Of a DNA stretch of 64,000 nucleotides, positions 1 through 64,000 are shown piece after piece. Positions within the stretch are counted from its first letter, which is position 1, and every line of letters begins with the position of its first letter. A program made the position numbers and the translations under genes. The stretch comes from Alphaproteobacteria bacterium (GTDB taxonomy: Bacteria > Pseudomonadota > Alphaproteobacteria > CAAGCB01 > CAG-977). The stretch spans positions 15,276 to 79,275 of the forward strand of contig JAFVAT010000032.1 of the NCBI GenBank assembly GCA_017480385.1, in the 5' to 3' direction. Under the pieces are notes generated by a model. The model was given only the letters and a program-made list of their open reading frames with translations. It was not told the origin of the DNA and did not search any database.

Positions 1-1
1 T

Positions 2-172
2 CGGGTTATTCAGGAGCATGTGAAAAAGCCATTGGCCGAAGAAATTTTGTTCGGCAGCCTGACGCACGGCGGAACGGCCAGACTGACGGCGAAAAACGGC
101 AAGCTGATGTTGGTCTGCCGTCCGATGGTTAAAGTGAAGGATAAGCGGAAAGAACAGGAACTGATGCTGTTA
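2..172 (+). CDS. clpA: ATP-dependent Clp protease ATP-binding subunit ClpA, C-terminal 57 codons (5'-truncated by the window edge)
   Basis: Frame-2 translation ends ...RVIQEHVKKPLAEEILFGSL..GG...*, matching the conserved ClpA C-terminal tail. A hairpin terminator follows. Confidence 0.6.
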
Positions 173-183
173 TAGGCTGCGGC

Positions 184-223
184 GAATCGAGGCGGAGAGG
201 GACATTTCCGGTCGATTCTTTTT
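184..223 (+). terminator. Rho-independent terminator after clpA
   Basis: Inverted repeat gaatcga..cgg / ccg..tcgattc followed by TTTTT. Confidence 0.5.
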
Positions 224-360
224 GTTAAAAACAGAAATGCCGAATAGCCGCAAAAGCGCGCTTTTTCTGGCTTTGAAAAATTATTTATTTTTGACTCGCC
301 TTTTATATCTTCTGTCGATATAAAGGACTTCCGATAACGCGATTCATACGGAGGATCCTT

Positions 361-1383
361 ATGCCCACTTTTGACGTAACCGCTATCGGCGTGGCTTTTG
401 TAGATGTTGTTGCCAACGTTACGGAAGACTTTCTGCAGGAATATTCTCTGACAAAGGGGCAGGGCAATACGTTGCCGATTGCCGTTTTGCGTGATATTCG
501 CCGAAATTTAATGGATTCCCGCGTTATTCCCGGCGGAACGGCGGCCAATGCAATGGCCAATGTTGCTTCTTTAGGGGGGAAGGCCGCGTTTATCGGCAAA
601 GCGTGCGAAGACACTATGGGCGAAAAATTTAAAGAAGCCTTTGATACAGTCGGCGTTAGGTCCTGCGTGCCGTTAGTCCGGTTCGACCGTGAAATTGATC
701 GGGCAACGGCCAGATGTTTGGTTATGGTGACGCCGGATCACGATCGGACGTTTGCTTTTAACATGGGCATCTGCGAAGAAATTGACGAAGCGGATATTGA
801 TATTCCGACTATTTTAGATTCCAAGCTGCTCTTTATTGAAGGGCAGATGCTTGTTTCCCGCCGCGCGCGTCAGGCCGTTATGTTGGCATTGAATACGGCG
901 AAGCAGGCGGGCATACGGGTGGCGTTCAATATGCATGATTTGAACTTTCGGGCAGTGGCCGTGCAGGAGGTCATTGAAACTATCCGGTCGCAGGCCGATA
1001 TTTTGATCGGCAACGAACGTGAGATTCGCGGCTGTTTTGAAATTGACCGCAGTGTAACGGATCTGGACGCCTTTATGAACGTATTGACCGATCGCCGGCA
1101 GATTTTGGCAATGACGCGCGGTTCAAAAGGGGCCTGTATTTTCTCACATCAGGGCATTGCGACGGTGGCTTCCGAAAATCATCAGTCCATTGTGGACAGC
1201 ACAGGGGCTGGAGACGCTTTTGCCGGCGGATTTTTATACGGACTTGCTCAGAATATGAGCTTGCCTGCGGCAGGAAAGCTGGCGGCTTTGACGGCAGCGG
1301 AAATTATCCGCATTTGGGGTGGTCGTCCTGAAAAATCTTTGGCTTTGGAATTAAAGCCTTATTTGGACAGCATGCGTCCGTAA
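361..1383 (+). CDS. PfkB-family carbohydrate kinase (ribokinase-like)
   Basis: N-terminal AIGVAFVDV beta-strand/Gly motif and C-terminal DSTGAGDAFAGGF anion-hole motif typical of the ribokinase/PfkB family. Confidence 0.65.
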   Translation: MPTFDVTAIGVAFVDVVANVTEDFLQEYSLTKGQGNTLPIAVLRDIRRNLMDSRVIPGGTAANAMANVASLGGKAAFIGKACEDTMGEKFKEAFDTVGVRSCVPLVRFDREIDRATARCLVMVTPDHDRTFAFNMGICEEIDEADIDIPTILDSKLLFIEGQMLVSRRARQAVMLALNTAKQAGIRVAFNMHDLNFRAVAVQEVIETIRSQADILIGNEREIRGCFEIDRSVTDLDAFMNVLTDRRQILAMTRGSKGACIFSHQGIATVASENHQSIVDSTGAGDAFAGGFLYGLAQNMSLPAAGKLAALTAAEIIRIWGGRPEKSLALELKPYLDSMRP

Positions 1384-1454
1384 ATGAATTAAACATCTTC
1401 AATTCTTTTTCTTTTTCGGGTACACTATACCCCTGTTTAACAGGGAGTGCTATC

Positions 1455-2789
1455 ATGCATTGGTATGAAATGAAGCTGGGCAGCCGGGGGCAGACGCACA
1501 GCGGTACATCTCAGGTTTGTCGGCCGGAACGTGTCGCAGATATAGCCAAATATCTGGAACAAGTCGGGAAAAACGGCATTGTGGCCCGCGGATCGGCCAG
1601 CAGTTACGCAGATCAGGCGTTGAATACTGACGGCGCCGTTATGTTGTCCAAACGGCTGGATTGTATTCGTTCCTTTAATCCGGAAACGGGGGAATTGATC
1701 TGCGAGCCCGGCATTATGCTGAAAACAATTACAGAAGTCTATGCGCCGCAGGGGTTTATGCTGGCGACGGCGACAGGATCCGGACAATATACGCTGGGAG
1801 GTGCCATTGCCGCAAATATTATCGGTCAAAACGGTCACAAGCGTATGTCTTTGGCAAAGTCTGTCAATTGGATTGATGTCGTGTTGGCAAACGGTCGGAC
1901 AGAGCGGGCCAGCGCGACGGAAAATGAAGCGCTGTTTAAATCGGTCGTCGGCGGACAGGGGCTGATCGGGATTATCAGTTTGATTTCCATAACGCTGCTG
2001 AAGCGTCCTCAGGAATATGTGTTGGTTGAAAAACGCCGCATGGCCAATTTGGACGAATTGATGGAGGCGCTGAAATCCGTTCGGAAAACAGCTGATTTTT
2101 GTTCGGTTTGGATTGATACTTCCGCGAAACCGGGAGCTGTCGGGCGCGGCGTTTTAAAAACGGCTTCTTTTACAAAGGACGCGGCTGTGCCGGCCTCTCC
2201 TTTTACATTGCCGAAAATAAAGCTTTTCTTGCCATATTTCGCACTGCATATTGCGGCAATGCCGTCCGTGCAGAATTTGCGCTATCGTTTGACGCGGGCT
2301 CAAAAAAAGAAGGTCGAATCTTATGAGCGCTTTTTATATTCTTCCGACAATATACGCGTGTTTTCGACAAAAGGCGTTTATCAGCTGCAGATTTCCTTTT
2401 CCGAAGCAGAGGGACCGCAGGCGATCCGCCGGATATTGACAGAATTGGCTCAGACGCGCGTAACGGCCTGCCGGGCAGAACTGGTGCTGACAAAAGAAGA
2501 TACGCTTTCTTACTTGGGATCCGCTGTGCGCGGGTATACGCTCAGTTTGGATTTCTTCCGCCGCAAGGGACTGGAAGATTTCCTGAAACATTTGATTATG
2601 GTCGCGGGTGAACATAACGGACGGGTTTCTTTGCAGGACGATGCGCTGCTGGAGCCGCGGCACTTGGTTATGATGTACAAGCATCTGGAAAAGTTTACAA
2701 AGGCCAGAAATACATTCGATCCGCAGAAAAAATTTGATTCCGATTTTGGACGCCGTTTGTTTTCGGGAGAGAAAAAATATGAACAATAA
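1455..2789 (+). CDS. FAD-linked oxidase, DprE1-like (FAD_binding_4 / PCMH type)
   Basis: GSASSYAD...TLGGAIAANIIGQNGHK resembles the DprE1 / decaprenylphosphoryl-ribose oxidase FAD-binding segment. It overlaps the following SDR gene by 11 nt. Confidence 0.5.
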   Translation: MHWYEMKLGSRGQTHSGTSQVCRPERVADIAKYLEQVGKNGIVARGSASSYADQALNTDGAVMLSKRLDCIRSFNPETGELICEPGIMLKTITEVYAPQGFMLATATGSGQYTLGGAIAANIIGQNGHKRMSLAKSVNWIDVVLANGRTERASATENEALFKSVVGGQGLIGIISLISITLLKRPQEYVLVEKRRMANLDELMEALKSVRKTADFCSVWIDTSAKPGAVGRGVLKTASFTKDAAVPASPFTLPKIKLFLPYFALHIAAMPSVQNLRYRLTRAQKKKVESYERFLYSSDNIRVFSTKGVYQLQISFSEAEGPQAIRRILTELAQTRVTACRAELVLTKEDTLSYLGSAVRGYTLSLDFFRRKGLEDFLKHLIMVAGEHNGRVSLQDDALLEPRHLVMMYKHLEKFTKARNTFDPQKKFDSDFGRRLFSGEKKYEQ

Positions 2790-3525
2790 ACGCACCTGGA
2801 TTATTTTAGGAGGGACCTGTGTAATCGGACGCGCTTTTGCCCGCGAGGCCGCAAAGGCCGGCTGTGATGTGATTTTATTGGGCAGGGAAGGGGAGGATTT
2901 AACGCTTTCCGCCGATGATATCCGCGCACGTTATCCTGATGTCGAAGTCACGACCATTCCTTTGGACACGGCGAATTTGGATTCTCTGACTAAAACGGCT
3001 GCGCAATGTGAAGAAACGGCAAAAAACATTATCAGCATTTTTTCCGCTTTGGAAACGGCTTATACGCAAAAAGAATGCGGCAAAGATTTGGGCAAGATTA
3101 AAAATATGTTTCAGATTAATTATTTCTCCCAAGTTTATTTTTTGTCGGCAATGGCGCCCGTTTTGCAAAAGCAGGCCTGCGGAGAAATCATTGTTTTAGG
3201 CTCTGCCGCCGGGGAATACGGCATGCCGGATAACTATGCCTTCGGTTCGACAAAGGCGGCCTTGCATGTATGGCTGCAGGGCTTTCAGGCACAAATGGCG
3301 CAGAATCATGTCTCTGTAACGACGGTTAAGGCAGACGACTGGGACACGGTAGGCACACGGCACTATTCTTTTTGGCAGAAGCCGATCAATCCGCAGGCCT
3401 GTGCGCAGGCCTGTCTTGAGTATGCGCAGAAGGGCGTTCGGATCCGTTATTTCCCGTGGTACACGTCCCTGACTGTTTTGCTCAGACGGTACGTGCCGTC
3501 TTTGAACAGAACGCTGCCTGATTAA
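2779..3525 (+). CDS. Short-chain dehydrogenase/reductase, DprE2-like
   Basis: Rossmann motif IILGGTCVIGRAF. The segment IIVLGSAAGEYGMPDNYAFGSTKAAL is strongly reminiscent of DprE2 (SAAGE...N..YGSTKA.L). Likely start is MNNKRTW at 2779, giving an 11-nt overlap with the upstream gene. Confidence 0.5.
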   Translation: MNNKRTWIILGGTCVIGRAFAREAAKAGCDVILLGREGEDLTLSADDIRARYPDVEVTTIPLDTANLDSLTKTAAQCEETAKNIISIFSALETAYTQKECGKDLGKIKNMFQINYFSQVYFLSAMAPVLQKQACGEIIVLGSAAGEYGMPDNYAFGSTKAALHVWLQGFQAQMAQNHVSVTTVKADDWDTVGTRHYSFWQKPINPQACAQACLEYAQKGVRIRYFPWYTSLTVLLRRYVPSLNRTLPD

Positions 3526-3540
3526 AAAAGCGAGGCGCAG

Positions 3541-5421
3541 ATGTTACACAAAGTCTGTTTTTTAGACGCTTCTCTTTTGCGGATCAATGACGGTGCGCCG
3601 GTTAAAGTTACTTTTTTAAACGCTCAGCATGCCGGACATTTTGTCGGCTTTTATTCTGTCGCGGACGGTGTTTTCCAAGATGTTCGGGTCCTGTTTCCCA
3701 ATGCGGGTGGCGAATCCCTGATCCCCGGCGTTAGTTCCGTTTTTTTGGGCAGCCGTCTGAATGGCCGAACGCCGGTCTTTTTTGTCATAGAAAACGGATA
3801 TTCCCTGAATAAGGACGCTTTTTGGTTCCAAGATGCCATTGCCGGACACAGCGGTTTTTGGCATTTTTTAAAGCCTGCCTCGCAAGAGGGGCTTGTTCCG
3901 GCGCTGAATCAGGGGAAAATTGTCTGGCAGCATGCCGGCGGGGACGCGGTTGAACCTGCACAGCCGGCAGATTTGGGAACGGCATGTCCTGTTTTGGTTT
4001 GGCAGTCGAACGGCGGTCAGGTTTTTGTTGTAAAAGGGCAAATTTTCCATAGTCTTGGCAGCGGCGTGCATGCGGCATTAAATCCGGATCAGCACTGTCG
4101 TTTTTTGGTTGCACCGCAGGAAGACAAGGCTTCCGTGACATTAAATTTTATAGAAACGGCGGCACAGAAGGCGGAATTGGCATTCAGTCTCCAAATCGGC
4201 GAACGCAATGTCAGCTCTTTGACACGCAATCGCGTGACGGCTGCCGTATCCGAATGGCCGCAGATTCAGACGCCTGTTTTATCGGCAATAGTTGAAATTC
4301 CGGAAGATTTTGAAGATACGCTTTATTTGGACGGGTTTGAAAATCAAACAACGCTTCCGATCGGCGGGATTGTCTTTTCGGTAGAGGGCAGTCATACGAA
4401 CAAATTGATAATTAAAGGAAAGAGTGACTTAAACCTTTACGAAGGCCTGCTTTCCTGTGTTAAAATCAGGACGGAGGCTTCCGCCGCGGCCAAAAGTGAT
4501 GTTCGTATTGTGCTGCAAACGGAAAAGGAAGAAAGCGTTATTCACGGACAGGCGGATATTTTATCGGAAAAGGCGCAAGTTTCATCGGTGTTGTCCGGGT
4601 TGCCGCTGTCGAAAAATGCCGCGGAAGGGACGGGACATTTTCCGGCGGGACTTTTTGATGATATATTGCCTGCTCGGTCTGAGAATGCTCCGTCAGACGA
4701 ATTGCCCTCTTTCTTAACCCAGCCGGTCGTTCCGCAGGCCGTCGTAAAGGCGCCGTCCAACGGAAAAACAGTATTGATTTCGGGCGGCGCGTGCAAACGG
4801 GGCAGCGCGGCGGCGCATGCTTTTGCGGCACGTGGGTATAATGTTATTATTCATTGCCATACGGCGGCGGCGCAGGCAACGCATTTAGTCGAAGAACTGC
4901 GGCAGCTTTATCATGTCAAGACGGCCTATTTCCGGGCGGATTTTGTTTCATTTGAAGAAACGACCGATCTGATTCCGGCCGTAACAAAAACGTACGGCCC
5001 GATAGATGTGCTGGTTTGCCTTGCATCAGCTTTTGTGAAAGAGGAAACGGCTCAAGGCTGGGAGACCAATATGGCCGTCAATCTGCGGGCGCCCTTTTTG
5101 CTGACGCGGGCCTTTGCGCACGACCTGCCCAAAGGACGGGAAGGGACGGTGATCGCCGTCTTTTCCGAACCGCCGAAAGAACTGTCTTCTTATGCATTGG
5201 CAAATACAGCCTTGCCGGAACTGATGCTTTTGGCGGCTGATTCCTGCAGGGATAAAGTCAGGGTAAACGGACTGGCTGTCGGAGGAGCTCTTTCGGAAGA
5301 AGCCCAAAACAAAAAAATCGCGGAAATGGTATGCTTTTTGGCGGAAAATCCGATCGTTTCAGGACAGACCGTGAAAATAGAAGCCGCCGGGCTATCAGAA
5401 AAAAAGACGAGTCTTTTTTGA
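3541..5421 (+). CDS. Two-domain protein: unknown N-terminal ~400 aa plus C-terminal SDR of the pteridine-reductase (FolM/PTR1-like) type
   Basis: C-terminal KTVLISGGACKRGSAAAHAFAARGYNVIIHCH resembles the PTR1/FolM G-x-x-x-R-x-G ... YH motif. The N-terminal domain could not be recognised. Confidence 0.4.
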   Translation: MLHKVCFLDASLLRINDGAPVKVTFLNAQHAGHFVGFYSVADGVFQDVRVLFPNAGGESLIPGVSSVFLGSRLNGRTPVFFVIENGYSLNKDAFWFQDAIAGHSGFWHFLKPASQEGLVPALNQGKIVWQHAGGDAVEPAQPADLGTACPVLVWQSNGGQVFVVKGQIFHSLGSGVHAALNPDQHCRFLVAPQEDKASVTLNFIETAAQKAELAFSLQIGERNVSSLTRNRVTAAVSEWPQIQTPVLSAIVEIPEDFEDTLYLDGFENQTTLPIGGIVFSVEGSHTNKLIIKGKSDLNLYEGLLSCVKIRTEASAAAKSDVRIVLQTEKEESVIHGQADILSEKAQVSSVLSGLPLSKNAAEGTGHFPAGLFDDILPARSENAPSDELPSFLTQPVVPQAVVKAPSNGKTVLISGGACKRGSAAAHAFAARGYNVIIHCHTAAAQATHLVEELRQLYHVKTAYFRADFVSFEETTDLIPAVTKTYGPIDVLVCLASAFVKEETAQGWETNMAVNLRAPFLLTRAFAHDLPKGREGTVIAVFSEPPKELSSYALANTALPELMLLAADSCRDKVRVNGLAVGGALSEEAQNKKIAEMVCFLAENPIVSGQTVKIEAAGLSEKKTSLF

Positions 5422-5475
5422 TCAGTTTTTCTGTAACCCTTTGCAGACTAACGAGTCATTTGTTTTTATCAAAAG

Positions 5476-5484
5476 TTATCCACA
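5476..5484 (+). promoter_or_regulatory. Perfect DnaA box TTATCCACA (copy 1)
   Basis: Exact 9-mer consensus inside an AT-rich 320-bp spacer. The 13-mer agttatccacagg is identical to copy 2. Confidence 0.5.
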
Positions 5485-5674
5485 GGCAGGAGGAGCTATT
5501 CCAACCGAAAAAATAAATCAAGAGGAAGTTATAAAAAAATTTAAAAATAATGCTTGATTATAAAAAATATTGTAAAAACAATAGCTTACAAGAATTGCCT
5601 AAAAAATAGGCAAAATGAAAAAAAGCAAGGGAAAGCCTTAATCAAAAGTAGGTATCGGCAGTGTTTGCACAGAG

Positions 5675-5683
5675 TTATCCACA
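5675..5683 (+). promoter_or_regulatory. Perfect DnaA box TTATCCACA (copy 2), 58 bp upstream of the uvrC start
   Basis: Exact 9-mer in the same orientation as copy 1, 199 bp away. Confidence 0.5.
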
Positions 5684-5741
5684 GGTTTGGGGAAAACTTT
5701 AAATTTAGGGTTAAAAATAGGAAAAGAGGTTTAAAATCAAA

Positions 5742-7613
5742 ATGATAAGTAAAAAAAACAGTGATTTTACAGACTTCGAATCCGGCGAATCTGCACAAAC
5801 CCTGACAGGATCGGCCTATGTCGCGTCGCATTTATCATCTTTTCCGGAACGACCCGGCGTTTATCGCATGCTGAACGGGCAGGGAAAAATCCTGTATGTC
5901 GGCAAAGCGAAAAGCCTGCGCCGCCGATTGGAAAACTATGCGCATCCCGAACGGACATGCATGCGTATCCAGCGCATGATTTCTGAAATAGAGCAGATTG
6001 AAATTATTGAAACAAAAACGGAAGCGGAAGCTTTTCTGCTGGAAAACGATCTGATTAAGCGTTTAAAGCCGTATTATAATATTCTTCTTAAAGACGATAA
6101 GACTTTTCCGCATATTTTAATTACGACCAAAGACGAATGGCCGCAGATGCTGAAACATCGCGGGGCAAGAACGAAAAAAGGGGAATATTTCGGTCCGTTT
6201 GCATCGGCCCTGACGGTTAATGAAACGCTGGCCGTGCTGCAGAAAGCTTTTTTGTTGCGTTCTTGTACGGATAATGTTTTTTATCACCGCACGCGACCGT
6301 GTCTGCTGCATCAAATCAAACGCTGCTGTGCGCCATGCGCCGGAAAAATCGGCAAAGAGGAGTATTTGGCTTTGGTGGAACAGGCCTGTTCCTTCATGCA
6401 TCATAAAAGCACACAGGTGCAGGCCGATCTGGCCGTCAAAATGGAAGAAGCCAGCGCGGCTATGCGTTATGAGGAAGCCGCCGTTTACCGTGACCGTATC
6501 CGCGCTTTAAATCAGATTCAAAGTCAAAGCAGCGATTTGGACGGCATTTCCGACTGCGATATTGCCGCCGTTTTTTCGGACAAAGGGCAAAGCTGTGTCC
6601 AGATGTTTTTTTATCGCGGCGGACGATCTTGCGGCAATTTTGCGTCTTTTCTTTCTCAGACGGCGGAGCAGACGGAAGGGGAGGTTTTGCAGGCCTTTAT
6701 CGGTCAGTTTTATATGACGCATGCCGTTCCGAATGAAATTTTAGTGTCTTCTTCTTTGCCGGAACAGGACGTTGTTGCGCAGGCTTTGGGAGAAAGGGCC
6801 GGGCATAGTGTCAGGATTGCCGAAAATGTGCGCGCGAATCGCCGCCGGTTGGTTGAACGGGCCGTTATGAATGCGAAAGAAGCCCTTCTGCGCAAGCGCA
6901 TGGAAGGCGCATCGCGTGCCGATTTATTGGAACAGCTGCGCAAATTGGCGGGACTGAAGACGCCGGTGCGCCGTGTTGAAACTTACGATAACAGTCATAT
7001 CCAAGGGGCGCACGCGGTCGGCGCGATGATTGTTGCCACGCCGGAAGGCTTTGATAAAAAGTCGTACCGCAAGTTTAATATTTCTTGGGATTCGTTTACT
7101 CCCGGCGACGATTTCGGCATGATGCGCGAAGTCCTGACCCGCCGTTTTAAAAGAGGGCTGGAGGAAAGGAACCTGCCCGACATTATTTTGATTGACGGCG
7201 GCGCGATTCAGCTGAAAGTCGCTTTGGAAGTTTTAAAGGAGCTGAATGTTTCCGACGTGGTCGCGATCGGCGTCGCCAAAGGCGAAGACAGAAATGCGGG
7301 CAAAGAAACGCTGCATTTTGCCGACAAACCGCCGCTAAATCTGGAATTTGACAATCCGCTGCTGCACTATATCCAGCGTTTAAGGGACGAGGCCCATCGC
7401 TTTGTTATCAGCACGCACAGAATCAAGCGGCGCAACGACACGCTTGTATCGGCTTTGGATTCAATCGGCGGCATCGGCGCGAAACGCAAGAAAGCTTTAT
7501 TGCAGCATTTCGGATCAGTTAAGGCGATCAGAGCCGTCAGCGCAGAAGAAATTGCCAAAGTCGAAGGGATCAGTCCGACTTTGGCGCAACAGATTTTTGA
7601 TGCTTTAAAATAA
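5742..7613 (+). CDS. uvrC: Excinuclease ABC subunit C
   Basis: N-terminal GIY-YIG motif (PGVYRMLNGQGKILYVGKAKSLRRR), UvrBC-interaction domain and C-terminal HhH; 623 aa. Confidence 0.9.
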   Translation: MISKKNSDFTDFESGESAQTLTGSAYVASHLSSFPERPGVYRMLNGQGKILYVGKAKSLRRRLENYAHPERTCMRIQRMISEIEQIEIIETKTEAEAFLLENDLIKRLKPYYNILLKDDKTFPHILITTKDEWPQMLKHRGARTKKGEYFGPFASALTVNETLAVLQKAFLLRSCTDNVFYHRTRPCLLHQIKRCCAPCAGKIGKEEYLALVEQACSFMHHKSTQVQADLAVKMEEASAAMRYEEAAVYRDRIRALNQIQSQSSDLDGISDCDIAAVFSDKGQSCVQMFFYRGGRSCGNFASFLSQTAEQTEGEVLQAFIGQFYMTHAVPNEILVSSSLPEQDVVAQALGERAGHSVRIAENVRANRRRLVERAVMNAKEALLRKRMEGASRADLLEQLRKLAGLKTPVRRVETYDNSHIQGAHAVGAMIVATPEGFDKKSYRKFNISWDSFTPGDDFGMMREVLTRRFKRGLEERNLPDIILIDGGAIQLKVALEVLKELNVSDVVAIGVAKGEDRNAGKETLHFADKPPLNLEFDNPLLHYIQRLRDEAHRFVISTHRIKRRNDTLVSALDSIGGIGAKRKKALLQHFGSVKAIRAVSAEEIAKVEGISPTLAQQIFDALK

Positions 7614-7618
7614 GCGCG

Positions 7619-8404
7619 TTAATAACTTTTCTGCGCGTTTATTTTTTCCGCGACAGCTGCGGGCAAGGGCTTTTTCGCCTGATTTGAAATCGCCGTCTGC
7701 AAAGAAACGGGCTTATCTGCTTTTTCCTGAACGGAGGCTTTATTTTTGTTGAATTTATCTGCCTGTTCAATTCTGTTAAAAGCGCTTCTTAAATATTTCA
7801 GGTTAGCTAACGCTTCTTTTGCTTCCAACAGTTCTTCTCCGCCTTTGTTGGCCGCAGCCGCACTCAATGCCGTGCGCGCGGTTGTTAAAACGCCGCCGAC
7901 CGCCAGCACTTTTCCTCCGATAACGGCTCCGTTTAAGATAAGAGAACCGCAAAAACGCGGGTCAATGCCATTGACTCCGCCGAACACGGAAAGCCCGATC
8001 GCTCCGCCGGCAACGACTGCGGCACTGACGGCTCCGACCGCCAGATACAATCCGGCACGCGAATCGTTAAACAGCTTTTTTACTTTTTGCTTTAACGTCT
8101 TTTTTTGTTTCTGATCTGACGGCGCGTCCTTTTTGTTGCCTTCCAAATGGTTGATTTTGATGTCAAGACGCGCCCCGAACGTATTGCGTTTGTTTAATTC
8201 TTCTGTGCGTTCCTGCAAAACACGCCGGTATGTTTCTTCAATAAAGGGGGAATCTTTTAAATTGCGTTCCAATACTTCCCATTGCAAACGTTCAGCCATG
8301 CTGCCGACAAAAGCAGCATTTTCCAGATAGGCATTCAAAGCAATGTAAGTTTCCTCTTTGGATAGATTCTTGTGTTCTTTTGAAAAATCAAGATTCAAAC
8401 TCAT
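7619..8404 (-). CDS. Hypothetical protein with a glycine-zipper membrane segment
   Basis: 261-aa ORF convergent with uvrC. Central Gly/Ala-rich hydrophobic stretch (AVGAVSAAVVAGGAIGLSVFGG...) flanked by charged coiled-coil-like regions. No recognisable family. Confidence 0.4.
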   Translation of the reverse strand: MSLNLDFSKEHKNLSKEETYIALNAYLENAAFVGSMAERLQWEVLERNLKDSPFIEETYRRVLQERTEELNKRNTFGARLDIKINHLEGNKKDAPSDQKQKKTLKQKVKKLFNDSRAGLYLAVGAVSAAVVAGGAIGLSVFGGVNGIDPRFCGSLILNGAVIGGKVLAVGGVLTTARTALSAAAANKGGEELLEAKEALANLKYLRSAFNRIEQADKFNKNKASVQEKADKPVSLQTAISNQAKKPLPAAVAEKINAQKSY

Positions 8405-8502
8405 AGCAAGGATTCCTTTGTAAATTCATCAAATCCCTCCTATTCGTTTCAGGATATTATTGAAAAAAATTTTTGTCAATAATTTCGGAAAACAATTTGA
8501 AT

Positions 8503-9951
8503 TTATTTTATTTTTTGAATTATCGGTTCTGCTTCCGCGGCAAATTTTTCAACGTCTTTGATTGTTTTCTTCGCGCTGCAGACAACCCCGGCGCCGGCGA
8601 TGCACCCGCCTTCGCACGTCATCATTTCGATCAAGTTGCCGGGGGCTTTGCCGTTCGGATACGTTTTGAACAGCCTTAACATCGCGGGTTTGATGCCGTT
8701 GATGCATACGGGTTTCATTTCAACGCGACCGTTCACAACGGCATTGACCGCCGCCGCAACACCGCCGGTGACCGCAAAGCCGCGTCCTTGCGCAGAAGGC
8801 AGAAGATCAAATTCCGCTTCTACAAAATCGGATACATTGATTTGAGTCGCTTCAAACAAAGCGTCCAATTCTTCAAAGGTCATTACAAAATCAACCAAAG
8901 GATCATTGATGCCTTCATAGCGTTTGGCAACACAGGGGCCAATAAACACAGTGACGGCTTCCGGATCTTTTTTGGCCAGCTCTGCCGTATAATGCATCGG
9001 CGTTGCCGTATCCGAAACAAACTGCGCCAGTTCAGGAACGTGCCGCTTGACAGTTTCAATATAGCCCGGACAGCACGATGTCGTCATAAAGGCATCTCCA
9101 CGGTCCATGCGTTCGATAAACTCTTTGGCCTCATTGCGGGTTGTGATATCCGCGCCGACAGCCACTTCAATCACGCCGGAAAAGCCGATTGCTTTCAATG
9201 CGGAAACAACTTGTTTGACGGTTCCGGGAAATTGACCGGCAATGGCAGGGGCGACCATGGCGATCATTTTTTTCTTTTCTGTCAGCATGGCCTTTAAAAT
9301 ATCGATAATCTGACTGCGTTCCATAACCGCGCCAAACGGGCAGGCGCGCATGCACTGACCGCAGGATACGCATTGTGTAAAGTCGATTTCCGCGCGGCCT
9401 GCCGTACCGCGGCGGATTGCTCCGACGGGACAAGCATTTTCACACGGCACAACACGTTTTAAAATAGCCTGATAAGGGCAGGCTTCCTTGCATTTGCCGC
9501 AGCTTTTGCATTTGTCGGGATCGATGCGGGCGGGACCTTTGGCAATGTCGATAGCGCCGAACGGACAGGCCAAAGCGCACGATCTGGCCAGACAGCTTTG
9601 ACATAATTCGGTCACAACATAGCGCGAGGTAACGCATTCATTGCACGCAATGTCCAAGACGGTCATAACGGGCGGCGTCGGCTTGTCGCGCAGCAAAGCG
9701 CGGCGGGCATATTCGGATAACGGCGTAACTTCATCGTCTTCTTCGACACGGAAGCCCAAAGCGGCTAAGCACCGCGTTCTTAAGATAGCGCGTTCTTTAT
9801 AGATGCAGCAACGATAAGCGGCCTGTCTGGTCGGCAATATTTCAACGGGAATCTTATCTACGTCCAGCAGCAGTCTGTTTTTTAAAAAAGAACGTACCAA
9901 ACGGATCAAAATTTCCCGACGGAAATATTTGGCGTTATCTCTGATTTCCAT
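8503..9951 (-). CDS. [FeFe]-hydrogenase-family protein (H-cluster domain plus N-terminal 4Fe-4S ferredoxin domains)
   Basis: All three H-cluster signatures are present: TSCCPGY (L1), IGPCVAKRYEG (L2), EMMTCEGGCIAGAG (L3). Upstream are several CxxCxxCxxxCP ferredoxin motifs. Confidence 0.65.
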   Translation of the reverse strand: MEIRDNAKYFRREILIRLVRSFLKNRLLLDVDKIPVEILPTRQAAYRCCIYKERAILRTRCLAALGFRVEEDDEVTPLSEYARRALLRDKPTPPVMTVLDIACNECVTSRYVVTELCQSCLARSCALACPFGAIDIAKGPARIDPDKCKSCGKCKEACPYQAILKRVVPCENACPVGAIRRGTAGRAEIDFTQCVSCGQCMRACPFGAVMERSQIIDILKAMLTEKKKMIAMVAPAIAGQFPGTVKQVVSALKAIGFSGVIEVAVGADITTRNEAKEFIERMDRGDAFMTTSCCPGYIETVKRHVPELAQFVSDTATPMHYTAELAKKDPEAVTVFIGPCVAKRYEGINDPLVDFVMTFEELDALFEATQINVSDFVEAEFDLLPSAQGRGFAVTGGVAAAVNAVVNGRVEMKPVCINGIKPAMLRLFKTYPNGKAPGNLIEMMTCEGGCIAGAGVVCSAKKTIKDVEKFAAEAEPIIQKIK

Positions 9952-10146
9952 AATGACGAAACCTCATCGTTTTTTATCGGCCTCCTTTTTAATATACTTT
10001 TAAACGCAAACTGCAAGAAAGGAAAGAGAATTAAATTTCTTCCCCCGTCTCCTTTTTATCAAACAGGCGATATAGCTTTGTTGCCGTATAGGAAAAGAGA
10101 CTTTTTTTCCTTAGACTTGAGGGCAAATATTTGACGGGAGAATTTT

Positions 10147-12693
10147 ATGATTAAAGATAAAATATTAGAAATTTATGCCCCTGTTTCGGGAAAAACGCAG
10201 TCGATTGAAACTGTTCCGGATCAAGTCTTTGCGCAGAAAACGATCGGAGACGGCATTTCTATCGCGCCGTCTTCTTTTGTACTGTGCGCTCCATGCGACG
10301 GAACAATTGTTAATATTCATTCATCCAAACACGCTTTGACGCTGCAAACGCAGCAGGGCATCGATATTTTAATGCATGTGGGATTGGATACGGTTTTGCT
10401 GCGCGGCGCCGGATTTGATTTAAAAGTGGCCGTTGGACAAACGGTAAAAAAGGGAGACTGTTTAATCGCCTTTGATCATCATATCATTGAAAAGAATGGA
10501 AAAAGCCTGCTGACGGAAATTGTTGTCGCCAATATGGAGCAAACCGCGGGCATAACGGCAATGACCGACAAAGATGTTCAGGCGGGAAAGGATATTATTT
10601 TAACGGTTGCTTTGAAAAAAAACGCGCAGATTATTCCGATGCCTTCTGTCAAAGGAATGAAGGCGGAATCTTGGGAAATAGAGATTAAAAATCCGGCGGG
10701 CCTGCATGCGCGTCCTGCCGCCGTTTTGGTCAATGCGGCCAAACGGTTTGCCAGTCAGATCGCTTTAACGTGTGCCGGCAAAAGCGCTGATGCCAAAAGT
10801 CTGACCGCCATAATGGGGCTGGACATTAAAAACGGGGATCGGGTGCGCTTGACGGTGGAAGGCTATGATGCCTCAGAGGCTATGAAAAAGTTAATTCCCT
10901 TGATTGAAACGGGATTGGGCGAGGAATTGTCGGCGGCGCCTGTTGTTGTCGAAGAGCCAAAAGAGCTTCCGAAAGGAAAAGATCAGGAAAATCTTTTTTT
11001 TGGCATAGCGGCGTCTCCCGGCATGGCTGTCGGTGTGGCCGTTCGGCTGCAAGATGCGGCGATTGAAGTTGAAGAGTTTGGGGCATCTCCGTCAAAAGAA
11101 AGGGAAAAGTTAGCTTCAGCCTTGGCGGAAGCAGGAGATGAGCTGAATGATCTGTATGAAAAAACGTTAAAAAAAGCAGGGCCGGACAAAGCGGCTATTT
11201 TCTCTGCACATCAGGAATTGCTGGAGGATCCCGAATTAGTCAAAAAATCTCAGGAGCTGATTGACAATGGCCGCAGTGCTGCTTTTGCCTGGCAGCAGAC
11301 AATTAATAAGCAGGCGCAGCGTTTTGCCGAAATGAAAAATTCTTTATTGGCCGAACGGGCAGGGGATCTGCAGGACGTCGGCAAGCGGGTGCTGCGGCTG
11401 CTGACGGGGGAAGTCGAACAGAAGGTGTGCTTGCCGGAAAATGCGGTTGTTATTGCGTATGATTTAACGCCTTCGGATACGGCTTTGCTGGATCGTGACA
11501 AGGTTGTCGGATTTGCAACCGTCAGCGGTGGAGCTTCGTCCCATGCCGCTATTTTGGCCAGATCCATGATGCTGCCGGCTGTTTCCGGCTTATCGGAAAG
11601 CGTGTTGAAGATTTTGAACGGGACGCCCGTTTTGCTGAACGGAACGACAGGAGAACTGCATCTGAACCCCGATGAAAAAGAAAAGCAGTCGGCTGTCCGG
11701 CAAAAAGAAACCGAACGCAAAACGCAGGCGGAACTGTTTGAAACCCGAAACGAGCCGGCGGTAACGACGGACGGCGTGCGTTTGGAAATTGTCGGCAATA
11801 TCGGCAGCGCAGAAGAAGCGGGACGGGTAGCCGCGGCGGGCGGTGAAGGGATTGGACTGCTGCGGTCCGAGTTTTTGTTTTTAAACCGGCAGGAAGCGCC
11901 TTCAGAAGCCGAACAAACGGCGGTATACCGTGCGGTCGGAGAAGCCATGGGCCCAAACAGGCCGGTCATTGTCAGGACATTGGATATCGGCGGGGACAAG
12001 GAAGTGCCGTATATCAAAGAACCAAAAGAGGACAATCCCTTTTTGGGAGTGCGCGGGCTGCGGCTCAGTTTAAAGCATCAGGAGCTTTTCCGTTCTCAGA
12101 TCCGTGCCATTTTAAAAGCGGCGGACAAAACAAAAATCAGAATCATGTTTCCGATGATCACAATATTGGAAGAAGTAAAACTGGCGAAACAAATTGTTGA
12201 AGAGGAACGAAAAGCTCTGAATGCTCCGCCGGTCGAAACGGGAATTATGATTGAAGTTCCGGCGGCGGCAATGACAGCGGATATTTTAGCTCCTTATGTT
12301 GATTTTTTTTCAATCGGCACGAATGATTTAACGCAGTATACAATGGCGTGCGACCGCGGCAATCCGGCTTTGTCCTCATTATCGGACGGTTTGCACCCCG
12401 CTGTTTTGCGCATGATCAAGATGACGGTTGAAGGGGCGGAAAAGCACGGCAAATGGGTCGGTGTGTGCGGCGCTATGGCAGGGGATCAAAATGCTGTGCC
12501 CGTATTGATCGGTTTGGGGGTTAAGGAATTAAGCGTCGTATCGCCGTTGATTCCGGGCATTAAAGCGCAGATTCGTTCTTTATCCATGTCCCGGTGTCAG
12601 GATTTGGCCCGTTTGGCCGTCGGGCAGGAATCGATTCAGGACGTTTATCAAATTATCAAAAGTTTTTTAACAGATCAGCAGCGGGGAGAATAA
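10147..12693 (+). CDS. ptsI: PTS multiphosphoryl transfer protein: EIIA(Glc)-HPr-Enzyme I fusion
   Basis: N-terminal EIIA-Glc domain (HVGLDTV active-site His), HPr domain (GLHARPAA), then the full PEP-utilising Enzyme I; 848 aa. Confidence 0.85.
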
Positions 12694-12694
12694 A

Positions 12695-14479
12695 ATGACG
12701 ATAGGAAGAAAAGCGTTTATGTTTTTGCAGCAAATCGGAAAATCCCTGATGCTGCCGGTGGCCGTCCTGCCGGTGGCGGGGCTGCTCTTGGGAATAGGAT
12801 CGGGGCTTTTGAATGCGGAAATCAGCTGGATTCCGGCGGTTATTCCTCAGGTGATGAGCCAAAGCGGCAGTGTGATTTTTGACAATATGCCCCTGATCTT
12901 TGCGATCGGTACGACGCTGGGGTTGACGGATAACGACGGTGTGGCGGCTTTAGCGGCGGTGACGGGCTTTTTGGTGCTGCAGGCAACGATGGGAGTCATG
13001 GCGGACGTGCTGTGGTTTCATGTTTCCGCCGGTCAGGAAACGTTGGGCGTTTTGGCGCAGGCGCTGGAATATGATGTCGCTTTTGCCCGTCGGATTGTCG
13101 CGACAAATGCCGGTATAAAAACGATTCAGACGGGTGTTTTCGGCGGATTGTTCATCGGTGTGGTTGCCGCTTATGTTTACAAGCGGTTTTATCGGATTCA
13201 ATTGCCGCCGTACTTAGGTTTTTTCGCGGGCAAGCGTTCCGTGCCGATTATCACGTCTTTGGTGGCGATTGTTCTCGGTGTGTTTTTAAGCCTGTTCTGG
13301 CCGCCGATTCAGGAAAAGATCAACGAATTTTCGATGTGGGCGGCTTACAGCGCGCCGACGGTTGCCGGAGCAACGTACGGCTTTGTCGAACGTCTGCTGC
13401 TGCCGTTCGGGCTGCATCACATTTGGAATGTGCCGTTTTTCTTTGAAATCGGGTCTTATACGAACAAGCTGGGCGAAGTCGTTACCGGCGACATTCCCCG
13501 CTTTTTCGCCGGCGATAAGACAGCCGGCATTTTAGGCGGCGGTTTTCTGATTAAAATGTTCGGTCTGCCGGCGGCGGCTCTGGCCATTCTGCATACGTCC
13601 AGGCCGGAAAACAAGCTGAAAGTCAGCGGCATTATGGCGTCGGGCGCTTTGACGGCATTCCTGACGGGAATCACAGAACCGCTGGAATTTACTTTTCTGT
13701 TCGCTGCGCCGATGCTGTATTTCATTCATGCGGTCATGGTCGGTTCGGCCTTTGCCGTCATCAATCTGGTCGGAGCGCATATCGGCTATACTTTTTCGCA
13801 GGGAGCCATTGATTTTGCTTTGTTCTATCCTTTGGATACAAAACCTTGGGTTATCTTTATTTTAGGGCCGGTTTATGCTGTTCTGTATTACGTCGTGTTT
13901 CGATTCTGCATTTCGTTTTTCAACATGAAAACGCCGGGACGGGACGAAGAGTTGGCGGTCTCCGCCGTTCCGGCGGCCGGTTCGACGGATCATGATGAAA
14001 AAATGTCCATGGCGGCAAGGCTGGTAGAAGCGTTCGGCGGGCGGCAGAACATTAAAAATTTGGACGCCTGCATTACGCGGCTGCGGCTGATTTTGAATGA
14101 TCCGGACAAAGCGGACGATGCAAAGCTGAAAGCATTGGGCGCAACGGGCGTTATGCGCGTCGGTTCAGGTGTTCAGGCGGTTTTTGGAACGGCTTCCGAG
14201 AATTTAAAAACGGATATGGAGGAATATCTGCGTTCTTATCCGCAAGACTCTGATGTCGATTCCGAACCGGTTAAGACGTTTTCTTTGTCTGAAACCGTAA
14301 AAAGGGCTTTGGGCGGAGAAAACAATATTGAAAACAGCAGTCATTTGGCCGACGGCGGTTTGCATATCAGGCTGAAAGATCAGGCCTTGATAGATGAAAA
14401 AAAGCTGCGAGAAGCTGGTGTGGAGCTGATGTTTAAAATCGATAACGGGCTGATTTACTTGTCGCCCTTTATTCCGTAA
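12695..14479 (+). CDS. PTS glucose-family transporter EIICB with an extra degenerate C-terminal IIB-like domain
   Basis: Polytopic IIC domain, then IIB domain with the phosphorylatable Cys ([10 protein letters not shown]). The last ~90 aa repeat the IIB fold signature but lack the Cys ([13 protein letters not shown]). Confidence 0.8.
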
Positions 14480-14509
14480 TCAATTTTTATTTTTAAGGAG
14501 TTTATTTCA

Positions 14510-15085
14510 ATGAAATCTATCAAAGGGACGCAAACGGAAAAAAATCTGTTAATGACATTTGCCGGAGAATCTCAAGCGCGTATGCGTTACACTTATTGGG
14601 CGCGGGTTGCCGAAAAAGAGGGCTATGAGCAGATCGCGGCAATCTTTTTGGAAACGGCGGATCAGGAAAAAGAGCATGCCAAGAGAATGTTCAAGTTTCT
14701 GGAGGGCGGAGATTTAGAGGTGACCGGCACTTATCCGGCGGGTCAGATTCGTTCGACGCTGGAAAACCTTGATGATGCGGCAAAGGGTGAAGAACATGAA
14801 TACAAAGAGCTTTATCCGATGTGTGCCGAAGTGGCGGAAAAAGAAGGCTTTCCTGAAGTGGCGCAGATGTACCGCGCCGTGATTGTGGCAGAAATATTTC
14901 ATGGTCAGAGGTACCGCAGGCTGCAGGAAAATGTTCGGTCGGGACAGGTTTTTAAACGTGAAGCTCCGAAAAAATGGCGTTGCCGCAAGTGCGGTTATGT
15001 TCACGAAGGCACGGAAGCCCCGAAGGTCTGTCCCGCTTGTCTGCATGAGCAGGCCTATTATGAGCTTGCCGCCGAAAACTACTAG
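14510..15085 (+). CDS. rbr: Rubrerythrin
   Basis: Ferritin-like di-iron ExxH motifs plus C-terminal rubredoxin-like CRKCG...CPAC; 191 aa. Confidence 0.85.
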   Translation: MKSIKGTQTEKNLLMTFAGESQARMRYTYWARVAEKEGYEQIAAIFLETADQEKEHAKRMFKFLEGGDLEVTGTYPAGQIRSTLENLDDAAKGEEHEYKELYPMCAEVAEKEGFPEVAQMYRAVIVAEIFHGQRYRRLQENVRSGQVFKREAPKKWRCRKCGYVHEGTEAPKVCPACLHEQAYYELAAENY

Positions 15086-15097
15086 CCGTAGGGGGTG

Positions 15098-15325
15098 GCG
15101 GCGCCACGGGCATAACGTCCTCCGGGTGGCAGCGCCACGGGCTTAACGCCCTCCCGGCGGGGGATTAGGCTCTGCCATTTGGCACGATATAAAAAAACTG
15201 ATCCCCGCACGGGTAGTGCCCTTCGGACAGGGTAGCGGCGCCACAGGCTTAACGCCCTCCCGGCGGGGGATTAGGCTCTACCATTTGGCACGATATAAAA
15301 AAACTGATCCCCGCACGGGTAGTGC
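15098..15325. repeat. Tandem intergenic repeat, ~106-bp unit x2 plus a 31-bp partial leading copy
   Basis: Copies 15131-15219 and 15237-15325 are near-identical (period 106 bp, a few mismatches). A partial copy sits at 15098-15127. A GC-rich hairpin (gtacccc..ggggagtac) follows. Confidence 0.8.
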
Positions 15326-15439
15326 TCCGTACGGCTAGTACCCCCACACGGGGAGTACTTTCCGGTTGAAAGAATAATAGGTGTCAGCGCTTTGCCAGTA
15401 ATTTCTTTGCTGTTCGTCCATAACAAGGGCTGATTTTTT

Positions 15440-15465
15440 AAAATTAGAAAATATTTTCTAATTTT
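15440..15465. promoter_or_regulatory. 26-bp perfect palindrome aaaattagaaaat|attttctaatttt in the AT-rich leader of the AAA ATPase gene
   Basis: Exact dyad symmetry read directly from the sequence, ~85 bp upstream of the likely start at 15549. Confidence 0.6.
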
Positions 15466-15548
15466 TTATATTTTAAATATATTTTTTGAATTTATTTTCA
15501 AGAAAATTATCCTATAATGAATGGAATGAAACATATGGAGAAATTCTT

Positions 15549-16742
15549 ATGATTGCCCGCGAAGAATATCTGAATAAACTGATCAGTCTGAAAGACAAAC
15601 AGCTTATCAAAGTCGTGACGGGAATGCGGCGTTCCGGAAAATCAACTCTGTTCGCGCTGTATCGGGATTATTTGTGTTCAAACGGCGTTTCCTCCCGTCA
15701 GATTCAATTCTATAATTTTGAAGATGCCGACAATGAGGAACTTTCAGACTATAAGGTTCTGCACGAACATATAAAAACGCACTTAGTTAAAGACAAAATG
15801 AATTACGTTTTTTTAGACGAGATTCAAAATGTCCCCTCGTTTGAAAAAGCCGTTGACAGTCTGTTTATCAAAGAGAATGTTGATTTATACATAACGGGAT
15901 CGAACGCTTATATGCTGTCGGGCGAATTGGCGACTTTGCTTTCGGGAAGATATATCGAAATTCAGATGCAGCCGCTTTCCTTAAAAGAATACTCCTCCGC
16001 GTTTCCGAATATGGGTGAAACAGAGCTGTTCCGTCAATACATTGCGAACAGTTCTTTTCCTTATACAATCGAACTGATCAAAGATCCGAAGAACGTCAGG
16101 GATTATCTGGACAGTCTGTATAACACGGTCATCGTCAAAGATATTTCCGATCGCAAAAAAATGACGGATACCAGACAGCTTAAACGTGTTTTCCGTTTTA
16201 TGGCGGATAATATCGGAAATCTTGTTTCCATTAAAAAGATCAGTGATACGATGTCCGCCGACAAACAGGATATATCAACGCATACGGTTGAAAGCTATTT
16301 GTCGTATCTGGAAGAAAGCTTCCTGCTGTATTCCGTTTCAAGATACGATATCAAAGGCAAAGATTATCTGCGGACGGGAGAAAAGTATTATCTTGCTGAT
16401 GTTGCGTTCCGTTCTTTGCTGTTAGGGGATAAAAAACAGGATTTCGGACGCGTTCTTGAAAATATCGTTTATCTGGAATTAAAACGGCGCGGCTGTCAGA
16501 TTTTTGTCGGCAAGTCAGGAAATCAGGAAGTTGATTTCGTCACGTTTAAGGGCGAGGATACAGAGTATTATCAGGTTGCTTTAAGCGTATTGGACGAACA
16601 GACGCTCAAACGGGAATTGAGCGCGTTGGAAAGCATTTCCGACCACAATCCCAAATTTTTAATAACGCTTGACCCATTTCCCGTTATTTCTCATAACGGG
16701 ATTAAACAAATAAACGCGCTGGACTGGCTGCTGAAGAAATAA
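15549..16742 (+). CDS. Orphan AAA-type ATPase (DUF4143-like ATP-binding protein)
   Basis: Walker A GMRRSGKST near the N-terminus and the general architecture of the widespread archaeal/bacterial AAA + DUF4143 proteins. The six-frame ORF begins at 15486, but the RBS-supported start (ggag-N7-ATG, MIAREEYL) is at 15549. GC content looks lower than in the flanks. Confidence 0.6.
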   Translation: MIAREEYLNKLISLKDKQLIKVVTGMRRSGKSTLFALYRDYLCSNGVSSRQIQFYNFEDADNEELSDYKVLHEHIKTHLVKDKMNYVFLDEIQNVPSFEKAVDSLFIKENVDLYITGSNAYMLSGELATLLSGRYIEIQMQPLSLKEYSSAFPNMGETELFRQYIANSSFPYTIELIKDPKNVRDYLDSLYNTVIVKDISDRKKMTDTRQLKRVFRFMADNIGNLVSIKKISDTMSADKQDISTHTVESYLSYLEESFLLYSVSRYDIKGKDYLRTGEKYYLADVAFRSLLLGDKKQDFGRVLENIVYLELKRRGCQIFVGKSGNQEVDFVTFKGEDTEYYQVALSVLDEQTLKRELSALESISDHNPKFLITLDPFPVISHNGIKQINALDWLLKK

Positions 16743-16812
16743 AATATCCGACAAAAAGCTTTCAGCCGAAAGCCAAATGCTGATGTATGCAGCTTGAAAG
16801 TCGTTGTTGACG

Positions 16813-17556
16813 CTATAATTTTCCGCGCAGGCACAGGCATACGGGCATCATCAGAGATATGCCCCATACGACGGCGGGACCGGCGGGCAGATCAAAATAA
16901 AACGAGGCAAGCAGACCGAGGACAAGGCCCGTTGTTTCTCCCGCATATTCAATCAGCCGGCGTTTGCGATCGTCAGTGATATATGCCGTTGCCACAGCCG
17001 GAAAAATCAGCGAAGCAAAGACCAGATAAACGCCGCAGACCTGCACGGACGTTGTGATCACGACGGCCAGAACGATATAAAAAAAACGTTTCAGAAACAT
17101 CACCGGTTTCAGATAAATCAGCGCCGTTGCCGACAGAAAAACCGTTCCGGCAAACGCGACTTTTCCCCAATCGGCAAAAAGCAGCTGTCCGGTCAGGATA
17201 TCGTTGATATGTTCGCTGCCGTGCGGATTGCCCGCCAAGACCAGAATGATCAGTGTGGCGGATAAAACAAAGATGCAGCCGATGACGGCTTCCGCAATTT
17301 CCTTAAAGTATGTTTCAACGGCTTTGAACAACAGGCCACCCGCCAAAGCGCACAGCAAGGCGGCCGCTTGGGACGTGACCGTCCCAAACTCTGCCATGCC
17401 GGCGAACACAGCTCCCATTGCCGCCAGCTGAGCCAACGACAGGTCAATAAAAATGATGCCGCGGCGCAGGACTTCCTGTCCTAAAGGCACATGAATCAAC
17501 ATCATTAACAGCCCGACCGTTAAAGCGGGCAACAAAATGGAAAGCTCTGTCAGCAT
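16813..17556 (-). CDS. znuB: Zinc/manganese ABC transporter permease
   Basis: 247-aa polytopic protein of the ABC-3 (ZnuB/MntB) type, adjacent to a ZnuA-like binding protein. Confidence 0.7.
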   Translation of the reverse strand: MLTELSILLPALTVGLLMMLIHVPLGQEVLRRGIIFIDLSLAQLAAMGAVFAGMAEFGTVTSQAAALLCALAGGLLFKAVETYFKEIAEAVIGCIFVLSATLIILVLAGNPHGSEHINDILTGQLLFADWGKVAFAGTVFLSATALIYLKPVMFLKRFFYIVLAVVITTSVQVCGVYLVFASLIFPAVATAYITDDRKRRLIEYAGETTGLVLGLLASFYFDLPAGPAVVWGISLMMPVCLCLRGKL

Positions 17557-17557
17557 C

Positions 17558-18457
17558 TTATTTCTCCATAGCTTGCAACATCAGATCGATGCTGTTTTCA
17601 AACAAATCAAACAGTGTTTTCGTTTGTCCGTTTCCGCCGACCGTATAAGGAAGGACAATGGCTTTGACGCCGGTTTGTCCTGACAGCCATTGCGCCGGCT
17701 TCGGACTTTCAAACGGGGCGTAGGCAATGAAGCGTACATTGTTTTTCCTGACCGTTTCTGTCAGTTCGCTTAAATGTTTAGAAGTCGCCGGAATCCCCGG
17801 TTTCGGTTCCAAAGTTCCTGCCGTTTTAATCTTCAGCCAATCAAATAAATAAGACATATTCCTGTGATTGGTGATAACGCTCGCACCGTTCAAAGCTTTT
17901 GCCTTTCTTTCCCACCTTTTGATATGTTCCCAAAAGACCGCCCGGAACGTTTTTTCATTTTCATGATAAAAAGCGGTGTTTTCAGGATCGATCCCGGCCA
18001 GCTTTTCCGCAATTACAAAAGCCGTTTTCAGAAGGTTGTACGGATTCAGATGCAAGTGCGGATTGCCGTCAGGGTGGACATCGCCGTCCGCGCGGTCAAT
18101 GCGGACGGGCTTTTCAATCGTATCGATGTAATATGAGGCATAAATCAGATTGTCGCCGCCCTCCTGCACTTTAGAAGAGCCTGCTTTGCGCAGAATTAAG
18201 GGCAACCAGCCGACTTCCAGATCGGCACCCGAACAAATCACCAGATCCGCTTTTCTGATCTGCGCGATCAGACTGGGGCGGGCCTGAATGAAATGAACAT
18301 CCTGCGTTGCCGTGGTCGCCGAATAGATATCGGCTTTATCCTGCGCGATTTCTTTTGCCAATGCCGCCCATTCCGGTTCGCAGGCAAAGATATTCAGCGC
18401 AAAAGCCTCCGTATGGCCCAGCAAAACGGAAAAGAAAATAAAGATGATTTTTTTCAT
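17558..18457 (-). CDS. znuA: Zinc ABC transporter periplasmic binding protein (TroA/ZnuA family)
   Basis: Signal peptide, cluster-9 SBP architecture, His-rich loop DGDVHPDGNPHLHLNP. Confidence 0.7.
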   Translation of the reverse strand: MKKIIFIFFSVLLGHTEAFALNIFACEPEWAALAKEIAQDKADIYSATTATQDVHFIQARPSLIAQIRKADLVICSGADLEVGWLPLILRKAGSSKVQEGGDNLIYASYYIDTIEKPVRIDRADGDVHPDGNPHLHLNPYNLLKTAFVIAEKLAGIDPENTAFYHENEKTFRAVFWEHIKRWERKAKALNGASVITNHRNMSYLFDWLKIKTAGTLEPKPGIPATSKHLSELTETVRKNNVRFIAYAPFESPKPAQWLSGQTGVKAIVLPYTVGGNGQTKTLFDLFENSIDLMLQAMEK

Positions 18458-18477
18458 AGCCTGTTCCTCCTTTCCGT

Positions 18478-19728
18478 TTAATAGCTGTGCGCCCCATGCG
18501 CGCCGAAGCTCATCGTGTACTGCACAATCAGCTGATTGTCGTTTTTAAAGCCGGTTTTGTCGCGGTTATACTGTACGCGTATGCGTGAAAACTCGGAATT
18601 ATCCCATTCCGCCATGACCGAATGCATTTCGGGTTTATGGTGTTCCGCGTTGAGTATCGTGTCCTCCAAAGCCGCCGGCGTTTCTTTCGGCTTCATCTGC
18701 GCATAGCGGTAACCGATTTTCCAATTCGTCAAAAACTTGAACGTGCTTTGGGCATACCAGCCGGAGGATTTGTTGTCGAACTTTCCGGCGGGGCCATCAG
18801 TGTCAATATAATTTCCTTTTTCATTACGGAACAGATATTCGCCCGAAAGGACAAATTCGCTTTCCTTATTGTTGCCGTTTGGCACAAAGGAATATTTCAG
18901 CGAGGCGGCATATAAATGATCCTTGCCCTCAAATCGTAAAGAGTCTGTCCGCCGTCCGTCCTCTGCGCTTTTGGCATAAAGGTAGGAAAATCCGGCCAGC
19001 CATGACTGGTTATCAGAGATGTCTCCGCCAACCCGCAGATAGCTGTTTGCCGCGCCGATGCCGGAGCCTTCAAACGCTGCGGGAAAATATCCGCCGCGAT
19101 AAGCGCCGCCGCCGATTTCCGCGTAAAAATCCGTCGGCAGAACAACGGACAGCTGCAAGCCGTCGTCTTTATAAGCGCTGTTCAGAAAAACGCGGTACGG
19201 CAAGGGTCTGTCGGCAAAGTCGTCTGTATGAGCGTGTTTTTCGTTCAGAGAACCGAAGACGGGCTTTAAACGCCCGAAAGTCAGGTTCAGACCGTAGGGC
19301 AGACCGATGGACTGAATGAAAGCTTCCTCCAGTTCGATTTTGTCTTCCCCGTCTTCATTGACGATTGCGGCGGTCAGATTTGCCGAAAATTTATCGTCAA
19401 CATTTGCGCCGATCATAATTTCCGATTCTCCCAAACTGAACCCTTTGTCTGCAAATTCTCCTTCTTCGCCGACCTGAAAACCGATAATATCCTTTTCATC
19501 ACGGGAATAATGGGTATACGTGCCGTTTAAAACAACGCTGATATACGGATTGAACGCGCTTAAGCCGCTGCCGGATACGGGCTGTCGGTTCTGTTTCGTT
19601 TCCAAAGATTTGATTCTGTTTTCCAACAGATTGATGCGGTTCAGCAAATCCTGCTCTGTTGCCTGCGCCTGAAAGGGGCAAGCCAATGCCGCCATGGCGG
19701 CCAAAACCGCCGGTGTTTGATTTTTCAT
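18478..19728 (-). CDS. Outer-membrane porin-like protein with N-terminal coiled coil (DcaP-like architecture)
   Basis: Signal peptide, then a heptad coiled coil (LLNRINLLENRIKSLE), then alternating amphipathic beta-strands ending in an aromatic residue. Same strand as, and immediately upstream of, znuA. Confidence 0.45.
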   Translation of the reverse strand: MKNQTPAVLAAMAALACPFQAQATEQDLLNRINLLENRIKSLETKQNRQPVSGSGLSAFNPYISVVLNGTYTHYSRDEKDIIGFQVGEEGEFADKGFSLGESEIMIGANVDDKFSANLTAAIVNEDGEDKIELEEAFIQSIGLPYGLNLTFGRLKPVFGSLNEKHAHTDDFADRPLPYRVFLNSAYKDDGLQLSVVLPTDFYAEIGGGAYRGGYFPAAFEGSGIGAANSYLRVGGDISDNQSWLAGFSYLYAKSAEDGRRTDSLRFEGKDHLYAASLKYSFVPNGNNKESEFVLSGEYLFRNEKGNYIDTDGPAGKFDNKSSGWYAQSTFKFLTNWKIGYRYAQMKPKETPAALEDTILNAEHHKPEMHSVMAEWDNSEFSRIRVQYNRDKTGFKNDNQLIVQYTMSFGAHGAHSY

Positions 19729-19808
19729 AAATTTTTCCTTTGTTTATACAGAATACCAATCACCGGAAACTTGGTGCTTCCGATGACAATTTTAAAATCG
19801 GAATAAAT

Positions 19809-20093
19809 TTATGCGACGGGCGGTGCGCGGGAACTGTAGCCAAAAAATGAAGTCTGATCCGGAACAATATCCGCTTTAAAAAGCTTCAGCGGTGTTTCGG
19901 GACATTCAGGCGTTTTTAAAACAACGGCTGACGGCATATCCATGCCGGACAGCTCCGCCGCCGTTTGACAATAAAAGCATTGTTCATGAAAAAGAGCTTC
20001 ATCGGTATGATGAATATGGCCGGCAACAATAAATTGAGCCGTCAATAAACAGAAAACTGAGAATATTTTCAGACTTTTTCCAAACATTACCAT
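19809..20093 (-). CDS. Small secreted His/Cys-rich protein (possible metal-binding)
   Basis: 94 aa with signal peptide, HIHH motif and CFYC pair. Upstream of the porin gene on the same strand. Confidence 0.3.
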   Translation of the reverse strand: MVMFGKSLKIFSVFCLLTAQFIVAGHIHHTDEALFHEQCFYCQTAAELSGMDMPSAVVLKTPECPETPLKLFKADIVPDQTSFFGYSSRAPPVA

Positions 20094-20134
20094 AACTTAT
20101 CGGAGATCAGCCTGAATGTCAAATGAAGAGTTCC

Positions 20135-20866
20135 TTAAACGGTTTTCCAAACAATCCGGACACGGGAAAATTCTTTTTCTTTGTCGGGCGAAGCGATTTT
20201 GTGTGTGGTCGTCAGTCCGTCTGTTTGGGTAAATACGGCGATTTCATCGTCAAAGACGGCAGGCTTTTTAAACGCGATTTCCATTTCCGCAATATCATGA
20301 GACAGCCGGAAATCATGCGGGACGCCTTCCGCTGCCCAAACCGGATAAACGGCGTTGTTGACGTGGCTGTTCAGGTCGATTTCTTCGTATCGGACGGGAA
20401 AAAGGATTTTCGTTTCTGGAGCTTCGGGGAAGGTGATTGCCGGAAATTTCGTGTCGATCATGCGTTCGTTATGCAGGGGATAGTCGGGCAATTTTTTGGC
20501 AACGCTGACGGGGCGCTTGGTTGTCAGATCGACCAAGGCCCATTGGCTGGACGCATAGAACAGCATTTCTCCTTGTTCGCTGACGGCTTTGAAGTCGCGG
20601 ATTCCGCAAACGGCTGTTTTGCCGCTGGCCCAAGTCGTCAGGACAAAGGATTCTCCGCGTGTGGGCAGGCGGTTGATTCTCAAATGATAATTCGCGCCGA
20701 CCCAGCCAATACCGTGTTCCAGACAAAAGGCATAGCCGCACCCCAAACCATCCGCATGTCTGTCGGCAATATCCTGAAACAGGTTGAATAAACAGCGCAA
20801 ATGCAATTCGCCTTTACGGTCGGATTCATAAACTTTGACGATATGCGGTGATTCCAGCGTTTCCAT
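20135..20866 (-). CDS. Acyl-ACP thioesterase (FatA/FatB-like hot-dog fold)
   Basis: 243 aa with a double hot-dog pattern, similar to bacterial acyl-[ACP] thioesterases. Confidence 0.5.
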   Translation of the reverse strand: METLESPHIVKVYESDRKGELHLRCLFNLFQDIADRHADGLGCGYAFCLEHGIGWVGANYHLRINRLPTRGESFVLTTWASGKTAVCGIRDFKAVSEQGEMLFYASSQWALVDLTTKRPVSVAKKLPDYPLHNERMIDTKFPAITFPEAPETKILFPVRYEEIDLNSHVNNAVYPVWAAEGVPHDFRLSHDIAEMEIAFKKPAVFDDEIAVFTQTDGLTTTHKIASPDKEKEFSRVRIVWKTV

Positions 20867-20946
20867 AAAGTTCTTCCTTTGCTATATTTTTTATCAAGGC
20901 TAATATAAAAACAACCGGAATAAAAGGCATTTTTTGGACAGAGAAG

Positions 20947-21561
20947 ATGACAAATCAAAGCGTATGGAATAAAAACTGGGCGAATTGGAAAGAGGATTTC
21001 AAGCCTTCTCCGTTTGCCGAAAAAGCGTTTAAGCTGATGAAAATTAAGGACATGCACGACGTTTTGGATTTAGGATGCGGCAAAGGACGCAACAGCCTGT
21101 ATTTCGCGGCGAACGGCATGAACGTGACGGCAATGGATATTTCTGATGAGGCGCTGAAAACGGTAGAAAATCTGCGTCACCCGAAAATCAGGACGGTATG
21201 CGCGGATATTTCCAAAACGGATTTGGAACTGGAAAAATATGACGCGGTGTTTGCCTGCCTGTCTTTGCATTATTTCGGCGATGCGGTGACGCGCCTGATC
21301 ATCAATCGGGCGCACCGTTCTTTGCGGGGCGGAGGGCTGTTTTTTATCCGTTGCAAATCGGTCAAAGACAAGGCGTACGGCATCGGCGAAAAAGTCGGCG
21401 AAGATATGTATTTTGACGAATGGACTCGTCATTTTTTCCGTCCCGAATATATGACGGACGTCTTATCCGGCTTTGAAACGGCGGCTGTTTCGGAAACTGA
21501 AGAAGATTATTTCGGCGTCTGTCATTTTGTGGACGGCATTGCCGTCAAAGCGTCTTCTTAG
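20947..21561 (+). CDS. Class I SAM-dependent methyltransferase
   Basis: Motif [17 protein letters not shown], acidic motif II MDIS. Confidence 0.6.
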
Positions 21562-21597
21562 AATAAGACAAAAGCGTTTGTCAAAAAAGGCGATATC

Positions 21598-22362
21598 ATG
21601 AATTATCAGGACATTAACGCGAAAACAATTGATAAGTGGGTGACGGACGGCTGGGAATGGGGAAAGCCCGTTTCTCATGAAATCTGTTCAAAAGCGCGGC
21701 AGGGCGATTGGGCTGTTTGCCTGACGCCGATAAAGCCTGTTCCGCGTGAATGGCTGGGCGAAATCAAGCAAAAGAAAATTCTCGGATTGGCCTGCGGCGG
21801 CGGTCAGCAAATGCCTGTTTTTGCTGTTTTAGGCGCGGACTGTACCGTTTTGGATTATTCGGAAAAACAGTTGGAAAGCGAGCGTCTGGTCGCCGAAAGG
21901 GAAGGATATGATATTGATATTGTTCGCCATGACATGACAAAGCCTTTGCCTTTTGCCGATGAAAGTTTTGATTTGATTTTTCACCCTGTTTCCAACTGCT
22001 ATGTGCGGGACGTCTGTCCGATTTGGAAAGAGTGTTTTCGCGTTTTAAAACAGGGCGGCGTTCTGCTTTCAGGGCAGGACAACGGCATCAACTTTATCGT
22101 CAGCGATGAAGACGAAACGCACATTGTTAATCCTCTGCCGTTTAACCCGATGAACAATTCCGAACAAAAAGAACAGATGCTGAAGGAAGAAAACGGTATT
22201 CAGTTTTCTCATACGTTGGAAGAACAATTGGGCGGTCAGCTGGCGGCGGGACTGATCATCACGGATTTGTACGAAGATCTGAACGAAAGCGGCAGACTTA
22301 AAGAATTAAATGTTCCGACATATTGGGCGACCAGAGCCGTCAAAGGAAAAATCGTTTTTTAA
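21598..22362 (+). CDS. Class I SAM-dependent methyltransferase (second, divergent)
   Basis: Motif I ILGLACGGGQQ, VLDYSEKQ, FDLIF. Confidence 0.5.
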   Translation: MNYQDINAKTIDKWVTDGWEWGKPVSHEICSKARQGDWAVCLTPIKPVPREWLGEIKQKKILGLACGGGQQMPVFAVLGADCTVLDYSEKQLESERLVAEREGYDIDIVRHDMTKPLPFADESFDLIFHPVSNCYVRDVCPIWKECFRVLKQGGVLLSGQDNGINFIVSDEDETHIVNPLPFNPMNNSEQKEQMLKEENGIQFSHTLEEQLGGQLAAGLIITDLYEDLNESGRLKELNVPTYWATRAVKGKIVF

Positions 22363-22392
22363 AATGTCTGAACGGATATGACGCACAGTTGC

Positions 22393-22423
22393 TTGACTTT
22401 TTAAAAAAGAATCCTTATAGAAT
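22393..22423 (+). promoter_or_regulatory. Sigma70-like promoter driving the riboswitch leader
   Basis: TTGACT (22393-98), TAGAAT (22418-23) with a 19-nt spacer; alternatively TATAGA with a 17-nt spacer. Confidence 0.45.
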
Positions 22424-22432
22424 CAAAAACGG

Positions 22433-22495
22433 CTCATATAATTCCTCTGGTGCCGGAGGAAGTTTCTACTGAACAGGACCGTGTTCTGCTATGAG
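22433..22495 (+). promoter_or_regulatory. Purine riboswitch aptamer, guanine/xanthine-type (C at the specificity position)
   Basis: P1 CUCAUA/UAUGAG, J1/2 UAAU, P2 UCCUC/GAGGA with a GG-containing loop, exact J2/3 AGUUUCUAC, P3 with a CC-containing loop, and C immediately 5' of the P1 3' strand (C74 equivalent). Confidence 0.7.
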
Positions 22496-22501
22496 TGCTT
22501 G

Positions 22502-22537
22502 AAGCTCCGTTTGACGCGGTGTTTTAAGCTTTTTTTA
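22502..22537 (+). terminator. Candidate expression-platform terminator hairpin plus U-tract
   Basis: aagcu-ccg...cgg...agcuu followed by 7 T. The hairpin has an asymmetric internal loop, so this is only moderately convincing. Confidence 0.35.
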
Positions 22538-22562
22538 TGCCTCGAAGAAAGGAAAAAAGAGT

Positions 22563-23828
22563 ATGACCGTTCAGATCATTAAAGGACATATCGTTGATGC
22601 ACCCGCTTTCGGGAAATTGGCAATTACGGAAAACGGTTTTCTGATTCTGGAAAACGGCAGAATCGAAGGCGTTTTCGCCGAATTGCCGGAAACGTACCGC
22701 AATGCGCCGGTGACGGATTATGCGGATAAATTGATTTTGCCGTCTTTCGCCGATCTGCATATGCACGCGCCGCAATATGCGATGTTGGGCACGGGAATGG
22801 ATTTGCCTTTGCTGGATTGGCTGAACACGTATACGTTTAAAACGGAGGCCGCGTTCAAAGATACCGCTTACGCCCGTGAAGTCTACCGCGCTTTGGCCAA
22901 AGAAATGATCGATAACGGCACAACGCGTGTCTGCGCTTTTTCGTCTTTGCACCGTGAATCCACGATGATTTTAATGGAAGAATTTGAAAAGGCGGGTATG
23001 ACCGGCTATGTCGGCAAAGTCAATATGGACCGCAACTCCGGCGATGTTTTAACGGAAACAACTGAAGAATCCATGCGTGAAACAACAGCGTGGCTGGACG
23101 AAGCTTCGGATCAATTCGAGCATATCAAGCCGGTGCTGACGCCACGTTTCACACCGACTTGTTCAAACGAATTAATGGCGTTTCTGGGCAAACTAGCCGA
23201 GGAAAGAAACCTGCCCGTGCAGTCTCATTTATCCGAAAACACTTCCGAAATCGCTTGGGTCAGAGAGCTTCACCCCGATTGCGCGCAATATTGGGAAAGC
23301 TATAAAAAGTACGGCCTATTCAATGAACGCACTGTTATGGCGCACTGCGTCCATTCCGACGAACGCGAAAGAACAGCGATGCGGGAAAACGGCGTCTGGG
23401 TCGCGCATTGCCCTGATTCTAATATTAATCTGGTCAGCGGCGTGGCGCCCGTGCGCAAAATGGTCAACGAGGGCGTGCGCGTGACATTAGGATCGGATAT
23501 TGCGGGCGGGGCTTTGCTGGCGATGCCGCAGGTTGTAACTTCGGCTATCCGCGCGTCCAAAATGAAGCGGATCCAGACAGATTGGACGGACGACTTTTTA
23601 ACGGTGGCGGAAGCGTTTTATCTGGGCACGACAGCGGGCGCGAAATTCTTCGGTACAAACGGCGGGTTCGCGAAGGGTGACACACTGCACGCCATCGTCG
23701 TTGACGATTCGGCGTTCCCGACATCGGCCCAAAAGCTGTCGGTGACGGAACGCTTTGAACGGGCAATTTATCTGATGACGAAACGCGATATTGCAGCCGT
23801 TTACAGCGACGGGCGGAAAGTCAAATAG
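22563..23828 (+). CDS. guaD: Guanine deaminase (amidohydrolase superfamily)
   Basis: HxH metal motif (DLHMHAPQ); length and pattern match the guanine deaminase / cytosine-deaminase-like family. The riboswitch upstream supports a purine substrate. Confidence 0.6.
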   Translation: MTVQIIKGHIVDAPAFGKLAITENGFLILENGRIEGVFAELPETYRNAPVTDYADKLILPSFADLHMHAPQYAMLGTGMDLPLLDWLNTYTFKTEAAFKDTAYAREVYRALAKEMIDNGTTRVCAFSSLHRESTMILMEEFEKAGMTGYVGKVNMDRNSGDVLTETTEESMRETTAWLDEASDQFEHIKPVLTPRFTPTCSNELMAFLGKLAEERNLPVQSHLSENTSEIAWVRELHPDCAQYWESYKKYGLFNERTVMAHCVHSDERERTAMRENGVWVAHCPDSNINLVSGVAPVRKMVNEGVRVTLGSDIAGGALLAMPQVVTSAIRASKMKRIQTDWTDDFLTVAEAFYLGTTAGAKFFGTNGGFAKGDTLHAIVVDDSAFPTSAQKLSVTERFERAIYLMTKRDIAAVYSDGRKVK

Positions 23829-24554
23829 CACAGGGCTTTCTTTGTCCAGCGTTTAAGACGCTTCTTCATTTTGAATTTAAAATTCCGGATTCGGTCGGAC
23901 AGCGTTTGCCTGAGCCGGTAATCGCTGACGATCGTTCTTAACTTCCGGACGTCATAAGGTGGGACGCCATCCGGTTTACTAAAGTCGAACGCAATCTTTG
24001 TGATATGACCGCCGATCCTTTTTTCTTCAAAATGATCCGCACAGGAAATGCACAGAAGATCCATGGTTTTATCGGGAAAACGGGCGGTGATTTTATGATG
24101 ACATTCCTGCAGAATCTCTTCGGAAATGTTTTCTTTTAATAGACCGGGGGGGGGGGGGTATCGTATAAACGATCAGGATATTCCGACCGCTTTCGATCAT
24201 GTCAAGCAAGCGGCTGATTCTCCTGTCATATTTGGCTTTGACAGCGGGATAAGAAGCATCTAAATCGGCCCCCGCCGGAAAATCATGCGGAAACTTCATT
24301 TCCGTTCTTTTATTTTCGCAGATTTCGCAGGGGTTGTTTTCATCGCCGTTCTGTCCGCCGGTGAAAACAATATCCTCTTTATTGAAGTAATCTTTAAAAC
24401 CGGACACAAGCAGATCAACACGGGAAGCAAAATCGCCGCCGGCAACCCAATCCAGCGGATAGGAGCAAAACTGCAGATTTTTCTTGCGCAGCATCTGTGA
24501 ACACAGGCAGGCGGCGCCCAGACTGAAAATAAGGTCGTATTTTTTGACGGGCAT
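23801..24554 (-). pseudogene. Phase-variable gene, currently frameshifted: ORF 24554-24093 (153 aa) and ORF 24064-23801 (87 aa) form one ~250-aa ORF if the G/C tract has 12 or 15 units
   Basis: Manual codon walk: the downstream frame is open with no stop from the tract through to 23801, and a -1 change in the tract fuses both ORFs. The N-terminus MPVKKYDLIFSLGAAC has an S-L-G-x-x-C start resembling DUF1796-type putative cysteine peptidases (tentative). Confidence 0.7.
24146..24158. repeat. Homopolymeric G13 tract (poly-C on the coding minus strand)
   Basis: 13 consecutive G read directly. It encodes PPPP in the minus-strand ORF and is the junction between two ORFs in different frames. Confidence 0.95.
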
Positions 24555-24566
24555 GAAAAAATCCTT

Positions 24567-25727
24567 TTAAAAAGAAACGCTGACGCAGGCCTGAGCGGCA
24601 ATGCCTTCTTTGCGCCCCGTGAAGCCCAGCTGTTCCGTCGTCGTCGCTTTGATGCTGATACGGGAAGCGGAAATATTCAGGATATCCGCTAATTTTTCAC
24701 ACATCGCCAAACGATGCGCGCCGATCTTCGGACGTTCGCAGATCAGCGTGATATCCGCATTTAAAATTTTGCCGCCCAAACCGTTGACCAAAGAAACGGC
24801 GTGTTTCAAAAATAAAACGGAATCCGTCCCTTTCCAACGCATATCGGACGGCGGGAAATGCAGGCCGATATCGCCCGATCCGATCGCGCCCAGCAAAGCG
24901 TCCGTTAAAGCATGCAGGCCGACATCAGCATCGGAATGCCCTTCAAGTCCTTTGTCATGCGGGACTTGAACGCCGCACAGCGTGACAAAAGAGCCTTCGC
25001 AGAATTTGTGCACGTCAAATCCGGTCGCCGTGCGGATATCCGTGCCTTTGCCTTTTAAAAGCAATTCGGCGCGGGCCAAGTCCTCCTGCGTCGTGATTTT
25101 AAAGTTGTCTTCGCTGCCTTTGGTCAGAACGACCGTCATGCCGGCTTGTTCCGCAACACAGGCATCGTCGGTTAGTTCTTGTCCTTTGACGGCTTCATGC
25201 GCGGCAAGGATTTCCTGATACGGGAAGCCCTGCGGCGTCTGCACGCGCCACAATCCGGCTCTGTCCACCGTGTGCGTGATGACGGTTTTGCCTTCCGCTG
25301 CTGTTCCGGCTTTGATTGTGTCCGTTACGGGCAGGGCGGGAATGGCGCCCTGATGTTCCCTGATTTCCGCAATCACGCGGTTAATTACGCCGAAATCGAC
25401 GAATGGCCGAGCGCCATCATGAATCAGGACAAAATCAGGATTTTCTTCTTTCAAACTTGCCAAGCCCAGACGGACGGAATCCTGTCGGGTCGGACCTCCG
25501 AGCACAGGCGGCAGGATGGGCAGACCTTGCGCCGCGCATTGGTACAGCGCCGTGTCGTCAGGGTGAATGACGGCGCGGACACAGTGAATTGACGGGTGGG
25601 CGCAAAAAACGGCCAGCGATTTTCTTAAAACCGCCTGTCCGCCGATCATTCTGTATTGTTTGGGCATTTCCCCGCCGAAGCGGTGGCCTCTGCCTGCGGC
25701 GACAACGATAACAGCCCCCTTGACCAT
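24567..25727 (-). CDS. ispDF: Bifunctional IspD/IspF (2-C-methyl-D-erythritol 4-phosphate cytidylyltransferase / MEcPP synthase)
   Basis: N-terminal IspD (VAAGRGHRFG). C-terminal IspF with GFDVHKF and HSDADVGLHALTDALLGA metal-binding motifs. Confidence 0.9.
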   Translation of the reverse strand: MVKGAVIVVAAGRGHRFGGEMPKQYRMIGGQAVLRKSLAVFCAHPSIHCVRAVIHPDDTALYQCAAQGLPILPPVLGGPTRQDSVRLGLASLKEENPDFVLIHDGARPFVDFGVINRVIAEIREHQGAIPALPVTDTIKAGTAAEGKTVITHTVDRAGLWRVQTPQGFPYQEILAAHEAVKGQELTDDACVAEQAGMTVVLTKGSEDNFKITTQEDLARAELLLKGKGTDIRTATGFDVHKFCEGSFVTLCGVQVPHDKGLEGHSDADVGLHALTDALLGAIGSGDIGLHFPPSDMRWKGTDSVLFLKHAVSLVNGLGGKILNADITLICERPKIGAHRLAMCEKLADILNISASRISIKATTTEQLGFTGRKEGIAAQACVSVSF

Positions 25728-25776
25728 GGATTGTTCCTCCTGTTAAATTTCTTGAAAACACAGAGTAAAACAGATT

Positions 25777-26769
25777 TTGAATTTAGAAAAGCAGAAGATG
25801 ACTTTCGCGCCGTTAAAAATAGGAAATTTGAGTGTTTTCCCCGTCGTCGGGGCGCCAATGGCCGGCGTGACGGACGCGCCGTTCCGCAGGATCATTCGCC
25901 GGTTCGGCCAGGAGTTGCTGTGGACGGAAATGGTCTTGGCCGCTTCTTTGGTTCATGCGCATAAGCAAACGCGGAAAATGGCGTTGTGCGAAAAAACGGA
26001 CGAACCGATTGTCGTTCAGCTGGAAGGAACGGCGTCGGACATTATGGCTGAGGCGGCGCAGATCATCGAAGAAACAGGACGGGCACAGCTCATCGATATC
26101 AATATGGGCTGTCCCGTGCCTAAAATCGTCAAAGCCGGCGGCGGCGCAGCTTTGATGAACGATCCCGAACGGGCGGAAAAAATCGTGAAGGCCGTTGTTG
26201 CCGCCGTTAAACTGCCGGTTACGGTCAAATTTCGCCTGGGCTGGGACGAAGAACATTTAACGTATTTGGATTTTGGCCGAAGAATGCAGGACGCAGGGGC
26301 GGTGGCGGTGACTCTGCATGCCAGAACGCGGGCGCAGCTTTATTCGGGCAAGGCGGAGTGGAGTGCGGCGGCACGGCTTAAACGCACGTTGCATATTCCC
26401 GTGATCGCGAACGGGGATATCCGCACGCCCGAACAGGCGGCACGGTGCCTGAACGAAACGGGAGCCGATGCTGCAGCGATCGGGCGGGGACTGTTGGGAA
26501 GGCCATGGGTTTTGGCGGAAATATCGGCTTTTCTAAACAGCGGGAAAATGCCCGAACCGCCGGATTTGTGCGCTTTGGTGCTTGATCATTTTGAAGAAAT
26601 GGAAAAATATTATGGGTATAAGGCGGTTTTTATCGCGCGCAAGCATATTGCGTGGTATTCTTTAGGCTTAGCGAACAGCGCGGATTTTCGCCGCCGGGTT
26701 AATGAAACGGACGATGTGGCGGCAATGCGGGCTTTAATCAGGGATTTTTTCGGCGGGGAAAATGGTTAG
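25777..26769 (+). CDS. dusB: tRNA-dihydrouridine synthase B
   Basis: TIM-barrel Dus motifs (APMAGVTD, NMGCP); followed by fis as in the classic dusB-fis operon. Confidence 0.85.
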   Translation: MNLEKQKMTFAPLKIGNLSVFPVVGAPMAGVTDAPFRRIIRRFGQELLWTEMVLAASLVHAHKQTRKMALCEKTDEPIVVQLEGTASDIMAEAAQIIEETGRAQLIDINMGCPVPKIVKAGGGAALMNDPERAEKIVKAVVAAVKLPVTVKFRLGWDEEHLTYLDFGRRMQDAGAVAVTLHARTRAQLYSGKAEWSAAARLKRTLHIPVIANGDIRTPEQAARCLNETGADAAAIGRGLLGRPWVLAEISAFLNSGKMPEPPDLCALVLDHFEEMEKYYGYKAVFIARKHIAWYSLGLANSADFRRRVNETDDVAAMRALIRDFFGGENG

Positions 26770-27067
26770 TCAGAATGAAGGCTTGGGCGCAGTGGTGGAA
26801 AAGTATCTGCGCCGGTTTTATAAAGATACGGCGGAAGCAGTCGGATACGCGAATGTGTATGACGCCGTGATTGACGAAGTCGAGCGCCGCCTGATTTCCG
26901 TGACTTTGGAAGTTGCGCAGGGCAACCGTTTGAAAACGGCAAAAATTCTGGGGCTGAACCGGAACACACTTTTAAAAAAGATGCGGCGGCTGAATCTGGA
27001 CGATAAACTGATCGAAAAAAACAAGGCGGAGGTTTCTCCTCTGTACAGAAGGCGGAAAAGAAAATGA
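26762..27067 (+). CDS. fis: DNA-binding protein Fis
   Basis: ~100-aa protein with C-terminal HTH (GNRLKTAKILGLNRNTLLKKMRRLNL), immediately downstream of dusB. Confidence 0.8.
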   Translation: MVSQNEGLGAVVEKYLRRFYKDTAEAVGYANVYDAVIDEVERRLISVTLEVAQGNRLKTAKILGLNRNTLLKKMRRLNLDDKLIEKNKAEVSPLYRRRKRK

Positions 27068-28437
27068 GAGTGGTTGTATGCGGCGCGGGACGGGTCGGAT
27101 CAACGATCGCGCGATATCTGGCCGAAGACGGCAACGATGTTGTCTTGATTGATACGAATGAGGAACTTTTAACGGAGCTGACCTCGACAATGGAAGTTCG
27201 TCCTGTGGTCGGATTTGCCTCTTATCCGTCCGTTTTGGAACAGGCAGCCGCTCAGGACGCGGATATGCTGATTGCGGTGACGGCTTCCGATGAGGTCAAT
27301 ATGGTGACGTGTCAGGCGGCGAATTCGTTGTTTAAAGTCCCGATGAAAATTGCGCGTCTGCGCTCAAACGAATACACGAATCAAAAATGGCGCAAGTTTT
27401 ATACACATGACGCATTGCCGATCGATTACGTCATTTCTCCGGAAGTCGAAATTGCACGGTCAATCCGGCGCAATATTTCTTTCCCCGGCGCGTTTGAAGT
27501 CATTCCGCTGGCCATGGATAAGGTCTATTTGTTGGGAATCCACTGTGATGAAGTCTGCCCGATGATTAACACCCCTTTGCGCCAGCTGACAGAGCTGTTT
27601 CCCGATATTAATGCGGTTGTGGCTGCTTTGGTGCGCGATTCCAAACTGATCATCACGGACAGCAATACGCGCATTTCAGCCGGCGATGACGTGTATGTGA
27701 TCGTGCCGTCCGAATCCGTGCGCCGGATATTGACTTTGTTTGGCCGTGATCAGGAACGTGCGCAGAATATTTTAATTCTGGGCGGCAACAATATCGGGCT
27801 GTATTTGGCCAGATATTTGGAAAAAGCGTCCCATATGCGTGTGACTTTGATTGAAGAAAACGAGGAACGCGCTAAGTTTTTGGCGGAAACACTTTCCGAA
27901 ACAACAATCATTCACGGGGATTTCCTGAATACCGTTTTATTGGAAGAAGCCGATATTGATATTGTTGAAACGGTGATTGCCGTCAGTTCAAAAGATGAAA
28001 ATAATATTCTGGCGTCCTTAATGGCAAAGAAATACGGTGTTGATCAGACTGTGTCCGTGATTGAAAAGCCGTTATATTCTCAGCTGGTCGTGAATTTGGG
28101 CATTGATGTGATTGTTGATCCGAAAGACATCATGGTCTCATCGATTTTGCAGCATGTCCGCCGCGGGAAAATCTACGCCGCGTATTCGATCCGTTCGGGA
28201 TTGTGCGAAGTTTTGGAGGCCGATGCTTTTGATACGTTTGAGTATACGGGCAAAGCGCTGCGCGATGTGCGTCTGCCCGCCGGCGTGATTATCGGCGCAA
28301 TCGTTCGTGACGGTGAGCCGCTGCCTTTGCGCGGCGATACGGTCATAGAATCCGGCGACCGGCTGGTTTTGTTTGCCGATGCGGACGCCGTTAAGCAGGT
28401 TGAAAAAATGTTTTCTGTCGGACTGGAGTTTTTCTGA
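27064..28437 (+). CDS. trkA: Trk potassium uptake protein TrkA
   Basis: Two tandem NAD-binding RCK halves (VVCGAGRVGSTIA..., ILGGNNIGLYLA...); 457 aa. Confidence 0.85.
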   Translation: MRVVVCGAGRVGSTIARYLAEDGNDVVLIDTNEELLTELTSTMEVRPVVGFASYPSVLEQAAAQDADMLIAVTASDEVNMVTCQAANSLFKVPMKIARLRSNEYTNQKWRKFYTHDALPIDYVISPEVEIARSIRRNISFPGAFEVIPLAMDKVYLLGIHCDEVCPMINTPLRQLTELFPDINAVVAALVRDSKLIITDSNTRISAGDDVYVIVPSESVRRILTLFGRDQERAQNILILGGNNIGLYLARYLEKASHMRVTLIEENEERAKFLAETLSETTIIHGDFLNTVLLEEADIDIVETVIAVSSKDENNILASLMAKKYGVDQTVSVIEKPLYSQLVVNLGIDVIVDPKDIMVSSILQHVRRGKIYAAYSIRSGLCEVLEADAFDTFEYTGKALRDVRLPAGVIIGAIVRDGEPLPLRGDTVIESGDRLVLFADADAVKQVEKMFSVGLEFF

Positions 28438-29105
28438 TGAATTTGAGTTATCCTTTTCCCGCAGCCGTCCTTTTCGATTGGGACAATACGTTAATGGATA
28501 CGACGCCGATTTTATACAAGGCGTTCTGCGTCCTGCGCGAACATTTCAGCCTGCCTGAATATTCTATGGAAGAATATCAGAAACAGACGGGGCTTTCTTT
28601 GCGCGAAACGTTTCCCAATCTGTTCGGCGATCAGTGGGAGGCGGCCAAGCAAGTTTATCTGAACGCTTATCGAGCGCATCATCTGGATATGCTGACGCCG
28701 TTTGATCAGGCGCGGGAAGTCGTTGCGTTTGCTTATAAAAAAACGGGTAAAGTCGGAGTTGTCAGCAACAAAACGGGAGCCATTCTGCGCGAAGAAATCG
28801 CTTATTTAGGGTGGGAAAAATATTTTTTTGCGGTTGTCGGAGCCGGGGACGCCGAACGTGACAAGCCCGCTCCCGATCCGGTTTTTAAAGCGTTGGAGGG
28901 GACGGGAATCGTTTATGAAAAAGGTTGTCTGTCCGCGCCGGTATGGTTTGTCGGCGACGGAAACGCCGATATGGAATGTGCCCGTGCCGCCGGGTGCCTG
29001 CCTGTCAGAATGGCCTCCGAAAACAAGGACGGCCCAGATGTCTTGACGGTAAAAAATTGTGCTGAACTGTTGTCTGTTCTTTACTCTTGCGCCGAAATGC
29101 TTTAG
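28437..29105 (+). CDS. HAD-superfamily hydrolase (phosphoglycolate-phosphatase-like)
   Basis: Motif I LFDWDNTL, motif III K, motif IV GDGNAD. Confidence 0.65.
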   Translation: MNLSYPFPAAVLFDWDNTLMDTTPILYKAFCVLREHFSLPEYSMEEYQKQTGLSLRETFPNLFGDQWEAAKQVYLNAYRAHHLDMLTPFDQAREVVAFAYKKTGKVGVVSNKTGAILREEIAYLGWEKYFFAVVGAGDAERDKPAPDPVFKALEGTGIVYEKGCLSAPVWFVGDGNADMECARAAGCLPVRMASENKDGPDVLTVKNCAELLSVLYSCAEML

Positions 29106-29141
29106 AAAGGCAACAGTTGAATTTCAACAAGGGGAACGATA

Positions 29142-29399
29142 ATGGTTGATAAAAATCAAAATGTGCAGGACGTTTTTTTAAATCACCTGCGTAAAACAAA
29201 AACACCGGTAACCGTTTATTTAATTTGCGGCGTTAAGCTTCAGGGTATTATTACTTGGTTTGATAATTTTTCAATGCTGCTGCGCCGTGACGGCCATACG
29301 CAGCTGGTTTATAAGCATGCCGTGTCAACAATTATGCCGACGGTGCCCGTTTCTTTGTTTGATGAAGACGGCGCCGAGTCGCAGCCTGTTGCTGAATAA
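29142..29399 (+). CDS. hfq: RNA chaperone Hfq
   Basis: Sm1/Sm2 motifs ([10 protein letters not shown]...[11 protein letters not shown]...[10 protein letters not shown]). Confidence 0.9.
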
Positions 29400-29410
29400 G
29401 GACAAACCGT

Positions 29411-30700
29411 TTGTCTGAAAAGACATTTGTTCTGCATCCCGTTTTAAAGGACAAGGCCGATACGGGCCGATCAACTCAGGCGGGGCTGGAAGAAATTAAA
29501 AATCTGACTGCCGCAATAGATTTGGAAATCATTGCGGCAGAAGTCCTTTTATTGAACCGGTTGAATGCGGCGCTGTATATCGGCAAAGGAGCCGCCGAAC
29601 GAATAAAAGAGACAATCAAAGAAAACGGCATTTCTTTAGCGGTGGTCAATACGGCTTTATCGCCGATTCAGCAGCGCAATCTGGAAAAATTGTGGCAGTG
29701 CAAAGTCATTGACCGGACCGCGTTGATTTTGGAAATCTTCGGCGAGCGCGCCCGCACCAAAGAAGGCGTATTGCAGGTCGAGCTGGCGCATTTAAGTTAC
29801 CAGCGCTCCCGCTTGGTGCGCGGGTGGACGCATTTGGAACGTCAGCGCGGCGGCAAAGGCTTTTTAGGCGGTCCCGGCGAGACGCAGATCGAACTTGACC
29901 GGCGCGTGATTACGGACAATATCGTCAAGCTGAAAAAAGAGCTGGAAGAAGTCAAGCGTACCCGTTATCTGCATCGTCGGGCAAGACAGCGTGTCCCGTA
30001 TCCGATCGTGGCTTTGGTCGGATATACAAATGCGGGCAAGTCAACTTTGTTCAACCGGCTGACAAACGCGCATGTTTTTGCCAAAGATATGCTGTTTGCG
30101 ACGCTTGATCCGACGATGCGGCTGTTAAAGCTGCCTTCAGGTCGGCAAGTCATTCTGGCCGATACGGTCGGATTTATTTCCGATCTGCCGACTGAATTGG
30201 TAGCCGCTTTTCGCGCGACTCTGGAAGAAGTGCTGGAGGCTTCGCTAATTCTTCATGTGCGGGATATTTCTCACCCGGATACGGCGGAGCAGAAACAAGA
30301 CGTTGAAAATGTTCTGAAAGCTTTAGGACTGGCGAATCAGGTGGACAGCGGTTTAATCGAAGTTCTGAACAAATCCGATTTGCTGGAGGAGCAGGAACAA
30401 ACAGCTTTGCAGGGCATAACAGGACGTCACGGCAAACAGGTTTTAATTTCTGCCGCTACAGGAGAAGGAACTTCAAACCTGTTGGCTTTGTTGGAAAAAT
30501 CATTAGCGGCGGGAAGATTGGAGATGTTTTTGGATATTCCTGTTGCCGAAGGGGCTGCTTTAGCGTATTTATATCGTGTCGGCGAGGTATTGGAACGCCA
30601 TGATGCAGATCAAATATGCCATGTGCGTGTCCGCCTTGACCCTGCGGACGCTGCGAAATTCAAAAACAATTTTCCACAGGTGATTCATGCACAGTCCTGA
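29411..30700 (+). CDS. hflX: GTPase HflX
   Basis: HflX N-domain plus G1 GYTNAGKST, G3 DTVGF, G4 NKSD. TTG start at 29411. Confidence 0.85.
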   Translation: MSEKTFVLHPVLKDKADTGRSTQAGLEEIKNLTAAIDLEIIAAEVLLLNRLNAALYIGKGAAERIKETIKENGISLAVVNTALSPIQQRNLEKLWQCKVIDRTALILEIFGERARTKEGVLQVELAHLSYQRSRLVRGWTHLERQRGGKGFLGGPGETQIELDRRVITDNIVKLKKELEEVKRTRYLHRRARQRVPYPIVALVGYTNAGKSTLFNRLTNAHVFAKDMLFATLDPTMRLLKLPSGRQVILADTVGFISDLPTELVAAFRATLEEVLEASLILHVRDISHPDTAEQKQDVENVLKALGLANQVDSGLIEVLNKSDLLEEQEQTALQGITGRHGKQVLISAATGEGTSNLLALLEKSLAAGRLEMFLDIPVAEGAALAYLYRVGEVLERHDADQICHVRVRLDPADAAKFKNNFPQVIHAQS

Positions 30701-31478
30701 TTTGCATCAAGTGGCCAAGATCATAACGACAATTTCAGAACAAGAAGTTCTTCCCCGCTTTAATCATTTGTCGGTATCCGACGTTGATACAAAAAATTCT
30801 TCAGAGGATTTTGTCACAACGGCGGATACGGAAACGGAAAAGCGTTTAACGGCAGAACTGACCGCTTTATTGCCGGGTTCTCTTGTCGTTGGAGAGGAGG
30901 CCGCTTTTCAAAACCCGGAAGTGCTGGATTATTTAAAGGAAGAAAAGCCCGTTTGGGTGATTGATCCGATTGATGGGACAATGAATTTTGCTTACGGGCG
31001 TTCAGAAATCGGTGTGGTGGTCGCTTTGGTCTATAAAGGCGAAACGGTCGCCGGCTGGCTCTATAATCCTGTGTTCAAGCGCATGATTATGGGGGAAAAA
31101 GGCAGCGGCGCCTGGTACGAAAACCGTCGCTTAAAAGTGGCCGGAGTGACGGAATTGCACCATATGACCGGTTCTGTCGGGCGGCGCGTGGCGTTTAAAG
31201 ACGAGCGGCTGCCGAAACCGGCGTGGTGGGGCAGCGCGTCTTTTGGTTATATGATGATTGTTTCCGGCGGGGCGCATTATTCCGCTTACCGCACAAAAAT
31301 GATCAAGCCGTGGGACCATGCGGCCGGCGTTATGCTGCATGCGGAAGCCGGCGGCTACACCGCTTATGTGGACGGGACGACCTATACACCCTTAATGGGG
31401 GCCAGCCATTTAATTTCCGCTCCGAATAAAGAGGCGTGGACATATTTAAAGAATAATTTGTGCGCAAAATCTGTTTAA
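30687..31478 (+). CDS. Inositol monophosphatase family protein (SuhB-like)
   Basis: WVIDPIDGTMNF and WDHAAG motifs. Confidence 0.75.
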   Translation: MHSPDLHQVAKIITTISEQEVLPRFNHLSVSDVDTKNSSEDFVTTADTETEKRLTAELTALLPGSLVVGEEAAFQNPEVLDYLKEEKPVWVIDPIDGTMNFAYGRSEIGVVVALVYKGETVAGWLYNPVFKRMIMGEKGSGAWYENRRLKVAGVTELHHMTGSVGRRVAFKDERLPKPAWWGSASFGYMMIVSGGAHYSAYRTKMIKPWDHAAGVMLHAEAGGYTAYVDGTTYTPLMGASHLISAPNKEAWTYLKNNLCAKSV

Positions 31479-33598
31479 GATGAGCCGTCAATAACCGCAT
31501 GAATGCTGTATTTCGGCGACGTTGTCAGCGTGCGCCAGTCATTTTCCAGCGAAATAACCGGATAAGCCGGCGCCCACGGCCTGAACCCTTTTTTTTCCAG
31601 TACCGAATGCATGATAATTTTGTTGGGACGCAGTGTAAGCGTATAAGTACCGGCTTTTGAAATTTCGGAACGGTTAATTTGCTTTTTTGCATGACATATC
31701 TCATGAAAATCGGTTGTAATGAACAGTACGTCAATATCCTTCATTTGGCAGGCATCATAGGCCCCGATGCGCGTATGAGCGACGCCAATCTTAAAACCGT
31801 TTTTTTCATATAAACAAAGGCCGTACGGGCATTCTACGGTAAGTTCCCGATCCTGCCGGTTATCTGTCAGCCATGTTTTTTTTGCGCCTTGTTCCGCAAA
31901 GCCTTCTCTGAATTCCAATAATCCATCTTTGTTTTTAAAAGCCGCCGTCAATTGTTTAACGTATACGTCCGGGGAAACGATAAAAAGAGGAGAAAGCAGA
32001 CTGAATGCAAAAAGAGCCAATCCCCACAGCCGGAATCGGTTCTTCCATAAACAAAACCATAATCCTCCGATAACGGCCAACATCAGTCCCCAGAAAGGCA
32101 TTGGCGGAGATAAAAGAACGGCATGCGGCAAACCGGCGGTAAATGCGGCGGTTTTGTTGATCAGCTCTATGCCGTAAGAAGCCAACAGCAAAAAAGGACG
32201 GTCCAATCCGATCGGCATTAACAAAGTGCCGACGGCTAAAGAGGGCAGAACCCATAGCCCTATGACGGAAGAGCTTAAAACGCTGCCTAAAACAGAATAT
32301 GTCGGCAATCTTCTGAAATAAAAAATAATAAAGGGCATGACGGCGGTTGAAGCGATAAGAGAAGCGATCAAAACAGCGCATAATCCAGAAAGAAAATAAA
32401 AAAGAAGTCCCTCTTTCTTTTCCAGCAGGCGGGTGTATTTTCCGATGCCGGCTTCATAAACGCAAATCAGAGCGGCAACGGCGGCAAAGGACAGCTGAAA
32501 TCCGGCGGATACCAAAGATTCAGGAGAAAAAAGCAAAATAAAGAAAGCCGCCCAGGCCACGCATACGACAGAGACCGCCCGCCGATTTAATAAAATAGCC
32601 GTAAGCATAAACGCGATCATAATAAAGGCGCGCTGAGCGGCATAAGCGGCCCCTGAAATATGCAAATAAATGAAACAAGCGATTAAAGCGCAGACGGCGG
32701 CAATTTTTTTTGTGTTCCAACGCAGAGAAAGAGACGGGATAAGTGCCAATGTCGTTCTGATAACGGCAAAAATAATTCCCGCCAGTAAAGACATATGCAG
32801 TCCGGATACGGCTAAAATATGCGAAATACCGGCATTTTGGTAATTCTGCACAATATCGGTTGGTATACTTTTGGCATTTCCGGTAACCAAAGCTTTGGCG
32901 ACGCCGCGCGTGCTTTCCGGCAGAACGGCATCGATTCTTTTATTAATCCGGTCGCGCACTAGAGATTTCTCTGATTGTTTCAATATTTTGAAATCACTGT
33001 AAAGAGAACCGACTGCGCCGATTTTTTTGAAATACATTTGCCGGCCAAAGTCAAAGCTGGTTGGTGTATAGGCCGACGGCGGGTCAGAAAAGAAAACGGT
33101 GGCGGCGATTTCATCTCCGGTTTGGGGCGTTTGAATATTTGCCGGCAAATTCAGCCAGATGTTTTGCGGCGTTTTCCAATCGGCAAGGCTGGGAATTTTG
33201 ACATTGCTGACTGTAATGCGACTACGTCCCTCCTGCAGTTCGACGACTTCTTGGACTGTTCCTGTGATGTCTATGAAAGACATGCGAAATTTAATTCGCG
33301 GTGTACTGAGCATTACTGTGCGTACCTGCATTAAAAAAAAGCCAGCACAGAATAAAAAGATAAACTGTGATAGGAAAAAGGCCGCCGTTTTTTTCCTTGT
33401 ATCCCACAGTAAAAAAACAGAACAAAGAAAAAAAGCCGCTCCAGTTGAGATAAACGGTTCTGCGGGCAAAGCCAAATAAACGCCGATTCCCGCACCGAAA
33501 GCGACGGGAAGCCACAAAGCCAAACGATCCTGCTGTGAAATCAGAAAATCACAGATTATGCCATAAATGAAATAATAAAAAGATCTTAACCAAGACAT
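31475..33598 (-). CDS. comEC: DNA internalization-related competence protein ComEC/Rec2
   Basis: 707-aa polytopic protein with a competence domain and C-terminal metallo-beta-lactamase-like region (HxHxDH-like DFHEICHA). Confidence 0.75.
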   Translation of the reverse strand: MSWLRSFYYFIYGIICDFLISQQDRLALWLPVAFGAGIGVYLALPAEPFISTGAAFFLCSVFLLWDTRKKTAAFFLSQFIFLFCAGFFLMQVRTVMLSTPRIKFRMSFIDITGTVQEVVELQEGRSRITVSNVKIPSLADWKTPQNIWLNLPANIQTPQTGDEIAATVFFSDPPSAYTPTSFDFGRQMYFKKIGAVGSLYSDFKILKQSEKSLVRDRINKRIDAVLPESTRGVAKALVTGNAKSIPTDIVQNYQNAGISHILAVSGLHMSLLAGIIFAVIRTTLALIPSLSLRWNTKKIAAVCALIACFIYLHISGAAYAAQRAFIMIAFMLTAILLNRRAVSVVCVAWAAFFILLFSPESLVSAGFQLSFAAVAALICVYEAGIGKYTRLLEKKEGLLFYFLSGLCAVLIASLIASTAVMPFIIFYFRRLPTYSVLGSVLSSSVIGLWVLPSLAVGTLLMPIGLDRPFLLLASYGIELINKTAAFTAGLPHAVLLSPPMPFWGLMLAVIGGLWFCLWKNRFRLWGLALFAFSLLSPLFIVSPDVYVKQLTAAFKNKDGLLEFREGFAEQGAKKTWLTDNRQDRELTVECPYGLCLYEKNGFKIGVAHTRIGAYDACQMKDIDVLFITTDFHEICHAKKQINRSEISKAGTYTLTLRPNKIIMHSVLEKKGFRPWAPAYPVISLENDWRTLTTSPKYSIHAVIDGSS

Positions 33599-33667
33599 AC
33601 CACAGCCTAATCAATACTCAATAAACGTATACTATATAATAAACTGATAGTTTTGTATAGAAGCCCT

Positions 33668-33704
33668 CTGAAAAACAAAAAGCCCTTTCGAAAGAAAGGG
33701 CTTT
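33668..33704 (-). terminator. Rho-independent terminator of the aminotransferase gene
   Basis: Perfect 11-bp stem aaagccctttc/gaaagggcttt with a GAAA loop, followed on the minus strand by a T-rich run. Confidence 0.7.
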
Positions 33705-33723
33705 GGGGAGGAAGCAAAACAAT

Positions 33724-34959
<1,236 letters not shown>

Positions 34960-34993
34960 TCAGCATACTTTAGTCGGTTCCCGACGTAAAGAG

Positions 34994-36606
34994 CTATTTT
35001 TCAATAATGATTTTATCTTTGATCTCAGGCGGGAAACAGAGTTTAAAAATAGCATTGAATTTGCTAAAACTTTTATTGGCTAAAAGTTCTTCACAACTCC
35101 AATCCTTTATAATAGAAGACTTTTCTCCTGGCAGCGAGGGTATAAATTGTGCAAATGGCGATTCTGTGATCAAAGCAACCTTATTTTGATGTTCTTTTAT
35201 CATTTCATTCTTTATTTCGGCCATTTTTCCATAACCGGAAATATCCCATTGTTTCCAGTGGTTTTGAATGGCGACGCGAAAACCGATTGCTTTGGCTGTC
35301 GGGTTCTTTTCAATAAGCTGCGCTGCAAGAGCCGGACCAAAAGCGCCGTATTCCATAATAAGCGTATTATCCGGCAACATAATTTTTTCTTTTAAAAATT
35401 CTGTTTCGGTCCTTCTTCCCCAATCATTGGAATAATGAGGCACAGAACAAAACAGAAAAAGCAATAAAATAACAACCGACCAGTAAATTCCTTCCGGTAT
35501 CATTTTTTGAGGGTATTTTACCAACGAAAAACAGGAGACAATAACGATTGCGGTAAACATTTCTATGGGAATGGCAAATCTTGTATTTGCAGATAAAAAA
35601 AGCCAAATAATATAAGAAACAGCCATTAAAATACACAGTGTTTTCATTTCGGGAGAAAACGTTTTTTTTGTTTTAAGAAAAAAGAACACGGAACAAACCA
35701 TAATCGTAAACAAAAAGGATAAACGAAAATCCATAACATCTGTATTTATTATTATTTCGGATAAACCCGAATGGTTGATCAAGTAAAACGGCAGGAAAAT
35801 AAAATCAAAGAGAGACATTTTATCCGAGGCTAATTTGTCTGCGTAATTGATCAGCGGATAATAGGGCGATTTGAAAAGTTTGTTCCAAAACGGGAAAAAG
35901 GGATTTTGATAATTTTCCCATAAAAAATACATCCAGAAACCATTAAACAGAATAAAACCAAGAAAACCGCCCAGAGCGAAAACTGAAATGTTTTTAAAAG
36001 GAGAAGGTAATTTTTTGTACATTAAAATCAAAGATAATCCGCTGGAAATACAATAAATGGCGCATGCTAATTTTAATGCCGCCGCTGTTCCCAATAAAAA
36101 ACCAGCGATAAAAAAGTTTTTATCTTTTCGCACTAAGAAATAAAAGGAGGCTAAAATAAAAACATTTGAAGAAATATCATGTGATGTTGTTCCTATTTGA
36201 GACCAGACGTGAAATCCCGTTGCGGCGATTAAAATTGCGGTCGTAATTTGAATTTTTCCTTTTAAGTCCGTCGGATCAAAAAACAGAAGACATATTTTCA
36301 AGAAAATAAACATCAACAAACCAAACGGCAGGCCAGCAATAAAGTAATACAGATCAAGGTTATTGCCGCAAAAACGGATTAAAAGATAGGTTAATGCATC
36401 AAGCAAAGGATTATAATATGTCATTAATGAAGCTGCGGCCAAATCAATGCCGTGACGGGCATTAACAAAAGCGAAACCGTTATAGTAATGATACATCAAA
36501 AAGTCATATGTCATTTCATATTTGAGCAAAGCAGAAATAATTCCGCCCGCAACTAAGAACAGAATGCATGTTAATAAGGAAGTTTTATTTTTTATAAATT
36601 CAATCA
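34994..36606 (-). CDS. Polytopic membrane protein with GT-C-like (ArnT/PMT-like glycosyltransferase) architecture, in an AT-rich island
   Basis: ~12 predicted TM segments and a K/N/F/I/Y-rich composition. Likely start is MIEFIKNKT (36606) rather than the track's 36658. A frameshifted paralog fragment lies immediately upstream. Confidence 0.4.
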
Positions 36607-36689
36607 TTTTTTTCTTTTTTTTAAGAAGATATTGTGTGTCAGTTTTGGATCGGAGCAAATGGTAAGCTTGTCAGCCAGGGGATATATAA

Positions 36690-36960
36690 AAGCATTTATA
36701 ACATAGAAAAGGATTTTTTGAAAATGTGTTGTCCAGCAAGTATAAAACGCTATCTAACAGCGGATTGTAATACGCAGCGATCTGTGCAGGAGCAATATCA
36801 AGCGTTAGGCGATTATTTAAAAAAGCGAAACCGTTATAGTAATGGTACATTAAAAAGTCATGCGTCGGATTTTGAGCCAGCTGGACGACAATAATCCCGC
36901 TCCGATCAAGAAAAGCGCCAAAAGAGCAGTATTTTTGGAGAAAATTTTTTTGATATATGA
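36690..36960 (-). pseudogene. Frameshifted N-terminal fragment of a paralog of the 34994-36606 membrane protein
   Basis: Minus-strand translation gives ISKKIFSKNTALLALFLIGAGLL...(frameshift)...FLMYHYYNGFAFLNNRLTLDIAPAQIAAYYNPLLDSVLYLL, against MTYDFLMYHYYNGFAFVNARHGIDLAAASLMTYYNPLLDALTYLL in the intact gene. DNA 36812-36860 is near-identical to 36465-36512. Confidence 0.65.
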
Positions 36961-37059
36961 CAAAAGAAAAGGCAGACTTAATTTATTTTGCATATATAAT
37001 TCCATATCATTATATTAAATAGGCTCATACTATAACAGCGGACAGGCAACAGTAAAACA

Positions 37060-39096
37060 TTGAATACGATTTTGCCCCTTTATGAACGTTTGGAAGATAC
37101 GACGCCGGCAGAGTTTACGTTGGTGTCGGCTTATGAACCGGCAGGAGATCAGCCCGAAGCGATTCAGTCGCTGATTGACGGGCTGCAGAACGGTGAACGC
37201 GATCAGGTGTTAATGGGTGTGACCGGATCGGGCAAGACCTTTACAATGGCACAAATCATTCAGCGCATGAAGCGTCCGGCATTGATTTTGGCGCCGAATA
37301 AGATTTTAGCGGCGCAGTTATACGGGGAAATGAAGTCTTTTTTTCCGAATAACGCAGTGGAATATTTTGTCTCTTATTATGATTATTATCAGCCGGAGGC
37401 CTATATTCCCCGCACAGATACCTATATTGAAAAAGATTCTGCGATTAATGAGCAGATTGACCGCATGCGCCATGGGGCAACGCGGCATATTTTAGAGCGC
37501 CGCGATGTGATTATTGTTGCTTCCGTATCATGCATTTATGGTTTGGGCAGCGTGGAGTCATATTCTTCTATGGCGTTTTCCGTTCAATCAGGCCAGTCTT
37601 ATGATATTAGGGAACTGGCCAGACAGCTGATAGATTTGCAGTATCAGCGCAACGATCTGGCTTTTACGCGCGGCACCTTCCGATTAAAGGGCGATGTACT
37701 GGACATTTTCCCGTCGCATTATGAAGACTTGGCGTGGCGGCTTTCTTTTTTTGGGGACGAGCTGGAATCGATTTCCGAATTTGATCCTTTGACCGGCGTA
37801 AAAAAGCTTGAGCTGAAAGAAATCACCGTTTATCCCGCCAGCCATTATGTGACGCCGCGTCCGGCGCTGTCTCAGGCAATGAAGACAATTCGGCAGGAGC
37901 TGAAAGAACGGCTGTTTTATTATACTTCCGAAAACAAACCGCTGGAGGCCGAACGGATTGAACAAAGAACGCGTTTTGATCTGGAAATGCTGGAGGCGAC
38001 GGGGCACTGCAAGGGCATCGAGAACTATTCTCGCCATTTAACGGGCCGTGCACCGGGAGAACCGCCGCCGACCTTGTTCGAGTATCTGCCGAAGGACGCG
38101 TTGCTGTTTGTTGATGAAAGCCATGTTTCCGTTCCGCAGCTGGGGGGAATGTACCGTGGAGACTTCAACCGCAAAAGCACGTTGGCGATGTATGGATTCC
38201 GCCTGCCCAGCTGTGTGGACAACCGCCCTTTGAAATTTGAAGAATGGGACAGAATGCGACCGCAGACGATTTTTGTTTCCGCGACTCCCGGTCCGTGGGA
38301 ACTGGACCAGACAAAAGGAGTGTTTACGGAACAGATTATTCGTCCGACAGGATTGCTGGATCCTTTATGTGAAGTTCGTCCCGTTGCTGCGCAGGTCGAT
38401 GATTTAATGGCGGAATGCCGCTTGTGCGCGGAAAAGGGGCAGCGTGTTCTGGTGACGACTCTGACGAAAAAAATGGCGGAGGATTTGACGGATTATTTGG
38501 CGGAAAACGGCATCAGAGTACGTTATATGCATTCAGACATTGATACGCTGGAACGCATTGAAATCGTCAGGGATTTGCGCTTAGGTGTTTTCGATGTTTT
38601 GGTCGGGATCAACCTGCTGCGGGAAGGCTTGGATATTCCCGAATGTGCTTTAGTGGCGATTTTGGACGCGGATAAGGAGGGATTCCTGCGTTCGGACCGT
38701 TCTTTGATCCAGACAATCGGGCGTGCCGCGCGCAATGCGGAAGGACGCGTCATTCTGTATGCGGATAAAATTACCGGTTCCATGCAGAGGGCTTTGGACG
38801 AAACGGCGCGCCGTCGGGAAAAGCAGCAGAAGTTTAATTCGGATCACGGCATTACGCCGAAGACCATTCAGCGCGAAATTGCCGATATTTTGCAGGAGCT
38901 GTGTGAAAAAGAGGGCATTGACCAGCTGCCGGACAATAAGGAAAAAGAACTGTTCGGTTCGGAAAAGAAACTGAAGGATACAATAGCTAAATTGGAGCGC
39001 CAGATGCGCAAAGCGGCAGAAGATTTGGAATTTGAGCAGGCAGCCCGTCTGCGTGATGAAATCCGGCGTTTGGAACAAACGATGATGCGGTTTTGA
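37060..39096 (+). CDS. uvrB: Excinuclease ABC subunit B
   Basis: GDQPEAI, Walker [10 protein letters not shown], helicase motifs, C-terminal UVR coiled coil. The start codon is uncertain (non-ATG; TTG at 37060 or an internal TTG/GTG). Confidence 0.9.
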
Positions 39097-39097
39097 T

Positions 39098-39631
39098 CTA
39101 TCGCAGCGGGAATAAAGAGTTGTAATTCACGCCCTTATACAGTTTTTCCTTCGGACGGGGCATAGACTGCGCCGTTGAGAGCAGCCCTCTGCTGCGCAAA
39201 GTCCATTCCAGATTTTGCAGTTTTCCGCGATATTGAGGTTTATCCTCGATAATAATGCTGAACCAGTGGTAAGCATTGATCGGATTGTATAACGGCGTCA
39301 ATTCGTCCCGATAAAGGAATGCCAGCTGTTCCTGCGCCGCTCTCTGACCGGAATCTGCGGCTAAAGTCAGCCACTTTTGCGCCATATAAGAATTTTTCGT
39401 ACCGGCCAGACCATACATATAAATCATGCCGACAAGGTACTGTGCATCTGCATCGCCGTGTTCTGCCGGACCGGATAGATAATCCAAGGCCGTTTGATAA
39501 TTGGCCATATCAAAAGCGGCAATTCCTCTTTCAAAATCGGTTTTAGGCGTCGGAGCCGGCATGAAATAGTCTTCAACCAGAACACAGGAGGCTAACAGCA
39601 GGACAAAAAAACAGACAGATATGCGTTTCAT
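39098..39631 (-). CDS. Sel1-repeat (TPR-like) lipoprotein
   Basis: Lipobox LLASC; Sel1 repeats (AQYLVGMIYMYG..., AQKWLTLAADSG...). Confidence 0.6.
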   Translation of the reverse strand: MKRISVCFFVLLLASCVLVEDYFMPAPTPKTDFERGIAAFDMANYQTALDYLSGPAEHGDADAQYLVGMIYMYGLAGTKNSYMAQKWLTLAADSGQRAAQEQLAFLYRDELTPLYNPINAYHWFSIIIEDKPQYRGKLQNLEWTLRSRGLLSTAQSMPRPKEKLYKGVNYNSLFPLR

Positions 39632-40242
39632 CGTTCGATTCTTTTTTGCAAAAGGGCAGCTTTTGAAAAAGAGGAATATTTCTCTTTTTTTTGGGGCGGA
39701 TCCAATTTGACATTTACTTCAAAAACACGTTTCAGGACGCTGCGGTCTTCTTTTGTTTGCCGGCGCAGTTCGCGGCGCAGTTCCACCAAATCATGGTTCG
39801 TCATGAATGTCGTGTCCAATAAAACGGCAACGGGCTCTTCTTTTTTTGTGAACTTATTTGGGTGAGTTTTGGCCAGCTGTTCCAAAATCGTATCGGCAAC
39901 CTTGTACGCATTGAACGGCCATTTATCCCCCGGTTTGGGCGATGGCGGCGTCTTGACATCGAACGGGTATCCGTCTCCGTCATAAAAGTCGATATAAGAT
40001 GTATCCCCGCGCGTCACCGGTCCTTTGACCTTACCGGACATTTCCGCTTCCAGCGCAGACATCGCTTCGCACAGGACTTTTCTGGGGTGATCTCCTTGGT
40101 GCGCCGGATCATTGATCATTTCCGCAAAACGCGGGTGTTCACGGTACCGCGCCGGAATATCATAGACTTTTTGAAATTCAAGCAGCCGATCCTGTTGTTC
40201 CCCTGCATTTTCAACGCGGGACGGTTCGGGAAGGTCCTTCAT
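39628..40242 (-). CDS. Hypothetical cytoplasmic protein (204 aa), translationally coupled to the Sel1 lipoprotein
   Basis: 4-nt overlap with the downstream gene. No signal peptide. No family recognised. Confidence 0.4.
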   Translation of the reverse strand: MKDLPEPSRVENAGEQQDRLLEFQKVYDIPARYREHPRFAEMINDPAHQGDHPRKVLCEAMSALEAEMSGKVKGPVTRGDTSYIDFYDGDGYPFDVKTPPSPKPGDKWPFNAYKVADTILEQLAKTHPNKFTKKEEPVAVLLDTTFMTNHDLVELRRELRRQTKEDRSVLKRVFEVNVKLDPPQKKEKYSSFSKAALLQKRIER

Positions 40243-40653
40243 GGCTTTTTCCTTTTCATTAAATTTCCTCTATTCTGCACCGAAAAAGCCATTTTGTCCA
40301 GAGAGTTATTCCTGTCATTTCTATTGGTCAACCGTAGAAAAAAAAGGTTGATAAGCCGCATCGGCGATATGACATAGTCAATATTAAACTAAAGAGTAGA
40401 AACGACGGTCTTTTTCTTGTCATTATATTTTTAATGCATTTCCTTATTTTTGACAAAAGGGGCTTACATATGAAAAGCTTTTTTGCCGAGGATTGAGGAT
40501 TTCGGGAAAGGAGAGAGGGATTTTTATTAAAAAAATATTTTTTATGGCTGCGAACAAAGCTTTTATTCCTGATAAAAATAAGGAAAAAGAGATTTGTAAA
40601 CTTGATTATCACAAAGAAATCTCTTATTTTTTGTATCCTGAAAGGGATAAGAA

Positions 40654-41136
40654 ATGCTTTTGCCGCCGGATTTGAATCGGGAAGAGTTATTGGCCTATGT
40701 GCGCCCGCTATATCCAAATGGGATATTTCCTTTGGGATCGGGTTGGCAGATAGTGTTTTATGCTGTTTTAATCGGGGTTGCGGCAGGCGTTTTGTTTTAC
40801 CGCAGTCCGTATATGAAACGTAGACGGGAAACATTTGCCGCTTTGAACGGGCTGAGGTGTTCTTTTTTGAAGGACGGCGATGTATCTGTTCTGGCCGGTG
40901 ATCTGTCCGTTTTAATGCGCCGTGTGGCTCTGTTCCGTTTCGGACGGGAAAGGACGGCAGGATTGAACGGGCAGGAATGGATCGATTTTTTAAAACAAAC
41001 GGGGGCGGATTTGAACGAACAGGATCAACAGCTGCTGGCCGTACGGGCCTATGCGCCGCCTTTCTCTGAACAGGATAGGACCGGCGGGAAACATTTGCTG
41101 CGTTCGGTTCAAAAATGGCTGGAGCGCAACGTATGA
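40654..41136 (+). CDS. DUF4381-type membrane protein preceding BatA
   Basis: Single TM (IVFYAVLIGVAAGVLFY), with the position and size typical of the DUF4381 genes that precede batA. Confidence 0.5.
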   Translation: MLLPPDLNREELLAYVRPLYPNGIFPLGSGWQIVFYAVLIGVAAGVLFYRSPYMKRRRETFAALNGLRCSFLKDGDVSVLAGDLSVLMRRVALFRFGRERTAGLNGQEWIDFLKQTGADLNEQDQQLLAVRAYAPPFSEQDRTGGKHLLRSVQKWLERNV

Positions 41137-42131
41137 CGGGGTTTGTTTTTCCGATCATGTTTGCTTTGCTGCCGCTGCCGCTGATCGTGCGGGCTGTTTT
41201 GCCGCCCGTCAATGATGAAAACGAGGACGCGCTCAAAATTCCTTTCTTTGCCGAAATGGAAAGTTTGTCCGCCGGCGGCAGAAGGACCATGCTGGGAGGT
41301 TTGAGAATCCGTCAGATTTTAGGGGCTTTGATCTGGATATTATTGGTCACGGCAGCGGCGGGACCACAATGGATGGGCGCTCCGGCCAAGATCCCCTCAG
41401 AAGGCCGCAATCTGATGTTGGTTCTGGATATTTCGGGATCAATGGACGAAGCGGATTTCGTCATTCAAAACAAAGCCGTGCGCCGGTGGGACGCCGTGCA
41501 GGCGGTGGCGGACGCATTTATAAAAAAACGCGAAGGAGACCGCGTCGGTATCGTCCTGTTTGGCGAAAGGGCTTATTTATACGCGCCTCTGACATTTGAT
41601 TTAAAGACGGTTTCCGATCTGCTGCGGGAAGCCGATGTTGGCATGGCGGGACCTCAGACGGCAATCGGAGACGCTTTGGGTATTGCGTTAAAAACGATGA
41701 TTGATGTTCCGGCGGAAAGCAAGGTTGTCGTTTTATTATCGGACGGGGCGGCCAATGCCGGCAGCATGAAACCTATGGAAGCCGCAGATTTGGCAGCAAA
41801 AATGGGTGTTAAAGTGTATACGATCGGGGCCGGTTCCGATACGATGCAAATGGGCGGAATATTTGGAATGATGCCCTTTGCGCGCGGGGACGAAATTGAT
41901 GAAAAATCGCTTCAAGAAATGGCACAGAAAACGGGCGGGCGGTATTTTCGGGCTAAAAACACGCAGGAGCTGTTGGAAATTTATAAGGAAATCGATGCGC
42001 TGGAGCCGGTGAAAAACGATGATGTGTTTGTGCGTCCCGTCAAAGTGTTGTTTTATTATCCGCTGGCGGCGGCTTTCGGTTTAAGCGTTTTGGGGGCTCT
42101 GCTGATGCTGGCGGGCAGGAGAGGGCGATGA
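41115..42131 (+). CDS. batA: vWA-domain protein BatA
   Basis: N-terminal TM pair, vWA MIDAS DISGSM, C-terminal TM. Confidence 0.75.
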   Translation: MAGAQRMTGFVFPIMFALLPLPLIVRAVLPPVNDENEDALKIPFFAEMESLSAGGRRTMLGGLRIRQILGALIWILLVTAAAGPQWMGAPAKIPSEGRNLMLVLDISGSMDEADFVIQNKAVRRWDAVQAVADAFIKKREGDRVGIVLFGERAYLYAPLTFDLKTVSDLLREADVGMAGPQTAIGDALGIALKTMIDVPAESKVVVLLSDGAANAGSMKPMEAADLAAKMGVKVYTIGAGSDTMQMGGIFGMMPFARGDEIDEKSLQEMAQKTGGRYFRAKNTQELLEIYKEIDALEPVKNDDVFVRPVKVLFYYPLAAAFGLSVLGALLMLAGRRGR

Positions 42132-43987
42132 ACAATTTTCATTTTCTGCGTCCGGAATGGTTTTGGGGTTTTTTGGTTCTGTTTTTACTGCCGTTTTTTA
42201 TTCGCGGCGGCGGCAATTATGGCGGGCTGTGGCAAAAATTATGCGACGGGATCTTGCTGCGGTTTCAACTGATTTCCGGGACGGGACGACGTTTGTTTTG
42301 GCCCTTTTTTCTGGTAACCTCGGCTTGGACGGCAACGCTGTTTTCTTTGGCGGGGCCGACGTGGGAAAAGCTGCCCCAGCCGGCTGTTCAAAAGGGATCG
42401 GATACGGTTTATGTCATGGATATTTCCATGCTGATGTCTCCGACGGATATCAAGCCTTCCCGTATGGAGCGCGCGCGTTTTAAAGCTCACGATTTTCTGC
42501 AGAAAACAAAGGACGGACAAAACGCTTTGATTTTGTATGATCAAAAGCCGTTTGTCGCCGTTCCCCTGACAACGGATCAACATATTATCGACAATCTGCT
42601 GCCGACCGTTCGTGCCGGCATGATGGGATCGGGCATGTCTGATCTGCCTGCCGCGTTGGAAGAAGCGCTGTCCCTGCTGACACAGGCAAAATCAGCCGGC
42701 GGGCGGGTGATCGTGCTCAGCGGGCATGCTGCGGACGATCAATTGCCTCAGCTGTTGAAAACGGCAGAAAAGATTAAAGAGGCAGGGCATTCTCTTTCTT
42801 TTTTGGGTGTTGGCACAAAGCGCGGAGCTCCGCTGCAGCTGCCGAACGGGAATTTTCTGACGCATCAGGGCAGGCCGGTCTTGTCGGCGCTGTCTCAAAA
42901 AAATATGGAAAAGGCGGCGCGCGCCGGCGGTGGAACATATCAAACGGTTACGCTGGACGAAAAGGATATTGAAGCGATACTTGATGCTTTGCCGGAACGA
43001 ACGGAACAGCCGCTTTTTGCCGAACAGGAGCGGGCAAAGGCGGATACGTGGAAAGATTTCGGCGCTGTTTTGTGTATTTTTGTGCTGCCCTTTGCCGCTT
43101 TCGGCTATCGGAAAGGGTGGCTGGGCATTTGGCTGTTTGCGGCAGCTTTAAGTCCCTTGCAGGCGCATGCGTGGACTTTTTCCGATTTATGGACGCGCCC
43201 CGACCGCAGGGAGGCCATGGCGATTGCAGCCGGAGAAACACCGCATGATCCGGCGGTGTTCAACGATCCCGCGTGGCAGGGGGCGGCGGCTTACAAGGCC
43301 GGAGATTATCCGTCGGCGGTTTCTGCTTTGAACGGCGCCCAAGATGCGGAAAACTTGTATAACCAGGGCAATGCGTTGGCGCAGGCGGGGCAGTATCGGC
43401 AGGCTATAGAAACGTATCAGAAAGTATTGGAAAAAATGCCGGATCATGAAGATGCGGCGTTTAATAAAAAATACTTGGAAGATCAGCTGAAAAACAATCA
43501 GCAGAACCAGCAGAAGCAGCAAAATCAAGATCAGCAGAAACAAAATCAGAATCAACAGAACCAAAGCGATTCTCAGGACCAAAAGCAGCAGGATCAAAAA
43601 CAGCGCCAACAGCAGCAGGGGCAGGATCAGCAAAAGCAGCAGGATCAGCAGCGCTCTGATCAGGACCGGCAAAATCAGAATCAATCTGATCAGGATCGGC
43701 GGGATCAGCAGCAGTCTCGGCAGAACCAACAGGATCAGCAGCAGGATCAGTTGAAAGATCAACAGGACCAAAGGGGCGGACAGGAGCAGGCCGGCTCTGT
43801 GCAAAATCAACAGAAAAGCAACCGTAAGCCGCAGTCTGAACAAAAAGCTCCGCCGGAACAAAAGACGGACCAAGATCAGGAAAGACAGGAACAAATGCAA
43901 TGGCTTAGCGTTATTGAGGACGATCCTTCCGGTTTGCTACGCGAACGGATCCGCCGCCATAATCTGATGAACAGGAGAGGAAGATAA
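42128..43987 (+). CDS. batB: vWA + TPR protein BatB/BatC-like with a long Gln/Asp/Lys-rich low-complexity tail
   Basis: vWA with degenerate MIDAS (DISMLM), TM, TPR repeats (AAYKAGDYPSAV...AQAGQYRQAIETYQKVLE), then ~100 aa of QQ/QN/QD repeats. Confidence 0.65.
   Translation: MNNFHFLRPEWFWGFLVLFLLPFFIRGGGNYGGLWQKLCDGILLRFQLISGTGRRLFWPFFLVTSAWTATLFSLAGPTWEKLPQPAVQKGSDTVYVMDISMLMSPTDIKPSRMERARFKAHDFLQKTKDGQNALILYDQKPFVAVPLTTDQHIIDNLLPTVRAGMMGSGMSDLPAALEEALSLLTQAKSAGGRVIVLSGHAADDQLPQLLKTAEKIKEAGHSLSFLGVGTKRGAPLQLPNGNFLTHQGRPVLSALSQKNMEKAARAGGGTYQTVTLDEKDIEAILDALPERTEQPLFAEQERAKADTWKDFGAVLCIFVLPFAAFGYRKGWLGIWLFAAALSPLQAHAWTFSDLWTRPDRREAMAIAAGETPHDPAVFNDPAWQGAAAYKAGDYPSAVSALNGAQDAENLYNQGNALAQAGQYRQAIETYQKVLEKMPDHEDAAFNKKYLEDQLKNNQQNQQKQQNQDQQKQNQNQQNQSDSQDQKQQDQKQRQQQQGQDQQKQQDQQRSDQDRQNQNQSDQDRRDQQQSRQNQQDQQQDQLKDQQDQRGGQEQAGSVQNQQKSNRKPQSEQKAPPEQKTDQDQERQEQMQWLSVIEDDPSGLLRERIRRHNLMNRRGR
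43495..43795 (+). repeat. Imperfect CAG/CAA (Gln)-rich coding low-complexity tract inside batB
   Basis: cagcagaaccagcagaagcagcaaaatcaagatcag... read directly. Gives the spurious L/I-rich antisense ORF 43187-43900. Confidence 0.8.
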
Positions 43988-45840
43988 TGAAGAACAGAAT
44001 CGTATCCGTATTTCTTGTTATGCTTGCTTTATGCCGCAGTGCCGCCGGATTTGAAGCGAATGTCAGCCGCACGGTCATTCCGGAAGGCGAAAGCTTTCAG
44101 CTTTATTTGCGTCAGGACGGAAACGGCGCAAAACCGGATATCTCTGTTTTAAACGAAGATTTTTTAATCACAATGGAGCGCAAAAGTTTCAAATCAACCT
44201 ACGTCAACGGAAAAACGCAATCGTTTAATGAAAACGTGCTGACGCTGATTCCCAAAAAGACGGGAAAGGTGATTCTGCCTTCTATTCGGGCGGGCAAGGA
44301 GCAGACGTCTCCGATTATGCTGACAGTGGTCGCCGGTGGGCAGGCTCTGCCTGATGATCCCGTTGCCCGTGAAAAGGCGCGAGCCGTCCAGCCTAATGTG
44401 TTTATCCGGTATTCATTGGACGATGCGTCTCCTTATGTCGGTCAGCAAATTCCTTTGACGGTACGGCTGTATTCCTTCGTTCAGACGCCGCTTTTGGACG
44501 GGACCGTCCTGCCGCCAAAAGCCGACGGCGTAACGGCGGAACAGTGGGGAGATGTGAAACGCCGCAGAGAAAAGGTGCATAACAGAACTTATGATGTTCT
44601 GGAATATCAGTTTTTATTGTTCGCTCAGAAAAGCGGCAAGCTGGAGCTTTCTCCCGCCCAGTTCAGAGGATCTGTCAGTGATCCCAACGGCCGTCAGGAA
44701 GATATGGAAGACATGTTCGGCATGGGGGGCGCCGGTCTTTTTTCGGGCTTTTTCAGTCAGAAAAGCATAGCGGTCCAATCCGATCCGATCGTTTTGAATG
44801 TTAAGCCTATTCCCGCCGACGTCAGCGGTGCCTGGCTGCCGGCGACAGAGGTAGCCGTATCGGAAGATTTAACGCCGCCGAAACAATCGATTTCTTTGGG
44901 AGAAGCATTGACGCGTACTGTGACGGTTATGGCTTCCGGCGTTCGGGATTCGCAGATTCCCGATTTGGTTTTTGCAGACGGACCGAATTATAAACAGTAT
45001 CCGGGCAAAACGGATTCTAAAAATTTGTTCGACAATAACGGTGTCGTCGGGGTAAAAACGCGCCAGATCGTATTTATGCCGACTGCCGCCGGATCGGTTG
45101 TTTTGCCGCGCATGGAAATACCATGGTTTGATGTGAAGACGGGCAAGACGAAAAAAGCTGTTCTGCCGTCCCGTACGATTACGGTAACGGCAGATGCGGG
45201 CGAGGACGTTTCCGCCACGGTGCCTCCTGCTTCGGCGGCTCCCAAAGCGCCGGCTTTGACGGATTCGGCAGCAGCGTCCGTTTCTTCGCCCGATGCTCCG
45301 GTATCCGCCTTTGCCGAAGCTTTTTCCGAGCCGATGCAGAATCTGGACGAGCAGGTTGCGGCGCAGACTTTTTGGGAAAAATACGTGCATCAGCCGCCCC
45401 TGCGTTTGTTTTTAGCCGGGATTTTGGCCGGCGGAGCGGCAGTAACCGTTCTCTGGCTGCTTATGCATTTCTTGATTTTTAAAAAAGCTGTGCCGCAGAC
45501 GGTATCAGTGCAAGTTAAAGAAAGTGATACGGCGGCGCTCAGACAGCTGAAAGAAGCTTGTCAATCCGGTCCCGCAGAAAAAGTCAAGCAGGCTCTTTTA
45601 AACTGGGGCCGTTCTTTTTGGCCGGACAAGCCGCCTCTGACGGTTTCCGAATTGGCTGAACGGATGAACAGTCCGGCTTTGAAGTTGGAAATAGACGAAC
45701 TTAACCGCGCTTTGTACGGGGAAGACCGGACCGAATGGAGCGGGGAGGATTTCTGGTTGGCTTTTAAAACGGCTGCGACTGACGGAAAGAAGAAAGCGGA
45801 AAATGAAAAAATTCCCGTTCCGCCGCTGTATCCGGATTAA
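43987..45840 (+). CDS. batD: BatD oxygen-tolerance-type protein
   Basis: Signal peptide, BatD N-terminal domain, C-terminal TM (LFLAGILAGGAAVTVLWLL); 617 aa. Confidence 0.65.
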   Translation: MKNRIVSVFLVMLALCRSAAGFEANVSRTVIPEGESFQLYLRQDGNGAKPDISVLNEDFLITMERKSFKSTYVNGKTQSFNENVLTLIPKKTGKVILPSIRAGKEQTSPIMLTVVAGGQALPDDPVAREKARAVQPNVFIRYSLDDASPYVGQQIPLTVRLYSFVQTPLLDGTVLPPKADGVTAEQWGDVKRRREKVHNRTYDVLEYQFLLFAQKSGKLELSPAQFRGSVSDPNGRQEDMEDMFGMGGAGLFSGFFSQKSIAVQSDPIVLNVKPIPADVSGAWLPATEVAVSEDLTPPKQSISLGEALTRTVTVMASGVRDSQIPDLVFADGPNYKQYPGKTDSKNLFDNNGVVGVKTRQIVFMPTAAGSVVLPRMEIPWFDVKTGKTKKAVLPSRTITVTADAGEDVSATVPPASAAPKAPALTDSAAASVSSPDAPVSAFAEAFSEPMQNLDEQVAAQTFWEKYVHQPPLRLFLAGILAGGAAVTVLWLLMHFLIFKKAVPQTVSVQVKESDTAALRQLKEACQSGPAEKVKQALLNWGRSFWPDKPPLTVSELAERMNSPALKLEIDELNRALYGEDRTEWSGEDFWLAFKTAATDGKKKAENEKIPVPPLYPD

Positions 45841-45910
45841 ACATTCATTGTTTTTTTACAATACGGGCGTATAACCGACAACGGTATATACTTTCGGAAA
45901 GTCGTGTTTT

Positions 45911-46975
45911 ATGCGCAGTATGAGTTTGATCCATACCGTTTTGGCATCGTTGTTGTGGTGCGCCGTCGTGTTCATTTTTGTGGGCATGAACTTTATGAAA
46001 TTTGAAGCGGCTTCGGGCGCGTTGCATGAATCACGTATTAAAACCGCATTGACAGAACTGCATAAGACAATTCAGCTGGAAATGGACAAGGGCGAAATGC
46101 TGGCCGGGCTGAAAACAGCCGGAGAACTGCTGCTGCGCTATGCCAATGATGAAACCGATTTGCTTTCCGTTTCAATTTTTGAAACAAAAACGGGAAAAGT
46201 TTTGTTTGGAACGGAGCCTTCGGCATTAGGACAGATCGTCCCAGATTCTTGGCGTAAAAAATGCAGTCGTCCGAACGAGTTTTTTACTGTTCACGAAACG
46301 GACAAAGAAAGCTTCGGCATACCGGTTCAGAATGCGTTTTTGGAAAATGTAGGCTGTCTGACTGCTGTGTATACAATGCAAGGTATTAATGCCGTTCGGG
46401 AAAGAATGATCAGAACCGCTTTCCGTTATGCCTTCCGTTTGGCGGCGATTGGGGTATCTATTTGTTTTTCCTTTTATTTTTTTAGTTTTCTGGTTTCAGA
46501 GCTTTTAGAACACAAAAAAATTCAGCTGACAGCCGTTTTAATTTTGTGTCAGGGACTGCTGCTGGCTGCTTTGTATTTTAATTTTACGGCTATGTTCAGA
46601 ACATTTGAAGCAGACCTCAGAGAAGAAATTGCTTCGAAATCGCGACTGATCGCCGGACAAATCGGCATGCTGCTCAGCCATGCGGTGCAAAGCGGCGTAC
46701 CGTTTGATTCCGTAACGGCCTTAGAAGCGTATATGGATCAGATCCGTCAGGAAAACAAAGAAATTTTGTTTATTTTGGTAACGGATAAAACAGGAAGGGT
46801 CCTGTATGAGGCCGGTTCGGCGGCTAAAGCGTTTGAAGCGGATCCTCATACGGGAAAAATTTTTTTGCGGGACGGTTATTACAATACGGCTGCTCCGGTC
46901 AATAACGGCAGCTCTGCCGTCGGGTGGGTGCAAATAGGCGTTAATGAAAGGTTCGAGCGTGAAAAAGGTCTTTAG
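45911..46975 (+). CDS. Membrane protein with periplasmic sensor-like domain and no output domain
   Basis: TM, ~170-aa periplasmic region, second TM, ~150-aa cytoplasmic region. Overlaps the following SBP gene. Confidence 0.4.
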   Translation: MRSMSLIHTVLASLLWCAVVFIFVGMNFMKFEAASGALHESRIKTALTELHKTIQLEMDKGEMLAGLKTAGELLLRYANDETDLLSVSIFETKTGKVLFGTEPSALGQIVPDSWRKKCSRPNEFFTVHETDKESFGIPVQNAFLENVGCLTAVYTMQGINAVRERMIRTAFRYAFRLAAIGVSICFSFYFFSFLVSELLEHKKIQLTAVLILCQGLLLAALYFNFTAMFRTFEADLREEIASKSRLIAGQIGMLLSHAVQSGVPFDSVTALEAYMDQIRQENKEILFILVTDKTGRVLYEAGSAAKAFEADPHTGKIFLRDGYYNTAAPVNNGSSAVGWVQIGVNERFEREKGL

Positions 46976-47963
46976 TCTGCTGCTTTTTTTGCTTTTTTTT
47001 CCTTTTGTGCAGGCTGAAGCCGCACCGAGGCAAAAAGTTTACCTTGTTTTATGGAATGGGTGTGAAGAAGCGTGCCGCGGTTTTTTGGATTATTTAAAGG
47101 CCTCTCACGAAAATATTGAGGTTATACAGCGGGACTTGGACAAGAAAACCGGTCAGGTTTCAGAGCTGAAAACGGAAATAAAGGAACTGGCTCCTGATTT
47201 GCTGGTAACTTGGGGAACCTTGGCCGCGGTTAAAATATTGGGAACGGGAAACAGTGATCTGGTATCGCAGTACGGTGCCGTTCCGGCGCTGTTTATGGTT
47301 GTTTCCCAGCCGATTGAAAGCGGATTGGTGGCTTCTTTGGTTTCTCAGGGACGCAATATCACGGGCGTTATGCATTTGGTGCCCTTGGCCGAACAGCTGC
47401 AGCTGGCGCGTCAGGTTGTTTCTTTTCACCGGTTGGGGGTGATTTATAATCCGGCGGAAACCAATGCTCAGGCTGCGGTAGATCAGATGCGCCAATATGC
47501 TTCTTTAATGAATTTTGAGCTTTTGGAACGTCCTTTGCCGTTATCCAAAAATAATCAGCCGTCGGCAGGGAATATCGCTTCTTTGGTCGCCGATTTGGCC
47601 GATAAGAAAACAGACCTGATTTATTTGGGACCGGATGCTTTTATGAACGCGAACAGAAAAGCCCTGATTGACACGGCGACTGCTTTTTCCATTCCTGTTT
47701 TTTCGGCTTCGGAAGGGGCTGTGCGCCATGACAACGCTTTGTTTGCGTTTGTGCACAGGTACTATACTGTCGGTCAAATGGCCGGCAAGAAAGCTTTGAA
47801 AATTTTGAAAGACAAAGTGCAGGCCTATGATATTCCTATCGAAGCGCCGCAAAGATCCTTGTTGGTCGTTAATATGACGGCAGCGCAAAAAACGGGCGTT
47901 TATCCGCCGTTGTCGCTGCTGCAAAATGCCGATCTGGTTAATATTCCGATCTCTGAAAATTAA
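46944..47963 (+). CDS. ABC-transporter-type periplasmic substrate-binding protein (ABC_sub_bind-like)
   Basis: Signal peptide; two-lobed SBP pattern of the family often paired with sensor proteins. Confidence 0.45.
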   Translation: MKGSSVKKVFSLLLFLLFFPFVQAEAAPRQKVYLVLWNGCEEACRGFLDYLKASHENIEVIQRDLDKKTGQVSELKTEIKELAPDLLVTWGTLAAVKILGTGNSDLVSQYGAVPALFMVVSQPIESGLVASLVSQGRNITGVMHLVPLAEQLQLARQVVSFHRLGVIYNPAETNAQAAVDQMRQYASLMNFELLERPLPLSKNNQPSAGNIASLVADLADKKTDLIYLGPDAFMNANRKALIDTATAFSIPVFSASEGAVRHDNALFAFVHRYYTVGQMAGKKALKILKDKVQAYDIPIEAPQRSLLVVNMTAAQKTGVYPPLSLLQNADLVNIPISEN

Positions 47964-48095
47964 GAATTTTACTTTGCCGGCATTTTTATTAAAAGCGATT
48001 CGTTTCCAAGAATACGGTTATTTTTTTTCTCCTGTTTGACGAATATGATCAAACTGCTACACTAAAAGAAGTTGTTTGTTATTAAGGAGTTTTTT

Positions 48096-49367
48096 ATGCC
48101 GTATGAAAAAATAAAAGGCAAACTGCTGGTGGCTCAGGGCGGAGGTCCGACGGCAGTGATTAATCAGTCTTTGGTCGGCGTTGTTTTGGAAGCGCGCAAA
48201 TTCAACCGTATAGAACATGTTTACGGCGCTGTCCATGGCGTGCGCGGCATTGTAAATGAAGATCTGGTCAACTTGTCCAGCGAAACGTCGCATAATTTGG
48301 AAATGGTTGCCAATACGCCGTCCTCCGCTTTGGGCACGACACGCGATAAACCGGATCTGAAATATTGTCAGCAGATGCTGCGCGTGATGCAGGCGCATGA
48401 TATTCGGTACTTTTTATATATCGGCGGCAATGATTCCGCTGATACAACCCGCATTATCAGCGAAGAAGCCAGAAAAGAGGGCTATCAGCTCAGATGTATC
48501 CATATTCCCAAGACGATTGATAATGATTTGATGCATAACGACCATTGTCCGGGATATCCTTCCGCGGCGCGGTATGTTTCTCAAGCGTTTGTCGGACTGA
48601 ATCGGGACAGCTGGGCTTTGGGCGGTACGGTCATTGCCGTTGTTATGGGGCGCCATGCGGGTTTTTTGACCGCCGCTGCCGCTATGGGCAAAAAGTTTCC
48701 CGATGACGGGCCGCACCTGATTTATATGCCGGAGAGAACATTTGATTTGAATACGTTTGCGCAGGACGTTCGCCGCGTTTATGAAAAATATGACCGCTGT
48801 GTCGTCGCTGTCAGCGAAGGGATCCATGACGCTTCCGGCCAGCCGATTATTACGCGGCTGACAAACTGTCAGGACCGAGATGCGCACGGAAACATACAGC
48901 TGTCGGGGTCCGGTGCTTTAGGAGACTGCTTGGCACAGGTGCTGAAAGAAAAAGTGGGGATTCAGCGCGTGCGTGCGGATACTTTGGGATATATGCAGCG
49001 TTCGTTTGTCGGTTGTGTTTCAGACGTGGATCAGCGCGAAGCCCGTGAAGTCGGCGAGAAGGCCGTGCAGTTCGCCATGTGGGGAAATTCAGACGGTTCT
49101 GTCGCGATCAAACGGATCGGCTTTTATATGTGCGATTATGATTTAATCCCGCTGGATCAGGTTGCTGCCAAAACGCGAACGATGCCTGACGAGTTCATTA
49201 CGCCGGAGGGCAATGATGTCACAGATGCTTTTCGTATGTATCTGCGACCTCTGCTGGGATCAAAAATGCCTGATGCCTATCGTCTGCGCGCTCCGTTTAT
49301 CCCGAAAATATTGAATGAAGGCATTCCGTTCTCTGCCGAACGCCAGCCTAAACTGCCGCAATGGTAA
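48096..49367 (+). CDS. pfp: Pyrophosphate-dependent 6-phosphofructokinase
   Basis: PFK family (GGGPTAVINQS, IGGNDSADT, TIDNDL). Size and motif spacing match the short PPi-PFK group. Start MPYEKIKGK has an aaggag RBS. Confidence 0.6.
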   Translation: MPYEKIKGKLLVAQGGGPTAVINQSLVGVVLEARKFNRIEHVYGAVHGVRGIVNEDLVNLSSETSHNLEMVANTPSSALGTTRDKPDLKYCQQMLRVMQAHDIRYFLYIGGNDSADTTRIISEEARKEGYQLRCIHIPKTIDNDLMHNDHCPGYPSAARYVSQAFVGLNRDSWALGGTVIAVVMGRHAGFLTAAAAMGKKFPDDGPHLIYMPERTFDLNTFAQDVRRVYEKYDRCVVAVSEGIHDASGQPIITRLTNCQDRDAHGNIQLSGSGALGDCLAQVLKEKVGIQRVRADTLGYMQRSFVGCVSDVDQREAREVGEKAVQFAMWGNSDGSVAIKRIGFYMCDYDLIPLDQVAAKTRTMPDEFITPEGNDVTDAFRMYLRPLLGSKMPDAYRLRAPFIPKILNEGIPFSAERQPKLPQW

Positions 49368-49377
49368 AAATAAAAAG

Positions 49378-49412
49378 TCCGGTGATTATGTTAAAATCAC
49401 CGGATTTTTTTA
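49378..49412. terminator. Bidirectional rho-independent terminator
   Basis: 10-bp perfect stem tccggtgatt/aatcaccgga with a 7-nt loop. TTTTTTT downstream and an A-run upstream. Confidence 0.8.
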
Positions 49413-49850
49413 TTGTTTTGATTGACGTTTGATCGGATAGAGTTTTTCTGCGCCGTTCGCTAATTTTTTTTGGCCGCGGGGATATAAGAATTTGCCGTCG
49501 GGCAGACGCAAAGATCCGTCTGAATACAGCTCTGATTTAAAAATCGGCATGCGCGTAAAATCAGAGATAATTTCCGCACAGTCTATGCGACGTTTTCTGT
49601 ATAAGGAAAAGGAGTTGGCCTTTGCCCTGGCATATTGGCGTAATTTAGCTTTTTCCTCTTCCGGACTGATCGATGTATTGCTGTAATACCGGCTGAGAAT
49701 TTCTTCAAATTGATACAAAGGACGGTAAGCCTTGCATGCCATAACAACGCCGGTTAAATTGCCCATTTCTTCAACTTCGCTTGGCTGAGATGACGCAAAG
49801 ACATTCAGAGGCAGGATGGAAAACATGAAAGCAATGATGATTTTGCGCAT
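49410..49850 (-). CDS. Small secreted protein of unknown function
   Basis: A signal peptide (MRKIIIAFMFSILPLNVFASSQ) begins at the internal Met, so the real start is ~49850 rather than the track's 50048, which would overlap the next gene. Confidence 0.4.
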   Translation of the reverse strand: MRKIIIAFMFSILPLNVFASSQPSEVEEMGNLTGVVMACKAYRPLYQFEEILSRYYSNTSISPEEEKAKLRQYARAKANSFSLYRKRRIDCAEIISDFTRMPIFKSELYSDGSLRLPDGKFLYPRGQKKLANGAEKLYPIKRQSKQ

Positions 49851-49923
49851 AATAAGGTCCTTTAAATAAACGTCATTCCGTATTTTTACTTTATTCGGCA
49901 AAAGTTCAAATTTCCTTAAAGAA

Positions 49924-50640
49924 TCAAAAAGAAATTTGTTTGAAAAATAAACGCCATGCCGCTGTAACGGCTGCCGGATTTTCAATTGGCGGCAAATGAC
50001 CGCTGTTTTCAATAATAACATGGGCACTGTTCGGAATCTGAGCCGCAATTTCGTCCATGGCCGCCGGCGGAGACAAAACGTCCAGCTCTCCTCCCATGAC
50101 CAAAACGGGACAAGACAGTGTCGGCAGCAGGTCTGTCGATTCAGGACGGTTCATAATTAACGTTTGTTCGTTAATGTATTTTTCAACTCCCATTGCTATG
50201 GCCATATGAGTCAGGATATGTGTCGTGATATCGTTGCGATTGACGGGCGCGATAATGTCCAATAAAGCCGGAGAAATAACAGATTTAATTCCTTCCTTTT
50301 GGGCTGTTTCTATCATTTTCCGCCGTTTTTCGCGCGCTGCCGGCGGATCGGACCGGGCATTCGTGTCCATTAAAATCAATCCGGCAGCACATTCGGGAGC
50401 CTGCCGCATGATTTCAAAAGCAATGTAGCCGCCCATAGAAATGCCGCCCAGAATAAATCGATCCGGAACTTGATTTAAGATCCGCCGTGCCGCGGCGCTG
50501 ACATCTGTGTCTTTTCCGGGCTCCGGCACAAAAAAATCACACGTTTCTTCCAATGCTTTGATCTGGTGAATAAATAAACCGGCATTGCACAACAGGGCCG
50601 GCAATAAAACGACGGGCGTTTTCATAAGACCTCTTTTCAC
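49924..50640 (-). CDS. Alpha/beta-fold hydrolase
   Basis: Nucleophile elbow GISMGG; His near the C-terminus (SGHLP). Confidence 0.65.
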   Translation of the reverse strand: MKRGLMKTPVVLLPALLCNAGLFIHQIKALEETCDFFVPEPGKDTDVSAAARRILNQVPDRFILGGISMGGYIAFEIMRQAPECAAGLILMDTNARSDPPAAREKRRKMIETAQKEGIKSVISPALLDIIAPVNRNDITTHILTHMAIAMGVEKYINEQTLIMNRPESTDLLPTLSCPVLVMGGELDVLSPPAAMDEIAAQIPNSAHVIIENSGHLPPIENPAAVTAAWRLFFKQISF

Positions 50641-51197
50641 TTAATCAAACGGTTCTGAATTTCTTTGAATTCGGGCGATCCGGCCTTTCTCAGCCATTCA
50701 AACAGCACCATTTCCACACCGGCGGTAAAAATCCCTTCCTGTGTCAGGCGACGAATGGCTGCTTGTTCGTTTTCCGGCGCACGGCAGCCCGAAGCGTCCG
50801 TAACAACAAAAACGTCAAAGCCGGCTTCCTTTAATTCAACCGCGGTTTGTAAAACACAGATGTGTTCCTCAATACCGGCGATGACAACCTGCTTTTTTCC
50901 AAGAGAGGTCAGACGGTCCATAAAGTCGTTTTCCTGTACGGCAGACAAGTTTGTTTTTTCAAAATATATAGCAGTTTCAGGGGCTGCTTCCCGAATATCG
51001 AACAAAGACGGGCCCAATCCTTTGGGATATTGCTCCGTAATCAGTGTTGGAATTCCCAGAATGCCGGCGCCTTTCAGCAAACGGGCGCAGCCGTCTATAA
51101 TGCGCCGTGGTTCATTCATAGCAGGAGCCAGACGTTCCTGAACATCTATAATTAAAAGACAAGAGTCGATTTTGCGGATTAACATTGTTCTGTCCAT
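50637..51197 (-). CDS. Isochorismatase-family cysteine hydrolase
   Basis: Isochorismatase-like fold pattern with Asp (IIDVQE) and Cys (EEHICVLQTA) catalytic residues. Confidence 0.65.
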   Translation of the reverse strand: MDRTMLIRKIDSCLLIIDVQERLAPAMNEPRRIIDGCARLLKGAGILGIPTLITEQYPKGLGPSLFDIREAAPETAIYFEKTNLSAVQENDFMDRLTSLGKKQVVIAGIEEHICVLQTAVELKEAGFDVFVVTDASGCRAPENEQAAIRRLTQEGIFTAGVEMVLFEWLRKAGSPEFKEIQNRLIK

Positions 51198-51258
51198 TAT
51201 TTAGGTATATAAGACTTAAATTACCGTGCCACACTTTGTATGGAATATAAATATAAAA

Positions 51259-52653
51259 ATGAAATTTTCTGATTTTGGACTGAATGAAAACACACTTAAA
51301 GCCGTGGCCGAAGTCGGCTATGACGAACCAACTCCTATTCAGCAAAAGGCTATTCCCGAAATTTTGAAACGCAATGACGTTATCGGAATCGCGCAGACAG
51401 GGACGGGGAAGACAGCTGCCTTTACTTTGCCGATGATCGATATTTTGGCAAATGGGAGGGCAAAAGCCCTGATGCCGAGGACTTTGATCCTGTCTCCAAC
51501 CCGCGAACTGGCGATCCAGATCGCGGAATGTTTCCAAAAATACGGAAAATATCAAAAGTTATCCATGGCACTGCTGATCGGCGGAGAATCTATGATAGAA
51601 CAGCAAAAAGTTTTATCCCGCGGCGTTGATGTGCTGATAGCGACGCCGGGACGCATGATTGATTTATGTGAACGCGGGAGAATCCTGCTGCGTGATGTTC
51701 GCATTTTTGTTTTGGACGAAGCTGACAGAATGCTTGATATGGGCTTTATTCCCGATGTGGAAAAAATTGCGGCTAAGCTGCCGGTTATGCGGCAGACGTT
51801 GTTGTTTTCTGCTACGATGCTGCCCGAAATTAAAGCGCTGGCGCAGAAGTTTATGAAATTTCCTATTGAGGTTCGCGTCGATCCGCCGATGTCGGCAGCC
51901 GATACGGTGGAACAGTTTATCGTTAAAACAAACGAACGCGGCAAACGTGAGGTCTTAAGGAGGTTAATTCGATCGGAAAATGTGCAGAATGCCATGGTTT
52001 TTTGCAACCGGAAAAAGGATGTCGATATTTTATTTAAATCTTTTACAAAGCATCAGTTTTCCGTTGCGGCTCTGCATGGTGATATGGCGCAGGGGCAAAG
52101 AACGGAAACCCTGAACGCTTTTCGGGATGGTCATGTTCAGTTGCTAGTCTGTTCCGATGTGGCGGCACGCGGTCTCGATCTGCCGGACGTTTCGCATGTA
52201 TTTAACTTTGATGTTCCCGTTAATTCCGAAGATTACATTCACCGCATTGGCCGCACCGGGCGTGCCGGTAGAACAGGGCGGGCTTTTATGCTGATTACTT
52301 CGGCAGATTTTAAGGCTTTAGCAGCGATAGAACGCATGATTGGGCAGAAAATTGAGGAAATGGAGCGATTTTCCATTGAAATGGATCCGCCGTCCGAACC
52401 TAAAAACAAACGGCGGCGCAAAGCTAAAAAAGTGTCTCATACGGCAGTTCCAGTTTCGCAACAGACGGCGGAACGCGTAAAGGAAACTGCAGCAGAGACG
52501 GTCCAAAAGCATGCGCACAGAAGAAGACACAGAAAAAGCAAAAATGCAAAAACGCCGCAAAAGGCTGCGGAAACATTTTCTGTTATGGATCATTCAAGTG
52601 TTTTTGGCAGAGCGATGCCGGCTTTTATGATGAATGAAGTAAAACTGTCTTAG
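51259..52653 (+). CDS. DEAD-box ATP-dependent RNA helicase (RhlE-like) with basic C-terminal tail
   Basis: Q motif, AQTGTGKT, DEAD, SAT, HRIGRTGRAGR. Likely start MKFSDFGL at 51259; the track's ORF begins at 51226. Confidence 0.85.
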   Translation: MKFSDFGLNENTLKAVAEVGYDEPTPIQQKAIPEILKRNDVIGIAQTGTGKTAAFTLPMIDILANGRAKALMPRTLILSPTRELAIQIAECFQKYGKYQKLSMALLIGGESMIEQQKVLSRGVDVLIATPGRMIDLCERGRILLRDVRIFVLDEADRMLDMGFIPDVEKIAAKLPVMRQTLLFSATMLPEIKALAQKFMKFPIEVRVDPPMSAADTVEQFIVKTNERGKREVLRRLIRSENVQNAMVFCNRKKDVDILFKSFTKHQFSVAALHGDMAQGQRTETLNAFRDGHVQLLVCSDVAARGLDLPDVSHVFNFDVPVNSEDYIHRIGRTGRAGRTGRAFMLITSADFKALAAIERMIGQKIEEMERFSIEMDPPSEPKNKRRRKAKKVSHTAVPVSQQTAERVKETAAETVQKHAHRRRHRKSKNAKTPQKAAETFSVMDHSSVFGRAMPAFMMNEVKLS

Positions 52654-52675
52654 AAATGGCCTGTATTGTGAAAAA

Positions 52676-52710
52676 TAAAAGGGAGCTTAAAAAAAGCTCT
52701 CTTTATTTAT
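52676..52710 (+). terminator. Rho-independent terminator after the helicase gene
   Basis: Hairpin gggagctt/aagctctc with an A6 loop, followed by a T-rich run. Confidence 0.55.
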
Positions 52711-52753
52711 ATTCAGAAAGGTATTTTTAACGAAATAGAGCCACTATTAAAGA

Positions 52754-53464
52754 ATGGAAAAAAGTGTGTCAAAAGCGTCTGTTCGCAAAAATACAAATAA
52801 AACTGCCGGCTCCGGAGGGAAGCATGCGGAAGGCGGGCGTTTGGCTACATTTATGTGGCTGTCCCGATTTTTCAATATCTTGTGTTTTGTTTTGGTGTTT
52901 TCCGGCTCTGTTTTGGCGCTGTCTTTGCTTCATATAACGAAAGAAGCCGAAGTGAATTCTGTCTTAGTAACGGCGCCGACATATTCCGATAATCTGGCTT
53001 ATTTTGAACCGTTGCATCCGGATATGCCGACCATGGATATTTTGGCGGAAATGTTTGTTCGTCTATATATTACAAGCCGATATAATGTTTGGACAAACAT
53101 ACAAGAAATGCGCGTTGCATGGGGGCCCGGAGGAATAGTGAGCCGTTTATCAACATGGGACGTGTATGATAATTTTTGGGAAACAGAAGCAAAGCGATAT
53201 CTTCCCGATGAAAGCATGGAAATACCTCCCGAAGTAATGATAGATACGGATATTAAGCGGATTATTAAGGAGGGTTGGAACAGTTGGCAGATCTTTTTTG
53301 ATACGCGTAAAATGGAAACAACAATCAGTCCGCCGGTCATAGATCATTGGATCGCAACGATACAGTTCCGATATTATGCGTCGAATGCTGTTATGGCTAC
53401 ACGTTTGCGCAATCCGATGGGATTTACGGTGACGCAATATCATTTAGCACGTCAAAAGCAATAG
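52754..53464 (+). CDS. VirB8/TrbF-like T4SS inner-membrane protein, paralog 1
   Basis: Short cytoplasmic N-terminus, single TM (FFNILCFVLVFSGSVLALSLL), ~180-aa periplasmic domain ending in NPMGFTVTQYHL (VirB8 NPxG-F-x-V-x-x-Y signature). Confidence 0.55.
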   Translation: MEKSVSKASVRKNTNKTAGSGGKHAEGGRLATFMWLSRFFNILCFVLVFSGSVLALSLLHITKEAEVNSVLVTAPTYSDNLAYFEPLHPDMPTMDILAEMFVRLYITSRYNVWTNIQEMRVAWGPGGIVSRLSTWDVYDNFWETEAKRYLPDESMEIPPEVMIDTDIKRIIKEGWNSWQIFFDTRKMETTISPPVIDHWIATIQFRYYASNAVMATRLRNPMGFTVTQYHLARQKQ

Positions 53465-53477
53465 CTTACGGAGAAAG

Positions 53478-53675
53478 ATGATGAATATAAAAGGATTAGG
53501 AAAAGTGGCTTTAATTATCGGCTTTTGTGCGGTTTTAAACGCTTGCGGTTCGATTTATGAAAAAGAGCCGGTCGGCGTCGGTCCGGATATTTCGGAATTA
53601 AAACGCTCCCCTTGTGCCTGTATGTTATTGAAACTTCCTGCCGAACTGCCGGAATGGATATCGGTTAACGGATAA
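53478..53675 (+). CDS. Small lipoprotein (VirB7/CagT/ComB7-like by size and position)
   Basis: 65 aa, lipobox LNAC. Sits between the two VirB8-like genes. Confidence 0.4.
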   Translation: MMNIKGLGKVALIIGFCAVLNACGSIYEKEPVGVGPDISELKRSPCACMLLKLPAELPEWISVNG

Positions 53676-53691
53676 ATGAAAGATGTAAAAT

Positions 53692-54465
53692 ATGCCAAAA
53701 CCGGTTAAATCAAAACAACAGCTGACCATTAAGAATGCCGAGGGAAATGTGCCTGCGCCTCAAAATGCTTCTGTCGGCAGCGTGAAAAAAACGTCAGAGA
53801 AACAGAATGCGCTAAGGACAGAAGAAATATCTGTAGACCTGCTCAGAGAACGGCGTTATTTATGGACTGCCCGCGCTTTTGCGATTGTTTCCGGTGTCGC
53901 TTTGTGTGTGAATTTGGTTTTATTGGTTGCGATTATGCATTTGATGCCATTAAAACGGGTGGAACCGTTTTTGTTGACCTTTCAAAATAAAGAGGAACAA
54001 GTTGTTAAAATTAAGCCGTTGGCAAGTGATATGGCAGCGGAGGATATTATTTCCGAAGCAATGATCCGCCAATATGTTCTTTTGCGCAATACAATGATTG
54101 CGGATATCGATGAAATGGCTTTTCGTTGGGGTCCCGACGGCCCTTTGCGTTGGATGTCGTCCAGTCAGGTTTATAATCAGTTCAGCAAAACGGTCAAAGA
54201 CTGGCTGGCCCGAATCAAACTGGAAGGGTTAACCCGTGAAGTTCGTATTGAATCCGTTGTTCGTAACCAAAACACGTGGTTAGTTTATATTGTAACGCGT
54301 GATATGTTGCCCGAAGCTGAAGAACCGGCAATTTCCCGTTGGCGTATCCGGTTGTCGATCAAATACTTTGCTCAGGGGCAAAATGAGGTTAAATACATCA
54401 ACAGACTGAAAAATCCTTTGGGCTTTGCGGTTGACAGATATATGATTGAAAGTGCTAACGATTAA
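53692..54465 (+). CDS. VirB8/TrbF-like T4SS inner-membrane protein, paralog 2
   Basis: Same topology as paralog 1. C-terminal NPLGFAVDRYMIE motif. Confidence 0.55.
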   Translation: MPKPVKSKQQLTIKNAEGNVPAPQNASVGSVKKTSEKQNALRTEEISVDLLRERRYLWTARAFAIVSGVALCVNLVLLVAIMHLMPLKRVEPFLLTFQNKEEQVVKIKPLASDMAAEDIISEAMIRQYVLLRNTMIADIDEMAFRWGPDGPLRWMSSSQVYNQFSKTVKDWLARIKLEGLTREVRIESVVRNQNTWLVYIVTRDMLPEAEEPAISRWRIRLSIKYFAQGQNEVKYINRLKNPLGFAVDRYMIESAND

Positions 54466-54477
54466 AGAAGGTGTCTC

Positions 54478-56016
54478 GTGAAAAGATATTTGAAAATCCG
54501 CCTTTTTGCAGTTGTTTTAAGTTTGTGTTGTCTGATTGTTCCGCAGGCGTCGGCACAACAGTCTGCTGCCCGTGAATCTATGGACGCGGCTATTGAACAG
54601 TCAAACGGACAATATTCTGAAATAGATATGCCTTTGTGGTCTGTTGGCATGCAGCAAAAAGCTTGGAATAAGCCAATGGAACATTTAGGAGAAGGGCAGT
54701 CTAAACCGGGATATTCCAGATATTACTGGACACCGGATCTGGTTTTGCCTCTGCGTATCCGCGAAGGCATGCATACGTTGGTTAATTTTCCGTCTTGGGA
54801 ATTGATTGAAAATATTTTTATGGGAAATGAAAGTGCCTTCGGCGCTCAAAAGGTAGCTCCGAATGCTTTGATGGTTTTTGCGGCGAATGCCGATTTGGTC
54901 GGCATGGATACGAACATGATTGTTTTTGGCAGATCCGGAAACAGATATGTTTTTTACCTCAGAAGCGAAACTTTTAATACGGACAGAATTACAAACTCGG
55001 TTGTAGATATTATTGTTAATGATGTTAAATTTGTTCCCGATGATTCCGGATTAACGCCAACGGCTTCCGGCGCGATTGTTCCCGGCGGAGGGATTGGCGC
55101 TGCGTTGGGGACAACCGGCGGCGGTTTGCGCGGCGGTAAAAAAACAACCAAAAACGCAACGGAAGATTGGTTGGCCGATTTAGAAGTGGATCCTGAAAAA
55201 ATACGGTTTGATATAGATGTTTTTGTGCCTAATCCAGCGGATATAGAAATTGCGCCGGAACGTGTGTGGCGCGATGAAATCTTCACTTATATTGATTTTG
55301 GCCCGAAAGCTTTGACTATGATAGAGCGACCTATTGTTAACCTGCTTTCTCAAGGATCCGAAGTGCCGATTGGTTTCAGAACACGCGGGCCGAATAGCAG
55401 ATTAATGGTTGTTGAAGGCATTGGTGATTTGGTTTTGCGTAACGGCAAACGTATTTTATGTTTAAAGATCAGAAAAGATCCCTCTTTCGGGACGGAATGG
55501 GTGGAATATGAAGCCTCCGTTCAGCCGCAATGGTCTCCCGGTCCGATGATTACGACGGGCGGATATAACGGCGGCGCTGCACAATCCGGAACGATGGGCG
55601 CTTCGAGTGTCGGTAATGTTCCGAATAATAACGGCATGATGATCTCTATGGGACCAAACGGAACGATGAGCGCCAATCAAATCGCACAGTTTTCTGCGCA
55701 AAGGCAGAGCGGTCAAAATTACGGACGTACGGCACAATCGTACCGCGGAAATTCAGAAGGCGGCTTTGCTATTGAGCTGGGAGCTGACGGGAATATTGTA
55801 ACATTAGAGCAAAAATGGGATGGCATCGCCCGCAAAAATAAAGATTTGCTGGGCGGATATGAACCGTACTATTCGGTAGACGCTGTTGCGGAGGGAGAAT
55901 CAAAAGATATGTTCCGTTTGCGGATCGGTCCTGTTGACAGTATCGAAGCAGGGGACAGGTTATGTAATCAATTAGGTCGCCGCGGGGTGACGTGTATGGT
56001 TGTGCGGACACAATGA
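54478..56016 (+). CDS. VirB9/CagX/TrbG-like outer-membrane-complex protein fused to a C-terminal SPOR peptidoglycan-binding domain
   Basis: GTG start with RBS. Signal peptide. VirB9 C-domain signature DEIFTYIDFGPKALTMIERPIVNLL...LMVVEGIGDLVLRNGKRILCLK. Gly-rich linker. Terminal ~80 aa FAIELGADGN...MFRLRIGPVDSIEAGDRLCNQLGRRGVTCMVV match the SPOR beta-alpha-beta-beta-alpha-beta pattern. Confidence 0.6.
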   Translation: MKRYLKIRLFAVVLSLCCLIVPQASAQQSAARESMDAAIEQSNGQYSEIDMPLWSVGMQQKAWNKPMEHLGEGQSKPGYSRYYWTPDLVLPLRIREGMHTLVNFPSWELIENIFMGNESAFGAQKVAPNALMVFAANADLVGMDTNMIVFGRSGNRYVFYLRSETFNTDRITNSVVDIIVNDVKFVPDDSGLTPTASGAIVPGGGIGAALGTTGGGLRGGKKTTKNATEDWLADLEVDPEKIRFDIDVFVPNPADIEIAPERVWRDEIFTYIDFGPKALTMIERPIVNLLSQGSEVPIGFRTRGPNSRLMVVEGIGDLVLRNGKRILCLKIRKDPSFGTEWVEYEASVQPQWSPGPMITTGGYNGGAAQSGTMGASSVGNVPNNNGMMISMGPNGTMSANQIAQFSAQRQSGQNYGRTAQSYRGNSEGGFAIELGADGNIVTLEQKWDGIARKNKDLLGGYEPYYSVDAVAEGESKDMFRLRIGPVDSIEAGDRLCNQLGRRGVTCMVVRTQ

Positions 56017-59000
56017 ACGAAGAATTACTCAGCTCATCAGACAGATATTTGAAAAAATCCAACAAAATGCTGTTGGTTGTCGGGATTGTTGCATTACTGG
56101 CTTTCCTGATCGGTATTGTTATTTTGTTGAGCGGGGAAGAAGAGCAGAAAAAAGATGCGGAAGTGACTATTGATGGTTCTGCGGACAGTTCGACTAATAT
56201 TACCGGCGGCAATGCGGATACGTTTAATCTTGCTCAGGATATAGATGCAACGACAACATCGACGGTCAGGTTGGTTGTTTCCCCGGAAACTCTGCGTTTT
56301 GATCAGGTCGTTTTGGGAACGGAAGCCGAAGGGACGTTGACGCTGTCCGCTTCTTCCGGTCGGATCAGGATCACCTCCGTTGAATTTGAAAATAAACAGG
56401 AAGAAAGTTTTATTCTGGAAAACAAATGCCGCAAAGATATTGTCCTGACCGGCGATGTGACATGCAACGTTGTTGTTCGCTGGGAACCGAAGACGGCACG
56501 GACGATACAGTCCAATTTAGCTGTTCGGTGGAGTGATGAAACTTTTGGCGGTATTGGTCGGAAAGTGATCGTTCCTATTTCAGCTATGGCAATTGATACC
56601 AGTATGTGCGGCGTGTGTGACGAAGCGCCGGGCGGTGGCGGATCGATGCTTGAGCAGTTGCGTAAAAAAGGACGCGTTGTCTTGGGGCCTGACGGAAAAC
56701 CGATCGGGTACGCCGATGAAAACGGTGTTGTCTATGGTTTGGACGGCAAAAGAATCGGCACGCTGCGTGATGATGGCACTGTTGTCGATGATCAGGGATA
56801 TGTAATTGGTGTTGTTGAAGGGTCAAGGCTGGCAATCGGACCGAATGGAGAAATTTTAGGAACGATTTTGCCCGACGGTCGTGTTATAGATAAGGACGGT
56901 CGGTTAATAGGATATGCTTTGCCTGACGGAACGATCGTAGACCTGAACGGCAATGTGATTGGTTCGGCTGTTAAAACGGGATTAGCATATGACAAATACG
57001 GCAATGTGATCGGTCGCATCATGCCTGACGGGACGGTCGTTGACGAGAATGGAAATATCATCGGATATGTTAACCCGGATGGCACGATTGTTGATATCAA
57101 CGGTAATATTATCGGTTCTGTTGCTCCTCAGGGAACGGTTGTTGATGCTTCAGGAAAACCCTTAGGTATCGTAATGCCTGATGGGACTGTCGTTGATGCG
57201 GACGGGAATATTATTGGGCGTGTTTTACCGAATGGGTTGGTTGTTGATAAAGACGGGAATATTATAGGGCGCGTTGTTAAGGAAGGCTTGGCAATCGGGC
57301 CTGCCTGCAAAATGGTTGGTCGAATCAGTACAGACGGATCGGTGATGTCCGGCAATCGTCAAGTCGGGCGTTTGACGGCTTCCATGGTTGTGGTTGATAT
57401 GTCGGGAAACCCAATTGCCGGTTATGTTGAAGAAGGCGCTTTAATCGACTGGAAAGGCAAAATTATTGGTAAAGTAGACACAGATGGTCAGCCTGTTTCT
57501 TTTAAGGGTGAACCTTTAGGGTGTTTGACGCCGTACGGAACGGTCGTAAATGATTCTGAAGAAATTACGGCATCTGTTTTGCCAAAGGGAACGGTTGTCG
57601 GAAATCAGGCTGAACTTATTGGACGAGTTATGCCGGACGGGTCTGTTGTTGGTAATGGCCAGATGAAAGGACGTATTTTGCCGGACAAGACGTTCTTATC
57701 AGAAGACGGCAATGTTTCAGGGGCTATTGCGCGGCAAAATGTCGGTGTCGGTCCGGGGTGCGTGGCCTTAGGATATGCGAATGTTGACGGCCAAATCATT
57801 ACGGCCAAAGGAGAATTTGCCGGTTATTTAGCGGCAAACGGCGATATTCTTGATGATAAGAAAGTCGTCTTGGGGAAAATTATGGATTCCTCGGTTGTTC
57901 TGAATAATCAGGGCCGTATAGCCGGTATTATGGATGCAAACGGCAAAGTACAAGATAAAAACGGGAAAATTTTGGGCTGTATGGACCCGTCGGGATTGGC
58001 CTTGAATTCTAAAAATGAAGCTGTCGGCATGCAAATGCCTGAGGGTGGTGTTCTGGACCGTGATGGGCGCACAATCGGTTGGGTCATGCCGGACGGCACT
58101 GTTTCGAATACCAGAGGTTCTTCCATCGGTCGGGCTGTACCAGACGGCACTGTCATTGATTTAGGTGGGCAAACAGTAGCCCGGCTGGCTCCTTATAACG
58201 GATTTGCCCTAAGAAATGCCTGTACGGTTGTCGGTAATATTTTGATAGACGGTCGTGTTGTCGATAAAGATTTCAACAGAAAAGCCTATATCCAAATGAA
58301 CGATTCGCTGGTTGATGATAAAGGGGCTTTCTTAGGGCGTGTTGCCTTTGCTTCCCGTGCGATCAGCGCTAAAGACGTTTATTTGGGAATAACGGCAAAA
58401 GATGGCTCACTGTATGATTCTTCGGGCAAAAAGATAGGTTGTCTGCGTCCGGATTCTTTGTTCATTGATGATAAGAACAGGTTTTTGGGAGCGGCATTGC
58501 CTGAAGGAATTGCGGTTAACAATAAAACTAACCTTTATGCCAGAGGGGATTCAATCGCAAAGGCGATGAATTTAAAAGGAAATTCTTTTATCGGAACTAT
58601 TACTCTCAGTGGCTTTGTCAAAGAAAAAGATACGATTTCCGGCGGTATTATCCCTCGGAAGGCGGATGTTTTAGATATTAAAACCAGCAAAACAATAGGT
58701 CGTTTGCTGCCGGACGGTTCTGCGATAGATTTGTCCAGCCGTTACATGGGGCGTTTAAAAATGCCCGGCGGAGAAATTGTTGATAAAAGCGATAAAGTCG
58801 TTGGTAAAATTTTTGTCGGCATGAGGCAGGTCATTGGACCGAACGGAGAAATTTTAGGTGTTGTCATGCCGGACGGTTCTGTTGTGGATGCGTCTGGTCG
58901 TGTGATCGGAAAAGCAAATTTAGACGGTCAGGTTGTTGATGAAAACGGTCGTGTCATCGGTGAGGTTATCCCCGTAGGGCAGCCGATTTTAGGGCTGGAT

Positions 59001-62000
59001 GGTAAGATTATCGGCTATGTCGGAATTGATGGAACAATCGTTGATAAAGACGGCAATCCCGTTTTGGGACCTAATGGTAAACCAATGCGTTATAGAGCCG
59101 GTGGTTCCGTTGTGGAAGAAGATGGAAAAGTTATCGGACGTGTCGGTGAAATGGGGCGACTTGTTTATGATGAAAACGGCAATATAATTGGTCGCGTTTT
59201 GCCCGATGGTACGGTTGTCGATTTAAATGGTAATGTCATTGGGAAAATGCTGCCTGATGGCACCGTCGTTGATTTGAATGGTAATGTAATTGGGCACGCC
59301 GGTGAATTAGAACAGCTCGTATTTGATGAAAACGGTCGTTTAATCGGACGGGTATTGGCTGACGGAACGGTTGTTGATTTCAATGGTAACGTGATTGGCC
59401 GTGTTTTGCCTGACGGTACAGTTATTTCGTTAGACGGCAAGGTGATAGGATATGCCGTAAAAGAAGGGATAGGACTAAATTTTCAAAACGAAGTTTTGGG
59501 TAAAATTAATTCTTCGGGACAGTTGAAAAAACAGGGGTCTGATAAAGTATTAGGAAATTTACAGGTTGATGATACGATCACGGACAGCAAAAACACTATT
59601 ATCGGGCGGGGAATCGTTAATTCAAGACCTGTTGGATTGCAATGTCAAGTTTTGGGAACGATCAATGATAAGGGTGAAGTTGTAGATACGACGGGCAAAA
59701 CAAGCGGTCGTGTAAATTATGATCGATCCTTGATTAATGCGATGAATTCACAGATTGGTCTGGCCCTAGGACAGGAATCCATTATTGATGACTCATGCAA
59801 AATTATTGGTCAAATAAATGCAGAGGGTAAAGCTGTTGATACTAAAGGAACAGAAATCGGCTGTGTTGATTTTGAAGGACTGGTAAAAGATAAAAACGGA
59901 AAACGTCTGGGACGGATTGTTTCCAAAGGGCCGGTGCAGGGACCAAATGGTGATATTGTAGGTAAAATCGTTTCTAATGGCGAAGTTTTAGGAAGTCAGG
60001 GAGATGTACTGGGCTGTTTGTCGCTTAATGGAGCCGTTGTAGATAAGGGAAAGAAAGTCTTAGGGGTTGTTTCCGATCAAAAATATGCCGTTGATGATCG
60101 AGGCAAGATTATTGCTCATGTTATTGGTGGAACGTATGGTGTTAATGCGGAAGGCGGTGCCTTTGTCGGGAAATTGTCAGATCAGGAATTAAAAGAAAAT
60201 GACGATAAATCGTTAGGAGTTTTAATTCCGGGCGGGCGTCGTGTCATTGCCGTTGACGGTAAAATGGTCGGAACGGTTCTTCCACGAGGACGAGTCCAAA
60301 ATGACAAAGGGGAAGAAGTTGGCTATGTTACATCTTCCATGCGTGTTTTAACAGACGATCAAAAATTTTTAGGCCGGGTTGTTCCTATTGGTGAAGAATG
60401 TAAAGATATGAAGGGCAAGACGATAGGAACGGTTCATTTCGACGGAACTATTGTCGATGAAAAGAATCAGGTTCTGGGACGTTTAATGGCCAGCGGTCAG
60501 GCTTTAAATAACGCCGGTGCGCATTTATGTATGATTTCTTTGATCAGCACAAGTGATGACGGGGCTTTATTTCCAAAAGGCTTAATCGGCAAAATGGTGT
60601 ACGGACCGGATGGAAAACCCTTGGGCGTTGTGGGGGCAGACGGTTTTATCCGCGACGCAAACGGGAATATCATCGGCAGAGTTTTGCCGGACGGAACGGT
60701 CGTTGACTTAAATGGCAATGTAATTGGGAAGGCGTATCCTAAAGGGGCTGTTTTCGGGCCGGACGGCAAATTCTTGGGCATTGTTGATGCTGACGGCTAT
60801 CTGCGCGATGAAAACGGGAATATTATCGGTCGTATGCTGCCGGACGGGACTGTTGTTGATATGAACGGCAATATTATCGGACGTGCGCTGCTGGAAGACG
60901 GCATTGTTGATGATAAAGGAAACTTCTTAACAAAAGCTGGACAATCCGGCGAAGCTTTATTGGAACGTTTGGTCTATGATGAAAACGGCAATGTGATCGG
61001 GCGGGTTCTGCCGGATGGAACGGTTGTTGATCTGAATGGCAACGTGATCGGTCGTATGCTTCCGGATGGAACAGTTGTTGATTTAAACGGTAATGTGATT
61101 GGTAAGGCCGGTCCTTTGGAACGATTGGCATATGATAAGGATGGCAAACTGATAGGTCGTGTTTTACCGGATGGAACAGTTGTTGATTTTAACGGCAACG
61201 TGATCGGGAGAATGCTACCTGATGGTACGATAGTTGATAAAAACGGCAATGTGATTGGCCGGGCGGGAACGACTCAGGCGGCTCAGTCCAAAAATGTTAA
61301 AATAGCTGTCGGAAGAGACGGCAAGTTCTTAGGTATAGTTGGGGAAGACGGTTTTGTTCGTGATGCGAACGGCAATATTATCGGACGTGTTTTACCAGAC
61401 GGCACGGTTGTTGATTTAAACGGTAATGTGATTGGTTCCATTTTGGAAGGCGAACCGATGTATGATGAAAACGGTAATATTATCGGTATCATTATGCCGG
61501 ATGGAAAAGTTGTGGATTTGGATGGCAACGTGATCGGACGTATTAATGCCAACGGTGAAATAGTTGATGAAGAAGGGAATATTCTGGGGACATGGCGCGG
61601 CGGAAAATTGACGGTTCAGAGTGACAAGTTGCGGCAAAAACGGTTCGCATTCGACAAAGACGGCAGGCGGATTGGAATGATTATGTCGGATGGTACAGTT
61701 GTTGATGAAAACGGCAATGTGATCGGGCGGGTTCTGCCGGACGGTACCGTTGTTGATTTAGAAGGTAATGTAATTGGTTCAACGACAGATCCGAATGTTT
61801 CTTCGCCTTCATTGGGAAAAACGGATAAAGAGAAGCAGGTTTCTGTTTTTGGTACGTTTGATCCGGATAAATACAGTTATCGGGGAACGGGCGGTACAGG
61901 CAAAGGAGAACGCTATGATCCGGCCAGAATCAAGCGGCTCAGAGAACTGCAAATGGCCTACCGCCGTCAGATCCGTCCCGGAATGGGAATGGGTGAAACG

Positions 62001-64000: not shown

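What the first reader, a model, noticed from the sequence alone, without database searches (positions are those of the whole stretch)
22393..22562. Guanine-type purine riboswitch in the leader of a guanine deaminase gene
The 5' UTR has the full purine aptamer core (P1 CUCAUA/UAUGAG, J1/2 UAAU, exact J2/3 AGUUUCUAC, GG and CC loop residues for the L2-L3 kissing interaction, C at the specificity position), preceded by a sigma70-like promoter and followed by a hairpin plus U-tract. Purine riboswitches are rare outside Firmicutes and a few gamma-Proteobacteria. They usually turn purine synthesis or transport OFF. Controlling a catabolic deaminase implies either an ON-switch architecture (pbuE-like) or a counter-intuitive OFF switch. 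The downstream hairpin does not obviously overlap P1, so the logic is unresolved.
Basis: partly seen in the sequence, partly recalled or inferred. Interest (0 to 1): 0.65.

Follow-up and report, generated by a model that had tools for sequence, protein, structure and literature searches.

The report
Divergent guanine riboswitch before guanine deaminase
This is a real guanine-type purine riboswitch in front of a guanine deaminase gene, in an uncultured gut alphaproteobacterium that probably acquired it from Clostridia, and it is too divergent in its outer loops for the standard Rfam model to call it.

Summary
The described sequence is there. A 65-nt three-stem junction lies at 22432-22496. It has the complete guanine-I binding core, including U47 and C at the specificity position 22489. 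A conserved promoter precedes it. A hairpin plus U7 (22497-22536) and a guanine-deaminase gene (22563-23828) follow it.

Rfam RF00167 scores it 32.4 bits, below the gathering score of 37, as it does for its whole alphaproteobacterial clade (30.9-35.7 bits). Comparative evidence shows it is real:
- Orthologous Oscillospiraceae leaders are bona fide RF00167 hits (39.5-66.3 bits).
- The three stems covary: 87% of cells are paired, against 43-47% in slid controls.
- The aptamer is 72-95% conserved where four-fold codon sites are 38-62% identical.

What differs from canonical members:
- The L2 and L3 loops are short and variable.
- J3/1 reads GC instead of AC.
- The host phylum is unusual for this family.

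In the Clostridia relatives the terminator invades the 3' strand of P1, which is an ON design that fits a catabolic enzyme. In the window that overlap has eroded to nothing, so the coupling between aptamer and expression is unresolved. ON is my best guess, at about 0.5. Relatives also show remodelling to a terminator-less platform, core mutation and outright loss. I rate this a modest new variant of a known kind.

The parts
22393..22398 (+). -35-like hexamer TTGACT
   Evidence: Read. TTGAC(A/T) stands at the same distance from the aptamer in all alphaproteobacterial relatives. The consensus scan did not call the promoter because of the -10 hexamer.
22416..22421 (+). -10-like hexamer TATAGA, 17 nt after the -35. 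It implies a transcript start about 22427-22431, only a few nucleotides before P1.
   Evidence: Read. TATA(G/A)A or TATAAC is conserved in relatives. The start site is inferred, not shown.
22432..22496 (+). Purine (guanine-type) riboswitch aptamer: P1 22432-38/22490-96; J1/2 22439-41; P2 22442-48/22455-61 with L2 GGUGCC 22449-54; J2/3 GUUUCUAC 22462-69; P3 22470-75/22482-87 with L3 GGACCG 22476-81; J3/1 G22488 and C22489 (specificity C).
   Evidence: RF00167 gives 32.4 bits over all 102 model positions. My own model R1 gives 72.4 bits, and this is its only hit in the 64-kb window (the window sequence was in the training set). Covariation of the three stems is shown. Aptamer identity to relatives is 0.72-0.95, against 0.38-0.62 at four-fold sites.
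22497..22536 (+). Intrinsic-terminator-like hairpin: outer stem 22497-22505/22521-22529, inner stem 22507-10/22516-19, loop 22511-15, then U7 at 22530-22536. It starts at the nucleotide after P1.
   Evidence: Minimum-energy folds (-16.6 kcal/mol). RNAalifold on 9 related leaders keeps the hairpin, with 3 compensatory pairs in the inner stem. The pattern scan missed it because of the internal mismatch.
22549..22554 (+). Shine-Dalgarno-like AAGGAA, 8 nt before the ATG
   Evidence: Read. AAAGGA(A/U) is conserved at this place in the terminator-bearing relatives.
22563..23828 (+). Guanine deaminase gene (amidohydrolase superfamily, 421 aa). It is monocistronic; the next genes are on the minus strand.
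   Evidence: ORF and translation. TIGR02967 guan_deamin scores 359.5 bits (cut-off 375.4), while 8-oxoguanine deaminase NF006055 scores only 109.5 bits. Pfam Amidohydro_1. PDB 2i9u gives E = 3.6e-111 over the full length, followed by human, E. coli and yeast guanine deaminases.

Best explanation
A selectively maintained guanine-sensing riboswitch of the purine (guanine-I-like) architecture controls a monocistronic guanine deaminase mRNA.

The transcript starts a few nucleotides before P1. The three-way junction keeps the ligand-contacting nucleotides of guanine-I aptamers (U22, U47, U51, C74), so the ligand is most likely guanine, the enzyme's substrate.

The element and its terminator-type expression platform are homologous to those in front of the same gene in Oscillospiraceae. 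They were most likely acquired together with the gene by an ancestor of this gut alphaproteobacterial clade.

In the Clostridia relatives the terminator stem uses the last 4-6 nucleotides of the 3' strand of P1. Ligand-stabilised P1 therefore truncates the terminator and separates it from the U tract. This is an ON switch: guanine induces its own deamination.

I take the window's copy to be a descendant of that ON switch. In this lineage the P1/terminator overlap has eroded to zero, so the physical coupling here is not shown.

Shown:
- the anatomy of the aptamer;
- covariation of the stems;
- purifying selection on the aptamer;
- the exclusive association with this gene;
- the ON architecture in the relatives.

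Inferred:
- the ligand;
- the direction of gene transfer;
- the direction of control in this window.
For: Anatomy and core nucleotides:
- The elements are read.
- Invariant alignment columns cover J1/2, J2/3 and J3/1.
- Structure: 87.4% of cells are paired, against 43-47% for slid registers. Twelve pairs carry compensatory changes, reached by 0 of 500 shuffles.

Homology to bona fide members:
- Leaders of the orthologous gene in 9 Clostridia loci reach RF00167 at 39.5-66.3 bits.

Exclusive gene association:
- All 16 metagenome matches to an aptamer pattern lie upstream of the same deaminase.
- There is only one copy in the 64-kb window.

Selection:
- Aptamer identity is 0.72-0.95, against 0.38-0.62 at four-fold degenerate sites of the adjacent gene.

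ON design in relatives:
- The terminator overlaps the 3' strand of P1 by 4-6 nt and loses 5.8-10.8 kcal/mol when P1 is locked.
- The terminator state beats the P1 state by 0.8-10.5 kcal/mol without ligand.

No support for an OFF design:
- No antiterminator better than shuffled controls was found in any leader.

Transfer:
- Alphaproteobacterial loci share the flanking genes with the window. Clostridia loci share only the deaminase.
- The family is rare outside Firmicutes (PMC2258182).

Precedent:
- The Bacillus halodurans ssnA (amidohydrolase) leader carries a guanine-specific aptamer with KD about 414 nM.
- G at position 73 occurs naturally in the L. monocytogenes pbuG aptamer (PMC2018637).
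Against: - RF00167 is below its gathering score here and in every alphaproteobacterial relative (30.9-35.7 bits).
- L2 and L3 lack the canonical loop sequences. No Watson-Crick complementarity between them is conserved across the clade, and L050 has only a tetraloop as L3. The loop-loop contact is reported as essential for ligand binding (PMC2018637).
- In the window the terminator and P1 share no pair. The state with both formed is the minimum-energy structure, so thermodynamics predicts termination regardless of ligand.
- Sister lineages have mutated the core (L047, L055) or lost the element (L052-L054, L020). Selection on it is therefore not universal.
- No ligand binding or regulation was measured.
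- The direction of transfer was not tested by phylogeny.
Confidence: 0.55

Rival explanations
1. OFF switch. Ligand binding (guanine, or the product xanthine or hypoxanthine as feedback) lets the terminator form. Without ligand, the free J2/3 strand (AGUUUC) and the end of P1 pair with the 5' strand of the terminator (GAAGCU) as an antiterminator.
For: - The terminator does not overlap P1, as in xpt-type OFF switches.
- With a 5' leader AACGG included, the minimum-energy fold of the nascent transcript ending at 22510-22515 is such an alternative (-23.5/-24.2 against -22.1 kcal/mol).
- The 5' strand of the terminator, GAGUGCUUGAAGC, is invariant in 9 leaders while its partner strand varies.
- GUUUC can pair with GAAGC in all of them.
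Against: - Without the leader nucleotides, no alternative beats the aptamer in any of 20 leaders, and shuffled sequences do as well or better.
- The pairing is only 5-6 bp against a hairpin of -16.6 kcal/mol.
- The GAAG motif is absent in L005.
- Homologous platforms in Clostridia are ON designs.
- Repressing a substrate-consuming enzyme with its substrate makes little physiological sense.
Confidence: 0.17
2. Uncoupled or differently coupled element. In this lineage the aptamer still folds and binds ligand but no longer controls the terminator. The hairpin is a constitutive attenuator. Any ligand effect works through another route, for example stabilising the 5'-terminal structure against 5'-end-dependent decay, or translation.
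For: - There is zero P1/terminator overlap in the window.
- The overlap erodes in steps across the clade. The gap by which the P1 state is more stable is 1.0 kcal/mol in L051, 1.5-1.9 in L003, L005 and L030, 3.7 in L001 and L048, and there is no overlap at all in the window.
- Another sub-clade dropped the terminator altogether and has the ATG 24-26 nt after P1.
- Other lineages mutated or lost the aptamer.
- P1 begins only about 3-5 nt from the inferred transcript start.
Against: - The aptamer is under clear purifying selection in the window's own sub-clade: 0.88-0.95 identity against 0.58-0.62 at four-fold sites.
- The terminator is conserved with compensatory changes.
- Complementarity between the aptamer and the translation start region is no better than for shuffled sequences.
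- The GUUCAG codons that could pair with P3 are not kept in L046.
Confidence: 0.18
3. Changed ligand. The non-canonical loops, G73 and the U54.U72 mismatch retune the pocket to another purine derivative rather than guanine.
For: - Natural variants of this scaffold sense adenine, 2'-deoxyguanosine, xanthine and 8-oxoguanine, often in front of catabolic genes (PMC9295807, PMC10556655).
- A73G abolishes binding in the B. subtilis xpt context (PMC2018637).
Against: - All nucleotides that contact the ligand in guanine-I (U22, U47, U51, C74) are invariant.
- There is no U47 deletion, no U51G, and no J2/3 or J3/1 insertion.
- G73 occurs in working guanine aptamers (PMC2018637) and alternates with A73 among the Clostridia leaders of the same gene.
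- The enzyme is much closer to guanine deaminases than to 8-oxoguanine deaminase.
Confidence: 0.08
4. Chance resemblance to the purine motif, with no RNA function.
For: The Rfam score is below the gathering threshold. Small AU-rich purine models are known to give spurious hits (PMC2258182).
Against: Conservation, covariation, a fixed position in front of one gene family in two phyla, and bona fide Rfam hits in the orthologous leaders.
Confidence: 0.01

Closest known systems
Guanine-I riboswitch (Rfam RF00167 Purine; B. subtilis xpt-pbuX type)
   Same: - Three-stem junction.
- J1/2 UAA, J2/3 GUUUCUAC and C at position 74.
- P1 top pairs UA/UA.
- An intrinsic terminator follows.
   Different: - Scores 32.4 bits, below the gathering score of 37.
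- L2 is 6 nt (GGUGCC) and L3 is 6 nt (GGACCG), instead of the conserved 7-nt loops that form the kissing tetrads.
- G73 and a U54.U72 mismatch.
- No antiterminator of the xpt kind.
- It controls a catabolic enzyme.
- The host is labelled Alphaproteobacteria.
Purine riboswitches upstream of the orthologous guanine deaminase in Oscillospiraceae/Clostridia MAGs (L009-L013, L015, L017, L019, L021)
   Same: - The same gene family (58-68% aa identity).
- The same position in the leader.
- The same core.
- A partly identical platform start (GAGUGUUCUGAA against GAGUGCUUGAAG).
   Different: - These pass the Rfam threshold (39.5-66.3 bits).
- Their L2 is closer to canonical.
- Their terminators invade P1 by 4-6 nt (an ON design). 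The window's terminator does not.
Bacillus halodurans ssnA guanine riboswitch (PMC2018637)
   Same: A guanine-type aptamer in front of an amidohydrolase-superfamily gene. It is a natural variant near position 73 with an unstable P3. It binds guanine specifically but weakly (about 414 nM).
   Different: The window's gene is a guanine deaminase, not SsnA (SsnA model 91.8 bits against a cut-off of 444). The BH-ssnA variation is an extra nucleotide before position 73. Here the length is unchanged.
8-oxoguanine riboswitch of Paenibacillaceae (PMC10556655)
   Same: A variant of the same scaffold, in front of a purine deaminase of the same superfamily. It is an ON switch through a terminator that competes with P1 and P3.
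   Different: That class is defined by the absence of U47. The window has U47 (GUUUCUAC). The gene here is much closer to guanine deaminase than to 8-oxoguanine deaminase.
Adenine ON switches: B. subtilis pbuE (transcriptional) and V. vulnificus add (translational, in a proteobacterium)
   Same: They are precedents for purine aptamers that activate expression. The add case also controls a deaminase gene in a proteobacterium. The terminator-less sub-clade found here (L007 and others) resembles add in layout.
   Different: Those have U74 (adenine). pbuE has an extensive overlap between terminator and aptamer. add sequesters the ribosome-binding site. Neither feature is demonstrable in the window.

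Membership tests
Guanine-I / Rfam RF00167 Purine riboswitch | Three-stem junction P1-P2-P3 supported by covariation | tested here: met
   In 24 distinct leaders, 87.4% of cells are paired, against 43-47% in slid controls. Twelve pairs have changes on both sides, reached by 0 of 500 shuffles.
Guanine-I / Rfam RF00167 Purine riboswitch | Conserved junction nucleotides that form the pocket: U22, U47, U51, A52, C74 and the G46-C53 pair | tested here: met
   UAUAA, GU(U/C)UCUAC and CUAUG are invariant or nearly invariant columns. Window positions 22439, 22463, 22467, 22468 and 22489.
Guanine-I / Rfam RF00167 Purine riboswitch | Score at or above the curated gathering threshold (37 bits) | tested here: not met
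   32.4 bits in the window and 30.9-35.7 bits in 11 alphaproteobacterial relatives. Orthologous Clostridia leaders reach 39.5-66.3 bits.
Guanine-I / Rfam RF00167 Purine riboswitch | L2-L3 loop-loop (kissing) interaction with conserved 7-nt loops | tested here: inconclusive
   The loops are 6 + 6 nt in the window and vary from 3 to 9 nt in the clade. L2 ...GCC with L3 GG... could pair in the window, L001, L002, L041 and L046, but not in L048-L051. L050 has a tetraloop as L3. Deciding this needs a 3D structure or chemical probing.
Guanine-I / Rfam RF00167 Purine riboswitch | Selective binding of guanine | not testable with these tools
   Inferred only from the pocket nucleotides and the gene association.
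Adenine riboswitch | U at position 74 | tested here: not met
   C at 22489, invariant in all relatives.
8-oxoguanine riboswitch | Absence of U47 in J2/3, and association with 8-oxoguanine deaminase (PMC10556655) | tested here: not met
   J2/3 is GUUUCUAC with U47 present. The gene scores 359.5 bits on guanine deaminase against 109.5 bits on 8-oxoguanine deaminase.
Xanthine-II and guanine-II riboswitches | U51G (xanthine-II), and insertions in J2/3 and J3/1 (both classes) (PMC9295807) | tested here: not met
   U51 is kept. J2/3 and J3/1 have the guanine-I lengths.
Guanine deaminase (amidohydrolase type, TIGR02967), for the regulated gene | Full-length match to the equivalog model, and closest solved relatives being guanine deaminases | tested here: inconclusive
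   359.5 bits is just below the equivalog cut-off of 375.4. The top PDB matches are all guanine deaminases: 2i9u at 3.6e-111, 2uz9, 3e0l, 6ohb and 6oh9. Substrate was not tested.

The most novel reading that the evidence does not exclude
The alphaproteobacterial clade is a structurally distinct subclass of the purine riboswitch. It keeps the guanine pocket but has given up or replaced the canonical L2-L3 kissing interaction, down to a tetraloop L3 in one member. It was transferred across phyla together with a catabolic gene. It is now being rewired from Firmicutes-style termination control to another mode of control (translation or mRNA stability). Every stage can be seen in sequenced relatives: intact, terminator-less, core-mutated and lost.
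Probability: 0.25. Interest if true: 0.6.

Novelty: new variant of a known kind. Interest (0 to 1): 0.45.

Why it matters
- It shows a whole clade of working-looking purine riboswitches that the curated Rfam threshold misses. Riboswitch censuses of gut Proteobacteria therefore undercount them.
- It links a guanine-I-type pocket to guanine catabolism. In the Clostridia relatives this is an ON switch, whereas guanine-I members are usually described as OFF switches for synthesis and uptake.
- The clade offers a natural series for studying how a horizontally acquired cis-regulatory RNA is kept, re-plumbed or discarded in a host with different expression machinery.
- It also allows a test of how far the 'essential' loop-loop contact can be altered while ligand binding is kept.
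- None of this overturns what is known about the class.

Tried and rejected
1. **Translational sequestration.** I saw that the P1 5' strand plus leader (AACGG-C-UCAUA) can pair with UAUGA-CCGUU at the start codon, and that the P3 5' strand CUGAAC can pair with codons 3-4, GUUCAG. The duplex energy between aptamer and start region is no better than for dinucleotide shuffles (fraction of shuffles at least as good 0.08-0.86 over 20 leaders). L046 has GUGCAG at codons 3-4. I dropped this as unsupported.

2. **An xpt-like antiterminator.** Prefix folds with P1 free or forced show no competitor in any leader, and shuffles do as well. The one alternative seen in the window needs the leader pairing AACGG x CCGU. 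That pairing is not conserved in L003, L005 or L030.

3. **A swapped kissing pair (L2 CC with L3 GG).** This fits the window, L001, L002, L041 and L046. It fails in L048-L051.

4. **Membership in the 8-oxoguanine, xanthine-II, guanine-II or adenine classes.** The defining features are absent (PMC10556655, PMC9295807).

5. **A leader peptide.** The uORF at 22537-22566 overlaps the start codon, but its length and frame are not conserved.

6. **The promoter/terminator pattern scan.** It found neither element. Both were established by reading, folding and comparison instead.

7. **Literature.** I found no paper in the searchable library that describes a guanine riboswitch in front of a guanine deaminase, or a purine riboswitch in Alphaproteobacteria. 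Absence from that library is not proof of absence.

Full report
**What is in the sequence**

On the + strand there is a promoter-like pair of hexamers: TTGACT at 22393-22398, a 17-nt spacer, then TATAGA at 22416-22421.

A 65-nt element follows at 22432-22496:
- P1: GCUCAUA pairs with UAUGAGU.
- J1/2: UAA.
- P2: UUCCUCU pairs with GGAGGAA, closing the loop GGUGCC.
- J2/3: GUUUCUAC.
- P3: UGAACA pairs with UGUUCU, with a U.U mismatch at the base, closing the loop GGACCG.
- J3/1: GC.

Immediately after P1 comes a hairpin at 22497-22529 (-16.6 kcal/mol), then U7 at 22530-22536. After that come AAGGAA and the ATG at 22563. The unconstrained fold of the leader gives exactly aptamer plus hairpin.

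Rfam finds nothing in the 64-kb window at gathering thresholds. With relaxed thresholds on 351 nt, RF00167 (Purine) aligns end to end at 32.4 bits against a gathering score of 37, E = 0.0018 for that small search. The deficit lies in the loops (5-6 nt where the model expects 6 and 9) and at J3/1 (GC for AC). Taken alone this is a sub-threshold hit, and at the scale of the whole window it would not be significant.

**The gene**

The ORF at 22563-23828 is an amidohydrolase.
- Its best NCBIfam model is guanine deaminase TIGR02967: 359.5 bits against a cut-off of 375.4. The 8-oxoguanine deaminase model scores only 109.5 bits and SsnA 91.8 bits.
- Its best solved relatives are all guanine deaminases. 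The first is C. acetobutylicum 2i9u, at 3.6e-111 over the full length.
- It is monocistronic. The next genes (DUF1796, bifunctional IspDF) are on the other strand.

**Relatives**

A scan of one genome per species found the gene in two groups:
- eight MAGs labelled Alphaproteobacteria or Rhodospirillaceae (78-90% amino-acid identity);
- many Oscillospiraceae and other Clostridia (58-68%).

The alphaproteobacterial loci share the window's flanking genes: acyl-ACP thioesterase and a methyltransferase upstream, DUF1796, IspDF and DusB downstream. The Clostridia loci share only the deaminase. The window itself is a 168-kb metagenome scaffold.

The aptamer is present upstream of the gene in all eight alphaproteobacterial loci and in 9 of 11 Clostridia loci with complete upstream sequence.
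- In the Clostridia it is a bona fide RF00167 hit (39.5-66.3 bits).
- In every alphaproteobacterial relative tested it is below threshold (30.9-35.7 bits).

A metagenome scan for an aptamer pattern returned 16 loci, and every one sits upstream of the same gene. A covariance model built from the 24 distinct aptamers finds a single copy in the window.

**Is it a structured, selected RNA?**

Yes.
- On the 24-sequence alignment the three stems are 87.4% paired, against 43-47% when the partner is slid by one to three columns. Twelve of 21 pairs show changes on both sides, and no shuffle of 500 reaches these values (one search was my own off-by-one error in the P1 register).
- The junction columns are invariant.
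- Compared with the window, relatives are 38-62% identical at four-fold degenerate third positions of the deaminase gene but 72-95% identical in the aptamer. Within the window's own sub-clade the figures are 58-62% against 88-95%.

**Which class?**

The pocket is that of guanine-I: U22, U47, U51 and C74 are all present and invariant. This excludes:
- the adenine class (U74);
- the 8-oxoguanine class, defined by loss of U47 (PMC10556655);
- xanthine-II and guanine-II, which have U51G and/or insertions in J2/3 and J3/1 (PMC9295807).

G at position 73 is a known natural variation that depends on context. L. monocytogenes pbuG has it, although A73G kills binding in the B. subtilis xpt aptamer (PMC2018637). 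It alternates with A73 among the Clostridia leaders of this same gene.

A guanine aptamer in front of an amidohydrolase gene has a precedent in B. halodurans ssnA, which is guanine-specific with KD about 414 nM (PMC2018637).

What is unusual is the periphery.
- The loop-loop contact is described as essential (PMC2018637), yet L2 and L3 here are short and non-canonical.
- Across the clade they vary widely. L2 examples are GGUGCC, GCGUUGUG, CGUA, GUC and GCGUAUA. L3 examples are GGACCG, AAGUCCG, AAGAUCGC, GUGACCGA and AACU.
- A swapped pairing (L2 ..CC with L3 GG..) fits five close relatives but not L048-L051.
- Whether, and how, the loops dock is open.

**How it works**

In the Clostridia leaders the terminator stem includes the last 4-6 nt of the 3' strand of P1.
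- Locking P1 costs the terminator 5.8-10.8 kcal/mol and leaves about 4 nt between the stem and the U tract.
- Without ligand, the full-terminator state is the minimum-energy structure, by 0.8-10.5 kcal/mol over the P1 state.

That is the architecture of an ON switch, and it is the sensible logic for an enzyme that consumes the ligand.

In the alphaproteobacterial leaders with a terminator, the same platform is recognisable: GAGUGUUCGAAG.. or GAGUGCUUGAAG.. against GAGUGUUCUGAA.. in L013. However, the overlap is reduced to G.U, A-U or U-A pairs with the U tract.
- The P1 state is now more stable by 1.0 kcal/mol in L051, 1.5-1.9 in L003, L005 and L030, and 3.7 in L001 and L048.
- In the window there is no overlap at all.

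I looked for the alternatives.
- No antiterminator beats shuffled controls.
- Pairing between the aptamer and the translation start region is no better than chance.

So the window's aptamer is under selection and its terminator is conserved with compensatory changes, yet secondary-structure thermodynamics does not explain how the two communicate.

The 5' strand of the terminator is invariant in nine leaders while its partner strand varies. This hints at an extra constraint, for example pairing with J2/3 (GUUUC with GAAGC), which would argue for OFF logic. I rank the options as follows:
- ON by descent: about 0.5.
- OFF: about 0.17.
- Uncoupled from termination, or coupled by another route: about 0.18.

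**Evolutionary picture (partly inferred)**

The family is concentrated in Firmicutes and is sporadic elsewhere, where horizontal transfer has been suspected (PMC2258182).

Here the riboswitch plus gene sits as an insert in a conserved alphaproteobacterial neighbourhood. It carries a Firmicutes-style terminator platform that is homologous to the one in Oscillospiraceae. Within the alphaproteobacterial clade I see several states:
- intact aptamer plus terminator (the window, L001-L005, L008, L030, L037, L041, L046, L048-L051);
- intact aptamer, no terminator, ATG 24-26 nt after P1 (L007, L029, L031, L033-L035, L038-L040, L042);
- promoter and terminator kept but the core mutated (L047, L055);
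- no element at all in otherwise syntenic loci (L052, L054), and also none in L053 and L020.

The direction of transfer was not tested by a phylogeny.

**Verdict**

This is a genuine riboswitch of a well-known class. Its peripheral loops are non-canonical, its host phylum is unusual, it controls a catabolic gene, and its coupling to expression in this particular lineage is unresolved. It is a modest variant of a known kind. It is of interest mainly as a natural series for the evolution of an acquired cis-regulatory RNA, and for the question of how dispensable the canonical loop-loop contact is.

Noticed in passing
window 21598-22362 (+): A second SAM-dependent methyltransferase gene lies between the methyltransferase at 20947-21561 and the riboswitch promoter. 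The syntenic alphaproteobacterial loci L001-L008 lack it: tblastx coverage stops at about 21593 and resumes at about 22393. It looks like a lineage-specific insertion or duplication.
   Followed up: partly
L047:481-536 and L055:477-538: These are two leaders of deaminases 86-87% identical to the window's. They have the same promoter and the same terminator, but a mutated aptamer core: J2/3 is GUUUCCGC instead of GUUUCUAC, J1/2 is changed, and P3 is shortened. My model scores them only 25.7 and 27.8 bits. They could be decaying copies or a variant with another ligand.
   Followed up: partly
L007:2908-3000, L029, L031, L033-L035, L038-L040, L042: This sub-clade keeps an intact aptamer but has no terminator. 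A short hairpin and AGAGGGCU lie between P1 and an ATG only 24-26 nt downstream. The layout suggests control of translation, as is usual in Proteobacteria. The mechanism is not established.
   Followed up: partly
L052:380-600, L054:380-600, L053, L020: These alphaproteobacterial orthologues (68-72% identity) have no aptamer or terminator. L052 and L054 keep the methyltransferase-deaminase synteny. They have a plain short 5' UTR behind a TTGATT/TATAAA promoter. The riboswitch has been lost, or was never gained, in these lineages.
   Followed up: partly
window 22537-22566 (+): 'UAUG' directly after the U tract is conserved in all terminator-bearing leaders. In the window it opens a 9-codon uORF (MPRRKEKRV) whose UGA overlaps the deaminase start codon (AUGA). 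In relatives the uORF is 2 codons long (L003, L041, L046), or is in frame with the gene (L001), or overlaps it out of frame (L005). A peptide function is therefore unlikely, and the conservation of the AUG is unexplained.
   Followed up: partly
window 22493-22505 and the same place in L001, L002, L041, L046-L050, L055: The 5' strand of the terminator, GAGUGCUUGAAGC, is invariant in nine leaders while the 3' strand varies (GUUUUAAGC, GCUUUUUGAGC, GCUUUAAGC). This is a sequence constraint that the hairpin alone does not explain.
   Followed up: partly
L050:476-536: This aptamer has P3 capped by only a tetraloop (AACU) and a different L2 (CGUGUAAC), yet its core is intact.
   Followed up: no
window 1-64000: No Rfam family reaches its gathering score anywhere in the 64 kb. 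There is not even a tRNA.
   Followed up: no
window 55992-63059 (+): A 2355-aa ORF. I did not examine it.
   Followed up: no
L029:3915-3981 (+), L007:4232-4321 (+): Weak sub-threshold matches to RF02621 (Brucella sRNA BSnc120): 31.9 and 25.3 bits against a gathering score of 114. In L007 the match overlaps the 3' end of the deaminase gene and runs just beyond it; in L029 it lies upstream of the riboswitch. Probably chance.
   Followed up: no

What the first reader, a model, noticed from the sequence alone, without database searches (positions are those of the whole stretch)
24146..24158. G13 homopolymeric tract acting as a frameshift switch in a gene between guaD and ispDF (phase variation, currently OFF)
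The tract encodes PPPP on the minus strand. With 13 G the reading frame ends 16 codons later (153-aa product). With 12 or 15 G the frame runs open to 23801, giving a ~250-aa protein that joins the two annotated ORFs. I checked codon by codon that no stop intervenes. Homopolymeric G/C tracts of this length in coding sequence are the classic slipped-strand-mispairing switch of surface-structure and host-adaptation genes in Neisseria, Haemophilus and Campylobacter. The N-terminal S-L-G-x-x-C motif hints at a DUF1796-like putative cysteine peptidase, a family often found in LOS/capsule loci, but that assignment is weak.
Basis: seen in the sequence. Interest (0 to 1): 0.7.

Follow-up and report, generated by a model that had tools for sequence, protein, structure and literature searches.

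The report
Poly-G on/off switch in DUF1796 gene
A run of 13 G's inside a conserved gene of an uncultured rumen bacterium breaks its reading frame here, but other assemblies of the same strain carry 14 or 15 G's (15 restores the gene), so it is a textbook slippage-driven on/off switch, found here in a new organism and gene family.

Summary
The G13 tract at 24146-24158 is real and far beyond chance: no other G/C run in the 64 kb exceeds 6. It lies at codons 133-136 (PPPP) of a minus-strand DUF1796 gene (Pfam E=2e-16, with the match spanning the tract). 13 G gives a 153-aa truncation; 12 or 15 G gives 250/251 aa. Other assemblies of the same strain, with 6.4 kb of identical flanks, carry 15 (the exact predicted ON protein), 14, 13, or an interrupted 10-nt tract. 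A second species from human-gut samples, about 54% identical and in a different clade, carries a tract in the same loop. Its alleles imply 9, 11, 12, 13, 15, 16, 17 and 20 C, recurring on several haplotypes and mostly in frame. Close relatives of both species lack the tract, so it probably arose twice. The region after the tract is under purifying selection. The mechanism is classical, so this is a new member of a known kind. Distant DUF1796 homologs sit in polysaccharide-synthesis clusters; the predicted fold is not recognisably papain-like. Main caveat: all length data are short-read assembly consensus, not read counts.

The parts
24146..24158 (-). Homopolymeric tract, G13 on the + strand and C13 in the gene sense. 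It encodes PPPP plus one extra base and is the hypermutable switch element.
   Evidence: It is the only G/C run longer than 6 in the 64 kb. Length varies (15, 14, 13, interrupted 10) between assemblies with identical flanks.
23801..24554 (-). The complete DUF1796 gene as it reads when the tract is in frame: 250 aa with 12 C, 251 aa with 15 C. In this window (13 C) it is split by the frameshift.
   Evidence: Reconstruction. Pfam PF08795 E=2.2e-16 over residues 9-160. The exact 251-aa product exists as P0072 in another assembly. AlphaFold2 model has pLDDT 93.6.
24093..24554 (-). The OFF-state ORF actually encoded here: 153 aa, made of 136 native residues and a 17-residue out-of-frame tail. It equals database protein P0010 (accession MBR1778570.1).
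   Evidence: L005 is base-for-base identical to window 21093-27554.
23801..24145 (-). Post-tract coding region, residues 137-250 of the ON form. It is out of frame here but intact (no stop codons) and under purifying selection. It contains the 87-aa ORF at 23801-24064.
   Evidence: dN/dS is 0.16-0.23 against tract-free homologs, compared with 0.24 for intact versus intact.
24562..24566 (-). Shine-Dalgarno-like AAGGA, 7 nt upstream of the ATG at 24554.
   Evidence: Read directly from the sequence. No sigma-70-like promoter was found on the minus strand between ispDF and the gene.
24567..25727 (-). ispDF (bifunctional IspD/IspF), immediately upstream on the same strand with a 12-nt gap. It is the probable operon partner. 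The arrangement is conserved in every W/S2-clade locus whose upstream gene was characterised.
   Evidence: NCBIfam NF006899 at 477.6 bits against a cutoff of 417. Synteny seen; a 386-aa ORF occupies the same position in L001.
22563..23828 (+). Convergent amidohydrolase gene (best match guanine deaminase). Its 3' end overlaps the ON-frame 3' end of the DUF1796 gene by 28 nt.
   Evidence: An ORF of similar size (424 aa) overlaps the gene's 3' end by the same 28 nt in L001.

Best explanation
This is a translational phase-variation (contingency) locus. A long C run in the gene sense (G13 on the + strand) lies in a surface loop of a DUF1796 protein.

Inferred mechanism: slipped-strand mispairing during replication adds or removes C's. 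Tract lengths that are multiples of three (9, 12, 15) give the full 249-251-aa protein. Any other length truncates it after residue 136 or so, removing about 45% of the fold. The window carries an OFF allele (13).

Shown here: the frame arithmetic; the existence of natural ON and OFF alleles on identical backgrounds in this species and in a second one; the loop position of the tract; purifying selection on the post-tract half.

Inferred from established knowledge of poly-G/C tracts in Campylobacter, Helicobacter, Neisseria and Bordetella: switching is frequent, stochastic and reversible within a lineage.

Inferred with lower confidence: the protein modifies a surface glycan, possibly on a lipid-linked intermediate at the inner face of the membrane, so switching would vary the cell surface seen by phages or the host.
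For: 1. Tract and frames.

2. Same strain, different lengths. L005 (identical to the window) has C13, L006 has C15 and encodes the exact predicted 251-aa ON protein, L007 has C14, and L009 has CCCACCCCCC. The flanks are 100% identical over 3396 nt upstream and 1737-3053 nt downstream.

3. A second species (S2) from samples with human-gut-style record names is 54% identical at the protein level and has a tract in the same loop. Its protein alleles imply C9, C12 and C15 (ON) and C11, C13, C16, C17 and C20 (OFF). Several lengths recur on the same N-terminal haplotype, for example haplotype 5 with C15, C16 and C20, and haplotype 7 with C9 and C12. Many alleles are seen on 2-14 contigs.

4. In-frame lengths are enriched among the members listed: 38 of 49 contigs and 10 of 16 distinct alleles, against 1/3 expected (p=3e-10 and p=0.016). 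That points to a functional gene with a minority switched off.

5. The two tracts probably arose independently. W and S2 fall in different clades, and each has tract-free close relatives (S2 against P0012, 86% identical). The S2 tract lies in a lineage-specific insertion of about 25 nt. P0009 shows an interrupted proto-tract, CCCCCCTCCC.

6. The tract falls in the least confident stretch of the model (block 131-140, pLDDT 76), a gap-rich loop between strand 125-131 and helix 145-158.

7. Post-tract dN/dS is 0.16-0.23.

8. The tract exceeds the poly-G/C cutoff of 7 or more used for calling phase-variable genes. Variation of the tract between isolates is accepted there as evidence of phase variation (PMC6321876).

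9. Glycan role: the distant homologs P0031 and P0046 are embedded, with overlapping start and stop codons, between DegT aminotransferase and GT2 genes in clusters containing GT1, GT8, FdtA, RgpF and GLF.
Against: All tract lengths are consensus calls from short-read metagenome assemblies. The ruminant data come from Illumina NovaSeq with PCR-free libraries (PMC8199421), and long G runs are error-prone on that kind of platform.

Signs of trouble at the tract: three contigs end at or just before the tract position (L008, L011, P0081), and odd substitutions occur in or beside it (L009, L010, and the PPSPP and PPPSPPPPP alleles).

No read-level mixture within one sample was shown, and no switching rate or phenotype was measured. 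In the window's own species only one of four complete alleles is ON.

Confidence: 0.75

Rival explanations
1. Sequencing or assembly noise. The tract is real, but its true length is the same in-frame value (for example 15) in all cells. The 13, 14, 16 and 17 calls would be miscalls of a long G run, so the gene is simply constitutively expressed.
For: The data are short-read Illumina, with NovaSeq for the ruminant samples. Contigs break at the tract in L008, L011 and P0081. There are anomalous bases within or beside the tract in L009 and L010. Most OFF calls lie within 1-2 nt of a common ON length.
Against: Some differences are 3-5 nt on the same haplotype (C9 against C12; C15 against C20). OFF alleles are reproduced on 2-3 independent contigs each. 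The ruminant libraries were PCR-free, which removes the main source of stutter. Even at a uniform length, a tract of 12-15 C is well above the lengths shown experimentally to switch in other bacteria (PMC6321876).
Confidence: 0.12
2. The DNA frameshift is bypassed during expression. RNA-polymerase slippage on the C13 template, or +1 ribosomal slippage on CCC-C at a stalling polyproline run, would restore the frame in a fraction of products. Out-of-frame alleles would then be leaky rather than OFF, and expression level rather than an on/off state would be what varies.
For: No tool result bears on this directly. It follows from established knowledge: transcriptional slippage on long homopolymers, +1 shifting of tRNA-Pro on CCC-N, and ribosome stalling at consecutive prolines. 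It would explain why OFF-length alleles persist with an intact downstream frame.
Against: It does not explain the enrichment of in-frame lengths in S2. That enrichment implies out-of-frame alleles carry a cost. It is complementary to DNA-level switching, not exclusive of it.
Confidence: 0.08
3. An ordinary pseudogene. The frameshift is a fixed inactivating mutation and the gene is decaying.
For: The window allele is out of frame. Three of the four complete alleles in this species are out of frame.
Against: An in-frame allele exists on an identical background (P0072/L006). There are no stop codons in the 114 downstream codons. Post-tract dN/dS of 0.16-0.23 is the same as for intact homologs. 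The only differences between assemblies are in the tract itself. The same architecture in a second species is mostly in frame.
Confidence: 0.05

Closest known systems
Poly-G/C translational contingency genes of Campylobacter jejuni and other Campylobacter (capsule, LOS and flagellar-glycan modification genes; the PhasomeIt 'phasome')
   Same: An intragenic G/C homopolymer well above the cutoff of 7. ON is the longest of the three frames. Tract length varies between otherwise identical isolates. The likely target is surface-glycan modification (PMC6321876).
   Different: The host is an uncultured gut/rumen alphaproteobacterium known only from MAGs. The gene family (DUF1796) is not mentioned in any phase-variation paper in the searched library. 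The gene sits next to ispDF, not in a glycan locus. Only one tract was seen in 64 kb, whereas Campylobacter has tens per genome (my knowledge). No switching rate was measured.
Helicobacter pylori futA/futB fucosyltransferases and Helicobacter canadensis homopolymer-associated genes
   Same: Long poly-C tracts inside glycan-related coding sequences cause frameshift ON/OFF switching (my knowledge for futA/futB; PMC2823697 appeared in the results for H. canadensis but I did not read it).
   Different: There is no sequence or family relationship. The tract here is mid-gene (codon 133 of 250), in a loop of a single-domain protein, and it encodes a tolerated polyproline insert of 3-5 residues.
Neisseria lgtA/lgtC/lgtG poly-G LOS glycosyltransferase switches
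   Same: A poly-G tract in the ORF, reading-frame control, and strain-to-strain length polymorphism (my knowledge; the Neisseria phasome papers PMC5953494 and PMC5084427 appeared in the results).
   Different: A different protein family and organism. Here there is evidence that the tract arose independently in two species in the same loop.
Pfam DUF1796 (PF08795, 'putative papain-like cysteine peptidase')
   Same: A clear member by sequence, at 60.6 bits against a cutoff of 23. The family-conserved G13, C16, C18, H90, D91 and F92 are present.

Membership tests
SSR-mediated translational phase-variable (contingency) gene | A simple-sequence repeat of hypermutable length (poly-G/C of 7-8 or more) inside the reading frame | tested here: met
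   G13 at 24146-24158, codons 133-136. The cutoff is from PMC6321876.
SSR-mediated translational phase-variable (contingency) gene | Changing the repeat number switches between a full-length and a truncated product | tested here: met
   12 and 15 give 250 and 251 aa. 11, 13 and 14 give 138, 153 and 139 aa. The full-length form matches the family length and its Pfam domain.
SSR-mediated translational phase-variable (contingency) gene | Tract length differs between closely related genomes while the flanks are the same | tested here: met
   C15, C14, C13 and an interrupted 10-nt tract with 100% identical flanks. In S2, lengths of 9-20 recur on shared haplotypes. Caveat: these are assembly consensus calls, not reads.
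SSR-mediated translational phase-variable (contingency) gene | High-frequency, reversible switching within a clonal population | not testable with these tools
   This needs raw reads, fragment sizing or culture. The organism is known only as a MAG.
SSR-mediated translational phase-variable (contingency) gene | A phenotype that differs between ON and OFF cells | not testable with these tools
   The function of DUF1796 is unknown. Only context evidence for a glycan role is available.
Pfam DUF1796 (PF08795) | Whole-protein score above the curated gathering threshold | tested here: met
   60.6 bits against 23, E=2.2e-16, residues 9-160. All close homologs carry PF08795.
Papain-like cysteine peptidase fold | Structural similarity to papain-fold proteins | tested here: not met
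SGNH/GDSL esterase or acyltransferase superfamily | Significant fold match and the four conserved sequence blocks (Ser, Gly, Asn, His) | tested here: inconclusive
Fixed-frameshift pseudogene | The same inactivating lesion in related genomes and relaxed constraint downstream | tested here: not met
   An ON allele exists on an identical background. Downstream dN/dS is 0.16-0.23.

The most novel reading that the evidence does not exclude
Two uncultured gut alphaproteobacteria, one from ruminants and one apparently from humans, independently evolved a long poly-C tract in the same surface loop of a conserved DUF1796 protein encoded next to ispDF. That would make it a convergently selected contingency locus in commensals known only from metagenomes. 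If so, DUF1796 is a switchable surface-glycan modifier under fluctuating selection from phage or host immunity. Its ON/OFF state could then be read directly from public metagenomes across hosts, giving a functional handle on an uncharacterised family and on the in-vivo ecology of an uncultured lineage.
Probability: 0.45. Interest if true: 0.6.

Novelty: new member of a known kind. Interest (0 to 1): 0.45.

Why it matters
Slippage-driven phase variation has been mapped mostly in cultured pathogens such as Campylobacter, Helicobacter, Neisseria, Haemophilus and Bordetella. This case is in an uncultured gut and rumen alphaproteobacterial lineage, in a gene family of unknown function. The tract appears to have arisen twice in the same loop, and ON and OFF alleles are both visible in public assemblies.

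There are three consequences:

- The '153-aa hypothetical protein' in the deposited MAG is an annotation artefact of an OFF allele.
- DUF1796 should be suspected of acting on the cell surface. Its 'papain-like peptidase' label is doubtful.
- The ON/OFF ratio at this locus could be measured in existing metagenomes to ask what selects for switching.

The mechanism itself is not new.

Tried and rejected
- A scan of the JGI metagenome collection using the unique flanks of the tract gave 0 matches, so no extra alleles came from there.
- NCBIfam, PADLOC and PHROGs gave no hit for the ON protein. It is not a named family, a known defence protein or a phage protein.
- A profile search of PDB sequences found nothing meaningful, with a best E of 0.49.
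- Foldseek against the PDB found nothing at E below 0.02. The afdb50 library was unavailable.
- Other short homologs (P0122, P0124, P0070, P0030, P0023, P0024) were checked as possible further frameshifted tracts. The three I read in full are plain fragments and the rest lie on contigs under 800 bp; none ends at a proline run.
- My first formula for converting S2 proline counts to tract length overcounted ON alleles by 3. I corrected it from the explicit reconstructions: ON = 3n, OFF(a) = 3n+1, OFF(b) = 3n+2.
- Chance origin of the tract is rejected (expected about 6e-6). A two-colour 'dark-cycle' poly-G read-end artefact is rejected because the tract is embedded in frame between matching flanks in at least five assemblies and recurs in a second species.
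- Rfam found no RNA family anywhere in the window.

Full report
**Observation**

Positions 24146-24158 of the window are thirteen consecutive G's. G/C runs in the window number 888, 169, 23 and 3 for lengths 3 to 6. There are none at 7-12, and then this single run of 13. Extrapolating the roughly 6.7-fold decay per added base predicts about 6e-6 runs of 13 or more in 64 kb. CCC makes up only 21% of proline codons in the window's long ORFs, so four consecutive CCC codons are not a codon-usage accident.

On the minus strand the tract is codons 133-136 (PPPP) of an ORF starting at 24554.

| Tract length | Product |
|---|---|
| 11 | 138 aa |
| 12 | 250 aa, open to 23801 |
| 13 (this window) | 153 aa, 17 out-of-frame codons after PPPP |
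| 14 | 139 aa |
| 15 | 251 aa, open to 23801 |

**The gene**

The reconstructed protein matches Pfam DUF1796 (PF08795) at E=2.2e-16, 60.6 bits against a cutoff of 23. The match covers residues 9-160, so it crosses the tract. NCBIfam has no model for it. About 70 homologs were found, nearly all 231-290 aa and aligning over both halves of the joined ORF.

The 153-aa product is in the databases as P0010 (accession MBR1778570.1, 'MAG: hypothetical protein IJ752_08335 [Alphaproteobacteria bacterium]'). Locus L005, from an assembly of sample SAMN15829995, is base-for-base identical to window 21093-27554. Record names and related loci (RGIG isolates from water buffalo and sheep rumen) point to the ruminant gastrointestinal MAG study PMC8199421. 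That study reports many uncultured Alphaproteobacteria, including reduced RF32 genomes. Whether this MAG belongs to RF32 was not tested.

**Neighbourhood**

- The gene follows ispDF (NCBIfam equivalog, above cutoff) on the same strand after a 12-nt gap.
- It has an AAGGA Shine-Dalgarno-like sequence 7 nt before its ATG, and no promoter-like site in between. I infer that it is co-transcribed with ispDF.
- Its ON-frame 3' end overlaps a convergent amidohydrolase gene by 28 nt. That gene's best match is guanine deaminase, just below the equivalog cutoff.
- The arrangement of ispDF followed by DUF1796 was seen in every related locus of this clade whose upstream gene was characterised, with or without the tract.
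- The rest of the window is housekeeping plus a type IV secretion segment, with no glycan locus.

**Tract-length variation in the window's species (W)**

An exact-sequence look-up of my predicted products found two of them in the collection:

- the 251-aa ON protein expected for 15 C (P0072);
- the 139-aa product expected for 14 C (P0073).

The cluster also holds a 152-aa and a 138-aa variant. The DNA shows the following.

| Locus | Tract | Note |
|---|---|---|
| L005 | C13 | identical to the window |
| L006 | C15 | ON |
| L007 | C14 | OFF |
| L009 | CCCACCCCCC | interrupted, 10 nt |
| L008 | contig runs into the tract | C6, then unrelated sequence; contig ends 29 nt later |

The 3396 nt upstream and the 1737-3053 nt downstream are 100% identical among L005, L006, L007 and L009. 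The tract is therefore the only thing that differs.

**A second species (S2)**

P0027 is a homolog from samples whose record names suggest a human-gut cohort. It ends just after PPPP at the same alignment column. Its DNA has C13 (L004) or C11 (L010) at the homologous codon, and a third contig breaks about 20 nt before the tract position (L011). Reconstruction shows ON at 9, 12, 15 and 18 C.

The exact C12 ON protein exists (P0079), in a 78-member cluster. The listed members imply these tract lengths (with the conversion corrected).

| State | Length (contigs) |
|---|---|
| ON | C9 (2), C12 (4), C15 (31) |
| ON, interrupted | PPSPP (2), PPPSPPPPP (1) |
| OFF | C11 (1), C13 (1), C16 (5), C17 (2), C20 (2) |

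Several lengths occur on the same N-terminal haplotype:

- haplotype 1: C11, C12, C13;
- haplotype 4: C15, C17, and the interrupted PPPSPPPPP form;
- haplotype 5: C15, C16, C20, and the interrupted PPSPP form;
- haplotype 7: C9, C12.

That means recurrent change, not one inherited lesion. In-frame lengths account for 38 of 49 contigs and 10 of 16 distinct alleles, against 1/3 expected (p=3e-10 and p=0.016). This is a sample of 18 of the 81 members of the two clusters, and contigs are not independent, so the figures are indicative only.

**Origin of the tract**

In a neighbour-joining tree, W and S2 fall in different clades, and each has tract-free close relatives.

- W against P0001-P0008: 64-71% identical. 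The loop reads PPK, PPS and so on, encoded by CCG CCG or CCT CCC TCC.
- S2 against P0012: 86% identical. The loop reads VPSGNSEN. The S2 tract lies within an insertion of about 25 nt relative to P0012.
- P0009 carries an interrupted CCCCCCTCCC.

The parsimonious reading is two independent expansions at a conserved Pro/Pro-Pro loop. That argues for selection for switchability, or at least for a mutational hotspot that is tolerated there.

**Is the gene alive?**

- The 114 post-tract codons contain no stop in the ON frame.
- Their dN/dS against the tract-free homologs L001 and L002 is 0.23 and 0.16. That is the same range as the intact pair L001 against L002 (0.24).
- An ON allele exists on an identical background.

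A plain pseudogene is therefore rejected.

**Structure and function**

An AlphaFold2 model built from 65 sequences has pLDDT 93.6 and pTM 0.89. Its least confident internal stretch (block 131-140, pLDDT 76) holds the tract residues, in a loop between strand 125-131 and helix 145-158. The alignment is gap-rich there. Truncation at the tract removes five strands and three helices, including a long basic C-terminal helix (218-245). From its sequence I infer that this helix associates with the membrane.

Context gives a lead. Two distant homologs (33-38% identical) lie inside polysaccharide-biosynthesis clusters, with start and stop codons overlapping a DegT aminotransferase upstream and a GT2 downstream. 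Those clusters also contain GT1, GT8, FdtA, RgpF, UDP-galactopyranose mutase and an acetyltransferase. I therefore favour a surface-glycan modification role, with modest confidence. The protein is not in the PADLOC or PHROGs libraries.

**Mechanism**

Shown here:

- frame control by tract length;
- natural ON and OFF alleles on identical backgrounds in two species;
- the loop location of the tract;
- selective constraint on the post-tract half.

Inferred from established knowledge: slipped-strand mispairing changes the length of a 13-nt G/C tract at high frequency and reversibly. Tracts of 7-8 or more are the accepted threshold, and between-isolate variation is accepted as evidence of phase variation (PMC6321876). 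The window carries an OFF allele.

**Caveats and rivals**

Every length here is an assembler's consensus from short reads. The ruminant data are NovaSeq with PCR-free libraries. Three contigs end at or just before the tract position, and there are odd substitutions in or next to it (L009, L010, PPSPP, PPPSPPPPP). Both are what one expects from either true heterogeneity or poor base-calling.

Differences of 3-5 nt on one haplotype, the reproduction of OFF alleles on several contigs, and the in-frame bias all argue that much of the variation is real. Only read-level counts can settle it.

Transcriptional slippage, or +1 ribosomal slippage at the CCC-C/polyproline site, could make OFF alleles leaky. 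This was not testable.

**Comparison and novelty**

The element works like the poly-G/C contingency genes of Campylobacter, Helicobacter and Neisseria. It meets every defining feature that could be tested in silico; switching rate and phenotype could not be tested.

What is new:

- the host, an uncultured gut/rumen Alphaproteobacteria lineage;
- the gene family. The only paper in the searched library that mentions DUF1796 has a title and abstract unrelated to phase variation (I did not open it), and no paper links homopolymeric-tract phase variation with MAGs;
- the apparent convergent origin in two species.

It is a new member of a known kind, of moderate interest.

Noticed in passing
window 55992-63059 (+), with 54478-56016 (+): A 2355-aa ORF combines a C-terminal TrbI/VirB10 domain with about 10 'beta-flower' repeats (PF21785, E=5e-127) and RHS repeats. 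It sits directly after a CagX/VirB9-like gene. This would be an unusually large VirB10-type protein in a type IV secretion segment.
   Followed up: no
L015 9735-10184 (-) and L016 9672-10154 (-): In both distant DUF1796-containing glycan clusters, a small gene with an Mtd_N domain lies just downstream on the opposite strand. Mtd_N is the N-terminal domain of the major tropism determinant, the target of diversity-generating retroelements.
   Followed up: no
L009 3397-3406; proteins P0090 and P0093: Interrupted tracts: CCCACCCCCC in one W assembly, and PPSPP and PPPSPPPPP in in-frame S2 alleles. They could be stabilised 'locked' alleles, or base-calling errors inside the homopolymer.
   Followed up: partly
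L008 (contig end about 29 nt past the tract start), L011 (sequence diverges about 20 nt before the tract position, contig ends soon after), P0081 (NCBI partial protein ending at ...FTEVP): Three independent contigs of 23-49 kb terminate at or next to the tract. The tract is evidently a recurrent assembly breakpoint in metagenomes.
   Followed up: partly
L004 6391-6395 against L010 3391-3395: The five bases immediately 5' of the S2 tract differ (GAAGT against GTATT), while the preceding 3380 nt differ at only one position. This is either a local polymorphism or a post-homopolymer sequencing artefact.
   Followed up: no
window 1-64000: No Rfam family reached its gathering score anywhere in the 64 kb, so there is no tRNA, riboswitch or other annotated RNA in this stretch.
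   Followed up: no
window 10147-12693 (+): A single 848-aa ORF fuses PTS EIIA, HPr and Enzyme I domains. An EIIC-EIIB gene follows at 12695-14479.
   Followed up: no
window 20947-21561 and 21598-22362 (+): Two adjacent SAM-methyltransferase genes both give weak hits to the MduS selenoprotein methyltransferase model. The S2 locus (L004) has only one methyltransferase at this position.
   Followed up: no

What the first reader, a model, noticed from the sequence alone, without database searches (positions are those of the whole stretch)
54478..56016. VirB9-like protein with a C-terminal SPOR (septal peptidoglycan-binding) domain
After the VirB9 C-domain and a Gly-rich linker (GAIVPGGGIGAALGTTGGGLRGG), the last ~80 residues have the spacing and conserved hydrophobic/Gly/Pro pattern of SPOR domains (..ELGADGN...; ..FRLRIGPVDSIEAGDRLCNQL..GVTCMVV). 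T4SS peptidoglycan anchoring is normally provided by separate OmpA-like or lytic-transglycosylase partners. A SPOR fusion to the VirB9 subunit would tether the outer-membrane complex to denuded glycan strands, possibly at the division septum or pole.
Basis: partly seen in the sequence, partly recalled or inferred. Interest (0 to 1): 0.6.

Follow-up and report, generated by a model that had tools for sequence, protein, structure and literature searches.

The report
VirB9 secretion subunit with SPOR tail
A core outer-membrane subunit (VirB9) of a type IV secretion machine in uncultured gut alphaproteobacteria really does end in a cell-wall-binding SPOR-fold domain on a long flexible tether, which probably ties the machine to the cell wall, but the residue that normally grips the sugar chain is changed.

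Summary
ORF 54478..56016 (+) encodes a 512-aa secreted VirB9/CagX homologue. It lies in a chromosomal VirB8–lipoprotein–VirB8–VirB9–VirB10(–VirB11) cluster. Residues 428-512 are a SPOR domain. They pass the Pfam gathering score, as do the tails of 25/25 diverse homologues at E<=0.01. The AF2 model (pLDDT 89) has the β-α-β-β-α-β topology, and its best PDB matches are the CwlC, RlpA and DedD SPOR domains.

The real pre-SPOR tether is a hypervariable low-complexity linker (res 346-427; 62-166 aa in homologues).

The fusion is conserved in all complete loci of 31 gut, rumen and termite alphaproteobacterial MAG species. The SPOR domain is about as conserved (59%) as the VirB9 core (67-73%).

The most likely role is a peptidoglycan tether, and possibly a division-site or pole targeting device, for the outer-membrane core complex.

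The caveat is that the most conserved glycan-contact residue (FtsN Q251 / RlpA Q270) is an invariant Glu here, and Q251E weakens FtsN binding. Specificity may therefore differ.

I found no paper describing a VirB9–SPOR fusion. SPOR, AMIN and OmpA-like modules on other envelope machines are known. This is a new variant of a known kind, of moderate interest.

The parts
54478..56016 (+). VirB9–SPOR gene (512 aa plus stop)
   Evidence: ORF list and translation. Pfam CagX and SPOR hits. There are 1354 homologues, and the best 120 are 356-615 aa (all but P0054 are 464 aa or longer).
54478..54555 (+). Sec signal peptide (res 1-26, …QASA|QQ)
   Evidence: Read from the sequence: basic N-terminus, hydrophobic core, A-x-A site. 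A26 and Q27 are invariant. No signal-peptide predictor was run.
54718..55035 (+). VirB9 N-terminal domain (res 81-186)
   Evidence: Start of the Pfam CagX match. TIGR02781 VirB9 matches 85-166. Mean identity over 31 homologues is 67%.
55036..55158 (+).
   Evidence: Variable in sequence (33% identity) and length (39-61 aa), and flanked by conserved VirB9 blocks.
55159..55512 (+). VirB9 C-terminal domain (res 228-345)
   Evidence: End of the Pfam CagX match. It is the most conserved segment, at 73%.
55513..55758 (+). Low-complexity tether (res 346-427; G14 S11 Q9 N9 A8 M6 of 82)
   Evidence: 20% identity and 62-166 aa long among homologues. Its disorder is inferred from composition, not modelled.
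55759..56013 (+). SPOR domain (res 428-512). E433 lies in β1; R480 and R482 in β3; C496 in α2; C506 in β4.
   Evidence: Pfam SPOR scores above GA. AF2 model: pLDDT 89.1, β-α-β-β-α-β. Foldseek top hits are CwlC, RlpA and DedD SPOR domains.
52754..53464 (+). VirB8-like protein, copy 1 (236 aa) – context
   Evidence: Pfam VirB8, 40.3 bits.
53478..53675 (+). 65-aa lipoprotein (lipobox LNA|C), candidate VirB7 – context
   Evidence: No HMM hit. It is 75% identical to the syntenic ORF in L003, including the lipobox and a PCAC motif. The VirB7 role is inferred from size and position only.
53692..54465 (+). VirB8, copy 2 (257 aa) – context
   Evidence: Pfam VirB8, 77 bits.
55992..63059 (+). Giant VirB10/TrbI homologue (2355 aa from the GTG; probably starts at ATG 56013, overlapping the VirB9 stop as ATGA) – context
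   Evidence: TrbI domain at res 2039-2236, preceded by about 23 β-flower/DUF3659/YD-type repeats. The ATGA overlap was read.

Best explanation
The gene encodes the VirB9 subunit of a chromosomal, vertically inherited VirB-type (type IVA) secretion system of an uncultured anaerobic gut alphaproteobacterium. After export, the two VirB9 domains are expected to assemble with VirB10 and a small lipoprotein into the outer-membrane core complex.

From the end of the C-terminal domain, which sits under the outer membrane, a disordered tether of about 80 residues (62-166 in relatives) carries a disulfide-stabilised SPOR-fold domain. Because VirB9 is present in many copies per complex, this would form a ring of flexible wall-binding modules. 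These would dock on peptidoglycan glycan strands through the β-sheet face that bears E433, R480 and R482, fixing the machine to the sacculus.

If the ligand is amidase-processed ('denuded') glycan, as for all characterised SPOR domains, subunits would be captured at the division septum and the machine would be pre-installed at new poles.

Shown here: the domain architecture, the fold, its conservation and the gene context. Inferred: assembly into the core complex, the disulfide, PG binding, ligand identity and localisation.
For: VirB9 identity: Pfam CagX scores above GA. NCBI names homologues TrbG/VirB9. The gene is flanked by two VirB8 genes and a VirB10 gene, and VirB11 follows in L003.

SPOR identity: PF05036 scores above GA for the protein and for 25/25 diverse tails. 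The AF2 model has pLDDT 89.1 with SPOR topology. The best PDB structural matches are CwlC 1x60 (E 3.9e-4, TM 0.67/0.75) and RlpA 6i09/6i05 (TM 0.65/0.73-0.75), with DedD 6ztg ranked fifth.

Selection: the SPOR segment is 59% identical across 31 homologues, against 67-73% for the VirB9 domains and 20-33% for the linkers. Sixteen residues are invariant, including R480, R482, C496 and C506. R480 aligns with FtsN R285, which is equivalent to RlpA R309 of the glycan-binding basic patch.

The architecture of a folded SPOR domain on a low-complexity linker is the typical SPOR layout. The fusion is present in 30/31 species-level genome loci, with constant synteny down to 46-48% identity.

Precedents for the logic: the Legionella T2SS secretin LspD carries a SPOR domain. 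PilQ AMIN domains recruit the type IVa pilus machine to future division sites. DotK binds PG and is needed for polar Dot/Icm localisation.
Against: E433 occupies the position of the most conserved SPOR residue (RlpA Q270 / FtsN Q251). That residue donates H-bonds to the NAM lactyl carboxylate and the NAG N-acetyl group. FtsN Q251E reduces septal localisation and denuded-glycan binding.

Only the C-terminal part of the Pfam SPOR profile aligns (positions 34-76 for the whole protein, 30-76 for the isolated tail, of 76). The PDB sequence-profile search gives only a weak CwlC hit (E 0.033).

The E433/Q251 equivalence rests on motif and strand register (I-E-L-G against V-Q-C-G / V-Q-I-G), not on a printed structural superposition. 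No binding or localisation data exist, and the organisms are uncultured. PG-binding-like folds within T4SS core complexes have been suspected of not binding PG (DotK/Lpg0657, later contradicted for DotK).
Confidence: 0.6

Rival explanations
1. The tail is SPOR-derived with altered specificity. The acidic residue in β1 has retuned the cleft to a different wall feature, for example N-deacetylated glycan whose free amine could pair with the carboxylate, anhydro-ends, or another periplasmic polysaccharide. It would still anchor the machine, but not to classical denuded septal glycan.
For: Glu is invariant at the Gln position in 32 homologues. Glu or Asp is kept in most of the more distant representatives whose tails align to the SPOR-tail profile and cover that position (28 of 30; P0130 has Gln, P0143 Asp-shifted), and LDLG appears in further tails such as P0151. 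This argues for a selected feature rather than decay. The Arg pair R480/R482 is retained. In simulations, RlpA's SPOR domain loses N-deacetylated PG because Q270 cannot bond to it. The acetylation state of PG controls T4SS anchoring and polarity in Legionella.
Against: There is no direct evidence for any ligand. Glu could simply salt-bridge to R480/R482 and play a structural role. Nothing in the window encodes a PG deacetylase.
Confidence: 0.2
2. The tail is a protein–protein module. The SPOR-fold domain no longer binds the wall but docks on another T4SS component, such as the repeat-rich periplasmic part of the giant VirB10, VirB8, or the lipoprotein, as an extra layer of the core complex.
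For: The canonical Gln is lost. VirB9–SPOR strictly co-occurs with a giant VirB10 of 2254-2488 aa in loci as distant as 47% identity. The DotK and Lpg0657 PG-binding-like folds are integral parts of the Dot/Icm core complex.
Against: A hypervariable tether of 62-166 aa suits a roaming anchor better than a fixed structural contact. The basic patch on the sheet is conserved. The best structural neighbours are all PG-binding SPOR domains.
Confidence: 0.15
3. Chance similarity, or an assembly or annotation artefact that fuses two genes.
For: The Pfam score is only modestly above threshold, and only part of the profile aligns.
Against: The ORF is continuous with the same architecture in 119 of the 120 best homologues and in 30 of 31 independent MAG loci. 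All 25 of 25 tails hit SPOR. The model is confident and returns SPOR-specific structural matches.
Confidence: 0.02

Closest known systems
VirB9 / TrbG / CagX subunits of type IVA secretion systems (Pfam PF03524)
   Same: Signal peptide, two-domain VirB9 core with a Pfam score above GA, and neighbours VirB8, VirB10 and VirB11.
   Different: About 170 extra C-terminal residues (tether plus SPOR domain) and an extended Gly-rich inter-domain linker. It scores far below the TIGR02781 equivalog cut-off (41 against 217.7 bits), so it is a divergent lineage. Canonical VirB9 is about 250-300 aa (from general knowledge).
SPOR domains of FtsN, DamX, DedD, RlpA and CwlC (Pfam PF05036)
   Same: β-α-β-β-α-β RNP-like fold. 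A conserved Arg-x-Arg lies in β3 and aligns with FtsN R285 / RlpA R309-R311. The domain sits on a low-complexity linker. A Cys in β4 occupies the position of FtsN C312.
   Different: β1 reads I-E-L-G instead of x-Q-x-G-a-F, so Gln is replaced by Glu and the Phe is not kept. The disulfide partner would lie in α2 rather than β1. The domain is attached to a secretion-machine subunit rather than to a divisome protein or wall hydrolase.
Legionella T2SS secretin LspD with an N-terminal SPOR domain
   Same: A SPOR-type module is fused directly to the outer-membrane channel subunit of a trans-envelope secretion machine.
   Different: It is a different machine (a T2SS secretin) and the SPOR domain is N-terminal. 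I did not examine the LspD sequence here.
PilQ AMIN domains (type IVa pilus secretin)
   Same: PG-binding domains on the multimeric outer-membrane subunit recruit the machine to future division sites, giving polar pre-installation without dedicated PG hydrolases. This is the mechanism proposed here.
   Different: AMIN is an unrelated fold, and the machine is different.
DotK (OmpA-like lipoprotein of the Legionella Dot/Icm type IVB core complex)
   Same: A PG-binding module within a T4SS outer-membrane complex. It is required for polar localisation and is sensitive to PG modification.
   Different: It is a separate lipoprotein with an OmpA-like fold that targets the peptide stem (m-DAP), and the system is type IVB. 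Its PG binding was initially doubted from the structure.

Membership tests
VirB9/TrbG/CagX (PF03524) | Match to the family HMM above the curated threshold | tested here: met
   44.9 bits against GA 34.2, res 81-329.
VirB9/TrbG/CagX (PF03524) | Equivalog-level match to P-type VirB9 (TIGR02781) | tested here: not met
   41.1 bits against a cut-off of 217.7, a partial match. It belongs to the broad family but not to the narrow equivalog.
VirB9/TrbG/CagX (PF03524) | Encoded with other T4SS core genes (VirB8, VirB10, VirB11) | tested here: met
   VirB8 ×2 and VirB10/TrbI are in the window. A VirB11-type ATPase follows in L003. The layout is the same in L025 and L029.
VirB9/TrbG/CagX (PF03524) | Assembles with VirB7 and VirB10 into an outer-membrane core complex | not testable with these tools
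   A conserved 65-aa lipoprotein lies two genes upstream, but it has no HMM match.
SPOR domain (PF05036) | Match to the family HMM above the curated threshold | tested here: met
   23.8 bits (whole protein) and 28.2 bits (tail) against GA 21. All 25/25 homologue tails match, though only profile positions ~30-76 of 76 align.
SPOR domain (PF05036) | RNP-like β-α-β-β-α-β fold with a four-stranded sheet backed by two helices | tested here: met
   AF2 model, pLDDT 89.1. Foldseek top hits are CwlC and RlpA (ranks 1-3) and DedD (rank 5) SPOR domains, with TM up to 0.75.
SPOR domain (PF05036) | Conserved β1 glutamine that contacts the glycan (FtsN Q251 / RlpA Q270) | tested here: not met
   Glu is invariant (E433) in 32 homologues, and Asp or Glu in most more distant tails. 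The equivalence is by motif register, not by superposition.
SPOR domain (PF05036) | Basic patch on the sheet (FtsN R285; RlpA R302/R309/R311) | tested here: met
   R480 and R482 are invariant. R480 aligns with FtsN R285.
SPOR domain (PF05036) | Binds denuded peptidoglycan and localises to the septum | not testable with these tools
   This needs sacculus pull-down, ITC and localisation assays.
Rickettsiales vir-homologue (rvh)-type T4SS | Duplicated VirB8 genes flanking virB7, followed by virB9-virB10-virB11, and T4SS genes split over several chromosomal sites | tested here: inconclusive
   The B8–lipoprotein–B8–B9–B10(–B11) order is seen here. The upstream flank is housekeeping with no VirB2-B6 or VirD4. 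The rvh gene order is from my memory, and no phylogeny was done.

The most novel reading that the evidence does not exclude
The VirB9 tail defines a distinct, acid-for-glutamine subclass of SPOR domains that reads a wall feature other than classical denuded glycan, or reads it differently. It would use that cue to pre-install a type IV secretion machine at the division septum, giving polar T4SSs without a dedicated VirB1-type hydrolase. A homologous but more diverged two-Cys tail on VirB9 proteins of culturable Microvirga suggests this is an ancient, widespread and overlooked feature of an alphaproteobacterial T4SS lineage.
Probability: 0.15. Interest if true: 0.65.

Novelty: new variant of a known kind. 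Interest (0 to 1): 0.45.

Why it matters
How T4SSs are fixed in the cell wall and placed at particular cell sites is only partly understood. The known solutions use separate partners, such as lytic transglycosylases or the OmpA-like DotK.

A SPOR domain built into the multi-copy VirB9 ring would be a self-contained anchoring and positioning device. It parallels the AMIN domains of PilQ and the SPOR domain of the LspD secretin, and would extend the 'pre-install at the septum' principle to type IV secretion.

The invariant Glu at the key glycan-contact position makes this family a natural experiment on SPOR ligand specificity.

The hosts are common but uncultured alphaproteobacteria of human, ruminant and termite guts, whose biology and any T4SS-mediated interactions are essentially unknown.

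Tried and rejected
1. A sequence-profile search of the tail against all PDB chains gave only a weak CwlC SPOR hit (E 0.033) covering the β3-α2-β4 half. It was not decisive on its own.
2. hhalign against the FtsN SPOR domain (sequence recalled from memory, checked against published residue numbers) aligned only the C-terminal half, at 31% probability. It was useful for the R480 = R285 equivalence only.
4. Literature searches for VirB9 + 'SPOR domain', RF32 + type IV secretion, and T4SS + SPOR + core complex returned nothing. The absence holds only for the held library.
5. I looked for cultured carriers. All clear SPOR-type representatives are MAGs.
6. Microvirga spp. carry a related tail. hhalign puts it at 88% probability (E 3e-6) against the SPOR-tail profile, and it models as β-α-β-β-α-β. 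However, Pfam does not call it SPOR, and Foldseek returns only generic ferredoxin-like folds with best E 0.11. I do not claim it is a SPOR domain.
7. I considered that the reverse-strand ORFs overlapping the gene (54954..55286, 55462..55737, 55769..56212) might be real. I rejected this because they lie inside a strongly conserved coding frame.
8. I looked in the window for a PG amidase, lytic transglycosylase or deacetylase that could supply the ligand and found none. The rest of the genome was not available.
Full report
**1. The observation**

The window has an ORF at 54478..56016 on the + strand, of 512 codons. It starts at a GTG that sits 6 nt after an AGAAGG ribosome-binding motif. Homologues start at the same place (MKRYLKIRLF…). 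The N-terminus reads as a Sec signal peptide ending …QASA|QQ, with A26 and Q27 invariant in 32 aligned homologues.

- Pfam reports CagX/VirB9 (PF03524) over residues 81-329 at 44.9 bits (gathering score 34.2).
- Pfam reports SPOR (PF05036) over residues 465-510 at 23.8 bits (gathering score 21, E 5.7e-5).
- NCBIfam gives only a partial, sub-threshold match to the P-type VirB9 equivalog.

One detail is wrong: the Gly-rich stretch GAIVPGGGIGAALGTTGGGLRGG (residues 198-220) is not downstream of the VirB9 C-domain. It separates the N- and C-terminal VirB9 domains, and the strongly conserved block 228-345 follows it.

**2. Anatomy of the protein**

A 32-sequence alignment (47-83% identity to the query) and per-segment statistics give the layout below.

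| Segment | Residues | Mean identity to query | Length in homologues |
|---|---|---|---|
| Signal peptide | 1-26 | 23% | – |
| Conserved N-terminal segment | 27-80 | 63% | – |
| VirB9 N-terminal domain | 81-186 | 67% | – |
| Gly-rich inter-domain linker | 187-227 | 33% | 39-61 aa |
| VirB9 C-terminal domain | 228-345 | 73% | – |
| Low-complexity tether (G/S/Q/N/A/M-rich) | 346-427 | 20% | 62-166 aa |
| C-terminal (SPOR) domain | 428-512 | 59% | – |

The last domain is nearly as conserved as the VirB9 core, while both linkers drift freely. That is the signature of a functional domain on a flexible tether.

**3. Is the last domain a SPOR domain?**

- The isolated 90-residue tail scores 28.2 bits against Pfam SPOR. 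All 25 of 25 mutually diverse homologue tails (46-71% identical to the query) match SPOR at E<=0.01, with a best E of 5.8e-8.
- An AlphaFold2 model built on that alignment has mean pLDDT 89.1. Its order of elements is β(7-15)-α(18-31)-β(41-46)-β(56-64)-α(67-78)-β(85-89).
- In a Foldseek search of the PDB, the three best matches are SPOR domains. These are CwlC 1x60 (E 3.9e-4, TM 0.67/0.75) and RlpA SPOR with and without bound denuded glycan (6i09, 6i05; TM 0.65/0.73-0.75). DedD 6ztg ranks fifth. Generic ferredoxin-like folds such as ribosomal protein S6 and PII-like proteins follow, with TM ≤0.47 for every other hit listed.
- Sequence-only evidence is weaker. Only Pfam profile positions ~30-76 align, and a profile search of PDB sequences finds only CwlC at E 0.033.

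The domain is a SPOR-fold domain.

**4. What deviates from canonical SPOR domains**

The RlpA–glycan crystal structures show three things:
- Four side chains make direct polar contacts with the glycan: Q270, R302, R309 and R311.
- Q270 (FtsN Q251) is the only highly conserved residue. It bonds the NAM lactyl carboxylate and the NAG N-acetyl group.
- A Phe four residues on (F274) shapes the glycan.

In this family β1 reads I-E-L-G-(A/S/T)-x, against V-Q-C-G-S-F in FtsN, L-Q-V-G-A-F in RlpA and V-Q-I-G-A-F in CwlC.
- The Glu (E433) is invariant in the 32 homologues.
- Glu or Asp is kept in 28 of the 30 more distant representatives whose tails align to the SPOR-tail profile and cover that position, and Asp (LDLG) recurs in further tails the profile misses, e.g. 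P0151.
- The Phe position is not conserved.
- FtsN Q251E is reported to reduce septal localisation and denuded-glycan binding.
- The Arg pair of β3 is kept. F-R-L-R-I-G-P has R480 and R482 invariant, and R480 aligns with FtsN R285 (= RlpA R309) in hhalign.

The Gln/Glu equivalence rests on motif and strand register, because no tool printed a structural superposition. I verified my recalled FtsN sequence only by its agreement with the published numbering of Q251, C252, S254, W283, R285, C312 and I313.

Two cysteines, C496 in α2 and C506 in β4, are invariant here. They are also the only invariant positions in the more distant tails. C506 occupies the position of FtsN C312, which forms a disulfide in FtsN (from general knowledge of the Duncan et al. 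2013 work, cited). A periplasmic disulfide is therefore likely but was not measured.

**5. Genomic and taxonomic context**

The gene lies in the order: VirB8-like (52754..53464), 65-aa lipoprotein with lipobox LNA|C (53478..53675), VirB8 (53692..54465), VirB9–SPOR, then a 2355-aa VirB10/TrbI homologue (55992..63059).

- The VirB9 stop codon TGA overlaps an in-frame ATG of VirB10 as ATGA, which suggests translational coupling.
- In the syntenic locus L003, a VirB11-type ATPase follows VirB10.
- Upstream, the window is ordinary chromosome of an anaerobe. It encodes UvrB, UvrC, IspDF, Dus, TrkA, HflX, a PTS, phosphofructokinase, a DEAD-box helicase, [FeFe]-hydrogenase, rubrerythrin, a BatA-D-like operon and ComEC.
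- There is no relaxase, VirB2-B6, VirD4, PG amidase or lytic transglycosylase in the window.

A scan of one genome per species found 31 loci. All are MAGs from human, primate, horse, ruminant and termite guts, titled uncultured Alphaproteobacteria, Rhodospirillales or Rhodospirillaceae. I suspect the GTDB 'RF32'-type gut lineage, but could not verify this.

A profile of the SPOR tail hits exactly one ORF, the VirB9 ORF, in the window and in 30 of these 31 loci. The exception, L031, is a contig that ends before the tail. Loci only 47% identical keep the same VirB8–VirB8–VirB9(SPOR)–giant VirB10–VirB11 order. The flanking housekeeping genes are the same in L003. The system is therefore chromosomal and vertically inherited in this clade, not a recent mobile-element insertion.

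**6. How far the fusion extends**

- An exhaustive search of 1.84 billion cluster representatives found 718 relatives (E<=1e-3) and 88 at E<=1e-30.
- Among the best 150, 31 carry a tail recognised by the SPOR-tail profile. Another 27 long VirB9 proteins (>=380 aa) end in a tail with the same two-Cys spacing and a β-α-β-β-α-β-like pattern.
- Pfam calls SPOR weakly, or not at all, in these more distant proteins.
- The only named carriers are Microvirga species, with proteins of 536-558 aa.
- The Microvirga tail profile aligns with the SPOR-tail profile over 82 columns (hhalign 88%, E 3.1e-6) and models with the same topology at pLDDT 80.6. Its PDB neighbours are only generic ferredoxin-like folds (best E 0.11).

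I conclude that a homologous C-terminal domain is an old feature of a wider alphaproteobacterial VirB9 lineage. Only the gut clade can be called SPOR with confidence.

**7. Mechanism**

From established T4SS structures (pKM101 and R388 core complexes; general knowledge), VirB9 is present in about 14 copies. Its C-terminal domain sits in the outer layer directly under the outer membrane.

A disordered tether of 62-166 residues from that point can easily span the distance to the peptidoglycan layer (inference). The most economical reading is a ring of flexible SPOR modules that fasten the core complex to glycan strands.

All characterised SPOR domains bind amidase-processed, stem-free glycan that is enriched at the septum. 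If this one does too, VirB9 monomers or sub-complexes would be captured at the division site, and the machine would end up at new poles. This is the strategy shown for the type IVa pilus secretin through its AMIN domains. There are two further parallels: the SPOR domain on the Legionella T2SS secretin LspD, and the PG-binding DotK that supports polar Dot/Icm localisation.

My confidence in each step:
- About 0.95 that the architecture is VirB9 plus a SPOR fold.
- About 0.6 that it binds peptidoglycan.
- About 0.35-0.4 that the ligand is classical denuded glycan with septal or polar targeting.

**8. Rivals**

- The invariant acidic residue may mark a retuned specificity, for example for N-deacetylated glycan. 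RlpA's Gln cannot hold that ligand, and PG acetylation state matters for T4SS placement in Legionella.
- The domain may have become a protein-docking module, perhaps for the giant repeat-rich VirB10 with which it always co-occurs.
- Chance or artefact is excluded by the conservation and fold evidence.

**9. Novelty and score**

I found no paper linking VirB9 or T4SS core complexes to SPOR domains in the held library. Database records name these proteins simply 'TrbG/VirB9 family'.

The principle of a PG-binding module on the outer-membrane subunit of an envelope machine is well established. I therefore rate this a new variant of a known kind, with moderate interest (0.45). The Gln-to-Glu signature and the wider two-Cys tail family are the parts most likely to repay follow-up.

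Noticed in passing
window 55992..63059 (+): The VirB10/TrbI homologue is giant, at 2355 aa. It has an N-terminal TM segment and a choice-of-anchor-D-like stretch. About 1,700 aa follow, made of ~23 β-flower / DUF3659 / YD-type repeats (…DGTVVDxNGNVIGRVLP…). The TrbI domain is at res 2039-2236, followed by a Q-rich tail. Its size is conserved in relatives: 2298 aa in L003, 2254 in L025 and 2488 in L029. It always sits next to VirB9–SPOR. The repeat region replaces the usual Pro-rich periplasmic spacer of VirB10.
   Followed up: partly
window 52754..54465 (+): Two VirB8 paralogues (236 and 257 aa) flank a conserved 65-aa lipoprotein (lipobox LNAC, PCAC motif). That lipoprotein has no HMM hit and may be the VirB7 equivalent. 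The B8–B7–B8–B9–B10–B11 order, and the absence of VirB2-B6/D4 nearby, resemble the split Rickettsiales rvh system as I remember it. No phylogeny was done.
   Followed up: partly
window 56013..56016: The VirB9 stop codon TGA overlaps an in-frame ATG of the VirB10 gene as ATGA. The true VirB10 start is probably ATG 56013 rather than the GTG at 55992 listed by the ORF finder.
   Followed up: yes
P0178 and relatives (Microvirga spp., e.g. WP_262266973.1), outside the window: VirB9 proteins of culturable Microvirga (536-558 aa) end in a two-Cys tail homologous to the SPOR tail (hhalign 88%, E 3e-6) with the same predicted topology. Neither Pfam nor Foldseek recognises it as SPOR. It could serve as an experimental handle.
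   Followed up: partly
window 31475..33598 (-): A ComEC-type competence channel gene (707 aa). The best NCBIfam match of the VirB10 C-terminal domain is ComB10 of the Helicobacter DNA-uptake T4SS, though far below its cut-off. One JGI record calls a distant VirB9 relative 'ComB9'. A DNA-uptake role for this T4SS is conceivable but untested.
   Followed up: no
window 8503..9951 (-), 14510..15085 (+), 10147..14479 (+): An [FeFe]-hydrogenase, a rubrerythrin and a fused EIIA-HPr-EI PTS protein with an EIICB point to a fermentative anaerobe. This fits the gut and rumen origin of all related MAGs.
   Followed up: no
window 34000..38000; ORF 34994..36658 (-): G+C drops to 0.41, against about 0.48-0.50 elsewhere, around a 554-aa ORF with no Pfam match, just upstream of uvrB.
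   Followed up: no
L015 (CAVCSV010000010.1) and L026 (CAZXTR010000002.1): Two contigs carry this alphaproteobacterial T4SS locus (70% and 48% identity) but are deposited under Limosilactobacillus gorillae and 'uncultured Lactobacillales'. They are probably mis-binned or mislabelled contigs.
   Followed up: no
window 56000..62000: GC skew is unusually high (0.27-0.31) across the VirB10 repeat region. This is presumably a compositional effect of the Gly/Asp/Val-rich repeats rather than a replication signal.
   Followed up: no
window 41115..45840 (+): A BatA–BatD-like operon (VWA, VWA+TPR, BatD/DUF7939) lies upstream of the T4SS cluster.
   Followed up: no

What the first reader, a model, noticed from the sequence alone, without database searches (positions are those of the whole stretch)
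56685..61780. Hyper-expanded VirB10: ~1700-aa array of ~100 short beta-type repeats between the inner-membrane anchor and the VirB10 C-domain
Typical VirB10/TrbI proteins are 350-450 aa with a short Pro-rich linker. Here the linker is replaced by about a hundred degenerate 8-9-residue units (consensus roughly h-P-D-G-T-V-V-D / h-N-G-N-V-I-G-R), often paired into 17-residue units. CagY and DotG/IcmE are the known precedents for repeat-expanded VirB10-like proteins, but their repeats are of a different type. The D/N-G-x-V/I-h periodicity suggests a beta-solenoid or beta-roll-like rod that could span an unusually wide periplasm or extend beyond the outer membrane. I could not assign the repeat to a named family from memory.
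Basis: seen in the sequence. Interest (0 to 1): 0.8.

Follow-up and report, generated by a model that had tools for sequence, protein, structure and literature searches.

The report
Giant VirB10 with 100 beta-hairpins
A gut alphaproteobacterium's type IV secretion channel protein, VirB10, is about six times its usual size because roughly 100 conserved 17-residue beta-hairpin repeats of the recently named, never experimentally solved 'beta-flower' type sit between its membrane anchor and its channel domain; hundreds of related gut species share this, and nobody appears to have described it.

Summary
A single ORF (56013..63059, 2348 aa) lies between virB9 and virB11. It has a genuine TrbI/VirB10 C-domain (Pfam E=5e-30; ComB10, TrwE and CagY structures matched). 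Residues 226-1933 have a 17-residue period (autocorrelation z=27), giving about 97-100 hairpin units grouped in 51-52-aa triplets.

It matches Pfam Bflower_2, Bflower and DUF3659 (E=5e-127) and, locally, YD-repeat models. AlphaFold gives confident all-beta modules of 12 strands joined by low-confidence linkers. It did not predict one rigid body (pTM 0.39), and no solved structure resembles the modules.

An unnoticed ASH/PapD-like Ig domain sits between the anchor and the array.

Intact giant orthologues (1273-2666 aa) occur in 29 other gut or rumen alphaproteobacterial genomes. The array is collinear among them and as constrained as the TrbI domain (pN 0.10-0.17 while silent sites are saturated). 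Indels come in three-hairpin quanta.

A sister clade splits the gene in two, and the second half starts with a signal-peptide-like N-terminus. The same repeat occurs in DotG-like and CpaB proteins.

Best reading: a periplasmic scaffold of an rvh-like T4SS. This is a new variant of a known kind.

The parts
56013..63059 (+). Giant virB10 coding sequence (2348 aa from ATG 56013; the ORF is open from 55992).
   Evidence: ORF list and translation. ATGA overlap with the virB9 stop. Intact orthologous ORFs in 29 other genomes.
56013..56135 (+). Short cytoplasmic tail and the single transmembrane helix (aa 26-48 in 55992-based numbering).
   Evidence: This is the only Kyte-Doolittle window above 1.6 in the whole protein. 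Lys-rich residues precede it.
56256..56597 (+). ASH/PapD-like (MSP-type) Ig beta-sandwich domain, aa 89-202, with invariant Cys146 and Cys158.
56607..56618 (+). Invariant CxxC motif (MCGVCDE, aa 206-209).
   Evidence: Invariant in A4 and in 13 orthologues.
56667..61790 (+). Beta-hairpin repeat array, aa 226-1933. It holds about 97-100 units of 17 aa, which is about 33 three-hairpin super-repeats of 51-52 aa. AF2 groups them into modules of about 104 aa with 12 strands.
   Evidence: period and family. (structure). (conservation).
61791..62105 (+). Basic Gly/Lys/Arg-rich linker with the conserved GERYDPxR helix segment, aa 1934-2038.
   Evidence: Composition and net charge +10. Conserved columns in A1 and A2.
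62106..62699 (+). TrbI/VirB10 C-terminal domain, including the helix-loop-helix antenna region, aa 2039-2236.
   Evidence: Pfam PF03743 E=5.2e-30, 105 bits against cut-off 35. NCBIfam ComB10 and VirB10 models. PDB sequence matches to ComB10 2bhv (E=1.6e-13), TrwE 7o3j and CagY.
62700..63056 (+). Acidic then Gln-rich low-complexity tail ending in the conserved ...PIPELF-COOH.
   Evidence: Q is 30% of aa 2246-2355. The P[ED]LF terminus is conserved across the clade.
54478..56016 (+). virB9 (512 aa, enlarged) with a C-terminal SPOR domain.
   Evidence: Pfam CagX E=1.5e-11; SPOR 23.8 bits against cut-off 21.
53692..54465 (+). virB8 copy b.
   Evidence: Pfam VirB8 E=2.4e-21.
53478..53675 (+). 65-aa lipoprotein ORF with lipobox LNAC, in the virB7 position.
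   Evidence: ORF translation. A gene of the same size is called in L001. The position matches Rickettsia islet C.
52754..53464 (+). virB8 copy a.
   Evidence: Pfam VirB8 E=4e-10.
63080..64000 (+). virB11 ATPase; it runs off the end of the window.
   Evidence: Translation. Pfam T2SSE E=4.6e-21. 93-99% identical in related genomes.

Best explanation
This is the VirB10 subunit of a chromosomal P-type type IV secretion system in an uncultured gut or rumen alphaproteobacterium. The islet has the gene order virB8-virB7-virB8-virB9-virB10-virB11, as in Rickettsiales rvh islet C.

Domain order: short cytoplasmic tail, one TM helix, a disordered stretch of about 40 aa, an ASH/PapD-like Ig domain, a CxxC motif, about 100 beta-hairpins of 17 aa, a basic linker, the TrbI/VirB10 outer-membrane domain, and an acidic/Gln-rich tail ending in PELF. 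The hairpins are of the beta-flower/DUF3659 type. Three hairpins make a 51-52-aa evolutionary unit. AlphaFold groups them in six-hairpin modules.

Inferred mechanism: the array lies in the periplasm. Assuming the usual 14 or so VirB10 copies per core complex, it would add roughly 2.5 MDa of disulfide-stabilised beta-modules. These would associate with each other to build an extra periplasmic collar or cage between the inner-membrane complex and the outer-membrane cap. CagY/CagX and DotG play that role in the 'expanded' Cag and Dot/Icm machines.

Shown: the identity of the protein, its domain map, the repeat family, conservation, the indel quanta, the split-gene form, and recurrence of the repeat in DotG-like and CpaB proteins.

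Inferred: periplasmic location, self-association into a ring or cage, and the stoichiometry.
For: - VirB10 identity. The TrbI domain scores far above cut-off. ComB10, TrwE and CagY structures are matched, including the antenna region. There is one TM helix. The gene lies between virB9 and virB11 with translational coupling. The islet order matches Rickettsia islet C.
- Repeat identity. Bflower_2 E=4.6e-127 in 20 stretches, plus DUF3659 and Bflower. The [DN]xxG turn motifs match those described for the fold.
- Structure. AF2 pLDDT 85, all-beta, 12-strand modules split by low-confidence linkers.
- Periplasmic topology. The array sits between an N-in TM anchor and the outer-membrane domain. All 16 Cys are conserved. 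In the split clade the second gene begins with a signal-peptide-like N-terminus and the first keeps the TM anchor.
- Functional constraint. The array is collinear and 60-97% identical among 13 species, often more conserved than TrbI. pN is 0.10-0.17 against saturated pS of 0.65-0.8.
- A structural-module role. Indels come in 49-57-aa quanta. The same repeat is inserted in other inner-membrane-anchored, channel-docking subunits, namely DotG/IcmE-like and CpaB/RcpC proteins.
- Self-association. The split form lacks covalent continuity between anchor and TrbI domain, yet it is conserved in about 45 species genomes and is monophyletic.
Against: - There is no experimental or in situ structural evidence.
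- AF2's pTM of 0.39 says nothing reliable about how modules pack, and I could not inspect coordinates.
- Signal peptides and disulfides are judged from sequence only.
- A stacked rod of about 16 modules could also span a periplasm, so cage and rod are not separated.
- CagY's repeats, likewise N-terminal to its VirB10 domain, have been proposed to be surface-exposed (as cited). Topology alone therefore does not exclude exposure.
- Copy number per machine is assumed from other T4SSs.
- The rest of the T4SS (virB2-6, virD4) is not in the window.
Confidence: 0.6

Rival explanations
1. Periplasm-spanning rod or molecular ruler. The modules stack into one stiff rod per subunit. The rod sets or bridges an unusually large inner-to-outer-membrane distance, or transmits force from the inner membrane to the outer-membrane gate.
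For: The array replaces the Pro-rich periplasm-spanning linker of ordinary VirB10. Lengths are fairly uniform, 2000-2700 aa in most single-ORF species. About 16 modules stacked face to face could plausibly reach tens of nanometres; this is my estimate, not a computed value.
Against: AF2 shows low-confidence linkers between modules and pTM 0.39, not a continuous solenoid. Lengths vary two-fold within the clade (1273 to more than 3000 aa summed). The split-gene clade breaks the polypeptide in the middle of the array, which a continuous force-transmitting rod would not tolerate easily.
Confidence: 0.2
2. Surface-exposed sheath or adhesin, as in the classical view of CagY. The array is threaded outside the outer membrane to contact target cells or host molecules.
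For: CagY and DotG repeat regions have been argued to be host-exposed (paper read). Hairpin repeats resemble YD and cell-wall-binding-type repeats that often occur in surface proteins.
Against: The array is N-terminal to the outer-membrane-inserted domain. It is position-by-position conserved with dN far below dS, the opposite of the recombining, diversifying CagY and DotG repeats. It has 16 invariant Cys. The same repeat sits in periplasmic CpaB.
Confidence: 0.1
3. Peptidoglycan- or glycan-binding array that anchors the machine in the cell wall.
Against: There is no significant match to any known cell-wall-binding repeat family. Aromatic residues are sparse (63 F/Y/W in 1700 aa), unlike choline- or glycan-binding hairpin repeats.
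Confidence: 0.07
4. Rhs/YD-type shell, or an artefact (misassembly or pseudogene).
For: The YD_repeat_2x model scores 98 bits and RHS_repeat E=1.5e-20 for the whole protein. Foldseek's top PDB hits are Rhs shells. Public gene calls of orthologues are often fragmented.
Against: No single RHS stretch passes on its own. There is no PxxxxDPxGL core motif. TM-scores to Rhs shells are at most 0.10. Strands are only 3-5 residues long. The ORF is intact here and in 29 other species, with strong purifying selection and diverged DNA copies.
Confidence: 0.03

Closest known systems
CagY (Cag7, HP0527), the VirB10 homologue of the Helicobacter pylori Cag T4SS
   Same: A giant VirB10 (1927 aa) with a C-terminal TrbI-type domain (matched here) and a very long repeat region N-terminal to it. 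It is part of an expanded core complex with a periplasmic ring.
   Different: From my own knowledge, CagY repeats are helical, Cys-containing motifs. They rearrange by in-frame recombination and vary between strains (paper read). Here the repeats are 17-aa beta-hairpins that are collinear and under purifying selection between species.
[quoted passage not shown]
   Same: An inner-membrane-anchored VirB10 homologue with a TrbI C-domain and a repeat-containing middle region of variable length.
   Different: Legionella DotG carries pentapeptide repeats that recombine (PMC6761968), and no Pentapeptide family is hit here. However, DotG/IcmE-like proteins of other Gammaproteobacteria (P0070, P0149, P0045; 650-914 aa) carry the same beta-flower-type hairpin repeat, in arrays of only about 250-400 aa.
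Beta-flower fold families (Pfam PF21784, PF21785, PF21786 and DUF3659; clan CL0395; Durairaj et al. 2023, PMC10584680)
   Same: The repeat scores far above the gathering thresholds of Bflower_2, Bflower and DUF3659. It has the [DNEQ]xxG hairpin-tip motif and short antiparallel strands with alternating loop lengths. No PDB relative exists.
   Different: The described beta-flowers are single small domains (about 96 aa; 8, 10 or 12 strands), often enclosing a helix or carrying a lipoprotein signal. Here about 16 modules are concatenated inside a secretion-system subunit, without central helices. Closure into a barrel could not be verified.
RvhB10 and the Rickettsiales vir homolog (rvh) T4SS
   Same: The gene order virB8a-virB7-virB8b-virB9-virB10-virB11 in a chromosomal islet detached from the other vir genes, with duplicated virB8.
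   Different: From my own knowledge, not tested here, RvhB10 is of ordinary size. There is no virB9a upstream here, and in the relative L001 no virD4 directly follows virB11. No phylogenetic link to rvh was tested.
YD/Rhs repeats (TIGR01643, PF05593)
   Same: YDxxGxxIG-like hairpin motif. Whole-protein scores pass these models, and Foldseek finds local 3Di similarity to Rhs shells.
   Different: A shorter period (17 aa), strands of 3-5 residues, no Rhs core motifs, no cocoon, and no toxin domain.

Membership tests
VirB10/TrbI family | TrbI (PF03743) C-terminal domain above the curated threshold | tested here: met
   105.1 bits against cut-off 35, E=5.2e-30, profile positions 2-188 of 188. NCBIfam ComB10 and VirB10 models are hit but below their equivalog cut-offs.
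VirB10/TrbI family | Sequence homology to solved VirB10 C-domains, including the helix-loop-helix antenna | tested here: met
   ComB10 2bhv E=1.6e-13 aligned over 211 residues through the antenna region; TrwE 7o3j 6e-9; CagY 1e-6.
VirB10/TrbI family | Bitopic topology: short cytoplasmic N-tail and a single TM helix | tested here: met
   One hydrophobic segment only (aa 26-48) by Kyte-Doolittle scan. Orientation is inferred from the flanking Lys residues.
VirB10/TrbI family | Encoded between virB9 and virB11 in a T4SS gene cluster | tested here: met
   CagX/VirB9 upstream with an ATGA overlap, and a T2SSE/VirB11 gene downstream. The synteny holds in about 80 loci.
VirB10/TrbI family | Short Pro-rich periplasmic linker (typical, not strictly defining) | tested here: not met
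   It is replaced by an Ig domain plus a 1708-aa array with only 62 Pro.
VirB10/TrbI family | Assembly with VirB7 and VirB9 into a roughly 14-fold outer-membrane core complex | not testable with these tools
   Needs biochemistry or cryo-EM.
Beta-flower (Pfam clan CL0395: PF21785, PF21784; DUF3659) | Profile matches above the gathering thresholds | tested here: met
   Bflower_2 416.6 bits (cut-off 38) in 20 stretches; Bflower 152.8 bits (cut-off 25); DUF3659 168.5 bits (cut-off 24.8).
Beta-flower (Pfam clan CL0395: PF21785, PF21784; DUF3659) | Semi-conserved [DNEQ]xxG motif at the hairpin tips | tested here: met
   The consensus LPDGTVVDLNGNVIGRA has [DN]G turns alternating at spacings 10 and 7. 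The motif definition comes from the paper read.
Beta-flower (Pfam clan CL0395: PF21785, PF21784; DUF3659) | Closed shallow barrel of 8, 10 or 12 short antiparallel strands with 4-, 5- or 6-fold symmetry | tested here: inconclusive
   AF2 gives 12-strand modules bounded by low-confidence linkers. Coordinates could not be inspected and the AlphaFold-database fold library was unavailable. Indels of half a module and a final three-hairpin unit complicate a strict six-fold reading.
Beta-flower (Pfam clan CL0395: PF21785, PF21784; DUF3659) | Central hydrophobic helix enclosed by the barrel (present in many members and in Tubby) | tested here: not met
YD/Rhs repeat proteins | YD repeat profile matches | tested here: inconclusive
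   TIGR01643 98.5 bits and PF05593 73.5 bits for the whole protein, but no individual stretch passes on its own.
YD/Rhs repeat proteins | Rhs core with the PxxxxDPxGL autoproteolysis motif, a closed cocoon and a C-terminal toxin | tested here: not met
   The motif is absent. TM-scores to Rhs shells are at most 0.10. The C-terminus is a TrbI domain.
DotG/IcmE-type expansion | Pentapeptide repeats in the middle region | tested here: not met
   No Pentapeptide family appears among the Pfam hits. The repeat period is 17, not 5.
CagY-type expansion | Recombining repeat modules that vary between strains | tested here: not met
   The array is all-beta, and collinear and conserved between species. Within-species variation was not tested.
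Rickettsiales vir homolog (rvh) T4SS | Islet C gene order with duplicated virB8 flanking virB7, followed by virB9, virB10 and virB11 | tested here: met
   Searches compared with Gillespie et al. 2009.
Rickettsiales vir homolog (rvh) T4SS | virB9a upstream and virD4 downstream of the islet; duplicated virB4 and multiple virB6 elsewhere; phylogenetic affinity to rvh | tested here: inconclusive
   No virB9a lies upstream; a DEAD-box helicase gene is there instead. The window ends inside virB11. In L001 no virD4 follows. Other islets and the phylogeny were not examined.

The most novel reading that the evidence does not exclude
Beta-flower-type hairpin arrays are a general, so far unrecognised periplasmic building module. 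They have been inserted repeatedly into inner-membrane-anchored subunits that dock onto outer-membrane channels: VirB10, DotG/IcmE, and CpaB/RcpC of Tad pili. In this widespread gut alphaproteobacterial clade the module has been amplified about 100-fold, to build a megadalton periplasmic cage of a fold that has never been solved experimentally. The naturally split two-gene form shows that the inner-membrane anchor and the outer-membrane VirB10 domain can be coupled non-covalently through array-array contacts. That would challenge the view that VirB10 must be one continuous envelope-spanning polypeptide.
Probability: 0.3. Interest if true: 0.8.

Novelty: new variant of a known kind. Interest (0 to 1): 0.62.

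Why it matters
- VirB10 is the only T4SS subunit that spans both membranes, and it is thought to relay energy from the inner-membrane ATPases to the outer-membrane gate. Only two kinds of large expansion (CagY, DotG) are described in the T4SS literature I found, both in pathogens and both fast-evolving.
- Here a third, structurally different expansion is conserved in over 250 species-level genomes of gut and rumen Alphaproteobacteria, including human-gut MAGs. These organisms have no cultured representatives that I know of, and I found no description of their T4SS.
- It gives a concrete biological context for the beta-flower fold, which is so far only a computational prediction.
- It offers a natural split/fused pair for testing whether covalent continuity of VirB10 matters.
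- It points to a shared periplasmic module in T4SS and Tad-pilus machines.

Tried and rejected
- A strict 17-mer HMM recognised only about 50 units. It was too stringent for the degenerate middle of the array, so I replaced it with autocorrelation, a three-hairpin HMM and PSSM tiling.
- Sequence search of the repeat against the PDB found nothing significant; the best hit was 9das_A at E=0.002. The N-terminal region also found nothing by sequence.
- The AlphaFold-database fold library was not available, so no direct comparison with published beta-flower models was possible.
- The search for homologous proteins returned only proteins of about 700 aa or less. This made the orthologues look short. 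Reading the contigs and the representative library showed the true lengths.
- Literature searches for DUF3659; RF32 with T4SS; VirB10 with YD repeat; and CAG-239/Rs-D84 with secretion system found nothing relevant.
- I considered misassembly or a pseudogene and rejected it.
- I considered a plasmid, ICE or conjugative context and rejected it for this window. The neighbours are housekeeping genes (uvrB, uvrC, hflX, PTS, pfk).

Full report
**Observation.** The window has one long ORF, 55992..63059 on the + strand. Its translation shows a hydrophobic N-terminal segment, then about 1700 residues of visibly periodic sequence, then a non-repetitive C-terminal part. The most likely start is ATG 56013. 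It overlaps the stop codon of the upstream gene in an ATGA, giving a 2348-aa, 249-kDa protein. Residue numbers below count from 55992.

The repeat is real and highly non-random.
- [DN]G dipeptides alternate at spacings of 10 and 7.
- Residue autocorrelation at lag 17 has z=27 over aa 232-1930 against shuffles, with harmonics at 34 and 51/52.
- Every 170-aa sub-window between about aa 200 and 1950 shows the 17-residue period.
- A strict consensus PSSM (LPDGTVVDLNGNVIGRA) places 57 units, against 5.8 in shuffles. The gaps between placed units are multiples of 17, so the array holds about 97-100 units.
- A profile of three consecutive hairpins (51-52 aa) tiles aa 226-1933 with about 33 copies.
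- At the DNA level the copies are only 60-79% identical, with periods of 51 and about 153-156 nt. The array is therefore ancient, not a recent slippage product or an assembly collapse.

The unit is 17 residues, built from two 8-9-residue halves.

**What the gene is.** Pfam places a TrbI/VirB10 domain at aa 2039-2236 (E=5.2e-30, 105 bits against a cut-off of 35). NCBIfam's ComB10 and VirB10 models agree. The same region aligns to the solved ComB10 periplasmic domain (2bhv, E=1.6e-13, through the helix-loop-helix antenna), to TrwE of R388, and to CagY. There is exactly one transmembrane segment, aa 26-48.

The neighbours are as follows.
- Upstream: virB8, a 65-aa lipoprotein ORF in the virB7 position, a second virB8, and an enlarged virB9 with a C-terminal SPOR domain.
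- Downstream: virB11.

This is the order of islet C of the Rickettsia rvh system described by Gillespie et al. 2009. The rest of the window is chromosomal housekeeping (uvrB, uvrC, hflX, PTS, pfk, comEC).

**The repeat has a name.** The array matches Pfam Bflower_2 (E=4.6e-127, 20 stretches), DUF3659 and Bflower. These families were created for the 'beta-flower' fold, which Durairaj et al. 2023 found by mining AlphaFold models. They describe shallow barrels of 8, 10 or 12 short antiparallel strands whose hairpin 'petals' carry a [DNEQ]xxG motif. They found no similarity to the PDB.

The array also accumulates score on YD/RHS repeat models, reflecting a YDxxGxxIG-like motif. But no single RHS stretch passes on its own, the Rhs core motif is absent, and the C-terminus is a TrbI domain.

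**Structure prediction.** AlphaFold2 on aa 1531-1935, with 44 homologous fragments, gave mean pLDDT 85 but pTM 0.39. The model is purely beta, with alternating 3- and 5-residue strands. It contains three blocks of 12 strands (about 104 aa, six hairpins) and a final six-strand block, separated by low-confidence linkers.

A second model, aa 48-335, shows four things in order:
- a disordered stretch;
- an eight-strand beta-sandwich at aa 89-202;
- a short helix;
- another 12-strand block.

**Comparative genomics.** A scan of species-representative genomes found 263 loci encoding a relative of this TrbI domain. The best 80 are almost all MAGs of gut, rumen or faecal Alphaproteobacteria from humans, ruminants, horses, mice and others. 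Synteny virB8-virB8-virB9-virB10-virB11 is conserved, and VirB11 is 93-99% identical in the nearer genomes.

In 29 other genomes the VirB10 is a single intact ORF of 1273-2666 aa, with a median near 2290. Public gene callers often fragment or miss it; in one case a 1489-aa antisense ORF was called instead.

Among 13 close orthologues:
- the array is collinear and 60-97% identical per 100-aa block, often more conserved than the TrbI domain;
- indels come in quanta of 49-57 aa, i.e. three hairpins, or multiples of that;
- non-synonymous divergence in the array is 0.10-0.17 while synonymous sites are saturated at 0.65-0.8, so the array is as constrained as the TrbI domain;
- all 16 cysteines outside the cytoplasmic tail are invariant or nearly so, including a CxxC after the Ig domain and three pairs spaced 72-73 residues apart inside the array.

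**The split-gene clade.** About 45 genomes of a sister clade encode the same thing as two genes.
- ORF1 has the TM anchor, the Ig domain and about 900 aa of repeats. It ends in a conserved ...EVAKNRRN, with a Shine-Dalgarno sequence inside its last codons.
- ORF2 starts with a signal-peptide-like hydrophobic N-terminus. It then has about 1100 aa of repeats, the TrbI domain and the ...P-x-LF terminus.

The window protein aligns to ORF1 over aa 8-1158 and to ORF2 over the remainder. In a neighbour-joining tree of the TrbI domain, rooted with ordinary VirB10s, the split forms are monophyletic and the single-ORF forms basal. The split is therefore probably derived; the tree has no bootstrap support.

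**Where else the repeat occurs.** Searches with a 405-aa piece of the array found only 1126 proteins at E of 1e-3 or better among 1.84 billion cluster representatives. My local classification of the best hits gave:
- giant VirB10s: 17 representatives with Ig domain plus TrbI, 1498-2406 aa;
- ORF2-type proteins: 15 representatives of 1200 aa or more with TrbI only;
- ORF1-type proteins;
- DotG/IcmE-like proteins of 700-914 aa;
- Flp-pilus CpaB/RcpC proteins of 784-900 aa.

All of these are inner-membrane-anchored periplasmic subunits that dock onto an outer-membrane channel.

**Mechanism.**
- Shown: identity as VirB10, the domain map, the repeat family, strong position-specific constraint, modular three-hairpin evolution, the split/fused pair, and recurrence of the repeat in analogous subunits of other machines.
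- Inferred: the array is periplasmic. The grounds are its topology between an N-in anchor and the outer-membrane domain, the conserved cysteines, and the signal-peptide-like start of ORF2.
- Inferred: because VirB10 is normally present in about 14 copies, the array would add roughly 14 x 177 kDa of beta-modules. These would self-associate into a collar or cage between the inner-membrane complex and the outer-membrane cap, comparable in role to the periplasmic ring or cylinder contributed by CagY/CagX and DotG.

The split form argues that array-array contacts can replace covalent continuity. That favours an assembly scaffold over a simple tether.

I give this reading 0.6. A stiff periplasm-spanning rod or ruler gets 0.2. 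Surface exposure (0.1), cell-wall binding (0.07) and Rhs shell or artefact (0.03) are less likely, for the reasons given under rival explanations.

**Comparison and novelty.** The closest known cases are CagY and DotG, but they differ in two ways: their canonical repeats are of a different kind, and they evolve by recombination and diversification. The repeat family is known only as a predicted fold. I found no paper that connects it to T4SS or that describes the T4SS of these gut Alphaproteobacteria. I therefore rate this a new variant of a known kind.

**Limits.**
- No coordinates could be inspected.
- Signal peptides and disulfides are judged by eye.
- Stoichiometry is assumed from other systems.
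- The rest of the T4SS and its substrates are outside the window.
- The taxonomic placement rests on record titles only.

Noticed in passing
L031, L034-L083 (e.g. L035 3042-6455 and 6458-10987): In about 45 related genomes the giant virB10 is two genes. The junction is conserved: ORF1 ends in ...GY[AV]LQEVAKNRRN*, with a GGAGG Shine-Dalgarno sequence inside its last codons, and ORF2 opens with a signal-peptide-like segment. The split forms are monophyletic in an NJ tree.
   Followed up: partly
window 62700-63056 and the C-termini of orthologues: The extreme C-terminus ...P-[VIA]-P-[ED]-L-F-COOH is conserved across the clade. It follows a variable acidic and Pro/Gln-rich low-complexity tail (30% Gln in the window). 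A terminal Phe is reminiscent of outer-membrane-protein C-terminal signatures; its function is unknown.
   Followed up: no
window 54478-56016: VirB9 is enlarged (512 aa) and carries a C-terminal SPOR (peptidoglycan-binding) domain just above Pfam's cut-off. I am not aware of this for VirB9.
   Followed up: no
window 56427-56618 and the array (Cys at aa 146, 158, 206, 209, 439, 511, 590, 663, 744, 817, 1218, 1269, 1291, 1342, 1470, 1513): All 16 cysteines of the extracytoplasmic part are invariant or nearly so in 13 orthologues. They include a CxxC motif and three pairs spaced 72-73 residues apart, which suggests periplasmic disulfides.
   Followed up: partly
window 63080-64000 and L004-L029: VirB11 is 93-99% identical between genomes whose VirB10 TrbI domains are only 55-76% identical. 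That is an unusually tight constraint on the ATPase.
   Followed up: no
L001 4321-8790 (- strand); window 56000-62000: The sense strand of the array has a strong GC skew (0.27-0.31). In a relative, its antisense strand stays open for 1489 codons and was called as a gene by the public annotation, while the real gene was missed or fragmented. The protein database behind search for homologous proteins returned no hit longer than about 700 aa.
   Followed up: partly
P0086, P0093, P0097 and similar (Flp pilus CpaB/RcpC, 640-900 aa); P0070, P0149, P0045 (DotG/IcmE-like): The same 17-aa hairpin repeat is inserted after the RcpC domain of Tad-pilus CpaB proteins and in the middle of DotG/IcmE-like proteins from Gammaproteobacteria. 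In the latter it takes the place that pentapeptide repeats occupy in Legionella DotG.
   Followed up: partly
window 32000-38000, ORF 34994-36658 (- strand): A patch of lower G+C (0.41, against about 0.48-0.50 elsewhere). It contains a 554-aa ORF with no Pfam match, next to comEC and an aminotransferase gene.
   Followed up: no
window 41115-45840: A BatA-D-like operon (VWA, VWA+TPR, BatD/DUF7939) lies upstream of the T4SS islet. This is an aerotolerance-type gene set, as known from anaerobes.
   Followed up: no
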